The position numbers and the translations under genes are program-made. 64,000 nt of DNA from positions 1 through 64,000 of the forward strand of contig NW_003314434.1 in the NCBI RefSeq assembly GCF_000143415.4. Reading direction: 5' to 3'. Each line of letters opens with the position of its first letter. Positions within the stretch are counted from its first letter, which is position 1. The DNA comes from Selaginella moellendorffii. Its lineage: Eukaryota > Plantae > Lycopodiophyta. The notes under the pieces are model-generated. The model had not been told where the DNA came from. It ran no database searches and saw only the letters and a list, made by a program, of their open reading frames with translations. Shown here piece after piece: positions 1 through 64,000 of this stretch.

Positions 1-24
1 CTGAGGTCGATCTAGAGGATCCCC
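1..24 (+). other. Cloning-vector polylinker remnant (pUC18-type PstI-SalI-XbaI-BamHI-half SmaI)
   Basis: ctgaggtcgatctagaggatcccc equals CTGCAGGTCGACTCTAGAGGATCCCC with two single-base losses. Homology to the duplicate copy (19706 onward) starts at position 25. Confidence 0.85.
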
Positions 25-140
25 CTCCACAAATGCTTGACAGTCGTGTATCACGCATTGGGTGTCATGAGGCGCACAAGATCATTTGCATACTGGGATG
101 TGATCCAGCCATACAAATCCAATAGTGATCCACATTCTCG
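25..140 (-). pseudogene. Degenerate fragment of the last exon of the PDR/ABCG gene
   Basis: Colinear similarity to 36238..36380 (ctccacaaa..ttgac.gtcgtg..tgggatg.gatc..gccatac..atccaatagt). Confidence 0.8.
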
Positions 141-1613
141 GAAAGTCCAAGAAAAAGCAAAAAGCTGTTTATATCCAACTTAGGTTTGGTGGTCAACACT
201 AAACCAAAAACAATGAAGATGAATAGGACGATGTTATTGTCCCTGCCCTACAAGTATTTTTACGTGTTTTTGTTTGCAGCAGAGGAACTGCGGTACTGAA
301 TATCCACATTCTGGTATTGAAATTAAGCTGGTCACTTGAGTGATTAGTTTTTAGCTGATCAAAACGGTTTTAATGTACAATGTTTAAATTGTGATTTTCA
401 TTTGTGAATACTTTAGTGTTCTTAATTTGGATTTTCTTTACATTTCGCTTTATAGGTATAAAGAATATACCTAAATATCTAAGTATATTCTAGAATATTC
501 TCTAATCTAGCAACTTTAAAGTTTTCATATAAAAAACTATGAAGTTCTTTATTTTGCCTCATATCTAGAACTGGAAGAGTATCAAGTAAAATTTGAAAAA
601 CTATATAAAACTGAGAAACTCTATATTATCCTATAAATTACAAGGATTAACACTGACAAAGAGTCTAAAATTAACATCATTAATCTAGAGGGCACAAAAT
701 CCAACTTCTGGACGTGTTTTAAGATTGATGTCATGATGGTTAAACACTAAACAACTTAAAAGAGTTAAAGTTTGTTCTAGCTATTTGAAAACTTGCCTCA
801 ATCTAACCAAGCACCTAGCTTCATTATTTGTTATTCTTTGCATTCAAGTATGCAAAGAAATCAGTGGAATTTAACGATTGGTTCCTCAAGGTATGAAAAA
901 AACAAGAAACCTGGATCAATTCATATATATATATTTCTCTCTCTCTCCATTTGACTCTTCCTTTCTATAATTTTGCAGACTCGTCAAAAAAGGGGCTTTG
1001 AGGGGGCAAAAAGAAACTCATTCACCCTGTACCAACAGAACTTGCAGGGGTGAGCTTTTGAGTGTTCTGAAGCTACTCTCTTGTTTTGACTTCCAGGTTC
1101 CTTGGATTCAATTCAGAAAGGCCTGTAGGAAAACGTTTCCCTGTAAAAAGGTCAACAGGTCAAAGGTGCGAATATTCTCTCTACAAAAATCAACAATCCC
1201 GCCATTTTCTTCATCGCATCTCCTGAGAATTGGGATAGCTCTCCAGCTTCCACCCGATCTCTGCCCACTTGAGGTGAGATGCATGGACCCTACAAGAAGC
1301 CAGCCGTGGACACCACGCTGTTGCATCTCCCGTCAATGTGCTGTTTACCAATCGTGTTTCTTGAACCGAACCTGACTACAAGAATGTCGGAAGCCCTTGA
1401 GTTGTTCAGCAACCTTGATCGAGAACAACTCGGCCTGGCAGAAATGCAATGAACTGGCAACGAATTCATATTTCTGAATCGAAATCAGCATGCTGAAAAA
1501 GACCAAGACTACAAAGATGACAAAAAGGAGCAAGTAAATCTAAACAACTACAACGATCAGCTGCAAACAGACATGTTAGAAGCCAAGCAGAGAATCAGAG
1601 TAATGAAAGAAAC

Positions 1614-2829
1614 TCACCAAACAGATTGCCAGGCAGGATCGCAGAGGATGTCGCGCGCGGATGGACGCTGGTCGCGTCTTGCTGCGACCAGCTCCAACAC
1701 CTTGGGCGCAATTGATGGGTGTTGGTACGCCCAGTCTGCTGGTAAAACGCCATCCCGGACGTCAATCAATACCGACTCCCTTTCCTACACAGATTCACCG
1801 AACTAAGCAAGCACGTTGCACAAACTGCAGCCAAACCTGGTCCGGGGGACACCTCCAATGAAGTTCGAAGAGTATAACTCCAAGCGCAAGCATGTCAGTG
1901 TAGGTTGAGTTGCTCCGGCGCTGGGGAGAGTAGTAAACTGCTCTCCCCTTCTTGATATTTTCGGTCTCGAGCATGGACTCCTTATTTTTAGCTGTAAGCC
2001 AACAAATGAGAGATGGAAGAGATGTTTCATTTGCCTACCAAGACCGAAATCTCCCAGCTTGATGCGTCCATCGTCTGTGACGAAGATGTTGTGTGGTGCT
2101 ATATCCCGATGAACACCCACGTTGTCGTGCACATGCGCCACAGCTTGAAGAAGCTGCCTAAACGCATCTGCAGGTGGTGACTCACCGCCGAGGAGCACCG
2201 ACTGGAGCGAGCGGCCACAAAACTCCATGACAATGTACACTTTCGACTTGCCCGGCTCGCCTTCCTCCTTCCACATGTCGAAGTATTTGACTATGTTGGG
2301 GTGTTCGCAGCGCTGGAGCATCTCTCCCTCCTTGAAGACGAGCGCGACATCCTGGTCTCTGGACTTCGTTGCTGTGCGAACCTTGATGACTTTGATGGCG
2401 TAGATTTGTTCGTCCTCCTTGCTACGGCACTTGTATACTTTCCCGGACGCCCCCTGGCCAACACAAGCGAGCACTTCGTAGCTGCTGCAGAAGCGGCCTG
2501 GACAAGAGAGACAAGGGGCCACTCAGAAGCGAAAAGATGCCAAAGAGACAAATTATTGTATCCACCTGCTGCTGCAACTGGAGTCTCCCCTCCCTTTTGG
2601 ATCGATTCCACGATCCCGGTCACAACATTCGCCGAGAGCATCTTGAATCTCTCCAAGCGTTGCGCCATTGCGAGGAATTGCCGAACATATTCTGCAAGTC
2701 ATGAATCAAACCAGCAAAGAGTCGTGTCAGCCAACAAAAGGAATTCCTCGTACCAGCGTCAGGAGCAGCCTGCAACGCGGATGCATCATGATCAGTTTCT
2801 CCTGCTCCTGCTTCAACGAGGATCTTCAT
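1614..2829 (-). CDS. eIF2alpha-kinase (GCN2)-like protein kinase, kinase domain only, about 328 aa, 5 exons (2829-2754, 2691-2566, 2497-2039, 1991-1837, 1784-1614)
   Basis: Four phase-compatible GT-AG introns (62, 68, 47, 52 nt) give one open frame. Motifs: GRFCSSYEV, GQGASG, YAIK, KE..ML..CEHPNIVKY, YIVMEFC, HRDIAPHNIF, DFGLA, YYSPQ, DMLALGVILFEL, ERESVLIDVRDGVLPADW, RPSARDIL. The start codon is the least certain part. Confidence 0.8.
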
Positions 2830-3397
2830 CAGACAAGTGCAGATGTTTCAAGTTTTGACCAACCTGATCGAGCTCGGTTAATCGGATCCAGTGGGCGGGT
2901 CCTTTCGAGCATGACGTCGGATCGCTTCTGAGTGTGTAGTTTCTTCGGACCAGCAGCTCTCTTCCTCTCCATGGTGGACTCTGGTCAGTGTTAACATTGT
3001 GAGTCGTTGCTGAAAGCACAAAAGAGATTGAGGAGTCGTTACTGCACTTATCCAACGGCTGGAGCCTAGAATGCGCACATCAGCTGTCCGTCAATGGATT
3101 CACAACAAACTTGCTACAATTGCATGTTCACCTCCTTCCGCCTCGCCAACAGTAGGCCGCAAACCAGCAGCGCACTCACCTCTGCCCTTGCCAGACGATC
3201 ACGGCAGCCCTAGATTTGGAATCTAAGCTGCATTGAGGATCGACGCGCTCCTCCGGCTCCCTTGGGCTTTGCCAATAGTAGGGTACAAGAATACAAAAGG
3301 CCACGTCGGATAGAGTTTAGGGCAGACGTGGCACCTTTGGTCACCTTTTGTGGCCCTTCTTCATTTCCACGGAATACAAGTCATTTTTTAGGGTATC

Positions 3398-3985
3398 ATG
3401 AAGAAGACACTCATTCTCGATCTAGACAATACACTGGTATACGCTCATAAGGATCTCGTCTCTTCTGTAGATTTCAGCATGGAATTCGACGATGATGCAC
3501 CACTCCACATCATGAAGAGACCAGGCGTAGATGAATTTCTGGGGAAGGTTTCAAAAGTGTACAATATCGTGGTGTTTAGTGCCGCCCAGGAGAAGTATGT
3601 CAACCTTGTGGTTGACCATCTGGATCCTACTGGGGGGCTTGTGTCGAGGAGGCTACATGGTGGCAATTGCGTTGTTCTAAAGGACGGGACGAAAGTCAAG
3701 AATCTTGACCATGTAGGGTTTCGGGATTTCAAGCGGGTGGTGGCACTGGATGACATTATTGACTTCTACCAAGGTCATCAAGAGAGCGTGGTGGTGGCTC
3801 CAAAGTTTGAGGGGTCAAAGGATGACCACTTCTTGGCAGATGTAACCCCGTTCCTTCTTGCGCTGTCAAAGTGTGTGGATTTTACCAAAGTTACCCATCG
3901 CTGGAATATTGGACAATGTGTGGAGAAGCAAGGCAAATTGTACGTCCTAGATCCATTAGATGATGAATGGGTTGTTTTTAACTGA
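3398..3985 (+). CDS. Intronless SCP/CTD-small-phosphatase-like HAD phosphatase (FCP1/NIF domain), 195 aa
   Basis: LILDLDNTLV (DxDxT), KRPGVDEFL, VVFSA, YVNLVVDHLDP, VKNL, VVALDD; uninterrupted ORF. Confidence 0.85.
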   Translation: MKKTLILDLDNTLVYAHKDLVSSVDFSMEFDDDAPLHIMKRPGVDEFLGKVSKVYNIVVFSAAQEKYVNLVVDHLDPTGGLVSRRLHGGNCVVLKDGTKVKNLDHVGFRDFKRVVALDDIIDFYQGHQESVVVAPKFEGSKDDHFLADVTPFLLALSKCVDFTKVTHRWNIGQCVEKQGKLYVLDPLDDEWVVFN

Positions 3986-4395
3986 TTATTGTATTTTGTA
4001 ATAAATGTTATAATTTTTCTGCCAAAGTGTAGTTTATGCAAATGAATCTTAGTGAACTTTTGAGCTCAGGATTTCCTACATGTCTCATGTAAAACAAAAT
4101 GGCAAAACAAGAAAAACAGCACACCAAATTTTCAAGCTCTTTTGCCAAGGAAATCCCCTTTACATTGAGAGCCCACAGCTTTGCAACACCCCATGAACAC
4201 CAATAGGAGCACGTGCCCACCTCAAACAACAAGCGAGACTTCAAAAAGGACATCACTGATCCAACATTTGATGCCGGAGGATAAGATGCTTAGAAGACTG
4301 ATTGCTTCTGAGTTCTTTTATGTCTGTTGTTTAGTGCCTATGTGAAGCTATTGACAAAAATGTGATGATCCATATGAAGCTCTTCACAGGATCAT

Positions 4396-4398
<3 letters not shown>

Positions 4399-4470
<72 letters not shown>
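4399..4470. repeat. (GA)n microsatellite, about 36 units
   Basis: Read directly from the sequence. Confidence 0.98.
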
Positions 4471-4474
<4 letters not shown>

Positions 4475-4481
4475 CTTTGCC

Positions 4482-5425
4482 ATGACATCCAGCGAAGTAG
4501 CAAGAGGAGTGATCGCGGTGCCTCCTGCAGGCATCTCCACGCCAAATCGCGACTCTTCTGCGCCAATGTGGTGATTCCAAGTCCCTCCCGCGAGGGAAGC
4601 TCTTGCACCGCCGCCTGGCCGCCACCCTCGACTTACGCCACCACCCCTTGTTCAGCAATCTCCTCATCCTCATGTATGGCAAGTGCTCCAGCCTCCCGGA
4701 CGCATGGTCCGTCTTCCACGATCTCGTCCACAAGAACGCCTTCTCCTGTAACATCATGATCTCGACGCTCTGCGCAAACGGCCAGAGCGCGCAAGCGATT
4801 CATCTCTTCCTCGCCCTCGCCAGCGATTCAGTCGTCCGCCCCACCCACGTCTCGTTCGTCGCCGCGCTCGCCGCCTGCGCCAATTGCCCCGATCTCCAGT
4901 CGGGCATCCGGATCCACGCCCAGATCATCGCCGCGCCACCCGCGATCGCGAGCAATCCAGTCGTGTGCTGCGCCCTCTTAACCATGTATGGGAAATGCGG
5001 CAGCCTGGCAGACGCGCGGAAGGTCTTTGATGACATGCCGCGCAAGACGATAGTCGCCTGGAGCGCGATGCTGGCTGCTTGCACCAGAAATCCCGATCAG
5101 GGCGGGCTCCCCGCTGCGATCGAGCTCTATCGCCAGCTCCGGGATGCCGGCATCGGCGCGGACTGGAACACTGCGATTGCCGCAAATGCCCATAATGGGC
5201 AGTTTAGAGCGGCGATTGCGCTGCTGTGGAAGTTGGATCTGGAAGGGATTGGGCCTGATATGGTGACGCTGACTGAGATCCTGGCAGCGTGTTCTTGGAA
5301 GCAGGATAAAGCACAGGGTATAAAGATCCACGGAGCGTACTTGCTCGTGTGGCTGGGAGCGTAATGTTGTCGCTGGAACCTCTATCGTCAACATGTATGG
5401 AAAGTGTGGCAGAATCAAGGAAGCA
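4482..5425 (+). pseudogene. PLS-type PPR pseudogene (chimeric, frameshifted, truncated)
   Basis: LLILMYGKCSSLPDA and ALLTMYGKCGSLADARKVFD motifs; frameshifts near 4550 and 5335. Segment 5161..5420 is an inverted homolog of about 31650..31910. Confidence 0.85.
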
Positions 5426-5763
5426 TCAAGGAAGGAAGCAAGGATCTAAAATTATTTTTTGTTTATCATGGCCTTTATAAAAAAAATTAAAATATTTTCT
5501 TTTCATAATTTATATCCCTTTATTTATATGTTGTTACATTTTATGCCAAGTTTCATATCATCAAACAGATAATGGCTGAAGAACTAGTTTATAACTTGCA
5601 CATAAAGATAGAAAATTATTTACTGGACAATAATATTTATATTCAAAAGTTAATTCAAATTTGTAAAACAACTAACCAGAATTATCTTGATTCTCTATTT
5701 ATTTAAAAACTTCCAAATTCTTTTTGTTTATATCTTGGCTTACTATTAATTGAAATATAGAAA

Positions 5764-8700
5764 TGTGAGGTCAAGTGTATAACTACAATAATGTATACTA
5801 ATATTAGCATAGTGGGATTTTGGTAGCCATCAGATTAGTTTCAATATAAACTAAAGTTTTTGGGATAATTGATATGCATATTTTATGTATTCTCTTTCTA
5901 TATTCCATACACTCATATTATTTTATATTCCATGTAATTTCAATTTGAACCACTTGCTTTTGTATATAAACTAGAGTTTTTGGGATAATTGATATACACA
6001 TTTTATGTATTCCCTATCCATATTCCATGCACTCACATTATTTTATATTCCATGCACTCACATTGGTGGAGGTGAGGGGCACGTTTGATTATTCTTGAAA
6101 AGTGCTTGGATTTGGGATTTTGGTTTAGATTTAACTTTTGCATTATCTAAATTTAGCTCTTTCCATTTCTTTCTTTTATTCTTTCCTTTTGGGATTTTGG
6201 TTTAGATCTAGCTTTTGCATTATCTATATCTCCCTTTCCTTCTAACTTTTTTTAATTTTATTTCTTTTGCTCTTTCTTTTTCATTCATCTTTATGGTAGA
6301 GTAGTAATCTCTTCCTCCTTTGACTTTGGAGCACAATTGTTTGATGCTATGTGATTGTAGTTGAATAATCAAACTCAGTTGATGGCAGTATTCATAACAC
6401 ATAGTACAACTCTTATTGCTCTTGGTGCCAATCCTCATGTTCAACTAAAGTTCTTTTATGGGAATCCTTAGGGACAATGTGTACTATTGGTTCAATCACT
6501 TCATAGTGATTGCCATATATCATTCTTGGGATGATACTCGATGTTTGTATGAGTTTCCCACGTGTTTTCAAGGGATGGCACTGTAGTGGTATAATGTTTT
6601 GAATGTAGCTATTTGTGGGGATTAGAGTATTCTTCGAAACGTCTTCAAACACACATTTGGATATGCTGACAATTGTGATGATACTTTCTAACAATTGCAT
6701 CGTCTTTGTTAAGGACCATCTAAGTTGGTGATGCAATTTAGCATTTGTTTTCGTAGCCTTTTGCTTCATGCGGAGCCAAATATGTTAGAGTGGATCAAAC
6801 TAGGAATGTTGTGGCCAACACTTCGTCAAAGTTTTGTAGGACTTGTGCATGCACTTGCTCGAACAACCTCTAACAATGCTTTTTGTTTGGCACAACATTA
6901 TGAGACATTGCCTTTTCCACTTCTCGCTACACATCTTTTAGCTCCACTTTCTGTGGGATATGGTTTTGTTTCAATGGAGGTTGATGTTACTGCTGCTTAG
7001 GTTTAAGGACAAGGGTGAGGATGTGGTCATAGTTGTGATATTCGCTACTGAGCATGTAATGAAGTTATTCACACTTATCAGTATTGTCAGCGTTTTCCGG
7101 ATTGGTAGCTTCCATTTCTTGGGTAGAGACCTTGGCATCAATAATGTCCTGTTTGTATTGTTGTAGTGAAAGGTCTAGACATCGAGATGCATCCAGGAAA
7201 TGAGGAGTCGTGCAAGTAATGGAGGGACCTTGCACGAATAAGTCAATGACCCCTCCATCTTTCTTTTGGAAGTATCATCAAAAGGTTCATTTGGCATTAG
7301 TTCATCCAGTGTTTACTTTCCAAGCTTATTTTTATAACAAAAGGTCTTTTATTATTCTCTTTGTATTGATTCATACATGTTCAAGTTTATCTTCTATTGC
7401 TCGACTTGTTGCCATATGTTACCACCTATATTTGTGTCATGCAGCAGAGTCAGTTTTCATTCTTTATGGCAACGGCCATACATATGCATATGCACGGGAT
7501 GAAATGAACTTAGTTGTGTATATAGGTGATCTTGAACTTGGATTGCAATCATTGCCAGTGGTGCCGAGTTAAGCTTTTGACCTCATCCTTGGTATGGGCG
7601 CAATCATGCTAAATGTGACTTTGAGGCTTCTTCCCCTTGTCTCATACTTCTTTATATTTTATCCATTCCTTTCACTTCGAAACATGTTTATCCCTTTGCT
7701 TCTACTTCTACTTTCATTACTTTTGTCTCCCCATTATTTCCTTTTATGTTTCCGTTTGTTTCTGCTTTTCCCTTTTTCAATCCCTTAGTTGACAAGCTCA
7801 TGAAGGAGTATGCCAATCTCTTTGAGTTTCACCTATTGTCTGGGGCCAAAATTGCTATATGTCATCTGATTCCAACCAGGGATACTCATCCCATCAAAGT
7901 TTCTGTTCATCATCAATCACCCAAAAAGATCAAGATTTTACATGCAAATGTCAAAGAGATGTTGGAAAAGGGTGTTATTCAAAAGTCATAGAGTCCTTGG
8001 GCATATGAACCTCATCTTGTGACGAAGCCTAATGCGAGTATTCATTTCTACATCGATTATCATTCGTTAAACAAAATGACGATTTTATATGTATATCCTC
8101 TTCCTCACCTGTTGATTTCTTAGATCATCTAAAAAGAAGTTGTTAGTTCACTAAGTTAGATCTTGCTTCTAGGTAATGGCAAATACTAATGGGTACTGGC
8201 AAATACTAATGGACGAAGAAGATATTCCTAAGAATACTTTTTATACACCATTTAGTTTGTATGAGGTTTTGGTGATTCTATTTGGTTTGAACAATGCTTT
8301 AGCATTTTTCCAACAAATGATGGATGGGGTTTTTTGTGATATGCTAAAGGTGATTAATTACTTCATTAGTGATGTTTTGATCCACTCGAAGGGGATGTGG
8401 GAGGAATATATGTTTGTAAAGTGTTAAATCAATTATGGGAAGTTAGTTCAAAGTTGAAGTGGTCGAAGTGTGTATTTGACTCTAATGACACGACTTATCT
8501 TGAGTACCGTATTTTTCGTGAGGGTTTGCAAGTTGATCCTGACAAGCTTGTGGGTGTTTTAATGTTCCCTATTCCAAAGTGTGTAAATGATATGTAGTGC
8601 TTCTTAGGTAAAGTGTAGTATCTCAGTTATTTTGGGGATCATCTTTTTTATCACATTGCATTTTTGCAAGTGCTGTCGAAGTCATCAACATCATCTTTCA

Positions 8701-10654
8701 TCTAGTCTGTGGATTGTGAGTAGACATTCATGGATTTCAAAAAGCTATTGACGACTCTTCTGGTTTTGGCGTATCCTAACTACACTCAACCTTTCATTTT
8801 GCACATAAATGCTTCTGATATTGGTCTTGGAGGTGTATTGATGCAAAAGAGCCTGAGTGTGTCTGGTTAGCGCCATCCCATTGCATATATAAGCCGTATA
8901 TTACAACTAACAGAAGAAAACTACTTCACGACAGAGAAAGAATATTTAGTAACAATCTGGGGTTTTGAAAAACTTCATCCATATCTACATGGTTCTTGGA
9001 CATTACTGGAAGGTGATTATGCTACCATTACTTCATTATTGAAATGAAAAAACTTGATTGGTCATATTGCTCGGTGGGCTTTGAAGCTTTAGATATATAA
9101 TTTTAATAATGTTCATCACCCAGGGAGTTCTATGGCTGATGCTAATGCCTTTTCTCGAGCTCCTCTTCCTTATTTGCCATTTTTTCATGTTTCTAACGAG
9201 TGTGTTGTTTTAGCATCTGTGGATTTTCTAGACAAGGATTCTGTGTTGTTAGCAGTTGTTGTATTTAATATTCAATGTCCACAAGGTGTAAAACAGAATT
9301 TACCTTCTCTTGATGAGGTTTGTGAAGCTCAAAAGATTGAGTCATGGATTTGGAGGCTTCGTAATGGGTTTAAAAATTTTACATCACTTGCTGATGACTT
9401 GCCATTCCAGCATTTATTTTTTTAATATTACTTTGGAAACAACCTTCTTTATTTTATGGGTACAAATCCTTATGATCATTTATAGTTGGTAGTGCCTTCA
9501 ATCTTTATTTCATGGTTCCTCCATGCCTACCATGATTCTCCTATTCTAGGCGGGCATATGGGACATCGTCATGTGACCAAAAAGCTATGTAAATCTTTTT
9601 ATTAGCAAGAGATGCAACGTGATTTTATTCAGTATGTGTATAGTTGTGTTTGGAGCTAAGCTCATAATACTACCCCTTGTGCTACAAAAGGATAGTTGGA
9701 GTCAATTGTAGTTTCCCATCCTTTTGAGTTGGTGGCATTTGATCTTATGGGACTTTTACCATGATTGACTGCTCGTAATGAGTATGTTATTATTACTTTT
9801 GACTACTTAACTTGTTGGGTGGAAGTTGGTGCTCTTCCTAGCGCCTCTGTAACTACTGTTGGATACTTCCTCCTCAATCAAGTGGTGTTCCAACCTTTTT
9901 TTCTGGAGCGAATTTTTTCGGATAATGGTCCCATATTTATCACTGAGGCATTTTATGTTTTGACGTCTTAGTTAGGGATACGCCATACGTTCACGAGTGC
10001 TTATCATCCACAGTCAGACGATTTGATAGAACAGCTCATTAGTATTTGATGGGAATTCTTCCACTTATCCAAGTAGAGTTTGCAAAAATCTAGGCCACAT
10101 ACAAGTGGGTCAACAATAGCACTACAACACCCATCATTATCCATCTACGGAGTATAAAGTGGATGAATTAGTGTTAGTTTTTTTTCCCCATCTTATGGTA
10201 TGTGGTTTATCTAAGGGGTTCTTTGTTCAGTAGAAAGGACCATATCATGTGTTGCAACAAGTTGGATCATAAGTTTATGAGGTTTAGCATGATGTCAAAC
10301 AAGTTAATCCTCCAGAAATTGTGCATGTATAGCGGTTGAAACGCTTTGTACAAAGGGATCAGGAACATCTGGTACCATTTATAGATCCACCAATTTCTCC
10401 TCCTAATTTTCTTCTAGATCCTTGCCCATCTACGAGGGAACTCTAATGGTCTTCCATTATTTCGAGAGAAGGGGATGATGTGAGGTCCAAGTGTATAGCT
10501 ATGATGCCATATATTAATATTGGTGTAGTTGGATTTTAGCAGCTGTCAGATTGGTTTCAATCTGGACCACTCGCTCCTATATATAAGTTAAGGTTTTTGG
10601 GCTAATTGATATGCATATTTTTTATATTCCCTTTTCATATTCCATGCACTCACA
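5764..10654 (+). mobile_element. Decayed full-length Ty3/gypsy LTR retrotransposon
   Basis: TG..CA LTRs at 5764-6062 (internally duplicated) and 10479-10654. PBS TGGTGGAGGTG (tRNA-Ala-like) at about 6064 and PPT gagagaaggggatga before 10479. Domains in order: gag SMEVD (about 6975), protease LIHTCSS (about 7365), RT YWQILMDEEDIPK..FGLNNA, RNase H ADANAFSR, integrase SDNGPIF and SAYHPQSD. Many stops; no matching TSD seen. Confidence 0.85.
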
Positions 10655-11384
10655 CACAAATAATTATTCCTTTAATTACAGACTTATTATTTTTCTCCTT
10701 TTTTATGATCATCTTTTAAAGTGCTATCTATAACACCTAAAATATATGTAAATAATAATATTATATAAAAAATTAAAAATAAATTACCTACTTTTTTCAT
10801 CATCTTCATCATCATATGAGATTATATCATTCAAGGTAGCATGTTTATCACCTTAAAATTATAAGTAATAACAATATATGTATAATTATTTATTATTAGC
10901 TATATATATATTAATCTTTCTCTCTAATAAGTTATTAATTATTTTTGTTTTATTTCTAATCTAGATGTAATATAATATAAATAAGGAAGTATACAGTAAC
11001 TTAAAAATTAATGTTGCTTACATCATTATTTATTATATAGTTAGCAATATATTAATAATATTAAATTATATTTCTCTAAATTATAAATAAATTATATGAA
11101 AATATGTCTCTGATATATTATTTTTTAATTATAGTTAATCACTTGGATCCCTTGGAAATGATGAACTTGAAAAGATTACACAATAGCTAGTGCAAAATTA
11201 GTGTTATAATCTTGTAGTAGAGTAACTAATAGAGCAACAATAGTATGCATAGCAGTTTTAGTTTACTTTAGAAAATATAGTGTAAAGCATATACCTAAAA
11301 TATTTAATATATAATAAAATATTCCTTATTCTAAGGGTTATAATTTCTTGCTGTTAAACTTTTCTATAATTCATTTTTATCAAG

Positions 11385-11655
11385 TGGAGCTAGTGGAGTA
11401 TTTATATCCTCGGGCTAGACCATTAATATGTTGAAACAATGCTTTAGCTTTGTTTTACATGTTTGTTTTAATGTATGGATATTAAAATTTTTAAGACTAT
11501 TTTAGTGTTCCTGTTTCATCACTCCTTAGTTGCATATTCAAGAGTTGTTCCATACTTTTATTTCTTTGTTCATTAGACATATGCTTAGGAGTTTGATTCT
11601 ATCATTTTGTTTAGTGGCCTAAGGCCCTAAAACTTAGGTGTTGCCCTTAGCACAC
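11385..11655 (+). repeat. Dispersed AT-rich repeat (probable solo LTR); related copies at about 12150..12503 (+) and 16340..16770 (-)
   Basis: Shared gtttagtggcc(t)aaggccctaaaacttaggtg...ttagcaca end and agctagtggagta motif; reverse complement at about 16365. Confidence 0.55.
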
Positions 11656-12509
11656 ATATCTCAAAAGTTAGGTCTATTCCATTGCTATCCTATAGTAATT
11701 AAAATGTGAAAATCATGATTTTGTCTTAAGCATATGCTAGAAGATAAAGATGATTTTATCTTGAAGCATATGCTAAAAGATAACCATGCAAAGTAAAAGA
11801 GGATCCATGACAATCAAAAGGTGGTAATATACCCATACAAGCAATAACTTGATAGATATAAAGGAATTCAAAGTGCTCAACCACATGTTGTGTGGCATCA
11901 GAATTAATAATAAGAGTAAAAAACAACTAATAGTTAATAAAGCACCAGTAACATGAGTATGATTGTGTTGAAAATCCTTAGTTAAAAATAAAATAGGAGA
12001 AGATGAGTCATCAATAGTAGTATATGTCTATCGTTGTTATCTATTAGAACTAGTAGCAATATAAGCTTCAGGGACTTGCCATGGATGAGGAATAACATGA
12101 GAAGTTGAATAAGTATTATTTAGACGTTGACAAAAAAATTAGGAAATATGGCCAAAACGATTTTAAATATATAGTAGGGATGGGCGTGGTTGACCAACTT
12201 GAAACATCATCTAACTTCTTATTAGGCATGTTTATTTTTGTTTTATGTTTGGCTTAAGTTTAAGCCCAAACTTTGTACTATATTAGCTGGTGGAATATCT
12301 TTATGTTAGGCCACCATTATGCTAAAATAGTCCTTTAGCTCCATTTTATGTGATAGTTTTGATATTGGAATGCTAAAAGCTCTATTCCTTATTCCTTATT
12401 TGTTCTTATTCCTTTGTTCATTAGCTTTATATATACTCAATCATCCCTTTGTTTAGTGGCCAAGGCCCTAAAACTTAGGTGCCACTCTATTGCCATTAGC
12501 ACATATATA

Positions 12510-13010
12510 TATAAGCTTTTAAATTTGGATTTCTCATAATGTCACTAACCCCAATACTATTTAAACTTAAGGACAATATTTTAAAACCCTTAACTGATTA
12601 AAAAAAGGGGTGCACTTTTATTTATCCCTTTATATTTGAACTCTATAGATCAATGTCTCAAATCATTCCCTTTGGTTTTTTATAATTCATTATGTTTCTC
12701 TATACAGTTGCAACTCTTTTAACACTATACAAGTCAAGCCCAATAGGAATAAATTAGACTTGCCAAATGTTAATCTTAACACATGGTATGATTCCTCTAG
12801 CTAACTAAACGTCAAACCCAAGACCCTTTTAATACCAAATGTAAGCTCCTAAATTTAAATTTTTTGGGAGGTCACCCAATTTAGTTTATTCAAACCCAAG
12901 AACATTTAACCCTAAGTATTCCAAGACCTCTAACTGATTAGAAAAAAGGTTGCACTTTTATTTATAGGCCTTTCCCCTTATATTTGAACCTCATATATCA
13001 TCTCTCGAAT
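12510..13010 (-). mobile_element. Cassandra-like TRIM: two related LTRs with 5S rRNA-like domain around a short internal region
   Basis: LTRs at about 12510-12782 and 12840-13010. Degenerate tRNA-iMet PBS (ttttaatacca + aa + tgt) at 12827-12842. gggaggtcaccca...cccaagaacatttaac at 12866-12910 resembles the reverse complement of the 5S internal promoter region. Confidence 0.7.
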
Positions 13011-13184
13011 CAATTAGAAACTAACACACGAATCAATTAGAAACTAACTTGAGACCTTCAATCCCCAAGAAGGTTCATGCAAGTGGTCATGAGTAAGGAT
13101 AAACTTGATATTACTAGAATACTCCAAGTTGTGAGAAAATAGATGTGCCTTGGTGATAAGCTGGAATACAATAGAGAAGTGCTA

Positions 13185-15415
13185 ACTTTCCCCCTTAACT
13201 ACTCTTACATGGTGGCAACTGCCATTTCTTCACGAGTCATGACTGTCAATTACAGAGCTTTACACTTTCTTTAGAAAGCTAGTCATTGATGTATTGTGTT
13301 TCCACGCATACTGTCCTTTAAAAGGACATATCTTTAGAGTTAGGATTTTGCTCTTTGCAATGGAGTGTCAAGTTTGAGTCCCTGTGGTAACTTTCTTGAG
13401 TTTTTTCTTTGTTGGTGTGGTAGTGTTGGAGAAGCTTGCTTTGTGTTGGTGTTTGGCAAGTTTATTGATGAGTCTTAAAAGATTCTTTAGTCTCTAAGTC
13501 TTGTTTTTTGTTAAAGTTCTTCAAGTTGTTATTTTTCTTCATGTTGTTTTCTTGAGCTTGATTTTTCTTGGATTTTTGAATTTAAGCTTTATGTTTTTTG
13601 ATTGTGTTAAGTTTTTGAGCTTGAACTTTGTAAATCTTAAATATGTTGAAATCTTGAGTTTGAGTTTTCATAGTCTTGATCTCTTGATCTTCATGCCTGT
13701 AGTTCTTCTTGATGTTTCGTTCTCGATCTTTAAAATTGAAAACCTTCATTTCTTTCAATGTCGTTTTTGATGATGTTTGAGTCGTATGATTAATATTTCT
13801 TGAGCTTGTTAAGGTTGACAGTTTGGAGATGCTCGCCATCGAATGTTACAATTGTTGCCATTCCTAGAGCTTTAAATTTTTGGATGAGGAATGGTCCTTC
13901 CCATCTTGAATTCACTCTCAAGCCAATTTTTCCAATATTTCTTAAGTGTCTTGTTTGTCAACTCTGCTTAACTGTTGCCTTGAGGGTAATATGGTGTTAA
14001 AGCCTTATGTTTGAGGATGTTCTTAAGTGTCTTGTTTGTCAACTCTGCTTAACTGTTGCCTTGAGGGTAATATGGTGTTAAAACCTTATGTTTGTTTCAC
14101 TTGAAGCTTGTTATGAGTAGTCTAACAAAGTCGAGTTCCTATCATTGAAATAGTTCTAGTGGTGTTGTTGGATGAAGCTCTTGAGTTTGTTTCTTTAGTG
14201 TGTACTTGGTTTGTTGACAAATGTCACATTCTCAACAAAATTTTGCTAAGTTATGCCAAAGTGTTAGCCACTAGAGTCCTACTTGCAAAATCTTGTGAGC
14301 TGTGATTTCTTTTGTGAAGTGGCCTCTTGCTTGTCCACAGTGGGCTTCTTCGAATAGATCTTGAGTTCTTCAAATTGTACACATCTTCATAGTACATTGT
14401 CTCGTCCTTTTTTGTACAATCTTCCTCCCACAACTGAATATGGTCTTGTCCTTAAGACAAATTATTTATGGTGATTAGAGATGGAGTATCGATTTAGTAT
14501 TATTGTTGTTATGAGGTAGTAGTAGATGTCATTCGTCCATGTTGATGATGTGTGGATGCAAAGTATGTTGGAGTCAGGAAAGTCATCCATGTTGTATTTT
14601 AGTTGTTCACTAGTTATAAGGTTGGCTTATACATGTTCTTTGCCAGGTTTGTGAATAATTTCGAAGTTGTATTCTTGAAGTAATAAAAACTATCAAGCAA
14701 TTCTACGGATGAAGATGGTCTTGTTGAGGAGGTGTAAAAGTGCTTTGTGGTCAACCATGCTCTTGACTTTAGTGCCGAGTAGGTAGTGTCGAAACTTTTA
14801 TAATGCATAGACCATTCCTAAAACTTCTTTTTCAATGGTGATGTAGTTCATCTCAGCTGAGTTGAGTCTTCGGCTCGTATAGTAGATTGGTCGGTCTTTG
14901 AGGTCTTGTTGTGAGAAAGTATTGCTCTGATGGCATAATTAGAGGCAACGATGTGTATTGAAATCTTTGTCCTAGTTTGGTTGAGCGAGTATTGGAGCCC
15001 TTGTTAAGGAATTCTTGAGCATGTCAAATGCTTGTTGGCAATCTTGAGTCCAGTTGTAGACGTGATTTTTCTTCAAAAGATCTATAAGGGGTTTTGCAAT
15101 CTTCACATAATCTTTGATGAAGCGTTGATGGTATCTCATTTTGCCGAGGAAGGATCGTAGTCTAGTGGTGTTTGTTGGGTGTTGCATATTGATGATGGCA
15201 AAAGTCTTAGCTTTGTCAATGAGGATGCCTTTTTTGCAGATGATGTGCCCAAATAGGATGCCAGATTTGACGAAGAAGGTAGATTTGTCAGGGTTTAAGG
15301 TGATGTTGTTCTCTTGACATTTGATGAAGCATTTCTCAAGATGTTGGGGATGTTATTTTTTGCTGCTAAAGATGCTGAAGTCATCCATAAAAACTCACAT
15401 GAAGTTGGTGAGGTA
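13185..15415 (-). mobile_element. Decayed, truncated Ty3/gypsy pol fragment (RT, RNase H, integrase C-terminus, PPT)
   Basis: VFMDDFSIF (about 15395), LRSFLG..Y..RFIKDY..IAKPL..LLKK (14972-15187), RNase H remnants, WEGPF (about 13900), minus-strand purine tract at about 13190. Confidence 0.8.
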
Positions 15416-15558
15416 ATATAGTGCTTTCAATCTGTATTCTACTCTTTCTTCACGCTTACCATGACTCTTCTATTCTAAACAAGTATATTGTACATTATCA
15501 TGTGACTAAGAAGCTACACATGTCTTTTTATTAGTCAAAGATGTGATATGATATTATT

Positions 15559-15561
<3 letters not shown>

Positions 15562-15609
<48 letters not shown>
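15562..15609. repeat. (AT)n microsatellite
   Basis: Read directly from the sequence. Confidence 0.95.
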
Positions 15610-15610
<1 letters not shown>

Positions 15611-15619
15611 CTATGTTTA

Positions 15620-17832
15620 ATGCCAAACTCATAATACTCTTCATGTTACAGAAGGACAATTGGAGTCAATTGTAATTTCCCATCCATTTAAGTTGGTGAT
15701 GTTGATTTGATAGGGCCTTTTTCCATAGTCAATTCATGGCAATGAATATATCATTATTGCCTCTAACTACTTGATTCATTGGGTGGAAGCTAGTGCTTTT
15801 GCTAGTGCATTTGTGACTATTGTTAAATACTTCTTCCAAAATTGAGTGGTATTTTAGCATTCATGTCTATAGTAGATTCTCTCAAATAAAGTCTCATATT
15901 TATAGTTAAGATATTTCACATTTTAATGTCTTAGCTAAGGATACACAACACTTTCACAAGTGCTTATCATTTATGAACCAATGGTTTGGTATAATAGCTT
16001 ATTCAGACTTTCAAAAGGATGATTAGGATTTAAATTGGGATGATTATTTGCCACTTCTTTAGTATATGTATGGCATAGGGGTACAAAGTTTCATTAGTGC
16101 TTCACTATATGAACTTCTATATGGTTATGATTTGATATTATCAATGGAGTTGAATTCACTTTTACAATTACTATGAACTACCAATGCTAAGTCTTAGGAT
16201 TAGTGTTTGACGAGCATTTTTCCACTATTCAAGTAGCATTTATTAAACATTTAGTATAGCACACATGGTTTTCACCCTTTATTCTATAGTGATTTATTAT
16301 AGGATAACTATGAAGCAGAACCTAAATTTTTTATATGCCACATATCCAAGGACAGCGGAGTGGAACTCGAGTTTTAGGGCCTTAAGCCATTAAACAAAAG
16401 AATGGAATCAAACTCCCAAGCTTGCAGCTAAGGAGCAAAGGAACTAGAGTATAGAGTGACTCTTGAGCATTTAGCCCAAGAAGCAAAAGAATAGAAGCAT
16501 GAAGTGATATAAGAATAGTCCTAGAGCATCAAATATCCTAATGCCAAGATTAACACACAAAACAGAGCTAAACAGAGCCAAATAAAGTTTAGTGTTATTT
16601 TAGCATATCAGTGGCTTAACACAAGGATATGGGTACTCCACTAGCTAGTATGGTATAGAACTTGGGTTAAACCGAATGCAAAACAAAAATAGATGTGCAA
16701 ATATGCCTTAGGTTAATTGGCCATGTTTGACATACCCACTATCCCTACTACACATTTGAACTTCGGAAAACATGCTTTAAGTTATCACCCTTAATACCAA
16801 GAGTTAGTATTTGGAATAAGCTTGAAATTTATTTAGTGAATATTAAAGAACCAAGCTCAATATAATAGGGGTTACATATGAGCTTCTCATACTGAGTCGA
16901 GTATGCTCAGCAAGAAACATATAAAAGTTCCTATATTATGTTTATCTAGTATAAGTACATACATGATGACCAGTTTCTCAATTAGCTTGGGTGGAGATTG
17001 ATAAAGAATCTAGCAATACCAACCTCTTGTTGTCGTGGCAGTAAAGAAAAAATATCTGAAATGACTCATTCATAGGTAATTTTCGATACCTACAATCATA
17101 TTCCCAACACTTGAGTTGCATACAAATGGGATAACAATGGTGTTACAACTCCCATCATTGTTAACCTATAGAGTATAAAGCAGATGACCTTATGTTAATT
17201 AATCTTCCCAATCTTATAGTGTATAGTTTGTCTAAATAGCTCCTTACTTATTGGAAGAGACTGTATTAAATATTGTGGTAAGTTGGATGTAAGCTCTTGA
17301 ATTTATACTTCTCGGGAAGTCATCTAAATCAGTACTATTCAAAGTATTCCAAGACCCTTAATTAATTAAAAAAAGGGGGTGCACTTTTATTCATCGGCCC
17401 TTTTCCCCTATATTTGAACTTTTATGGATTGTCTCTCAAATTGTTTTTTTTACATTGGACACAAGTATATAAGGTTTGGCATGACATTCAATAGATTGAT
17501 CCTCTAAAAATTGTGCATATAAAATAGCTGAAATACTTCATACAAAAGGATCATAAATAACTAGCATCTATAGATCCACTAGTTCCTCCACTTAATATTC
17601 CTCCAAATCCCTATCAACCAAACAATTATAACTACTTTCCATTCTTCTAAGAGGAGAGGATGATATGAGGTTTAAGTGTATGGTTACAATGCCATTTATT
17701 ATTATTACTGTAATGGGATTTTAATAGCCATTGAATTGGTTTCAATTTAGACCATTAATAATTGAATATGCATATTTAGCTAATTGAATATGCATATTTT
17801 TGTATTTTATTTCCATATTTCATGCACTTACA
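15620..17832 (+). mobile_element. 3' part (integrase, PPT, 3' LTR) of a second copy of the 5764 gypsy family, with nested insertions
   Basis: Colinear with 9660..10654. PPT gaggagaggatga at about 17651; LTR-like tatgaggtttaagtgtat...catgcacttaca at 17664-17832. Confidence 0.7.
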
Positions 17833-18537
17833 GATTTTCTTTTTATTTTTATTTACAGAGTAAAGTCATATACCTAGATATCTAAATATATTCTTGGATA
17901 TTCTCTAATCTAAGGGCTCTTAAACTTTCTCTAATTAACTTGTAATCAGTGTTTACAGTTAATTGTCTAACTTATCACTAATCTAAATAATCTATATTGA
18001 AAAACTATTAACACTTATTAACACTAACATGTAACAGAATGCCAATTTAAACCTTAAAAATAAATTTAAAATTAACATCATTAAGCCCTCCACACTCATG
18101 GTTTCATTCTGTAATATAGAGGGCACAAAATCCAGCCGTCTAAGATTGATGGCCTGATGGTTAAACACAAAAGAACTTAAGAGAGTTAAACATTGTTCTA
18201 GCTATTTAAAAACTAAAGACTAGTGGGGACACCATTTCTCACCATTTGTCCTGAAGTGCAATAGCTAACAATTAACATTATGCAAATGCCTCAATCTAAA
18301 CAAGTGCCTAGCCTCATTAGTTGTTATGTTTAGCATTCAAGTATGTTAAGAAATATATTAGAATATACATTGTGATATATTTTAGATAGCACAAAAAATA
18401 ATTTAAAAAGAGGAGTAGTGTATTTTAAATAGTACAACAAATTATTTAAAAAGAGTAGTACTCAATGGAATTTAAGGATTGGTTCCTCGAGGTATGGAAG
18501 AAACTAGAAACCTAGACAGATAAAATTGATGGATCAA

Positions 18538-18580
<43 letters not shown>

Positions 18581-18830
18581 GTTTGTTTGTTTCTATGATT
18601 TTGCAGAGTCCTCAAAAAAAGGTACTTGGCATTGAGGTTCAACCATAGGCAAAAAGAAACTCCGCTGATGTTTTATAGGGAAACGTTTTCCTACAGGCCT
18701 TTCTGAATTGAATCCACGGAACCTGGAAGTCAAAACAAGAGAGTAGCTTCAGAACACTTAAAAGCTCACCCCTGCAAGTTCTGTTGTGGTGAGTGAATGG
18801 TCAAAGGTGCGAATATTCTCTCTACAAAAA
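16915..18830 (+). repeat. Second segmental duplication; partner at about 26099..27990
   Basis: Long near-identical colinear sequence, including the nested solo LTR, the gypsy 3' LTR and a CT microsatellite. Confidence 0.9.
17288..17454 (-). mobile_element. Solo Cassandra-like LTR with 5-bp TSD (TTGGA) inserted in gypsy integrase
   Basis: TG...CA ends, with ttgga at 17283-17287 and 17455-17459. The empty site is seen at about 10261. Carries acttctcgggaagtcatc..agtactattc (5S-like). Confidence 0.8.
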
Positions 18831-18884
18831 TTTGAATAAGTTTTTCTACATTTCCATGGAATACGAGTCATTGTTTAGGGTATC

Positions 18885-19380
18885 ATGAAGAAAACACTCA
18901 TTCTTGATCTAGACAATCCACTGGTATACGCTCATAAGGATCTCGTCTCTTCTGTAGATTTCAGCATGGAATTTGACGATGATGCACCACTCCACATCAT
19001 GAAGAGATTAGGTGTAGATGAATTTTTGGGGAAGGTTTCAAATGTGTACGATATTGTGGTGTTTAGTGCCGCCCAGGAGAAGTATGTCAACCTTGTGGTT
19101 GACCATCTGGATCCTACTCGGAGGCTTGTGTAGAGGAGGCTACATGGTGGCAATTGTGTTGTTCTAAAGGACGGGATGAAAGTCAAGAATCTTGACCATG
19201 TAGGGTTTTGGGATTTCAAGCGGGACTTCTTGGCAGATGTAGCCCCTTTCCTTCTTGCCCTGCCAAAGTGTGTGGACTTTACCGAAGTTACCCATCCCTG
19301 GAATATTGGACAATGTGGAGAAGCAAGGCAAATTGTACGTCCCAGATCCATTCGATGATGAATGGGTTGTGTTTAACTGA
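18885..19380 (+). pseudogene. SCP/CTD phosphatase pseudogene copy
   Basis: Homolog of 3398..3985 with DLDNP, an in-frame TAG at 19131 and an internal deletion. Confidence 0.9.
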
Positions 19381-19519
19381 TTATTGTATTTTGTAATATA
19401 TGGTATAATTTTCCCCCCAATAGTTTATGGAAGTGACTTTCGAGGATTTCCTGCATGTCTTGTGTAAAACAAAATGGTAAAACAAGCCAAAAGAACACCA
19501 AGTTTTCAAGCTCTTCTGC

Positions 19520-19825
19520 TTCAAAAGTGTATCATCCTAGTAATGAGCTCACAACTTTTGCTTGACCGAGCCTGAAAGAGATTGGTAAAAAAGAGCTACC
19601 TCCTGGTACTTGATATATTAGGCAAACATGAAGGCAAAGAAGACCGGGAAGCCGACCAAGACACCCGCGACAACACCCAAATGTCATGTCGTAGCCAAAG
19701 TAACTCTCCACAAACGCCTTGACAGTCATGTATCACGCATTGGGTGTCATGAGGCGCACAAGATCATTTGCATACTGGGATGCGATCCAGCCATACAAAT
19801 CCAATAGTGATCCACATTCTCGGAA
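19520..19825 (-). pseudogene. Degenerate PDR last-exon and 3' UTR copy
   Basis: [13 protein letters not shown] in ORF 19532..19729 matches the PDR C-terminus at 36116..36427. Confidence 0.85.
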
Positions 19826-21295
19826 AGTCCAAGAAAAAGCAAAAAGCTGTTTATATCCAACTTAGGTTTGGTGGTCAACACTAAACCAAAAACAATGAAG
19901 ATGAATAGGACGATGTTATTGTCCCTGCCCTACAAGTATTTTTACGTGTTTTCGTTTGCAGCAGAGGAACCGCGGTACTGAATATCCACATTCTGGTATT
20001 GAAATTAAGCTGGTCACTTGAGCGATTAGTTTTTAGCTGATCAAAACGGTTGTAATGTACAATGTTTAAATCCTGATTTTCATTTGTGAATACTTTAGTG
20101 TTCTTAATTTGGATTTTCTTTACATTTCGCTTTATAGATATAAAGAATATACCTAAATATCTAAGTATATTCTAGAATATTCTCTAATCTAGCAACTTTA
20201 AAGTTTTCATATAAAAAACTATGAAGTTCTTTATTTTGCCTCATATCTAGAACTGGAAGAGTATCAAGTAAAATTTGAAAAACTATATAAAACTGAGAAA
20301 CTCTATATTATCCTATAAATTACAAGGATTAACACTGACAAAGAGTCTAAAATTAACATCATTAATCTAGAGGGCACAAAATCCAACTTCTGGACGTGTT
20401 TTAAGATTGATGTCATGATGGTTAAACACTAAACAACTTAAAAGAGTTAAAGTTTGTTCTAGCTATTTGAAAACTTGCCTCAATCTAACCAAGCACCTAG
20501 CTTCATTATTTGTTATTCTTTGCATTCAAGTATGCAAAGAAATCAGTGGAATTTAACGATTGGTTCCTCAAGGTATGAAAAAAACAAGAAACCTGGATCA
20601 ATTCATATATATATATTTCTCTCTCTCTCCATTTGACTCTTCCTTTCTATAATTTTGCAGACTCGTCAAAAAAGGGGCTTTGAGGGGGCAAAAAGAAACT
20701 CATTCACCCTGTACCAACAGAACTTGCAGGGGTGAGCTTTTGAGTGTTCTGAAGCTACTCTCTTGTTTTGACTTCCAGGTTCCTTGGATTCAATTCAGAA
20801 AGGCCTGTAGGAAAACGTTTCCCTGTAAAAAGGTCGACAGGTCAAAGGTGCGAATATTCTCTCTACAAAAATCAACAATCCCGCCATTTTCTTCATCGCA
20901 TCTCCCGAGAATTGGGATAGCTCTCCAGCTTCCACTCGATCTCTGCCCACTATAGGTGAGATGCATGGACCCTACAAGAAGCCAGCCGTGGACACCACGC
21001 TGTTGCATCTCCCGTCAATGTGCTGTTTACCAATCCTGTTCCTTGAACCGAACCTGACTACAAGAATGTCGGAAGCCCTTGAGTTGTTCAGCAACCTTGA
21101 TCGAGAACAACTCGGCCTGGCAGAAATGCAATGAACTGGCAACGAATTCATATTTCTGAATCGAAATCAGCATGCTGAAAAAGACCAAGACTACAAAGAT
21201 GACAAAAAGGAGCAAGTAAATCTAAACAACTACAACGATCAGCTGCAAACAGACATGTTAGAAGCCAAGCAGAGAATCAGAGTAATGAAAGAAAC

Positions 21296-22511
21296 TCACC
21301 AAACAGATTGCCAGGCAGGATCGCAGAGGATGTCGCGCGCGGATGGACGCTGGTCGCGTCTTGCTGCGACCAGCTCCAACACCTTGGGCGCAATTGATGG
21401 GTGTTGGTACGCCCAGTCTGCTGGTAAAACGCCATCCCGGACGTCAATCAATACCGACTCCCTTTCCTACACAGATTCACCGAACTAAGCAAGCACGTTG
21501 CACAAACTGCAGCCAAACCTGGTCCGGGGGACACCTCCAATGAAGTTCGAAGAGTATAACTCCAAGCGCAAGCATGTCAGTGTAGGTTGAGTTGCTCCGG
21601 CGCTGGGGAGAGTAGTAAACTGCTCTCCCCTTCTTGATATTTTCGGTCTCGAGCATGGACTCCTTATTTTTAGCTGTAAGCCAACAAATGAGAGATGGAA
21701 GAGATGTTTCATTTGCCTACCAAGACCGAAATCTCCCAGCTTGATGCGTCCATCGTCTGTGACGAAGATGTTGTGTGGTGCTATATCCCGATGAACACCC
21801 ACGTTGTCGTGCACATGCGCCACAGCTTGAAGAAGCTGCCTAAACGCATCTGCAGGTGGTGACTCACCGCCGAGGAGCACCGACTGGAGCGAGCGGCCAC
21901 AAAACTCCATGACAATGTACACTTTCGACTTGCCCGGCTCGCCTTCCTCCTTCCACATGTCGAAGTATTTGACTATGTTGGGGTGTTCGCAGCGCTGGAG
22001 CATCTCTCCCTCCTTGAAGACGAGCGCGACATCCTGGTCTCTGGACTTCGTTGCTGTGCGAACCTTGATGACTTTGATGGCGTAGATTTGTTCGTCCTCC
22101 TTGCTACGGCACTTGTATACTTTCCCGGACGCCCCCTGGCCAACACAAGCGAGCACTTCGTAGCTGCTGCAGAAGCGGCCTGGACAAGAGAGACAAGGGG
22201 CCACTCAGAAGCGAAAAGATGCCAAAGAGACAAATTATTGTATCCACCTGCTGCTGCAACTGGAGTCTCCCCTCCCTTTTGGATCGATTCCACGATCCCG
22301 GTCACAACATTCGCCGAGAGCATCTTGAATCTCTCCAAGCGTTGCGCCATTGCGAGGAATTGCCGAACATATTCTGCAAGTCATGAATCAAACCAGCAAA
22401 GAGTCGTGTCAGCCAACAAAAGGAATTCCTCGTACCAGCGTCAGGAGCAGCCTGCAACGCGGATGCATCATGATCAGTTTCTCCTGCTCCTGCTTCAACG
22501 AGGATCTTCAT
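21296..22511 (-). CDS. Second copy of the eIF2alpha-kinase-like gene (apparently intact)
   Basis: ORF-track translations are identical to copy A, and the same splice sites occur at +19682. Confidence 0.78.
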
Positions 22512-23079
22512 CAGACAAGTGCAGATGTTTCAAGTTTTGACCAACCTGATCGAGCTCGGTTAATCGGATCCAGTGGGCGGGTCCTTTCGAGCATGACGTC
22601 GGATCGCTTCTGAGTGTGTAGTTTCTTCGGACCAGCAGCTCTCTTCCTCTCCATGGTGGACTCTGGTCAGTGTTAACATTGTGAGTCGTTGCTGAAAGCA
22701 CAAAAGAGATTGAGGAGTCGTTACTGCACTTATCCAACGGCTGGAGCCTAGAATGCGCACATCAGCTGTCCGTCAATGGATTCACAACAAACTTGCTACA
22801 ATTGCATGTTCACCTCCTTCCGCCTCGCCAACAGTAGGCCGCAAACCAGCAGCGCACTCACCTCTGCCCTTGCCAGACGATCACGGCAGCCCTAGATTTG
22901 GAATCTAAGCTGCATTGAGGATCGACGTGCTCCTCCGGCTCCCTTGGGCTTTGCCAATAGTAGGGTACAAGAATACAAAAGGCCACGTCGGATAGAGTTT
23001 AGGGCAGACGTGGCACCTTTGGTCACCTTTTGTGGCCCTTCTTCATTTCCACGGAATACGAGTCATTTTTTAGGGTATC

Positions 23080-23669
23080 ATGAAGAAGACACTCATTCTC
23101 GATCTAGACAATACACTGGTATACGCTCATAAGGATCTCGTCTCTTCTGTAGATTTCAGCATGGAATTCAACGATGATGCACCACTCCACATCATGAAGA
23201 GACCAGGCGTAGATGAATTTCTGGGGAAGGTTTCAAAAGTGTACGATATCGTAGTGCCGCCCAGGAGAAGTATGTCAACCTTGTGGTTGACCATCTGGAT
23301 CCTACTGGGGGGCTTGTGTCGAGGAGGCTACATGGTGGCAATTGCGTTGTTCTAAAGGACGGGACGAAAGTCAAGAATCTTGACCATGTAGGGTTTCGGG
23401 ATTTCAAGCGGGTGGTGGCACTGGATGACATTATTGACTTCTACCAAGGTCATCAAGAGAGCGTGGTGGTGGCTCCAAAGTTTGAGGGGTCAAAGGATGA
23501 CCACTTCTTGGCAGATGTAACCCCGTTCCTTCTTGCGCTGTCAAAGTGTGTGGATTTTACCAAAGTTACCCATCGCTGGAATATTGGACAATGTGTGGAG
23601 AAGCAAGGCAAATTGTACGTCCTAGATCCATTCGATGATGAATGGGTTGTTTTTAACTGTATTTTGTAA
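23080..23669 (+). pseudogene. SCP/CTD phosphatase copy with frameshift
   Basis: A 7-nt deletion (ggtgttt) near 23252 splits the ORF into 23080..23355 and 23283..23669. Confidence 0.88.
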
Positions 23670-23809
23670 TAAATGTTATAATTTTCTGCCAAAGTGTAAT
23701 TTATGCAAATGAATCTTAGTGAACTTTTGAGCTCAGGATTTCCTACATGTCTCATGTAAAACAAAATGGCAAAACAAGAAAAACAGCACACCAAATTTTC
23801 AAGCTCAAA

Positions 23810-24135
23810 ACTGTATCATCCTGGTAATGAGCCCACAAACTTTTGCTTGACCAAGCCCAAAGTGATGAAAGAGATTCGAAAAAAAGAGCTACCTCAGTTG
23901 GTACTTGATACACTAGGCAAACATGAAGGCAAAAAAGACTGGGAAGCTGACCAAGATACCTGTGACAACACCCAAAAGTCATGTTGTAGCCAAAGTAACG
24001 CCTTGACAGTCGTGCATCACACATTGGGTGTCGTGAGGCACACAAAATCATTTCCATATTGGGATGCGATCCAGCCATACAAATCCAATAGTGATCCACA
24101 TTCTCAGCAAGAAAAGCACAAAGTGGAATGGAATG
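23810..24135 (-). pseudogene. Degenerate PDR last-exon copy
   Basis: YFGYNMTFG remnant; colinear with 36050..36400. Confidence 0.8.
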
Positions 24136-24268
24136 TCCAAGAAAAAGCAAAAAGCTGTTTATATCGAACTTAAGTTTAAACCATATATTCATTAATTTGG
24201 GAGAATCCACAGTCTCAAAATAAGATTTTATTTGAGAATATTCATAAGAATAATATTAATTTCAATAA

Positions 24269-24900
24269 TTACTTATATTTATTATTTTTGTTTATAATTT
24301 TTAGCTGTATACTTATCTTCACCATCTGAAGAAACCATTTTCTTATGTTTTTTGGTAATAGGAAGCCACAATTATAAGTAATGTCTTTTAATGTCTTAGG
24401 AAGTTTATATAAAGGTAGATATAAAGAATAAATTCTTTTGTTTGTAACTCCTTGGTCTAAAGTATTATCAATAAGTATTATTTGATATTTATTATATCTC
24501 CATATTGGGCATTTAAACATTTTATCCTCCAATTGAATTAAATAATTTTTGTCTTTAATAAAAATATTCTTCATATTGTCCTACATTGCAACCTTTCCTA
24601 TATTTTTTGTATAATATTTATCATATACCACTGTAAATAAGTTCAAATTATTTGATGCTTAGGTAAAATAATTTAGTAATGGTAATAAATATTGTTTAGA
24701 AGTGCAAGAGTAAACTCTAAGTTGTAAAAAATCTTTTTTAAATGATCAAAGCCATTTTAGAAATGTTGTAGTATATGGCCTTATTGCAAAATGCTGATTA
24801 TAATGTTTAATTACTATTTCATAATTTTTCACTTAAACTTTATTAATCGTTTTTATTAATAATCTACTAATTTCAAGTAATATAAGCCATCTTTTTTCTT
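24269..24900 (-). pseudogene. AT-rich, intronless fossil FCP1/NIF-domain (HAD) gene
   Basis: One frame with 4 in-frame stops: KRWLILLEISRLL..FAIRPYTTTFLKWL..LRVYSC..DNMKNIFIKD..IILIDNTLDQGVTN. The motif order parallels the gene at 46662. Confidence 0.65.
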
Positions 24901-25094
24901 TAGAATTAAGATTAAATATAGATGGTTGTTGATAGTGAAATTTTCTAATATCCTTCTAAGGGGTCTCCAAAATAATATCAATATTATTTGTAGCTGTATT
25001 TGTAATAATAAATTAAAGTATATATAGGAAATTTATCTTACTTACTTTGTAAATGAGATTGTCGAGGTGTAATAAAACTATTTATAATTTAGCT

Positions 25095-26090
25095 CTAAAA
25101 TATTTTTTTATCAAGACCTTTATAAAAAAAATTAAATTATTTTTCTTTTTATAATTTATATACCTTTATTTATATGTTGTGACAATTTATGCCAAGTTTC
25201 ATATCATCAAATAGATAATGGCTGAAGAACTAATTTATAAATTTCACATAAAGATAAAAAAGTATTTACTAGACAATAATATTTATATGCAAAAGCTATT
25301 TCTAATTTGTAAAACAACTAACCAAAATTATCTTTATTCTCTATTTTTTTTGGCACAACATTATGAGACATTGTCTCTTCCACTTCTTGCTACATATCCT
25401 TTATCTCCAGTTTTTGTGAAAGATGGTTTTGTTTCAATGGAGGTTGATGCTGTTGCTACTCAGGTTTAAGGACAAAAGTGAAGATGTGGTCATGGTTGTG
25501 ATATTCACTGCTGAGCATGTGATGAAATTGGTCACACTCTATTAGTGTTATTGGTGTTTTCTAAATTGGTAGCGTCAATTTCTTGGGTGGAGACCTTGGC
25601 ATCAACAATGTCCTATTGGTGTTGTTGTAGTGAAAGGTCTAGACATTGATATGCAACCACGAAACGAGGAATCGCAGAAGGAATGGAGGGACTTCCAAAT
25701 TCATTTTGTTTATATCTTAACTTACTATTAATAGAAATATAGATATGTGAGGTCCAAGTGTATAACTACAATGATGTATACTAATATTAGCATAGTGGGA
25801 TTTTGGTAGCCATCAGATTAGTTTCAATCTGAACCACTCACTCCTGTATATAAGCTAGAGTTTTTGGGATAATTGATATGCACATTTTATGTATTCCTTT
25901 TCCATATTCCATACACTCACATTATTTTATATTCCATGCACTCACATTGGTGGAAGTGAGGGGCACCTTTGATTATTCTTGAGAAGTGCTTGGATTTGGG
26001 ATTTTAGTTTAGATTTAGCTTTTGCATTGTCTAGATCTAGCTTTTTCATTCCTTTCTTTTATTTTTTCCTTTTGGGATTTTGGTTTAGAT
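25095..26090 (+). repeat. Rearranged duplicate of 5447..6215 (flank, gypsy 5' LTR 25746-25946, PBS) with a copy of gag segment 6885..7230 inserted
   Basis: Direct sequence similarity to both source segments. Confidence 0.8.
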
Positions 26091-26471
26091 CTATGCTCAA
26101 ACACATAAGAGTTTCTATTTTATGTTTATCTAGTATAAGTACATTCATAATGACCAATTTCTTAACTAGCTTGGGTGGAGATTAATAAAGAGTCTACCAA
26201 TACCAACCTCTTGTTATCATGGTAGTAAAGAAAAAATATTCGAAACGACTTGTTGATAAATAATTTTCAATACCTACAATCATATTCCCAACACTTGAGT
26301 TGCATACAAATGGGATAACAATGGTGCTACAACTCCCATCATTGTTAACCTATAGAGTATAAAGCAGATGACCTTATGTTAGTGAATTTTCCCAATCTTA
26401 TAGTGTATAGTTTGTCTAAATAACTCCTTGCTTAGTGGAAGAGATTGTATCAGATGTTGCGGTAAGTTGAA

Positions 26472-26638
26472 TGTAAACTTTTGAATTTAGACTTCTCAAG
26501 AAGTCACTTAACTCAGTACTATTCAAAATATTCCAAGACCCTTAATTAATTAAAAAAAGGGGGTACACTTTTATTCATCGGCCCTTTTCCCCTATATTTG
26601 AACTTTTATGGATTGTCTCTCAAATTGTTTTTTTTACA
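26472..26638 (-). mobile_element. Duplicated copy of the solo Cassandra-like LTR
   Basis: Same site and sequence as 17288..17454; flanks ttgaa/ttgga. Confidence 0.75.
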
Positions 26639-29478
26639 TTGGACACAAGTATATAAGGTTTGGCATGACATTCAATAGATTGATCCTCTAAAAATTGTGC
26701 ATATAAAATAGCTGAAATACTTCATACAAAAGGATCATAAATAACTAGCATCTATAGATCCACTAGTTCCTCCACTTAATATTCCTCCAAATCCCTATCA
26801 ACCAAACAATTATAACTACTTTCCATTCTTCTAAGAGGAGAGGATGATATGAGGTTTAAGTGTATAGTTACAATGCCATTTATTATTATTACTGTAATGG
26901 GATTTTAATAGCCATTGAATTGGTTTCAATTTAGACCATTAATAATTGAATATGCATATTTAGCTAATTGAATATGCATATTTTTGTATTTTATTTCCAT
27001 ATTTCATGCACTCATAGATTTTCTTTTTATTTTGCTTTACAAAGTAAAGTCATATACCTAGATATCTAAATATATTCTTGGATATTCTCTAATCTAAGGG
27101 CTCTTAAACTTTCTCTAATTAACTTGTAATCAGTGTTTAAAGTTAATTGTCTAACTTATCACTAATGTAAATAATCTATATTGAAAAAACTATTAACACT
27201 TATTAACACTAACATGCCAATGTAAACCTTAAAAATAAATTTAAAATTAACATCATTAAGCCCTCCACACTCATGGTTTCTTTCTGTAATATAGAGGGCA
27301 CAAAATCCAGCCATCTAAGATTGATGGCCTGATAGTTAAACACAAAAGAACTTAAGAGAGTTAAACATTGTTCTAGCTATTTAAAAACTAGAGACTAGTG
27401 GGGACACCATTTCTCGCCATTTGTCCTGATGCGCAATAGCTAGCAATTAACATTATGCAAATGCCTCAATCTAAACAAATGCCTAGCCTCATTAGTTGTT
27501 ATGTTTAGCATTCAAGTATGTTAAGAAATATATTAGAATATACATTGTAATATATTTTAGATAGCACAAAAAATAATTTAAAAAGAGGAGTAGTGTATTT
27601 TAAATAGTACAACAAATTATTTAAAAAGAGTAGTACTCAATGGAATTTAAGGATTGGTTCCTCGAGGTATGGAAGAAACTAGAAACCTAGACAGATAAAA
27701 TTGATGGATCAATTCCTCTCTCTCTCTCTCTCTCTCTCCATTTGTTTGTTTGTTTCTATGATTTTGCAGAGTCCTCAAAAAAAGGTACTTGGTATTGAGG
27801 TTCAACCATAGGCAAAAAGAAACTCTGCTGATGTTTTATAGGGAAACGTTTTCCTACAGGCCTTTCTGAATTGAATCCATGGAACCTGGAAGTCAAAACA
27901 AGAGAGTAGCTTCAGAACACTTAAAAGCTCACCCCTGCAAGTTCTGTTGTGGTGAGTGAATGGTCAAAGGTGCGAATATTCTCTCAAAAAAATCAACAAT
28001 CCCGCCATTTTCTTCATTGCATCTCCCGAGAATTGGGATAGCTCTCCAGCTTCCACTTGATCTCTGCCCACTTGAGGTGAGATGCATGGATCCTACAAGA
28101 AGCCAGCCGTGGACACCACACTGTTGCATCTCCCGAGCTATTTTGTTCAAGATGCGTGGTATACTGACCTGAACTATAAATTGCAGTGCGGGATCACATT
28201 CTAACTGATTTAATGCTAGAAGCAGCTATGATATCTGACAACTCCAAAATGTTGAGCCTTCGCGACTTCCAATATGCTTTGTGGAAGGTCCCGATGGTAA
28301 GTTTGAGTTTTATTATTCTCGCAAGAAATTAACCAGCTGGGAAACCCAGAGCAGTTATTAAAGAAATAGTTCCATTTCTTTGTGAGGAGTGTCAGCAATC
28401 GCAACTAACTCTGATACTCTTGGATCGCTAAGTATGAAGTTTTTTTTATCTGTGCATAATTTAGGTTGATTATGTTTCTCAGTTCGGTGCTGACCAGTAT
28501 CTACGTCTGGCGAAACTTCTTGTGTTGTGTAGGATCATCTCGTTCTTGGACTCCAACGTAATAAAATTAGGGAGTTTCCATCGAGAAGAAATACTAATCT
28601 TCTCTATTGCAGGTTCGTCATAGTATTTATCTTATTTTCGCAAACTTTCCCACATGAGAAGTTTACAGTTAATTCTCCTCGGGCATACTTCCGATGCTGT
28701 TTCTTTTCTGTTGGAAAGCTCAGTGTTTTAGTTGTCGTCACTAACACTAATACCAGATAGCACTACGCCTGTACAAGTACATAGCCTGAACATCCTAGCA
28801 TGGTTTATTTCTGAAACTTCTATTTCGGACGAGAAGCAGTTACTGTTGGCCGTGGTTGGCTGCATTGTAGCTCTTGCAAGCACTTTGAAGGTAAATCTTG
28901 ATTTCATAGTTTAAACCAGTCATAAATCTTTGTTTGCAGTCTGTGCCATGCGGTGCTTTAAAGCAATCAAGCAGGAAGGTCAAGTCTTGAAGCTTTCTGT
29001 GCTTTTGCGAGCCATACATGACAATTCCAAGAACTTCGTAAACAACAGGAGGTTTTTGTCATCCTTTCTTCATACTAGTCTGCTCAGCGAATGAGAGCAA
29101 GACAAATAGAACATGTGATACGTTTCATTAAGTTGCACCTCCGCCAACAATTTCAATCTTTCTAAGAACTTCAGACATCTCCCACCTTGCTTTGTTGGTT
29201 CGATCCAGCTGAAAATTATTGACTTGCCAGAAGGAAAGAAAGCGGAAAAGAATTCCTTGATTTGTTTCGTTACATGTAAATTCTTCTATACTTCTTTTCT
29301 TTCTGGCATGTCACCAATTTTCTATGTTGGATCAAATCAATAAAGCAAGGCGGCTGTATGAAAGATTGAGACCCTCTGCATTAGCTATTACATCAACAAC
29401 CCACAGATGTGCAACCCAATGGCTAAGGGAGTGGAAATGAGTGGGATGACCATAACCTAAACGAGACGCAGACAAAGT

Positions 29479-30635
29479 TTAATACCTTACAGTCTCAATG
29501 GCTGCTTTGCCATCTAGTTTTGAAGCGTAGAACGATTGAAGGTAATTTCCATAGACGCTTTCTTTGAAGCAAGCAGGCGCTTCGTCAGCGACCAGCTGCG
29601 CCAGCGGAGCAATGTGACTATCTTCTGCTGGCCCATAGAATGAAGCAATGGAGACTCGAGTTCGCTCCGAGTTGACAACTGCTCGGTGCTCCACACTCTT
29701 GTACGCATCATTGGAAAGAATCTGAATAACACACAATCAAAACCTGGAAATCTCATGCATGCACGATGATGACGATCGAAAGAAAGCTTACCTGAAGCTG
29801 ATCTCCAATGTTGACAACAAAGGCGCCAGGCAGAGGTTTGATCGGCACCCACGCTCCACAGTGTAGAATCTGGAGGCCATCTTTCACCCTGGTGTCCTGC
29901 TGGAGTATAGTGAAACCGTTTGGATCCGCGTGAGCGTCCAGTCCGATTGTAAGCTCCGGCTCCGGACAAGGTGGATAGTAGTTCATCCTCATCGCATGCC
30001 TCTCTCCTCCAAAAGCTTCCTCCAGAGCACCACTTTCCAGTCCCAGTGACTCCGAGAACAATCCAAGCACTCTTTTCGCTAACCGGTTCATGGCTTCTGC
30101 GTAAGCGGTCGAGATCTTCACGTAGGATGGAGGCTTAGTCGGGAGCTGGGCGATCTCGCAGGGAGGATAGCACGCCTGGTGGAGATAGTCTTGCCACATT
30201 CGTCGCGTCTCCTTGGACGGGATAAAACTCGTCCCCATCCGAAACTTTGAGGAGCTATCCTCGGAGTAGTACACGGACCTATCCTCGATGGGAAGGCGGA
30301 AGAAGTCGTGGACGAGCTCCATCATGTTCGCCATGAGTTGTTCTGGAAATCCATGGCCGATAATCTACAAGAACGAAGTGGAATTTCAATCAATGGTGAG
30401 CGATCTCGTGTACCTGGAAGAAGCCCCAGTCTCTAGACGCGCTCCGGATGGAATCAATCGCCAATATCCGAGCAGGGGAGCACTTCTCCACATCGGACAG
30501 ATCGATCACAGGAATTTCTTCGATCTCCACGCACTGCCGTGGATCTGAATCCCTGCGGTACTCACCGGGCACCATGGCGATCCCAGCATCCGCCAGTCCC
30601 TTCACTCCAGCGATCCTAGACGCCACTGCCGCCAT
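29479..30635 (-). CDS. 2-oxoglutarate/Fe(II) dioxygenase (DOXC; DMR6/FNS I/F3H-like), 345 aa, exons 30635-30414, 30364-29792, 29721-29479
   Basis: IPVIDL, WGFFQ, NYYPPCPEP, HADP (HxD), VEHRAV and RVS (RxS) motifs; two in-phase GT-AG introns. Confidence 0.92.
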
Positions 30636-30689
30636 TCGTCAATCTCGAGCCGCGCCACAGTGATCACCTAATAGACACGGAAGCCGTCC

Positions 30690-32067
30690 AAGAAATATCA
30701 TCCGGAGAGAAGAGCATGGCGAGGAGGAGCTCTTTGGCTTGATTCGATCGCCCCCGCGCGACCCAGAAGATCTATCAGGCAGCCGTAGTGCTCGGCTCCC
30801 GGATCCACGCCAAAATCCTGCCGCATCGACGGCTCCATCCGGTGTCGAGAAGCCCTCCATGGCTGCATGCGAAGAGAATCCCTGCGAATGTGTAGGAATC
30901 CGGGGCCAGGCCTTCTTGGACCATCCCCAAGAACAGCTCCACGTCCTCGCCGCGCTGCTCCCTTGCTGTGCACTGGCAGCGATCGCGATCGTCCACGACA
31001 CTGCGGAGCGGTTCTTCAGACCCAGGAAGACGCGCTTGGCCTCGCCTGGGCTGCCGCACCGCACAAACATGCTCATCACGCTGTTCATCACCACTGCGTC
31101 GCTGCTCCACTCGCTCGCGGCGATTCGCGAGTGAAGATCCCTGCCCTGGACGATCCATCCCAGTCCCGCGCAAGCGTGGAGAGCGTTCACGTATGTCACA
31201 TTGTCTGGACGCACAGACGAGTCTTCTTAACCATACAAGTCAAGGGCTTCTGTGAAATACCCGTTTTGGGCAAATGCTGCAATAGTAGCGTTCCAAGTGA
31301 TCACATTTCTAACTTTTAATGAATCAAAAGTTTTCTTTTTTTCGACTGCTTGCTGGCATTTTTCATACATGTTGATCATCGCATTACCCACTCCAGTCTC
31401 GAGAAATCGATGGGACAAGCTGGCAAATCTCGCAATGATCTCGGCATGGATTTGTTTGCCGTCTTGCAGGGATCCTAGAAATGCACAAGCACCGAGGCCG
31501 CTCATGAAACTGCTCGAATTCCTTTGAACGCCCATCTTCTTGTAGAGATTGATCGCCTCTCTGCAATGCCAGGTGTGGGCAAGCGCGGAGATCATAGCGT
31601 TCCAAGTCACAACATCGCGTACGTGCATTTGATAAAAAACACGCTTTGCTTCCTTGAATCTGGCACACTTTCCATACATGTTGACGATAGAGGTTCCAGC
31701 GACAACATTACGCTCCCAGCCACACGAGCAAATACGCTCGTGGATCTTTATACCCTGTGCTTTATCCTGCTTCCAAGAACACGCTGCCAGGATCTCAATC
31801 AGCGTCACCATATCAGGCCTGATCCCTTCCAGATCCAACTTCCACAACAGCGCAATCGCCGCTCCAAACTGCCCATTATGGGCATTTGCGGCAATCGCAG
31901 TGTTCCAGGCCGCCAACTTTTTCTCCTCCACCCTATCATACACTTCCATTGCCAGATCCAAGCGGCCAAGCTTCCCGTACATGTTGACGATCGCAGCAGC
32001 GACATCCAGATGCGCGTTCAATCCCGATTCGAGAATGTGCCCGTGGATCACTTTGCCCTCCTCCCAA
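30690..32067 (-). pseudogene. PLS-type PPR pseudogene
   Basis: Repeated MYGKC/WNAMI motifs, ACSHGGL and EHYGCLIDLLGRAG; frameshifts; N-terminus replaced by a PDR remnant. Confidence 0.85.
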
Positions 32068-32262
32068 CAACACCCAAAAGTCATGTTGTAGCCAAAGTAA
32101 CTCTCCACAAATGCCTTGACAGTCGTGCATCACGCATTGGGTGTGTGAGGTGCACGAGATCATCTGCATACTGGGATGCTATCAGGCCATAACAGTGTTC
32201 ATGGAACTCGACAAATCCAATAGTGATCCACATTCTCAGCAAGAAAAGCACAAAGTGGAATG
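32068..32262 (-). pseudogene. Degenerate PDR last-exon copy fused to the PPR remnant
   Basis: ESYFGYNMTFG at the start of ORF 31227..32108. Confidence 0.8.
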
Positions 32263-34029
32263 TCCGAGAAAAAGCAAAAAGTTGTTTATATCCAACTTAG
32301 GTTTAGGGAAGTTAAATATGCTTCAAAAACAATGTCCCAAATTCACAATAGGATCTTAGAATTGGATCACTGCCCAACAAGTATGTTCACATGTGTTTTT
32401 GTTTGCAGCAGAGGAACCGTACTGAATATCCACATTCTGGTATTGAAAATTATTATAATGGTTTTTAGCTGATCAAAACGGTTTTAATGTACAATGCTTA
32501 AATCGTGATTTATATTGGAATTTTAAATTTGTGACTCACTTGTAATCAGTGTTTATAAAGTTAATTCTCTTACTTATCACTACTAATGTAAAATATTCAT
32601 ATAAAAAACAAATATGAAGTTCTTTATTTTGCCTCATATCTAGAGTATCAAGTAAAATTTGAAAAAACTATATAAAACTAAGAAACTCTATATTATCCTA
32701 ATAAATTGCTACATGTTGCATGTAGCAACACTTGGTTTGCTTAATACTAGTGTTATTGTTACTTATTAATTCAATTGATCAAATAAAGTTTTTAATTATT
32801 AGCATGTTTGTAGTTTATAAACACAAAATTAATCTTATTGCATAATTAGATGATAGAATAAAAAAGAACATACTAGAATGGGTTTAAGAAAGTTTATAAA
32901 AGATAAAAATGTTATAAACTATAAATATAAAATTAATCTAAATGAATAACAACTGTTAGATGGTAGAATATTCTAGAATATTCAAGCATATTTTAGATAT
33001 ATTCACTCTGATTAAGCAAACAAAAAATTACAAGGATTAACAGTAAACCTTAAAAATAAGTCTAAAATTAACATCATTAAGCTCTGTTATCTAGAGGGCA
33101 CAAAATCCAGCTTTTGGAAGTGTTTTAAGATTGATGTCATGATGGTTAAACACCAAATAACTTACAAGAGTTAAAGATTGTTTTAGCTATTTGAAAAAAG
33201 TGGCGACACCATTCCCCACCATTTTTCCTGATGCGTGGCTAGCATATTCACATTAATATTCAATGCTATTCAAATGCCTCAATCTACGCAAGCACTTAGC
33301 TTCATTAATTGTTCTTTGCATTGAAGTACTAAGAAGTCCATGGAATTTAACGATTGGTTCCTCAAGGTATGGAAGAAATGGATCAATTCATATCTCTCTC
33401 CATTTGACTCTTTCTTTCTATAATTTTGCAGACTCGTCAAAAAAGGTACTCGGCATTGGCTTTGAGGAAAAAGAAACTCATTCACTCTGTACCACAACAG
33501 AACTTGCAGGGGTGAGCTTTTGAGTGTTCTGAAGCTACTTTCTCTTGTTTTGACTTCCAGGTTCCTTGGATTCAATTCAGAAAGGCCTGTAGGAAAACGT
33601 TTCCCTGTAAAAAGATCAACAGGTCAAAGGTGCGAATATTCCAACAATCCCGCCATTTTCTTTATCGCATCTCCCGAGAATTGGGATAGCTCTCCAGCTT
33701 CCACATGAGGTGAGATGCATGGATCCTACAAGAAGCCACCCGTGAACACCATGCTGTTGCATCTCCCGTCAATGTGCTGTTTACCAATCCTGTTCCTTGA
33801 ACCGACCCTGACTACAAGAATGTCGGAAGCCCTTGAGTTGTTCAGCAGCCTTGATCGAGAAAAACTCGGGCTGGCAGCAACGCAATGAGCTGCCAACGAA
33901 TTCATATTTCTGAATCGAAATTGGCATGTTGAAAAAGATGAAGACTACAAAGATGACACAAAGGGGCGAGTAAATCTAAACCACTACAATGATCAGCTGC
34001 AAACAAACATGTTAGAAGCCAAGCAGAGA

Positions 34030-34760
34030 ATCAGAGTAACCAAAGAAACTCACCAAACAGATTGGAATAACAATTCGGCTGCATCAACGCGGGTAAGCAT
34101 CGACAGGCTTAGAAGCATTACTTGCTTCACAAGAATGGTTGATGAGATGAGCAATGCTGCCCGCTCGAGTGGCGTCCACGACTCGCTCATTGTCGATACA
34201 AAACAGGTATGTACCAGCGCCCTGTCAGCAACTCTTGAGTGCTCTTGAGTGGATTGGTGGACTATTACACTTCTCACGTACGTCCGCAACAGTAGGCCGG
34301 ATGATCTCTCCTGCGTATTCTATAACCTGCACAATGGCATGGAGTTATCACTGGACAAGCATGTCAGGATCGCAGAGGATGTCGTGCGCGGATGGACGCT
34401 AGTCGCGTCTTGCTGCGACCAGCTCCAACACCTTGGACGCAATTGATGGGTGTTAGTACGCCCAGTCGCTGGTAGAATGCCATCGTCAATCAACACCGAC
34501 CCCCTTTCCTACACAGATTCACCAAACTAAGCAAGCACGTTGCACAAACTGCAGTCAAACCTGGTCCGCGGGACACCTCCAATGAAGTTCGAAGAGTATA
34601 AGTCCAAGCGCGAGCATGTCAGTGGAGGTCGAGTTGCTCCGGCGCTGGGGAGAGGAGTAAACTGCTCTCCCCTTCTTGGTATTTTCGGTCGCGAGCATGG
34701 ACTCCTTATTTTTAGCTGTAAGCCAACAAGTGAGAGATGGAAGAGATTTTTCGAGCATGA
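34030..34760 (-). pseudogene. Third, decayed kinase copy (C-lobe only)
   Basis: AKNKESML..DMLALGLILFELHW retained; N-lobe deleted; indels and a stop in the last exon; carries about 300 bp absent from copies A and B. Confidence 0.85.
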
Positions 34761-35234
34761 CGTTTGAGTTGAGTGTGTAGTTTCTTTGGACCAGCAGCTC
34801 TCTTCATGGACTGTGGTCAATTTTGTGTCGTGCTGAAAGCACAAAAGAGATTGAGGAGTCGTTACCGCACTTATCCAACAACGCCTGGAAAGCGCACAAC
34901 AATTGATGGATTCACAACAAAATTGCCACAATTGCATGCTCATCTCTTTCTCCGCATACCAGCAGTTGTTCAAAGTGAGCAAACACAAATCCTGCCAATG
35001 AGCCAATCCTGTTAATCCTACTGCGAATTCAATCGACATGCATTTGGGAATCCTCACCTCCACCCTTGCCCTGGGCAATAGTACCCTGAGCACAACAGAA
35101 TTGAGAATTCCTGCGAGGAAGAAACGTAGGATGAGCCATGTTCTTGATTGAAATGAAGCTGATTGGGAGAGCGCACTCACCTCAGCCCTTGCCAAACGAC
35201 CACAGCAGCTAAAAAGTCGCCTTTACAGAATGCA

Positions 35235-35921
35235 TCACTCATTCTCGATCTAGACAATACACTGGTATACGCTCATAAGGATCTCGTCTCTTCTGTAGAT
35301 TTCAGCATGGAATTCAACAATGATGCACCACTTCGTTGCTAGAGGCCGGTGAGTACGCTCGAACTTCTACATACTTAATTTTTCCTGTATATAAACTAGG
35401 GTTTATGGGCTAATCTATGCAAGCACATTAATAAAGATGCTCGAAGAGCTTCCACATCATAGACCAGGCGTAGATGAATTTCTGGGGAAGGTTTCAAAAG
35501 TATACGATCGTGGTGTTTAGTGCCGCCGAGGAGAAGTATGTCAACCTTATGGTTTGACCATCTGGATCCTACTGGGAGGCTTGTGTCGAGGAGGCTACAT
35601 GGTGCCAATTGCGTTGTTCTAAAGGACGGGACGAAAGTCAAGAATCTTGACCATGCAGGGTTTGGGGATTTCAAGCGGGTGGTGGCACTGGATGACATTA
35701 TTGACTTCTACCAAGGTCATCAAGAGAGCGTGGTGGTGGCTCCAAAGTTTGAGGGGTCAAAGGATGACCACTTCTTGGCAGATGTAACCCCTTTCCTCCT
35801 TGCCCTGTCAAAGTGTTCGGATTTTACCAAAGGTACCCATCGCTGGAATATTGGACAATGTGTGGAGAAGCAAGGCAAATTGTACGTCCCAGACCAATTC
35901 GATGATGAATGGGTTGTGTAA
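35235..35921 (+). pseudogene. SCP/CTD phosphatase pseudogene adjacent to the intact PDR 3' end
   Basis: ILDLDNTLV retained; insertion at about 35335-35445; frameshifts; C-terminal ORF 35520..35921. Confidence 0.88.
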
Positions 35922-36115
35922 AATTGATTTGCTAAAGTCTGTAATAAATAATTATAAAATTTTCAAGTATTTAAATAATAAATTTAAAGCCTGAAAACTC
36001 GAAGAAAATCTCAAGCTTTGTTGATCTTTTATACATATGTTACAAAAGTGAATCATCCTAGTAATGAGCTCACAAACTTTTGCTTGGCTGAGCCCAAAGC
36101 TCTGGAAAAGAAGAG

Positions 36116-39100
36116 CTACCTCAGTTGGAAGTTGAGGTACTTGATACAGTAGGCGAACATGAAGGCGAAGAAGACCGAGAAGCCGACCAAGACACCCCCG
36201 ACGGCACCCAAAAAGTCGTGGTCGTAACCAAAGTAGCTCTCCACAAACGCCTTGACGGTCGTGCGTCGGCCATCGGGTGTGGTGAGAGGCGTGAGATCGT
36301 CTCCATATTGGGACGCGATCAGGCCATACACTGTCCACGCAACCGGACAGATCCAATAGTACCAGATCCACCACTTTGGAATTCTCTGCAATGGAATGGA
36401 ACGTTGTGAGGAAACAAACGAAAGCAAAAGAATGGATGCAGCTTACCGGCTTGGGAATCATAAAGCCCGAGAAGAGATTGAAGAGCGAGTAGAAGGAAGA
36501 GGCCATGATGGCAGCGACCTGGTGGTTTGGGGTGATCGACACGGCCATCATGCCGTAGTACGTGAAGTACATGAAAGTGAAGAACATGACGAAGAAGTAC
36601 CACATGAACTTGGCAGCGCTCCACTCGAAGTTGATCATCGAGTACGTGATGCCGGCGTAGAAGATCGTTTGCAGGAAAATGTATGGTATCTCGATAAGAA
36701 CCTGATCAAGAGTTTAGTGTGAATGAATGAAACATAGTGTGGAGTGCAGAAACTTACTTGAGCTAGAGCATAAGGAAGGGCCGAGTACATTCCAGCAGCA
36801 CGCTCCCTGTAAAACACAGTTCTCTCGGTGGCGACAACTGGCTGGACTGTGGAGCAATTGTTGACCCCCAAAAACATGGTAGCACCATACATTGCACCAG
36901 CCACGTTAAAGAGATCTTGTTGTCTACTCCTGTAGAGTTTCCAAAACGGCGTTAACATGAGGAAATGAGTAGAGATGTTCTACCTCTTTGGTCCAACGTT
37001 CCAAAAGATCGATCCAAACAAGAGCGCTGACATGATTGTGAACAAGAACCGGACGCAGTTGTAATCGGGACTCCTCCAGTATGTCCAGTTTTGCTTCCAC
37101 AAGCACGACTTGAGCTGACCGTAAAAGGATTGAGAGTACTGCGTTGAGAAGTGGAGGTCTCGCCTGTCAGGAGCTGGGACGCTCAGCTCCTTCACAAGAG
37201 CCTTGTTCCGTCTGTAAGAAAAAGAAGATCATGCCAAGGTAAGAGAGAAACTAGAAAACTCACTGGTAGAGTGACGAGTTCAAGTAGATGTTTGCAAAGT
37301 CCACGTTCATTTTCTGTTCCACGCTCGTTGAGCTCACCTCAAGCATCCATGTTGCGGGGTTATAGCCGTCTTTAATCTTCTGGACTCCCGGAATCGCTTC
37401 GAAGTAGTCGATCAGCTTTTGGGAATTCCTGCCTAGCGGCCCAGCGTAGACAACCTGCCCTCCTCTCTTCAACAAGAGAAGCTCGTCGAAGGCCTCGAAG
37501 ATGTCAATGCTCGGCTGGTGGATGGTACATACGACGGTTCTTCCAGTGTCGACTGTGTTCCTCACCGTTCTCATCACGATTGCGGCAGCTCTTGCGTCCA
37601 ACCCGGACGTTGGCTCGTCCATAAAGATGATGGAAGGATTTGCTACGAGCTCCACGGCTATTGTAAGACGCTTGCGTTGCTCAGTGGATAGTCCAGTCAC
37701 TCCAGGAAGGCCAACGATTGCGTCCCCGAGGCTCTCTAATTCCACCAGCTCCATAACTTCGTCGACGAATTGCTGCAACGAAAACATATCAAGACAGATT
37801 CGGCGTAAAGCAGTCTTTTACCATCTTGCTGTCGGCGTCAACGTCTTTAGATAGTCGCAGCCACGCCGAAAATATCAGAGACTCCCGAATGGTCACTTGT
37901 GGCGAGTGAATGTCGTTTTGTTCACAGTAGCCTGAAATCCTCGCGAAAGTTTCTTGCTTTTTGGGATAGCCAGAAATTTTGATATCGCCTTCGATGTAGC
38001 CGCCAGTCTTCCTTCCCGCCAGGACGTCCATCAGTGTTGTTTTTCCAGCACCACTGACACCCATGAGTGAAGTGAGCACCCCGGGGCGGAAAGCTCCAGT
38101 CACATTGTTTAACAGCTGAAGCCGGGGCTCCGTAACTCCCTGCTCCTTCATTTCCTGATGTCAGAAGAAACATGTCAGAGAACAATATACCAGAAACCAA
38201 ATGAACACGTACCGCTGGCATGTCAACAAAGTAGCTTATATCATTGAACGAAATTGACAAAGGTGTGAAAGGTAGAATCATTCCCCGCTTTGGAGCAAGT
38301 CCCTCTACGGTTGCCAGATTCATGTCTTCTCTCCCCATTGAGATTCTCTGCATTTGAACACCTGAAGGAAAGAAAAACCATTAAACCATCAAGTTGGAAG
38401 CTCGCAGACAGCAAGTATACAAACCGCCCAAGTTGTTCGCGTCAGTAGAAGATAGTGAGCGCGGGAGGGATCTCCTGTTTGAACGTTCTTGGGATTTCGC
38501 GTACGGATCATATTCAGTACCTTGCTGGCTGGCTTGGATCTCTGCCATAGATTCCTCGGAGATAACAGCCTGAGGCTTTCCGAGAGCTGTTCATAAAGAC
38601 GGTTCTGTTAGCTCCAGTTTGCTTCAAATAATGTGGTATACTGACGTTTCAAGAATGTCAAAGCCAGTGTATAGATAACGTTGAAAAGTGTAACAAAACC
38701 AACTAAAGCTGCGACACCAATCCAGAACCAATAGCCTCTATACTGAAACGATCTGTCTCGAAGAGCTTTAACACCCAGCGTGAGCGTTGAGTTCACCACG
38801 GGCTGTACAAGAAAAAAAAAAAAACGTTGGGTTTCCTATAATCTCAAATAACGTTGCGCACCTGTCGCCAGCGAGGCGCTAGCAGCTCGTTGATACTGAT
38901 TGCACTGTCTGCATATGTTAGAGGAGAAATCCAGTAACCCCATATCCACCACGACGGAATTCTATCTGAAATTTTGTAAGAGAAGCTCCTTGAGGTTAGC
39001 AGGAGTTTGTAGCAGCCAAGTACCTTTTGATATAATGAATCCTCCAAGCACGAACACGACAAGTAGCGAAAAGGCTCCTCCGGTGTTCGAGATGATCATA

Positions 39101-41852
39101 GTCCGGCACAAACCCGCAATGCAGCGGAAAAGTGACGATGCCATTTGATGCACAAGCAGGAGCACTAGAAAGTGCTTGAAAAATCTACAAGATAAAAACT
39201 TCATTCACCTGCATGAGAAAAGCTTGTAGAAGACTTACCGTCCGGCCTCGGGTGCGAGCCCCTCGACATAATAAGTCATGGCAGTCCATATAAAGGACTC
39301 AATCATTGCAAATGGAAGGCTCAGGGCGTAAGTTGGTAGCGTGTAAGCCCATGCCGGATGAAAGAGCAAGTCTCGCTGTTTGAAAAACACGGGAAGGCGA
39401 GTGATAGTGATTGAAACCTCAGAGAATCCGTTAAACATGATGGTGATGAGCGAGAAAAATAAGGCCCCCAGGTAAGCATTTGCGTCGTTGAGATTTCTTT
39501 GATGCATTCTCGTTCGCAAGAAAACGGTCATGGCAACGAAAGCCATAATAACAATCTATAACAAAGCATAAGAACAGATTACAAAAACGAAACCAAAGGG
39601 AATTCATACCTGCACGGATTTAAAGACGTAGACGAAAGAATTTCGCTTCACCAGCAACCACTCTTTAGCAAATCCTGCTTTGAAAAGTTCCAGGTTGCTC
39701 ACAGAGTATCTTTTGAAGACTAGAGCTGCTTTGTGGCTGCTGGACTTGTGGTATGGATGCTTGAGTTCCGCGGTCAGCTGCTGTCCAACGTGAAATTGTT
39801 TGAATCTTTCAGTGAATTCTTTGACGGAAATGTATTTGTATGGTCGACGACTATCAGCCCAGTATTGCTGCTGGTCTTTGCGAGAAGTTACCTGATCAAA
39901 CGGCACAGCAAAAACCTCACGGAATAAGTCAAAGCCAGCATAAAGATCAAATTTCGCACTCACCTCCTGCAGAAAGTCCGCAATGCCTTTCCGATCGGGA
40001 CACCTGAACCCACAGCTCTCGAAAAACTCCATTACGTACTTCCTCGGGCCCTGATACACAATCTGACCCTCTGAAAGAAGAATGATGTCGTCGAAGAGAT
40101 TGAAAGTTTCGGGCGCTGGTTGGAGGAGTGACATGAACACGGTCCCTTCGATAACGTGAGCAAATTGCTGGAGGCATTTCACGATCTGGAAGGTGGTGGA
40201 GCTGTCAAGACCTGTTGAGATCTCGTCCATGAACAAAGTCTTCGTAGGCCCAACTATCATTTCTCCTGGCAAAGGTAAAGATAAACAAATTATAAACAAA
40301 TTCTAGAGCGGCTTTTTTCTTTATCGCATACCTGTGGTGACTCGCTTTTTCTGCCCTCCGGAAATTCCACGTCTCATGTCGTCTCCCACCATCGTGTCCG
40401 CACAGACATCAAGGCCAAGAATCTGCAAATATGAAAAAGAGCGATTAGCTCATCCAAAGATAACGAATTTTCTTGTCCAGAAAGCGAACCTTCAAAGTGT
40501 AGTCAGTGATAATGGCATTCTGGACACCTTCAGTGGCTGTGGCCTACAGCAAAAAGATAAGAAGAAAAGTCCGCTTCAGCAAAAAAAAAAAAAAAAAAAA
40601 ACCAGTGAAGGAAACGGCGTTCCGACTTCACCTTCATGTAGAGATCAATGTGGGCATCGGGAAGAATCTCCGCTTCCTTTTCTCGTCTCGCAAGCTCCGC
40701 TAATAACTCTAGGAGCGCAGAACAAGCTCTAGGATTAGACACATTCCTAAAAGGCACCAAAAGTTTTAGCTCACCATATCGAGTACCGACTCCTTGACAT
40801 CTTGCTGAGAACTCCAGTGTCTCGCGAACAGTCATCTCACCGACGTGTAGATCGTGCTGGCTGATATAAGCCGACGTCTTTTGCGGAACGAACTCGTCAA
40901 GCTCGTAGCCATTGTATGTGACTTGTCCCCTCGTCTGCACGAGAGCATCAGAAAAGAAGCCAAGAGCCCTAGGAGGAAATGTCATCTACCTTGAGAGTTG
41001 GGTCCAATTTTCCAGCCAATGCAAGTAGCAATGTCGTTTTTCCTGAGCTCGGAGGACCAAGCAAGAGCGTCATCCTGCCAGCGCCAACGAGAGAATGTTT
41101 CAGTCCCTGTTTTCTCTGCTTTTGGAATCGTACCTTCCAGGCTTGATGATTCCACTCACATCCTTGAGGATTGTAAGAGTGGTGCTTTTTCCAGTAGAGA
41201 TTCCCACGACGCCGAGGAGCATCTGGGCAATCAACGAATCCTCCATGAATCAAAACTCAAGTGACAAAACTATGAATCTTTGGTACCTCTGCCGTGTTCC
41301 TGACAGCGTTCCAGAGTGTGGGCAGCGCTCTTCCTCCCACCATGCATTCCGCATTGATCGTCACATTCTCGAAGCGCACCTCGGTGGTGGGCAGCTCGAT
41401 CCCGACTCTGCCATCCAAGAAGATCGTCTTGAGCAATCAAGCACAAGAGTGAGTAGCAGGATGGGCTCTAACCTGTCGATTCGATTCCGGAGCTTCTTGA
41501 GGAACTTCTCATTGTCTTCCTCGGTGGCCTGGATGAGATTGTCCATGAGGATCTGCCGCTCCAGCGGCCCCAAATTCCGCACATCGATCTCCTGGTGGAC
41601 AACCCGGCTGCCCTGGAGGTTCTTGAGGATCGTGGTGCGCAGCCGATCATACGTGGGCAGCTTCTCCAGCGCGGCCCACCGGAGAGCCTCCTCATCGTCG
41701 TTCGCCGCGGGAACCGTCCGCGAGGTGGAAGATCGGCTGAAGACGCTCTCGGGACCGATCCCCCAGTTGCGGACGCTGCTACTGCGCAGGCTGCCGCGCC
41801 GGCTGTTGTTCCCCCACGCATCGATGTGCTCAAACTTACCAGAGTGCGCCAT
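36116..41852 (-). CDS. PDR: Full-size ABCG / pleiotropic drug resistance transporter (multi-exon)
   Basis: [69 protein letters not shown], and C-terminal LNFQLR. Confidence 0.95.
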
Positions 41853-42988
41853 GGTATCTCAAGAACGGTGATTTCCGGCGCTCAAATCCCTGTCATTCTC
41901 GCGTGAAATCTGTGGCGCCCCGGGGGAAATGCGCTCGTTCTTGAAGAACGAACGGCGATCCAAATACCTCGCGATTTCGCGAAATATTTCCCACCTGATC
42001 AGGCTCCAAGAATCCAAGTGCTGTGGCGCAAGATCTCTCCTGCTCGCCCGCCGCGCCTGGCCGCGATCGATCGATCAGGGAGGAGATGCCGCTCAACGAA
42101 GGAGGGAGGGAGGAGGAGAGGATAAGAGATGCCCGCCGCTCTCTCTTGAGCGCGTCTCTAGGGAAGACACGGCCTGCCCGCTTGCAAGCCTTTTTTAAAT
42201 TTACAAGCCGAGCCCCGGTCAACCACACGTGTTCCAAACACGTCACTCACATCATGCCGCGTGGCAGTGCCATGCAGGACATTGCGGTGATCTGGACAGT
42301 GACGTGGAGTCCAGGGAATTCCACTAGAAAAACGATTCTTATCAAACTAAAACAACAATGGCTGCGCACTCACAGTTCTCACCAACTCCGGAGTATATTC
42401 CATGCTGCAGGCTGTTGACTGTCTTTGACATCTAGTCAATTTAACTGTTGACTTACTGTAGCGTGGCTGGCCGATACAATCCAAGCCCGACTCGAACAAA
42501 CAGTCCACCATAATTGACCTGGCGCTGTCGCTTGGTCAATGGTCAATCCTCTCAGGCGTAAATGCCAAAATATATTCTCCTCCCAAAATATATTCTCCCG
42601 ACAATATGGAACATTCTATGTACGTACGTACGAACGACCAAAGACAAGGATGTCTCAACGCAAGGAACGTTGTCTTCGTCTAAATAAATCACTTGGATGC
42701 TGAATCTCCTTTTGCAAAACGTCGTTACCACATACTCAATGCTTTTGACGATAAGAATCCCTGTCACGTAGCGCTGCTGTTCCCACTTACACGAAAAAGG
42801 AAGGGTAGGCAGCGAAGATCCACCGCCGTTTTTTTGACTCGGCGTCCCTCTTTATTCTCTTGCCCTGGCGGCCGACCACTTCGTGTTTCCACTACTCTTC
42901 TGCGTTTTGATCGTGTCCACGTTATGTCTTTCAGTTTTCTCGGTCTCGTCGAAGTTTGAGGTGTAAACGTTATTTATGTCGTGACTGA

Positions 42989-45358
42989 CTAGCCAGCCTT
43001 TGGCATCCTTTGCGACGTAAACTTCCTCTCAGAGGCCTGTAGCAAAAAGCACGTTTCATCTCACATCAAACTTGACTTTTGACTTGCCTCGAGGTAGCTA
43101 TCCTGATTCCTGTCGAACATGCGGAATAAAAAATCGATCTCCCTCTGTGCATGCCAGCGAAGAATTATGTAAGCCCAAACGTTCCCAAGGATATGATAAT
43201 TCCCAAACCTGTCGCATGAAACGCGAGGAAGGATGGCTCCGGAGAATTTGATGGAATTGCTCTTTGGAAATGTTGCGGCCTCCAGCTAAAAGAACAAAGT
43301 CCCACTGTTACTAGTGTGTGCTAATTAGCGCAGAAGTTGATACCTTTTAGCTCAATGTCCCTGAAAATCTCTTCAATGTCATCGATATGCTGAAGTAGAT
43401 CAAGGAGTGCCGCATGTTCCTGTCACCATCGATTTGAGCTTCGTTATTTTACCAAGAGTTAAGTATAACCTGTGCACGGCGTCTGTCCACAAAACGGGGC
43501 CAAACTCGGAATCCAACTATCAGCGCTACGCCAAGGATTGTTGCTGTACACAGGGTTGTTCCTGCTATCAGCCGGAACATATTGGGATCGTTCTCCCAGC
43601 CACTGGAATAGAATAGAGAGAATTAAAACTTTGCATTCCGAAAGAGAAGACTTATATGCTGCGTACTTGGTGACGTTCATGCCAAAAAAGCTGCCAGGTA
43701 AAGTTGCCCTGCAAAACCAGTACCATGTATCAACGACCAGGAGCTTGTAAAGAAAAAAATAATCCCATAATCTTACAGACTGAATGACAGTGTGGCAAAA
43801 CTAATGTATAGGTTGGTAGTGATAATACGGTTTCGTGTAGCATCCAGGCCTAGCTCCCAAACCTGCCATAGCGACAAAGACAAAACTTAAAGACGGAGAA
43901 AACCCAGTCAAAGACCTCTTGAGCCGCATCCATTTCCTTCCTCAACTCTTCCAGAACAGCGCCAGCGTCGTCAATCTAGCCTCAAAAACAGTACTTAGGT
44001 ATGAATGTATAATCTACCACAGACTCACCTCTCTCAAGTATGTAAATAGCATGTCTGCAGCTAGTTGGCGAACCTTGGCCTTTGCTTTCTCAGAGTCAAC
44101 ATCTACACAACTGCCGGAAACGAAAAAATCAAGAAAGAACCATCTACGAAAAAGAAGACATAAATGACCTTGCAGGGACTTCCAGGCAGAATGACCGAAG
44201 CATTTCCTCACTGTTCAAAACCTGGAAAATTTCCAAAAACGCGCATAATAACGTTTCTAGGACTTTTCAAAGAAGAGAATAACCTGGTCCATAACTTCGT
44301 GCGTATCCCTGATGTCATGTTCCACTTCTGTCAGCGATCGTTTCAGTGGCAGCAGTCTCTGCAACCTGTATACAAACGCATTAAAACGAGAAAATGAAAG
44401 AAAATAACATAATGTCGCGGCTGTACATACCGACCAGTACTAACGCCAAGGGTTAAATCCTCGAGTGCCCGTTCCGCAACCACTGTCAATCTTGTAAAAG
44501 TGGTCAAGTAGAAAGCTGCGCGCCTGGCCTTTACCTTTCAACTTTCTGGTTGAAAAAGTTGCTAGTTTCTTCAAACAGGCATTCCATCATCCGGAGGTGG
44601 AAAGGCATTTGGTCCATATGAGAGTTTGGCGTATCCCTCGCATACCTAGCCAGTGAAGTTGCAAAAGCATCCCTAGCTGCTCTGAGAACGTTTGCATTAG
44701 CAAAAACAGTGTGAAAATCTCAAAAAAAAAAAACTGTCCCTAACTTGTGTGTCACGTCTGTTTCCACTTTCTTAGTTGGAACGACAGCTTCTCGCGGCTG
44801 GCGTCTACAAAACAAAACAAAAGTATGTAAACACAGAACAAACATCAACCGAATATGAAGGAAAAAAAGGATACAAAACCTCCTGTGTGCATCAAAAAGC
44901 AGACAAAAATCTCTGGAAACAAGGGCTCTGACGTTTTCCATCCTCACCAACACCTACACAAAGTTTTATATCACAAAAGAAAAACAAACACTCATAGCTT
45001 TACCTTGTCATACCGCAATGCGAGCGTCGCTCGACTTGGAATGAAAGAATTCCCAGTGATCACATCCATATCTCTCGGATGGATCCCCTAAAGCAGCAAC
45101 ATTTTTAATTCTCTCCATTGAAAAAACTATATCTAAACTCACCAATTCAACCAAGCTGAGGGATAACGTCTCCCAAACCCCATTCTTGTCGATCTTGATG
45201 ACGCTGTACCTCTTGCCGCCGTCATCGCTATTGAATCGACTGCCGGCAGCTCCATTGATCCAACGACACGAGAGCGCGAGAAAACCGGCTCCAGATCCGA
45301 TCGATCCAGCTCTCTTCCTCACGCCAATGCCAATGATCCCGCTGCATACCTTAAACAT
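42989..45358 (-). CDS. MRS2: MRS2/CorA-family Mg2+ transporter with C-terminal EF-hand(s) (multi-exon)
   Basis: GIHPRD, VRMENVRALV, PFHLRMME, RLLPLKRSL, LDATRNRII, FFGMNV (GMN at 43683-43675) and two TM helices. The last exons give EIDFLFRMFDRNQDSYLE. Confidence 0.85.
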
Positions 45359-45621
45359 TAAAACCTAGCCCTAAAATCTCCCCACAAAGGCGCGGCAAAT
45401 ATCTTTACAAAAAAATCTTATACAAAGAACGATCTCCTTGATTCTTTTCGTGTGTGTATAGACAATTGTGATGACCGATCGAATGACCTGTGTCACGCAA
45501 AGAAAACCAAGAACATCAGAGTGATGAAGGAAAAATAGCCTTGTACCTGAGATGATTTTCATGCGTGGAGCCAAAACTTTCGCGCGAGTCGCAAAGAATG
45601 GAAAATCTGGAGAGCTGTTCT

Positions 45622-46608
45622 TTAGATCTTTCGTTGAGCGTTCCTCGTAGAGCTGTTCATCTCTCTGTGAAGCTGACGAGCAAAATCCTCGTCGATCTCT
45701 TCGGCCGTCTTGGCTTTCTCTGCTGGAGGAGGAGGAGGAAGAACTGGAGCTTCCATTCCTTCCTCTGGATCATCCGGACCCTCGCCCAAGCTCTTGGCGA
45801 TCAAAAGATCCTCTTTTGCCGCGAGCGCTGCGTTGTTGAGAGCGTTCCTAGCGAGCATGGCGGCCTTGACGGCAGCCGCGGCCTTGGCAGCGGCAGCAGC
45901 CTTGGCAGTGACGGCCGCCTTGAGAGCCTGCGCCGCCGCGTCTCGAGCAGCGGCAAGAACATCCTCGGGACTTCTTTCGAGCTCCTGTTCTTGGTGCCCC
46001 TGGATCATATCAATCGCCCGCGGCTTCTTTAGACTCGGCTGTTCTTCACCCCTCCTACACTCGCAGCAAACGAAAGTTGGCGGCTCCAGCGGCAGCGGTG
46101 CTGGATTCGCCTCCGTCTCACAGCGGGCGTGCACGGATCTTTGGCAGCGGCAGCAAGCGATCCAATCTTCTCCACTGCCGGCATTTTCTTGGAACACCAC
46201 CAAGCAGTGGGGGCATCCCATGTAGAGAAGCGTGCACGCTCTACACAAGAACTGATAAATCCCTCCATCTTTCACTCGCCGCCAGGCACCGCTGCCTTCC
46301 CTGTCTCCACACCTCACGCAAGCCTCGAGAGGATCCTTCTTCTCCATGGCTTCCAGAAGCGCGCCCTCCGAGAGAAAAACCACGAGACCATCCGGGCAAA
46401 TCCGGGAGCGCGAGAGAGGAGGAGGAGGAAGAATTCCAGTCGCAATTGGAGCGCTGCTGTTGCTAATCCCGTTGTTCTTGAGGCCGATGAGATGGCGCTT
46501 GCGCGGGGGCAGCGATGCCGGCGCATTCTTCGTACCTTCGATCTCCATGTCGGTGGCGAGGAGCGAGGCCGTGGGCAATGCGTCGTCGCCCTCGCTCCCC
46601 TCGTCCAT
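45622..46608 (-). CDS. Intronless PHD-like zinc-finger protein with Ala-rich helix, 328 aa
   Basis: CxxC pairs (CVRC, CRAC, CPHC, CCRC..H..C, CCEC) and C-terminal DEDFARQLHREMNSS. Confidence 0.8.
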   Translation of the reverse strand: MDEGSEGDDALPTASLLATDMEIEGTKNAPASLPPRKRHLIGLKNNGISNSSAPIATGILPPPPLSRSRICPDGLVVFLSEGALLEAMEKKDPLEACVRCGDREGSGAWRRVKDGGIYQFLCRACTLLYMGCPHCLVVFQENAGSGEDWIACCRCQRSVHARCETEANPAPLPLEPPTFVCCECRRGEEQPSLKKPRAIDMIQGHQEQELERSPEDVLAAARDAAAQALKAAVTAKAAAAAKAAAAVKAAMLARNALNNAALAAKEDLLIAKSLGEGPDDPEEGMEAPVLPPPPPAEKAKTAEEIDEDFARQLHREMNSSTRNAQRKI

Positions 46609-46661
46609 CGTTTCACTTCTTTATAAACCCTAAATTTCTTTTTATTTTAGGGCTGGAGGCA

Positions 46662-48072
46662 ATGGATCGAGAAGGCGATGGCGATGGCGGCAGCGCCAGC
46701 GCTAACGGCGCGGGGAAGAAGAAGCTGCTGATTCTCGACGTCAATGGCCTGCTCGTCGACACCTATTTCATGAAGGAGGATCGGCCTCCGCGATTGCACG
46801 ATGCCGTGGTGGGGCGATTTCTTGGTGAGCCTTCAAACCCTTGGTTGTTTCTTGTGTGACAATGCGCTCCCAGTGTATAGGAGGCCCCATTGCGAGGAGT
46901 TTCTCCAATTTTGCTTGCGGCATTTTCACGTCGCTGTTTGGTCCTCTGCCAAAGAGTAAGCTCTAAACTTAACACACCATTCTTTCTTAGTTCTAAGAAT
47001 TTCTTTTTAGGCACAATGTAATGGGAATGGTAAACTTGATACTAGGGGAATCCCAAAAATTGCTTGCGTTCATCTGGGTATGGTTCGCTTCGTCGGGAAG
47101 TTCACGATCATTTAGTCTTTTTCGCTCTCTTTTTCTTGTAACAGAGCCAGAAATGGTGCACTGATACTGGAGTGAAGTGTCTCGACAACAAGTTCAAGCC
47201 CCTCTTCCTCAAGGAGCTGAAAAAAGTGTGGGAGAGTTCTAAGCCGGACGTTCCCTGGGACAAAGGCGAGTATGGACCCTGGAACACGCTTCTCATCGAT
47301 GACAGTCCACACAAAGTACTGCGAAACCCCGTAAGTTTCTCTTCCTTTTCATACTTTCATGCAGTAATGGATTGTGGCCATCCAGGACCATACAGCGGTG
47401 CTGGCTCTTCCATACTCGGCTATGGAAACCACCACCTCCGCAGACGATTTTCTACCCGCACTACAGGGATACTTGACGAAGCTGATTGATGTCCCAGATG
47501 TTCGAGACTTCGTGCGAAGCAACCCGATAGGACAGCCCTTGATCACGGAGGATAGCTGCGATTGGGAGTTCTACTCGAAGCTCAAGCTCTCTGTGAAGTC
47601 GAGCAAAGGCGAGAGGTGGCTACATATAGAATCCGGATCAAGCTCGAGAGGGAAGGGCATAGTCGAAAGCACAGATCCTGAAATGGATACAAGGCAGCCA
47701 TCGAGTTCGAGGAGACATGGAACCATAAAGCGCTATGACCAGCCGACGGGTTATTTGAAAAGGTATGGGACGAACACTGAAGAAACCAAGATGGATCACT
47801 TGACAAGGTATGAGACGAGAAAGTACGACACTGATGAATCGAGAAAGTACCAGGACTATGAGACGGATCATCATCAGCAGCACTCAAGAAAACGCAAGAG
47901 GAGCTTTCAGCAGCGTGAGACGGGGAAGTATGAGACGAGAAAACACAAGCGGATCAAACGGAAACACTGTCGGGAGCCCGAGAGGGGACGTCGAGATGCA
48001 GACTACCAAAGTGACCGGAGGGAACGACATCACTCGAGTGAGCGTCATCGCTACAAACGGCGTAGGCATTGA
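46662..48072 (+). CDS. FCP1-homology (HAD) domain protein with basic/RS-like tail (multi-exon)
   Basis: KKKLLILDVNGLL, RPHCEEFL, VAVWSSA, KPLFLKELKKVW, TLLIDDSPHK..RNP. Confidence 0.85.
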
Positions 48073-48224
48073 AGCAGAGTAAACAAGTACAACGTTGGCT
48101 CCAGAGAAAAGCTTCGGAGCACGCAGTGCAAGGCTGCTTTTGTAAAACGAAACTGACCCGAGAAACTGATGAGGACTTGCTGTCTTATTACCAGCTTTGA
48201 TTTCTCGGTTCCTTCATCAAGCCT

Positions 48225-49050
48225 TCAAGCTTGCTTCCTTAGCTCCTCCAGGTCAAGCTCCACGGCAACAACAGGAGTATCTTTGTGCATCGCTTCGGAG
48301 CTATACAAGAAACTTGAGAGTGAGAACAAAGGAAAGAGACATGGAACAATCTTACCTGTTAAGAACGTGACCGTGATCAACAGCCGAGTGGCTGCAGTAG
48401 ATTGCTCGGCCGAAGATGTTCTTCATTGGCAATGGTCCGAAAGTTCTGCTATCGTAAGCTTCCTGATCACCATTGTAGAGTTCTCAGCTAGTAACAACAA
48501 AAAAGAGAGAGAGCTACCTTTGAACTCAAGGCCTCGTTATCAGAGACCACCCAGCACTGTCCTTCCTCGAGAGTGAAAGGCTCGTCCTTCTCATCGGTAG
48601 AAACAAGCTCATCGCCCTCCAGGGCCGCCACTCTACGCACAAGAGCTTGCGCGGTATCCTGAGGATCTTTAAAGACGACAACGTCACCGATGAAGATACA
48701 CCTTTGATCAAAATCCAGGAAGAATGAGTAAGAAAGTAGCAAGAAAATAGAGCTAGTCTTGCCTAGAAGATGGAAGAGGTACCGATCTCACGAGTAGAGT
48801 CTCTCCCTGGCTCTTGAAGGTGGGAGCCATTTGCTCGCCTTTGACATGGTGGAAGAATGTGAGCCTGCCCTGAAACAAGTTCTTCCAGATTCTATCGCCT
48901 AGTTGCTTCTCATTGATTTGTCCCTTGTCATAGCTCTGCGAGAAGATTCAGCCATTGCCAGGCGCGATCGGCGAGGATTTTCATGTTCCATACCTTGGCA
49001 GCAGTGGCGATCGAATGCGTAAGCTTCACAACAAAATATCGGATCCACAT
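48225..49050 (-). CDS. Peptidase S24/S26-like (mitochondrial inner-membrane peptidase-like) protein (multi-exon)
   Basis: KGEQMAPT, GDVVVFKDP, VRRVAALEG, EGQCWVVSDN, DSRTFGP, GRAIY. Confidence 0.85.
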
Positions 49051-49345
49051 CGCATGGAGGCGAGCGCGCGCCTTAAACCCCTCCCGCCATAGCCTCGTGC
49101 ACTGAAAAGAGATTTTGCCCTAGCCCTAAAGCGCAAATCTCACCGTTAAAATCAACCACCGAGATCGCTCCACGAAGCCAAAATTCCCGAAACACGTGTC
49201 ATGCCCAGGTGCCTTACAGTTCGTTGGGTTTTTTTCCATGCAAGAAGCCAGCAAATGCGAGCGCGGTGGTGTGAAGAACCCTAATCGCGCCCTCGCCTCG
49301 GCTTCTTCAATCTCTCCCCTCTCTCGGTCCATCGAGTGATTGATC

Positions 49346-50406
49346 ATGGGCGCCGGAGGCAAGGGATCGGGGCCGGTGCTCTATAGCGATGTCGGCAAGC
49401 AGGCGCGCGATCTCCTCCACAAGGGTTTCAGCGCGGGGCATATGTTGATGCTCTCGTATCTTGCCCCCAACGGCGCCACCGTTTCCACCACTGCTACCAT
49501 GGTGGAGGGCACCGTGGTGGGAGTCATGAGTTGCTCCTTGAAGAGGGACGCGATGCAAGCCGAGGTCTCCGCCAGTAACCTATGCCAGGTTCGCTCTCCA
49601 ATCTTTCTTTCTGCCTCATTGCTTCTCTAAAACTCTTTTGATAGCCCATCGTTATTTCACCTCTTTTTTCTTCTTTCTTTTGTTCTATCTTCAATGCCTT
49701 GCTAACTTTCGAGTTTCCAGATTACTGCCAGCACCACGTATGACGAAGTTATTCCAGGCCTCAAGGTTTCTTTGTCCACGGCTGTTCCAGGAGCTGTCAA
49801 CTCCGGGAAGACTCACTTGCAATACTTCCACGATCGAGCAGCATTGACGGCCACCTTGAATGGCTTCAAGGCCAAGCCCTCCATGGAAGTCTCTGCCAAC
49901 TTTGGAACTTCCAAGCTCACGCTTGGAGGCTCGCTAGTTTACGACCCGCAAAGCAACCGACTCATAGGCTCAACAGCAGGTAACAGACCTTCGTTTCTCT
50001 TTCGCTCGTGTTCTTCTTCAAGCTTTGCGCAAACTTTGATCTCGCAGGGCTAGGATTCTTTTCCCCGGACGTGTCTGGAGCGCTTATCGTCGATCCAAAG
50101 AACGGCAAATCGGTGGATTTGTACTGCTCCCAAGCGTTGAACAAGAAGGTGGCGTGGGCCTGCCATCTCAACCACAAGCTCGACCGAAAGTTGACAACGG
50201 CGATGCTTGGAACCTCGTACAAGATGGACAACTTCACCACCATCAAGTCCCGGGTCGACAACCACGGGATGCTGGCGGCGTTGCTCCAGTACGAGCCCAA
50301 TCCCTTGATCAACTTTGGGATGTACGCGGAGGTCAACACCAAGGCCCTCAAAACCACTAGACCAAAGGTTGGATTCACGCTCACTGTTTTAGCAGCAGCA
50401 ATATGA
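49346..50406 (+). CDS. VDAC: Mitochondrial outer-membrane porin (3 exons)
   Basis: GPVLYSDVGKQARDLL, SGKTHLQYFHD, TTIKSRVDNHG, KVGFTLTV. Confidence 0.9.
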
Positions 50407-50617
50407 TCACCGAGACCACGGAGACGGAGATGAGACGGAGAGAACTCCTTTTTTCTTTAGTTTTTTTCCGCGGATAGCCGAGGTGAGTGTTTCTCCCTTC
50501 GTTTTCTCCTTCGGCATGAATAATGTGATCGTTTTTCTTGCTGGAGTCGCGGGCTGTTTAGTTTAGTAATCAGTCATTCACGGTCATCTTACCAGTTTTC
50601 GGCTTGATTTTTGTTCT

Positions 50618-53340
50618 TCAATGGACTGGGCAGCCATCGACCTTGATCCCAGGAGCTGTTGGACAAGTTGCCAGAGGACACTGATCGTCGAGCTGCACAT
50701 TCCCCCACCAAGTTACTTTCTTGCTGTTGATGCTGAGGAATGCGTAGATGAAAACTCCCATGAAAGCCACGCCTGCGTCGAGAGCTGCCGAGAGGATGTA
50801 GTTGTGCCGCTGCCACCATTTCTTCCTGGTTCTAAAGATGAAGTAATTGAAGAAGAAGCCCACCACGAACCAACTCCAGTAATTCACGGCCGTCGCGTAA
50901 GGCATGGCGCCGGCGCCGCCGATGAGAACCGGAACCACGACGTACTTGAGCCACTCCACAGTGGGGAAGACTTTGGTGAGCACCCAGTGGATTACTGGGG
51001 CTATGGCGCCCAAGAGGAAGCACCAGTTGAGGGACTTGTAGAGGCCAAGGTTGCCGAAAATTCGCTGTGGACCAATGAGCCCCCAGATCACTGAAGCGTC
51101 GTAGAAGATGGTGTCGCCCGGGCAAGTCCACACGTTCCCTTTGATGTGGCGATTGCAAATGTTTGGGACGGTCTCCAGCAGCCACCATGCCGTGCCCAGA
51201 TACGTCATGGATGCCAGCGTTGTTCCGACGATCTGGAAGAACAAGTAAAATCTCGTTTTGCAAAAGGATAGGAGCTTTTTACCTGTGCTATGAACATGGA
51301 CCTTGGCGGGATTTTCATGTAGTGCCCGATCTTAAAGTCACTGAGCAAGGACGTCGTCTGGTAGACCGTGATCGTGCCATAGGTCTTGAAGAGCACGTTA
51401 GCGATCGGCTTGTTAGGATAAATGTAGCCGATGAGGTACTCAGAGATGACATTGAGGCCCGGAGACTGGAAATTTGGGAAATTTACCTCAGCAGCCTAGA
51501 ATCGGGAGAAAGATTTCACGAACCTGATTCGTGGTGGCCAGCAGGACACCGATTGGAAGGCAGAAGAGGAACGACAATCCGACCGAAAAGAGGACCCCCC
51601 ACCATCTGAGCTGCAAATCGTTGTTGTAGACCTCGCACGCAATCACCGACAGCGCGATCGTCATCACCAGCAGCGAGCCATACCACCACGTCGGCACTTG
51701 CTTGTACTTCCTCATCAGCTTGGCATGGATGTCGGGGCGCGCGTCCTCCATCGCCCGGAGCGTCCTCCATATCGTCCTGCGCCAAAATTTAGGGCTCTTA
51801 GGAAAAGCGCGGGAATTTTAAGCGGGAAATTTTTTAAACGAAGCTTACTTTCCATGGAAGAGGATGGCGTGCGTCACGCTGGCCGTCAGCATGGCAAAGC
51901 TAATGCCGTACGTGAAGACAAAGATGGTGCTGATGTGGAGGCGACTGTAGTTGTTATATGCCATCGTGTCCAGATCAAAGGCCGAGGTGGTGATACGTGT
52001 CTGATTGTACACCTGGCCATCCGAGTCAAACAGCTGGAGGGAGAGAAGGGGGAATTTCTTTGCCCCATACATGTCATAGCCCCAATATGCCACGGGGGCA
52101 AGAACATAGAGGGTGACGATAAATCCCACCATAGTGTTGGCGATAGCAAAAAATGGGGATGCCAGTGGACTGCCCAAGAATCCCGCCACTGTTGACCAGT
52201 CAAGACCAATGGCTCCAAGTCCATAGCCCGCCAACCCAGACCCTAATTGGTGAGCAATAATGGACTTTGGCCATATGTAGCATACCCATGAAATAGAGGA
52301 TAGCGTTGCAAAGAGATAACCCGGGAGCAAATAGTATGCAAAGCTGGTGAGGAAGACAATGGTAAAGAAATTGATCCTGGTCAGACCACCTTTGACCCTC
52401 TTTTCTGGCTCGTGTAAAGTCCTGGATGAAAAATGTGTTACTATTGAACTTCATCAATTATTTGCTTGAAAAAATTCAAGATACTTGCCTGAATAATGAG
52501 ACCTGGACGAGATTTTGGGGCCACCACATGTGTGCGGGCTCGACAAGGAACTTTCTGAAGATTCCGGCAAAACCGAAGCCCACAATCTTATCAAAAAAGC
52601 ATTGCACATGAACAAACAAATCAAGAATCAATGAATGCCTTCAAAAGGGAAGAGCTTACTTGCGTTGTGAGAGTCACCAGCAGTCCAACAAAGAATGGAA
52701 AATCCTGCCTGTTGTAAAACGCCTTGAGACTTGTGACAATATGAACTGCATACGCTCCCCCCGCACCAGCATTTGCAAAGATGGTGATCAACACATGCTC
52801 CTTGACGTTGAAAGGCCCGGGATTCAGAGAAAAGCCCCAATTCAAGCCTGGAACCAGGATCTTTTTGGTGGGAAGCATGGCAGCCATGAGCTTCCCCAGT
52901 GGAAGAGTGACAATTTGTGCTGTCAATCCACTCACGCTCAGCTGCTGCCTCCTGTAAGAGAAGAACATGTTGATGAAAGAGAGGATCAAGCAGGAGAGGA
53001 TCCCAAGAGTCCAGGTCCTGAAAGTTAGAGCCGGAAGTGAAGTGTCATCGGTGGTGGGAACTGTGAGGCGGACTTCCTCGATGGGAGATTGATCATCATC
53101 TTGAGAGCATTCTTGTACATCCATGACCAGTTTTGCAGTTACTGAAAAGCAAACCAAAATTGTATATGATTTAGAAGCTGTTAAGCTGGATCTGGAGGCA
53201 GATCTTTACCTGGAATTGGAGCCTCCTTCTTGGCATCAGTGGTTTCAAAGCTTCCATCTGCAGATCTCAAAGCTAGAGTGAAATACATAAATGTAAGAGA
53301 ATTTACTTGGAAGCTCTTGATCTTCTTGCTGCTGCTCCAT
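50618..53340 (-). CDS. OPT: Oligopeptide transporter, OPT family (multi-exon)
   Basis: [58 protein letters not shown]. Confidence 0.93.
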
Positions 53341-53688
53341 GGCTTTCCAAATTGAGAGATAATTCCAGCACCCTAGGCTAGTCCAAAAGAATTGGCAGAG
53401 GTGTGTGAATACAATGGACGTGAGGATATAAAGTTAGTGGAAATTCCAAAGGCAACCAAACGATAAGGGATATTCCCTGACATCTTTCGCAAAAAAAGAT
53501 TCTTTAGGTTGTTTGATGATTTGGAAAGAGCGACAGAACCTTCGCGGCACGAACGAGACAAGTATGAAGAATCCAAAAACCGGTTGACCAGACGTGCTGG
53601 CTAGAGCTGACGAAAGTTGACTATAGTTGACTAGAGGCTTTAACTTAGCGCTAATCTGAATTGCGGAGCTAGGGCACGAAACAGGGGC

Positions 53689-54321
53689 ATGGAGGAGAGG
53701 TCGACAGCGGCAGCGGCAGCGCCATCGCCAGGACCATCATTTCAGGTATCGAAATTTCCTTCCTCTGGGAATCACGGCAAGCGGCGGGACAGGCTGTCGA
53801 GATGGGAGGAATCCAGCAAGAAGTCGAAGGGCGGTGGCGACAGCCCGGGATTCCAGCGCGGCCGGGATGGCAAATTCCGAGGCCACCAGAATCGCCGCCA
53901 CCAACACCAGCATCATCACCATCAGCAGCAACAGCAGCAGCAGCAGCAGCAGCAGCAACACGACGCTAGAATCGATGGCGGCGATGGTGGCGGCGGTGGC
54001 GATTTTAACCACCTGGGAATGCTGCTCGTCAACCAGATCGTGATGCTCGACGGCAGCGTCCGGAGCTACTACTCGCTGCCTCCCGACTACCCAATGCCCC
54101 CGGATTTCCGCCTCGTCTTTCCTCCGGAGTTCGCGCCAGTAGAGGGCGTCTGGACCGCCGCCGCCGCCGCCCCCGCCGCTCCCCCTTACCATCCCGGAGT
54201 GATCGTGGATGCTGGATACCAGCCCCAGTTTGTAGCTCCTCCCAGGCACGACGAGATCAATGGGGGCAGCTCACAGCAACACCAGCGCAAGAGAAGTCAG
54301 TGGAACAGGCACAAGAACTAA
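53689..54321 (+). CDS. Low-complexity His/Gln/Pro-rich ORF, 210 aa; possibly a truncated N-terminus of a plant XS-domain protein
   Basis: GC-rich intact ORF with a CAG tract. MLDGSVRSYYSLPPDY resembles a motif recalled from plant XS-domain proteins (unverified). Confidence 0.5.
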   Translation: MEERSTAAAAAPSPGPSFQVSKFPSSGNHGKRRDRLSRWEESSKKSKGGGDSPGFQRGRDGKFRGHQNRRHQHQHHHHQQQQQQQQQQQQHDARIDGGDGGGGGDFNHLGMLLVNQIVMLDGSVRSYYSLPPDYPMPPDFRLVFPPEFAPVEGVWTAAAAAPAAPPYHPGVIVDAGYQPQFVAPPRHDEINGGSSQQHQRKRSQWNRHKN

Positions 54322-54364
54322 GTCTGGCGTGTTCATATCAACTTAGAGCTCTTTCTTTGATTCT

Positions 54365-54630
54365 TAAACGTATAAGTATGGCACACTTCCTTGTATGCTG
54401 GACAGCCATCGACAACTATGCCAGGCTGGTTGGGCACTTGGCCAGAGGACAGTGATCACCTTATGCGGGTACCAAGCCCACGAATGCGGAGCCGGCGAGG
54501 ACAAGGCATAGTTGTAGCGCTTCTACCATGCCTTGCGGTACCTAAGATCCTGGACCTGGGAACCGACGAGACCTCAGATCACTGACGAGTCGAACAGGAG
54601 GCGATTGTTGGGACACGTCCAGGTGCCGCC
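54365..54630 (-). pseudogene. OPT C-terminal fragment
   Basis: Decayed TWTCP..FDSSVI, KRYNY and HCPLAKCP motifs matching the end of the 50618 gene. Confidence 0.7.
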
Positions 54631-56035
54631 GGAATGTTAGCCAGGACATATAAAGTTATACACCATGGAATGTTAAGCTATACACCATATCACAAATCAG
54701 TGAATATTCTTTGCTCTGTGCTTTTTAACGGTCCCGATTTTTTTATATTTTTAATGGATATGATTTGTTTTACTAACTATGAGGTTTCTGTTTAAAATCT
54801 TATTATTTAAGTATTAATCATAGATCACCCATGGTTTTTCAGTTATGCATTACTAGTGTGTCGTTGTGTTTGTAATTGCTATGAATTAATATTCCTGACA
54901 TAAACCTTCAGTGGAGCTTAAAAAATTAATAATTGATAGTAATTATCTCACTGTTATTGTAAGACTGCATTCTAGGATTGGCGCATTTTTAGCATAATAT
55001 AATATTAGTCATAGATCTGCAAACCAACTATGTGAAGCTCAATAATTTCACCTTGATTGAGAAGTTTCTTACGTTTTTATATGGAAATTATTAGATAATT
55101 TTTGTCAAAATTTCAATATTAGAATCTTTGAACTCTGTCTATTTTTTCAAGAATTTTTTATATCAGAATTATTAGACATTTTTTGTTAAAGTTTTCATAG
55201 CAAAATTAATATTTGATGGATTATTTTTATCCAGTGCCTATCAAGCCTATCATATCAGAATTTTTAAGGAGTTTAGATAATTTTTTCCAAATTTTAATTG
55301 TAGAGCTTTGTCTTGTTAAACTTTTTGGCTAGGCATTTTTTGGATAGGCCATTGTTTCAAGAAATCTAGACTTTAATTGGCATTTACCTCTTACTTTTTT
55401 AACCTTTATTTATTTTTATTATTTTTTCTCAAAAATGAAAATTTTAATTCATTTTTTAAAAAAAAATTTATAAAAAATATAGGATTGAAAAAGGAAGAAA
55501 TCTATTTATAATTTTGTTAACAGTAGTGCTTGTGAAGCTATACTAAAAGACTGTAGAGATTATTGGTCACCAAAAAGCCCTTGATGGAGGTGCAAGCTTA
55601 GAGCTCTATACATGAACAAATTACCAGATTTAAAGACCATAAACTTTAATCCAACACCTCTTCATTTTTGTATGGCTAGTAGTAATTGTTGAATAAAACT
55701 GAGACTTACCTGCAGGAATTTGAGACCGTTACAACTCCTATGAAATATGTGTATTATAAATACATGTATACTAATTACAAAGCCAATTAACATACCTTAC
55801 TAATTATATAATGAATTATTCACTTTTAGCCCTGCAATATACCTCAAACAAAACAAAACAAGGACAAAAGATGCTTAAACAAGATGGAAACAACGGTGCG
55901 CACAAAGCATTGAAGACTAGGAGGCTGACAGCAGCAGTGAAAGAGATGTCGAAGATGCCACTTCGATTTTCAGTCTTAGATTTTCTCATCCTTCAGTCTC
56001 ATGCCTCACAATAGATATATAGAGATTTGCTGGAC

Positions 56036-57559
56036 ATGTTAGATCCAGTGCTAATTTTGGTGTCATTGTCTGGTGTGTTCTTGGCCATCTTGGTATGGAG
56101 GTTGACCTAGAAGAGGTACGCCACCCTTTGTCGGAGAGATGCTACATTTGCTCCATTCCATGAAGACCAACAAGCCGTGGGAATTTTTAGAGTCGAGGGA
56201 GAAGAAGTATGGCCTGGTTCTCAAAACACGTCTGTTTGGCTTGCCCACGGTGGTGGTGACTTCCCCTAAGCTCATTTTTACCAATCACAGCAAGCTCGTG
56301 CCCAGCTCCGTCAAGAAGCTCCTCGGGGAGCGATCTCTGGAGGGCGACCAGGCCAAGCGGTTCCGTCACATCCTCCTCGCGTTCCTGGGTCCCGGGTACG
56401 TGGGACGAATGCAGGCCATGATCCAGAAGCACGTCGAGGAGAGCTGGATCGCGGGTGGCGAGATCAAAGCGTACCACTCCGTCAAGGAGGCGCTCTATGC
56501 CGTCGTCTATGATCTCTTCCTGAGCCTGACCGACGAGAAGGAGCAGCAGGAGCTCCTGGATCCCTTCCGCGTCGTCTTACATGCTCTCCTCGAGCTCCCG
56601 CTCGATTTCCCCGGAACCCAAGGGCATGGCTGGCAGCCAGGAGATCATGGGGAAGCTGGACCGGCTGATGGAGCAGCGGCGACTGGATTTGCAGAGCGGG
56701 AAGGCGTCCTCCCGTCTGAGCAGCAAGATCTCCTGTCGGTGCTGCTGGTCACCAAGGGCGAAGATGGGCGACGCATGACCGACGAGGAGATCAAGCAAAA
56801 CATCTTGATGCTGGTTATTGGAGCCCACGACACGAGCTCCAGCTCAATACATCGCGGAGAATCCATCCTGCTAAGCTGCATTGAGGATCCACGGGCTCCT
56901 CCGGCTGCCTTCCTTCGGCTTCGCCAATAGTAGGGTACAGCTCCGGAAAGGTTGACTCTTTAAAACACACACACTCTCTCTCTCTCCCTCTGTGTGGAGC
57001 ACTTGGATATTGCTGCTGGAGAGCCACTTTCGATTGCTGATGTCCGACGCATGAAGTATACGTGGAGAGTGGTCCAAGAAGGCATGCGCTTCGTGCCACC
57101 CACCATTGGAGTTTTTCGCCGGGCCATCGTGGACTTCGTAATGGGTGGCTACACAGTTCCACAGGGATGGCGGATCCCTTCTTCTATTCTCTGTCTCTGC
57201 AAGATCTTTAGCTTCTTCTTCTTCTTACTCCCGATCCCTGCTGAAACCATGTCAAAACAGCTATTTGGACCCATGTACCAGAGCAACAAGAAGGAAAAGT
57301 TCTTCCCCGAGGCCGAGAGCTTCAAGCCGGACAGGTTCCTTGGCACGGGCCCGGTCCTTACTCGTACATCCCATTCGGTGGAGGGACGCGCATGTGCCCT
57401 GGTTACGGGCTTGCCAAGGTCCAAGAATGCGTGTTTTTGTACCACATTGTCACCCGGGTCAAGTGGAGCTCGTGTGACCCGGACGAGATCGTGCAAATGG
57501 CTCCACTGGCAGCACCACTCAAGGGCCTTCCCATCAAGCTAACCTCCAATCCAATGTAG
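56036..57559 (+). pseudogene. CYP716: Cytochrome P450, CYP85 clan (CYP716-like), frameshifted
   Basis: LFGLPTVV, PLDFPGT, AHDT I-helix, EGMR (ExxR), PDRF and PFGGGTRMCPG; several frameshifts, deletions and an insertion. Confidence 0.85.
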
Positions 57560-57949
57560 TGAACGATTGATGAGAAAATCAATCTTACTTTGCTACGACC
57601 AAGAGAAATAGTTGAAACCCGGTTTAGGTTCTTTGTAATGTTCTTGCCTATCCGGGGATTTCAGGCTGGGGATGGAGCAAACGATCTCCTCAACGCACTC
57701 GATTGGGAAGATTTGTGGCACAGATGGACAGCTCTTGTAGAGGGCGAGAGGAGCTTGCCAGTGCATTCTCCCGTTGCGGTTTTGCTGGAACTTTGTTCAG
57801 AAAATTTGTAATATACTTTCTGGTATAAACTTTTAGGAATGAAAATGTGCTTAGTATATTTTTCCATCTAACGGTTGATAATTTGTAAATTATAAACATG
57901 TTTATAATTTATATAAACTTTCTTAAACACCTTACACTAAGTGCACCCA

Positions 57950-59518
57950 TCAAGAAAGAAGTCCTTCCAGTGCAACGCCGAGACCAAAGATGAAGCAGTT
58001 CGCGTGCATTGGCAGATCGATGCCTGTGTTCCATAGACCAGCCGGCTGCCTGAACGGATTCTCCGTTATCTGGAAAGGCACCAAGGACCGGGATCACGCC
58101 ACCGATTTTTCTATGAAAAGATGCTCACTGGAAAAGTGACGTGGTTTGGCTCCAAGGAATCGATGCACTCGACAGCGAGCACACAAGCTTCCTCACAAAA
58201 GTCGGTAACGAAAACGGGGACTTCCATTGTTAAGAGCAATTCCTGGCAAGAGTTTGGACAAGGTGTTAAAGTAGAGTATATGGAGGCGACTTACAATCGT
58301 GGGTCTCCAAGTGATGTATGCCGCAACACCGGCGTTGAAAGCCACTACAACATCCGCACGAGAAATCTGGAACAAAGTCAGGAAGAAGTACTCTCACAGC
58401 GGAAGGGCTTGTGGAGCACCTGGTGATGAACCTCGTGATACAGCCCCTTCCACATAGATACGGATACGGTAGGAGTTATCGTGTGATTCGTTTCAAGTTT
58501 GCACTCGCAGCTAGCATCGAGGCACTTTGGATATGAAGCCAGCTCCAAAGTGCTTCCATGGCTGGAAACAAAGCGCGGGTCTCTTATAAGAGTAGCGAAA
58601 AGAAAAGAGAAACAAAGAACATACCTTGAGGAAGGCACAGCAGGTCCAACAAAGTCTATGTGGATTTGAGCGCCAGGAAGAAGCGCGAGAAGCTCTGCGA
58701 ATACCTCGAGCTGTTCAAGCTCCCGCTCTGGGCCTGAAAGATGAATTGAATACGAGACATGGCGTGCTTGAGAAACAAGTACCTAGGTAATGGATTGTCA
58801 GCTTTTCTCTCGGATCAAAACTTGTTTGGTTGATCGCATAGTAGAGTGTAAGTGGCTGCCACAGCAATGATTTAGTCGAATGAGTTCTGGGCTATGGAAC
58901 TTACCGAGTGAAGAAGAATGGCTGCCGGTGAATGCAAAGGTAAGTCACGCCACTCGTAGTACTGCTTCCAGCTCTCCAGTGGTGCCGCTGGAGCGTTCCT
59001 GGGACCTGAGCACACGCTAAGTTAGAAAAAGACTAGAGAACTCGCGAGAGGACACTACATTGCCTTTGCATGGACAAGCGTTGCTGGGAAGATGCCAGGA
59101 CGCGTCCCTGCGAGAACTTCTTGCTCCTGCTAGACAAGAGCACTCGTTCTTCCACAGCCCTTTCCCGTGGAGTCCTCTCTTGTCAAGAAATCCACACATC
59201 GAGCTCTCCAGCTGCGAGAGAAAAATCCAGCAGTCCAACTCTAGCTGAAAGCCATACCTCGAAAGAAAAGGGAAATTCGCTGACAGAGGACGCCTTCCGC
59301 GCTTGCTGCGCAAGGCGCTTGCAGACAAGCTTGTGTTCGCTCCAATGCCTGCTCTGCTCGAAAGAACAACAGAACTACTACATGACCCAATCGATTGCCG
59401 CGATTCTTGAAACCTGGTGGAATCGCGAGCAGTACCAGACGACGCGGCATCCATCGCAGCGGATCGGGCAGGACGCATCATCGACGCAGCGGCTCAAATT
59501 TCTCGCCCCGCAATCCAT
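57950..59518 (-). CDS. MYND zinc finger / MSS51-like (ZMYND15-like) protein (multi-exon)
   Basis: N-terminal RCDGCRVVWYCSRFHQ, YLGPERELEQL..FAEL, AFNAGVAAY.TW.PTI, ENPFRQP, ANCFIFG. Confidence 0.8.
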
Positions 59519-59673
59519 GATCGTGGGATCCAAGAATGTAGCGCTACGCTACCAAAAACCCTAAAACTCTGGAATATCCACCACATATACCTTGTAAGCA
59601 CATGCCCAGTATGGGCAATTGGGTTTTTGTTTGTGTTTGATGGATCCAGATGCCGTATAGAGAAGATTGACAC

Positions 59674-62073
59674 ATGAAAGCAATCAGGGTTCCATCTAGA
59701 TTGCTAGACAACGAAACCAGCAGAGATGTTTGCTCGAAACTAAAACAGTGTGTGAGTTCCAAGGACTTTCCAGCTTGTAGGAGACTTCACCAAAAGATTA
59801 CTGAGAATCACTGGGAGCTCAGCACATATTCCTGGAATCTCTTGCTTGAAATGTACGGGAGGTTTGGAAGCCTCGAGGACGCACGCAGGATATTCAATGG
59901 CATGGGAGACAGGAACACGTTCACGTGGAATATTATGGTTTCGGCATATGCCCACAGAGGGAATCTGGCAGATGCCGAGGCTTTGTTTGCGGTGATGCCG
60001 CAAGCAAATGTAGTTTCTTGTAATATAATGCTAAGTTGCTATGTCTCTACGGGTAAATTCAAGCAAGCTGAAGAACTGTTTGAAAAGATGGTGGACAAGA
60101 ACGATGTGTCGCTGACTACAATGGTGACGGCATATTCCCTGATCGGGAATGTGCGGAAAGCTGAGCTAACGTTTGAAAATATTCCAAAACCGAGTGTGGT
60201 ATCCTGCAATGCTATGCTTCAAGCTTATGTAAAGCTCGGTTTAATCGATAAAGCAAAAGATATGCTGGAAAAAATGAAAATCCGCGATGTTATTTCGTGG
60301 ACTACTCTGCTGACCGCATATGCCCAAAATGGGGATGTTCGTAATGCCGAGGATCTCTTTGAGAGAATGCCAGAGAGAAATGTTGTCTCCTGGAATGTCA
60401 TGATAAGAGCATATTCTCACAATGGTTTGATACCGAAGGCTAGATTGCTCTTTGACCAAGCACCTATCCGGAACCATGTCACTTGGAACACAATGATCTC
60501 GGCATATTCGCAGGATGGGCTTGTAGAAGATGCCAAGGTTCTCTTTGATAAGATGCCGGAGAGAGATGCTGTGTCCTGGAATTCCATGCTGTATGGGTAT
60601 GTGAAAGTTGCAGATTTTGACCAGGCAAGAAGCATCTTTGGAAGGATTCCGGCGCCCAATGTGGTATCTTGGACTTGCATTCTCATGGGATATGCTCAGG
60701 CACGGAATCTAAAGGCGGCCAAGGGAATCTTTGACGATATCCCGCAAAGGAATCTGGTTGCATCGAACGTGTTGATGCACGCGTCCTCTCAAGTTGGCGA
60801 GTTTGAAGAGATGGAATATCTGTTTCATTCTATGCCGGAAAGAGATTTATTCTCGTGGAATGTGATGATTGAGGGATATGCTCGCCAAGGAAAGTTGGCG
60901 GAGTCTAGGAAGATCTTTGACTCCATGCCGGTCAAAGACCTCGTCTCATGGTCAACTATAATCGTTACGTGTAGTCAGCAAAAAGATGTAAGTCAGGTGG
61001 TTTACTTGTTTGAGAGAATGCCCGAGCACAACATTGTGGCCTGGAACGCGCTACTTTACGCAAATGCCAAAGCCGGGGATTTGCACGAAGCTCGAGCTGT
61101 ATTTGAGAAACACCCAGACAAAGACATAGCGTCATGGAACATCCTCCTCTCGGCTTACTCACAGCACAACGATTTTGCGAATGCCGAGATGGTGTTTGAG
61201 AGAATGCCGGAGAGAAGTCTCGTGTCGTTTAACTCCATGCTCCAAGCTTGCGCCACCAGCGGCAAGATCGACAAGGCGGAGCCACTGTTTCGAGCCATGG
61301 AAGATCGAGATGTTGTGTCGTGGACGTGCTTGATCACTGCTTATGCCAAGAGTAGCGGCCGAGCCTTGGATGGAGTGAGAGCCTTCAAACTCATGGACCA
61401 AGATGGTGTTCTTCCCGACGTGGTTGCCACCACTGCGGCTATGGAGGCCTGCTCGATCGCCGGAGCTCCAGCACAAGCGAGAGAGATCTTCTCCTGTTTC
61501 GAAGAAGCCGGACACGGCGAGGCCGATAATCTGCTCGTCGCGAACCTTGTCACCGTCTTTGCAAGCTGTGGAGAGCTGGGTGAAGCTCGAAAGCTGTTTG
61601 ACAAGCTCGTAAACCCGGACGTGGTCGTGTGGAGTAACTTGGTTGCGGCCTATGCCCGGAGTGGTGACGGCAAAGTCGCGCTGGAGGCGTTTCAGCTCAT
61701 GGCGCTCGATGGTAAGCTGCCCGACGAGATTGCCTTCGTTGTCATTCTCTCGGCTTGTAGCCACGCTGGTCTCTTTGACGAAGCCCGTTACTACTTCACC
61801 ACTATCACGTCTGACTACTCCATGAAGCCTGTCGTGGAGCACTACCACTGCATTGTCGATCTTCTCGGCCGGCTCGGGAGGCTCGACGATGCTAGCACTG
61901 TCGCTCAAGAAATGCCGTTTGAATCGAATAGCATCTCGTGGACCACGCTCCTCAGTGCATCAAATGTCCAGTCCAACTATAGTCACGCCGCAGAAGCAGC
62001 CGAGAATGCTGTAGATTGTGACCAGCTCAACTCCGCTGCCTACATTCTTCTATCAAACTTGGCTCCATCCTGA
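59674..62073 (+). CDS. PLS-class PPR protein rich in short (S) repeats, ending in an E domain, no DYW; 799 aa
   Basis: Tandem 31-aa motifs (MPERNVVSWN...), ACSHAGL, HYHCIVDLLGRLG, AAYILLSN. Confidence 0.92.
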   Translation: MKAIRVPSRLLDNETSRDVCSKLKQCVSSKDFPACRRLHQKITENHWELSTYSWNLLLEMYGRFGSLEDARRIFNGMGDRNTFTWNIMVSAYAHRGNLADAEALFAVMPQANVVSCNIMLSCYVSTGKFKQAEELFEKMVDKNDVSLTTMVTAYSLIGNVRKAELTFENIPKPSVVSCNAMLQAYVKLGLIDKAKDMLEKMKIRDVISWTTLLTAYAQNGDVRNAEDLFERMPERNVVSWNVMIRAYSHNGLIPKARLLFDQAPIRNHVTWNTMISAYSQDGLVEDAKVLFDKMPERDAVSWNSMLYGYVKVADFDQARSIFGRIPAPNVVSWTCILMGYAQARNLKAAKGIFDDIPQRNLVASNVLMHASSQVGEFEEMEYLFHSMPERDLFSWNVMIEGYARQGKLAESRKIFDSMPVKDLVSWSTIIVTCSQQKDVSQVVYLFERMPEHNIVAWNALLYANAKAGDLHEARAVFEKHPDKDIASWNILLSAYSQHNDFANAEMVFERMPERSLVSFNSMLQACATSGKIDKAEPLFRAMEDRDVVSWTCLITAYAKSSGRALDGVRAFKLMDQDGVLPDVVATTAAMEACSIAGAPAQAREIFSCFEEAGHGEADNLLVANLVTVFASCGELGEARKLFDKLVNPDVVVWSNLVAAYARSGDGKVALEAFQLMALDGKLPDEIAFVVILSACSHAGLFDEARYYFTTITSDYSMKPVVEHYHCIVDLLGRLGRLDDASTVAQEMPFESNSISWTTLLSASNVQSNYSHAAEAAENAVDCDQLNSAAYILLSNLAPS

Positions 62074-62163
62074 TAAGAAAACTTCTTATCTTTATTTTGT
62101 GATCCTGGTGGACTCACCGCCATGTAATCGCCTCTGGTAACTTCATCATATCTGCCAAGCGAT

Positions 62164-63925
62164 TTAGATGCTACTTCCCTGCAAAAGTAACGGAGAGAGA
62201 TGGCTGAAAATGTTATAAACACTAGCGAACCATACCTCTTCACGGCTTCCAACGTTGCATAAAAGGGAAAACAGTACAGTGCCATGTCCAGCAACTTCTT
62301 CGGCTAAAACGTTGATCACTGCCACTGGTTTCTGGCTCCAAGCTTCATTTCCAGCGCAAGCTACGTACTCGTCCGTCTCGTTTTTCGGGGTCCTTCGTTG
62401 TATGAGGTGTACCAGAGGCAACGTGACCGTTCGCTTCTTCCGCGATAAGTTGAAAAAGGCGATATAGATTTGTCCATTGCCTCGCCCATGAGCGACCCAC
62501 ACTCGTTCTGCGTCATTCCCTTGAGCGTTTCTGTTGCCCGTACTGTGAGAGTTTACTTCCAAAACCGTCGGATTTGTAAGCAAGCTCAATGTTTCATTGT
62601 CCAAACGTCGTAAATCACCTCCAAACATGAGAGGAGACTTTGCCACTGCCCAGAGCGTCATCTACCAAGAAAAAATGTGAGTGATGTGCATTACAATGTA
62701 CACTTAACTGAACCTGTGTTTTCTTCTCCTCCAAAGACAGCCTAGAATTTCGATACGGACCATAAGCAGCAGCTGGAACGAGAAAACCCTGACTTCGTCA
62801 AAAGAACAAAACAAAAAACTAGTTTACCAGGATCCGTAAGACGTCCAAATGGTAGCATATCTAAGTCTACCCAAGACTTGCCTCCAACCACGCTAGGAAT
62901 GGCAATGAGTCCCGCATCTGCGAAGTCTCTGAAACAGTGCAAGTTAACAGAATACAAAGAATGCAATTCTTGGTACCTTGCTACATCAAAATGCTTCACG
63001 AGATACTTCCAGTCGTCCCAGTCGTCCCCAGTAACTCGATACATGTTTACAAGTTGCGCCACTCTTGCAGCCAACCCGGGTGTTGCTCCATCTCCCGGGG
63101 ACAAAGAATATATCATCGGACGTCCTGAGTTACGAATAGCTTTTGAAACTGTGAGTATCTCGTCGAGCTGGGGATTCTCTGCCCCGAAAACGCAGTCATG
63201 TTTGATGAAGTCTATCCCCCAAGAAGCATATTGATCGTAAAGAGATTGAATGAAAAGCTTTCCACCTTCACTGCTGGTATTGATCCCCACAAAGCATTGT
63301 TGCATCCACGGGCAGGCTTGATCCATCAAAGCAATATCTTTAGCGTTCCATGCATGTCCATTGCTCTTGAATGCGCCCAAGATCGGAGTTTTCTTCTTTA
63401 CTGCTGTCGTGCTGATTCCTCTCATGACGTGAATACCGAGCTTAAGACCCAGTGCATGAACTTTAGCGGCAATAGGTGCAAATCCTTTTCCACCGGTCGT
63501 GGAAGGCCATCGTTTTGGATCCGGAAGCGGTCGTCCCCACTTATCAATGAGATCGTAACCGGGCGACTTTGCAGAAGTTTTAAACCATCCATGTTTTAGC
63601 TTACGATACCACAGGTAATCTATTACGACGTACTGCATCATATCTGACTGTGAGCTTGACAGGCGAAAAACAAGTAGCCGTTACCTCATATCCATGCGGC
63701 TTAAGAGTTTCTGATACAATTTTCGCATTTTCCAAAAATTGTTCCTCAGAAATAGTAAAAGAAAACGAATCATAAGAATTCCAGCCGCGAGGTGGCGTTG
63801 CGGCGCTACGCGCACTGGAAAAGGACAAGCTGCTTGTCAGCTAAAGAAGTAAGAGAGTTTACGCTAATATCGCGCTCAGCAAAAGAATAAGAAGCAGAAA
63901 GCTGCAGCAACAGGGAACCTTGATT
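62164..63925 (-). CDS. Glycoside hydrolase family 27 alpha-galactosidase-like; 5' end probably outside the window
   Basis: TPPRGWNSYD, YVVIDYLW, WGIDFIKHD, YRVTGDDWD, WVDLDML, MTLWAVAKSPLMFGGD. Confidence 0.88.
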
Positions 63926-64000
63926 CTGTATAAAGCTGCAACAAGTTTAAAGCAAGCACAATTGAGAATTTCGCAAAACATTTACTCACAGCTAGCCAGG

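Follow-up and report, generated by a model that had tools for sequence, protein, structure and literature searches.

A kinase gene and an SCP-type phosphatase gene linked within a duplication array of Selaginella moellendorffii

In flowering plants, GCN2 is the only characterised eIF2alpha kinase, and we know of no dedicated eIF2alpha phosphatase in these plants. Near the start of a stretch of DNA from the lycophyte Selaginella moellendorffii (64,000 nucleotides; hereafter the window), a GCN2-like kinase gene on the minus strand and an SCP-type phosphatase gene on the plus strand lie side by side, and both recur further along. An earlier note on this DNA proposed that the two genes might form (i) a co-regulated writer/eraser pair or (ii) a toxin/antidote-like pair with a translation-shutoff kinase. 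The question raised by this locus is whether the genes are functionally coupled or are neighbours that happened to be copied together. Both genes of S. moellendorffii are already annotated, plant kinome classifications in the literature include a PEK_PEK subfamily, and our literature searches found nothing on the kinase-phosphatase pair.

The gene pair and its duplication array

In copy A, the kinase and phosphatase genes are arranged head to head (Table 1). Pfam assigned a protein kinase domain to the first (Pkinase, 7.7e-36, on the main exon ORF at 1803-2522) and a phosphatase domain to the second (NIF, 2.4e-36), which bears out the divergent kinase/SCP-type phosphatase arrangement claimed previously. 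The two start codons lie less than 1 kb apart: the spacing is 425 bp with the NCBI-type kinase start at 2972, and the 568 bp originally given holds for the ATG at 2829. Kinase introns of 62, 68, 47, and 52 bp have GT-AG boundaries. The same head-to-head pair, with a 426-bp gap, is found on scaffold GL377730.

Table 1. Coordinates of the kinase and phosphatase copies and of the duplication units in the window
Feature	Position	Strand	Description	Basis
Duplication unit, copy A	25..4139		matches 19706-23806; may continue left past the window start	self-BLAST
Kinase gene, copy A	1557..2972	minus	intact	Pfam Pkinase, GT-AG introns, PDB sequence matches, Foldseek
Kinase exons, copy A	2972-2864, 2810-2754, 2691-2566, 2497-2039, 1991-1837, 1784-1618, 1560-1557	minus		
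Stretch between kinase and phosphatase start codons, copy A	2973..3397		425 bp	start codon placement
Phosphatase gene, copy A	3398..3985	plus	intact, intronless, 195 aa, DLDNT, NIF/SCP-type HAD phosphatase	Pfam NIF, PDB SCP1
Difference-free A/B tract	1360..3245		1,886 bp; whole kinase gene and part of the intergenic region	
Phosphatase, copy D	18885..19380	plus	lone pseudogene	94.6% of aligned bases identical to A
Duplication unit, copy B	19706..23806			self-BLAST and A/B difference list
Kinase gene, copy B	21239..22654	minus	intact, DNA identical to copy A	offset 19682 from A
Phosphatase, copy B	23080..23657	plus	pseudogene	frameshift from 7-bp deletion after 23251
Kinase remnant, copy C	34320..34758	minus	last two coding exons only, final one frameshifted	
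Phosphatase, copy C	35226..35921	plus	pseudogene	93.3% identity to A

The two genes had been described as recurring together in the window. This holds as sequence similarity and not as a recurrence of intact pairs, for two of the three kinase copies and one of the four phosphatase copies are intact, and copy A alone has both. In copy B (99.05% identical to copy A over 4116 bp), the kinase is intact and the phosphatase is frameshifted, a caveat already raised and now traced to a 7-bp deletion (A 3570-3576); a second 7-bp deletion runs across its stop codon. Copy C (~32257-35964, 79-93% identical) lacks the sequence corresponding to A 2028-2903, and with it the kinase exons as far as the DFG motif; its frameshifted phosphatase has no in-frame ATG, a 115-bp insertion, and indels of -2 and +1. 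The phosphatase reported alone at 18885 is indeed present as copy D and is a pseudogene, with DLDNP replacing DLDNT, an in-frame stop, and deletions of 90 and 2 bp. All four units are in direct orientation (self-BLAST), and 3' fragments of a PDR transporter gene lie behind copies D (19522-19797) and B (23806-24105), matching 36043-36330 by the full gene. Such direct multi-gene repeats with pieces of a neighbouring gene at their junctions identify a tandem segmental duplication: the locally duplicated unit that built up the array consisted of the kinase gene, the phosphatase gene, and the 3' end of the PDR-type ABC transporter gene next to them.

Between copies A and B, 27 difference events occur in 2,229 bp of flanking sequence and none in the tract that contains the kinase gene, where ~23 would be expected (Poisson probability of zero events, ~1e-10). 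The two copies have been recently homogenised across the kinase gene, and the tract is likely a gene-conversion tract. Could they instead be an artefact in which, for example, a single locus or a pair of haplotypes entered the assembly twice? Their 99% identity, the 1.9 kb without differences, and the older public assembly, in which the pair is spread over several small scaffolds, would be compatible with this. However, the copies are 19.7 kb apart in one contig with distinct flanks and copy-specific indels, and from the older copies C and D it is clear that the locus was truly duplicated more than once; we regard an assembly error as exceedingly improbable.

It is likewise very unlikely that the cassette was amplified because a mobile element or an integrated giant-virus-like sequence carried it along as cargo. 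The unit is not bounded by terminal repeats, its edges hold fragments of the host ABC transporter gene as tandem duplication predicts, and the kinase has the tiny introns typical of Selaginella, although the amplification at both loci known to carry the pair (see below), the apparent restriction, within the databases searched, of both families to S. moellendorffii, and the short repeated elements and AT-rich repeats flanking the units could be read in favour of such cargo. A viral origin was rejected, as IMG/VR viral contigs gave weak, partial NIF matches at 24-35% identity.

The kinase and its nearest relatives

With the extra upstream exon of the NCBI model, the window kinase is 358 aa long and differs by two residues from the annotated protein P0006, which NCBI names 'eIF2-alpha kinase-like'. 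P0006 (356/358 identical) stood in for the joined window kinase in searches and folding, and the main exon was searched directly. Among solved structures, the best sequence matches were HRI (1e-29), PERK (6.5e-28), and GCN2 (2.6e-26), a narrow margin over NEK1 (3.6e-26), and the top ~42 Foldseek matches to the kinase model were all PERK, GCN2, or PKR. In both sequence and fold, the nearest relatives are the eIF2alpha kinases (GCN2, PERK, HRI, and PKR; the PEK group), in agreement with the earlier label 'GCN2-like'. In PERK and HRI, the region around helix alphaG aligns with the C-lobe motif '..ER..vL.dvRdG.lP' of the window kinase. The two short C-terminal exons, searched singly against solved structures, gave nothing significant, being too short, and an ESM Atlas search returned generic kinase clusters only.

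The differences from the PEK group are considerable. Pfam applied to P0006 found the kinase domain (104-350) alone and no stress-sensing domain of the RWD/HisRS-like, dsRBD, haem-binding, or luminal kind, and in the folded model residues 1-50 are disordered and followed by two short helices before the kinase domain. The catalytic loop reads HRDIAPHN, in contrast to HRDLKPxN in the PEK group, with Ala in place of the catalytic-loop Lys of the canonical HRDxKxxN. The activation loop has 'GR' where PERK and the rest of the group have 'GT', and 'SPQ' stands in place of the 'SPE' of the group. Helix alphaG has 'CPPDQER' aligned to 'FSTQMER' of PERK, and the equivalents of PKR Thr451 and Thr487 are Arg and Pro, respectively. 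In PKR, G450/T451 and T487 are among the few highly constrained positions for function (PMC11556786). Because three normally conserved or PKR-constrained residues are absent, a role in translation shutoff is doubtful, and so is the identity of the protein as an eIF2alpha kinase. It may be better described as a stand-alone, catalytically unusual offshoot of the PEK clade, which is probably no longer a canonical eIF2alpha kinase.

Among 333 HRD-type motifs in ~200 collected kinases, Lys occupied the catalytic-loop position in 313, and the form HRDIAPxN was confined to Selaginella proteins. With Lys replaced by Ala, which is followed two positions on by a basic residue or His, the loop recalls those of tyrosine kinases. 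In a kinase search of 1.8 billion representatives, the sole non-self match over a single stretch was a paralogue on S. moellendorffii scaffold GL377674.1.

The phosphatase and selection on the two genes

The copy A phosphatase covers positions 1-159 of the 160 in the NIF profile, carries the DxDxT motif as DLDNT, and is 98% identical to the annotated protein P0001; its best matches among solved structures are human SCP1 (3.4e-20) and CTDNEP1 (3e-16). From this family membership, Ser/Thr phosphatase activity is predicted, and the product would be a minimal SCP/NIF-type phosphoserine/threonine enzyme. A full-length NIF domain with DxDxT is common to it and to SCP1/CTDSP1 and the FCP/SCP (NIF) phosphatases. 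In contrast to these, it sits in a Selaginella-restricted clade (window copies, P0004, P0211, and P0268), and its C-terminal tail is shared with P0004 alone. The best matches to this clade from outside it were at most 40% identical in the databases searched. The four Selaginella NIF lineages formed one clade with moderate support (SH-aLRT 85) in a reduced tree that carried a long-branch warning, and in a quick full NIF tree the deep branches, Selaginella NIF monophyly included, were unresolved.

For each linked phosphatase, the paralogue most similar to it (P0004 and P0268, at 55% and 75% identity) has no kinase neighbour; P0268 stands in here for P0212. A 328-aa gene beside P0004 was considered as a cryptic kinase and rejected, with only weak, sub-threshold RING-finger matches. 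Outside the lycophytes, an Asimina triloba NIF cluster had no related kinase adjoining it, the nearby kinase being a lectin receptor kinase.

In a comparison of young copies (window copies A and B plus scaffolds L001, L002, and L009), in which substitution counts were small, the kinase CDS had 3 changes in 1077 bp versus 9 in 764 bp of non-coding sequence (Fisher p=0.035), and the phosphatase CDS had 10 events in 588 bp, distinct from the kinase (p=0.0026) and not from non-coding sequence (p=0.49). The phosphatase changes comprised 3 synonymous and 7 non-synonymous ones (dN/dS ~0.67). The kinase CDS is under constraint among young copies, with two identical intact copies retained; the young phosphatase copies evolve as fast as non-coding sequence, and of the four in the window three are dead. 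The array is a clean case of uneven decay in an amplified two-gene unit. Between P0211 and P0268, omega was 0.14 at a dS of 1.16, and by this measure long-term constraint acts on the phosphatase family.

Both proteins bear on the toxin/antidote idea, according to which the kinase shuts off translation via eIF2alpha phosphorylation and the phosphatase acts as the antidote. Tight linkage and co-amplification of the genes, together with the kinship of the kinase to eIF2alpha kinases by sequence and fold, speak for it. However, the kinase has Ala for the catalytic-loop Lys and Arg and Pro at the two Thr positions so constrained in PKR, constraint on the phosphatase is relaxed, and SCP-type enzymes are not, to our knowledge, eIF2alpha phosphatases. 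A functional antidote does not accompany every functional toxin copy either, given the intact kinase and frameshifted phosphatase of copy B, for which an antidote may come from copy A in trans. We consider this explanation highly improbable, and the proposal made for the pair in this respect was not supported; the two genes would not be a cis-locked toxin/antidote cassette.

A second linked locus and the question of coupling

On scaffold GL377674.1, a gene for a NIF phosphatase (213 aa) is followed after 642 bp, in tandem orientation, by one for a protein with Fumble and Pkinase domains (635 aa; P0209), and this pair is present as two units, repeating at an interval of 12,886 bp. The kinase is 39% identical to the window kinase over 306 aa, the stretch ahead of the kinase domain included, and the phosphatases are 37% identical. 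P0209, a pantothenate-kinase-like/PEK-like fusion, belongs to the same kinase subfamily, has the HRDIAPxN loop (as HRDIAPKN), and carries Pro at the PKR T487 position. Unlike the window kinase, it has a Fumble-type domain in its N-terminal part and retains GT in the activation loop. A NIF neighbour and a locally duplicated unit are features of both loci, whereas the order is phosphatase then kinase on GL377674.1 and head to head in the window. Beyond the pair, the neighbouring genes compared between the two loci had none in common. Recurrence of the pairing at an unlinked locus, the check suggested by the earlier note, was thus found for the neighbourhood of kinase and NIF genes and not for their divergent orientation. 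Given the tandem arrangement on GL377674.1, what has been conserved is not a shared bidirectional promoter. The link between the two genes is old.

What such old linkage means can be read in two ways. The genes may be ordinary, unrelated neighbours, a chance head-to-head pair of a gene-dense genome that was block-copied once long ago and several times recently, with a retained kinase and a dispensable phosphatase. The broken phosphatases (three of four copies), the non-coding rate in young copies, the dead phosphatase beside the intact kinase of copy B, the solo paralogues P0004 and P0268, and the orientation difference between window and GL377674.1 all fit this account. It is less easily squared with the fact that both known HRDIAPxN kinase lineages adjoin a NIF phosphatase at otherwise non-syntenic loci, or with an adjacency that outlasted an inversion as well as a domain being gained or lost, and a single intact phosphatase per array would suffice if it acted in trans. 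We see chance neighbours as a serious possibility, though one that we would not bet on.

The explanation we favour, with chances that we judge about even, is that two Selaginella-specific genes, linked since ancient times, form a pair within a tandem segmental-duplication array, with the phosphatase as an antagonist in trans. One ancestral kinase-phosphatase neighbour pair would have been duplicated as a unit, and a small inversion of the phosphatase gene would turn one locus arrangement into the other. The phosphatase would most likely antagonise the kinase in trans, on the kinase itself or on its substrates; acting in this way, one intact copy could serve the whole array. Functional coupling of kinase and phosphatase is plausible but unproven. 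That the genes adjoin at two loci could reflect nothing more than descent from an accidental pair of neighbours, and genes less than 1 kb apart are seldom separated, which weakens such adjacency as evidence for coupling. The small substitution counts, the moderate support for Selaginella NIF monophyly (85), the different orientations, and the closer solo paralogues also count against the linked-pair explanation. The co-regulated writer/eraser idea proposed previously gains from the linkage at the second locus and loses from the phosphatase decay, the tandem orientation there, and the solo paralogues without a kinase.

Bacterial pairs of the PknB-PstP type have PP2C-type phosphatases and are true operons. 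In them, the genes of a kinase and its opposing phosphatase adjoin and are co-inherited, which offers an analogy only: the window pair consists of two separate eukaryotic genes with a HAD-type phosphatase and at most a putative common substrate.

A more specific proposal, which we advance tentatively and think rather unlikely, is that the eIF2alpha kinases gave rise, in Selaginella only, to the HRDIAPxN kinases, whose catalytic loop was rebuilt and which have been kept with a dedicated SCP-type phosphatase as a writer/eraser module. If this were true, the linkage would have survived ancient duplication, inversion, and domain fusion, with one branch tied to a pantothenate-kinase-like sensor domain. 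A stand-alone eIF2alpha-kinase relative kept beside a phosphatase would be a natural candidate for a new phospho-switch, an idea tempered by a kinase without the needed residues and by the decaying phosphatase copies of the array. With two old loci in one lycophyte, the pair offers a testable case of long-term kinase-phosphatase linkage.

The cassette and its kinase

The kinase and phosphatase are real genes and already annotated. Annotated Selaginella moellendorffii proteins match those of the window at 97-98% identity, and scaffolds of assembly GCA_000143415.2 match its DNA at 97-99%. Genes around the cassette encode PPR proteins, a PDR-type ABC transporter, and a 2OG-Fe(II) oxygenase. As the earlier note had described, a minus-strand kinase gene stands head to head with a plus-strand SCP-type phosphatase gene, and both domains were found by Pfam and are intact in copy A. 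A literature search found no paper on this kinase-phosphatase pairing.

Coordinates and state of the cassette copies and neighboring features
Feature	Position	Strand	State or evidence
Copy A	25-4139		Kinase and phosphatase intact
Kinase domain ORF, copy A	1803-2522	-	N-terminal 150 positions of protein kinase domain, Pfam 7.7e-36
Kinase exons, copy A	2972-2864, 2810-2754, 2691-2566, 2497-2039, 1991-1837, 1784-1618, 1560-1557	-	
Phosphatase, copy A	3398-3985	+	Complete NIF/SCP-type phosphatase, Pfam 2.4e-36, DLDNT motif
Copy B	19706-23806		99.05% identity to A; kinase intact, identical to A
Phosphatase, copy B			7-bp frameshifting deletion; another 7-bp deletion over stop
Copy C	about 32257-35964		79-93% identity to A
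Kinase, copy C			A 2028-2903 missing (all exons up to DFG motif); last exon frameshifted
Phosphatase, copy C			No in-frame start; 115-bp insertion; -2 and +1 indels
Copy D	18885-19380		94.6% identity to A over aligned bases; no kinase
Phosphatase, copy D			DLDNP; in-frame stop; 90-bp and 2-bp deletions
PDR/ABCG-type ABC transporter gene	35952 to about 42000	-	Convergent with phosphatase copy C
Long PPR protein	59674-62073	+	Single 799-aa ORF, Pfam PPR 8e-127, intact in appearance
Second locus (L006/L007/L008)	GL377674.1, about 520-554 kb		NIF phosphatase 642 bp upstream of fusion kinase

The kinase model combines a minus-strand reading with the upstream exon and tiny last intron of the NCBI model, and the gene has GT-AG introns of 62, 68, 47, and 52 bp. 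Its spliced translation (358 aa) differs at 2 residues from the annotated protein P0006 ("eIF2-alpha kinase-like isoform X1"), which stood in for the joined model in searches; the main exon was searched directly, and the two short C-terminal exons, each searched alone, were uninformative. The 568 bp previously counted between the ATGs holds for a start at 2829, and the NCBI-type start at 2972 leaves 425 bp.

Among solved structures, P0006 matches HRI (1e-29), PERK (6.5e-28), and GCN2 (2.6e-26) best in sequence, with NEK1 close (3.6e-26). The AlphaFold model has a mean pLDDT of 79; the kinase core lies mostly >85, and an activation-loop segment (~residues 253-280) is much lower. The top ~42 Foldseek matches were all PERK, GCN2, or PKR, followed by MYT1 and CaMKII. 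This affinity to PERK, GCN2, PKR, and HRI, together with the alignment of the C-lobe to the helix-alphaG region characteristic of eIF2alpha kinases, justifies "eIF2alpha-kinase-like," although not GCN2 in particular, as had been suggested. In contrast to eIF2alpha kinases, the protein has alanine for lysine in the catalytic loop (HRDIAPHN), Gly-Arg for Gly-Thr in the activation loop, and SPQ for SPE, and proline occupies the position of PKR Thr487. Gly450, Thr451, and Thr487 are among the few highly constrained positions in a deep mutational scan of PKR (PMC11556786). Neither the domain search nor the model revealed a sensor domain. On several defining points, then, the protein departs from the eIF2alpha kinase family.

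The Lys-to-Ala change is not decay: the corresponding loop of a 39%-identical paralogue (P0063/P0209) reads HRDIAPKN, and in a set of 333 HRD-type motifs from ~200 collected kinases, Ala-Pro occurs at this place in the Selaginella proteins only. In both loops (the window's in the main exon, 2039-2497), a basic or His residue lies two positions past the Ala. The layout of these HRDIAPxN loops resembles the tyrosine-kinase loop HRDLAARN, and by analogy they may reflect altered substrate chemistry instead of a dead enzyme. The PEK_PEK subfamily is already present in plant kinome classifications, and the kinase belongs to an atypical PEK-derived subfamily.

Its partner is a minimal SCP/FCP-type HAD phosphatase, with human SCP1 (3.4e-20) and CTDNEP1 as best solved relatives. 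The phosphatase clade is small and, in the databases searched, confined to S. moellendorffii, with four lineages: the window copies, P0004 (53-55% identical to the window phosphatase, alignment-dependent), P0211 (37%), and P0268 (75% identical to P0211).

Local tandem amplification and uneven decay

The cassette was amplified locally in tandem and recently homogenized. Self-BLAST and alignments within the window gave four copies, all in direct orientation. Directly after copies D and B come pieces of the ABC transporter 3' end, at 19522-19797 and 23806-24105, which match 36043-36330 beside the full gene, and the unit start recurs past the end of B (36-139 matches 24002-24105). The transporter 3' end, copied together with the cassette, marks the duplication junctions, which are characteristic of a tandem segmental duplication whose unit comprised kinase, phosphatase, and transporter end. 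No mobile-element terminal repeats bound the unit, and no support was found for a viral or mobile origin of the cassette. Copies A and B show 0 differences over 1,886 bp (1360-3245 vs 21042-22927), a tract that takes in the entire kinase gene and some of the shared upstream region. Their flanks differ by 27 events in 2,229 bp (~1.2%), a rate that predicts ~23 differences here, so this tract was probably homogenized recently through gene conversion.

The pair had been said to recur, and units B and C are indeed similar to A, but only A has both genes intact. In the window, two of three kinases and one of four phosphatases are intact, and copy B, as previously noted, keeps an intact kinase beside a frameshifted phosphatase. 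The 115-bp insertion in phosphatase C (35346-35460) starts GTGAGT and ends AG, giving it an intron-like look, and the older assembly has an annotated 211-aa protein (P0003) for the counterpart of this copy.

Among young copies (A, B, and the public scaffold copies L001, L002, and L009; 99.3% identical), we counted 3 changes in 1077 bp of kinase CDS, 9 in 764 bp of introns plus intergenic sequence, and 10 events in 588 bp of phosphatase CDS. The change rate of the kinase CDS was lower than that of non-coding sequence (Fisher p=0.035) and of the phosphatase (p=0.0026); phosphatase and non-coding rates were similar (p=0.49). The phosphatase changes were 3 synonymous and 7 non-synonymous (dN/dS ~0.67). 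Although based on small counts, these figures match the copy breakage in showing a maintained kinase and drifting extra phosphatase copies. Over long times, the phosphatase family is constrained, with an omega of 0.14 at dS 1.16 between P0211 and P0268. Decay is uneven, the kinase being kept and the phosphatase lost. Set beside this pattern and the departures from eIF2alpha kinases, the idea of a translation-shutoff toxin with its antidote is very improbable.

Other repeats also occur in the window. An inverted repeat (5158-5425 vs 31647-31913, 96-97% identity) lies within PPR genes (4603-5364 plus; 31227-32108 minus), so that a PPR gene piece was duplicated in inverted orientation inside one cluster. 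Five copies of a ~116 bp sequence, which may be a small MITE-like repeat, share 94-97% identity and lie in both orientations (1033-1148, 18671-18786, 20715-20830, 27834-27949, and 33479-33612), and a 1.9-kb direct repeat (95% identity) joins 16915-18831 and 26099-27993. Between cassette copies, a long AT-rich stretch (6000-18000, 28-37% GC) with further repeats probably represents decayed transposable elements, and a (GA)n/(TC)n microsatellite (4394-4470) lies directly downstream of phosphatase copy A.

A second kinase-phosphatase neighbor pair

Public scaffolds GL377769, GL377821, and GL377730 carry the same head-to-head pair; these are copies or haplotypes at 99% identity and lend no independent support. 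Among 1.8 billion representative proteins, the sole non-self single-stretch match was S. moellendorffii P0063/P0209; P0209 joins the kinase and a pantothenate-kinase-like (Fumble) domain in one protein. On GL377674.1, the P0209 gene lies on the same strand as the NIF phosphatase gene P0211 upstream of it; this two-gene unit repeats after 12,886 bp, and a third kinase copy sits at the scaffold end. This is a second, anciently diverged neighbor pair, and with it both known lineages of the kinase subfamily adjoin phosphatases from one Selaginella clade. The check proposed earlier, whether the divergent pairing recurs at unlinked loci, came out partly positive: the pairing recurs, the orientation does not.

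The pair aside, the loci share no neighbors (PPR, oxygenase, and ABC transporter vs VMP1, an LRR gene, and unknowns). Divergence between them is similar for kinases (39% identity) and phosphatases (37%), and the four NIF lineages group together in a reduced tree (SH-aLRT 85, with a long-branch warning), both consistent with a single ancestral pair having been copied as one block. Against a strict module speak the full NIF tree, which did not resolve, the solo paralogues P0004 (flanked by asparaginase and a RING-like gene) and P0268 (flanked by APG6 and Bet v 1), neither with a kinase neighbor, and head-to-head promoter sharing, which is not conserved. The main rival, neutral inheritance of a chance neighbor pair, is a possible though not favored account of the two loci. 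We give about an even chance to the overall picture of an ancestral unit with functional coupling: both pairs would descend from one kinase-phosphatase unit, inversion of the phosphatase gene alone could convert one arrangement into the other, and the phosphatase would most likely counteract the kinase in trans.
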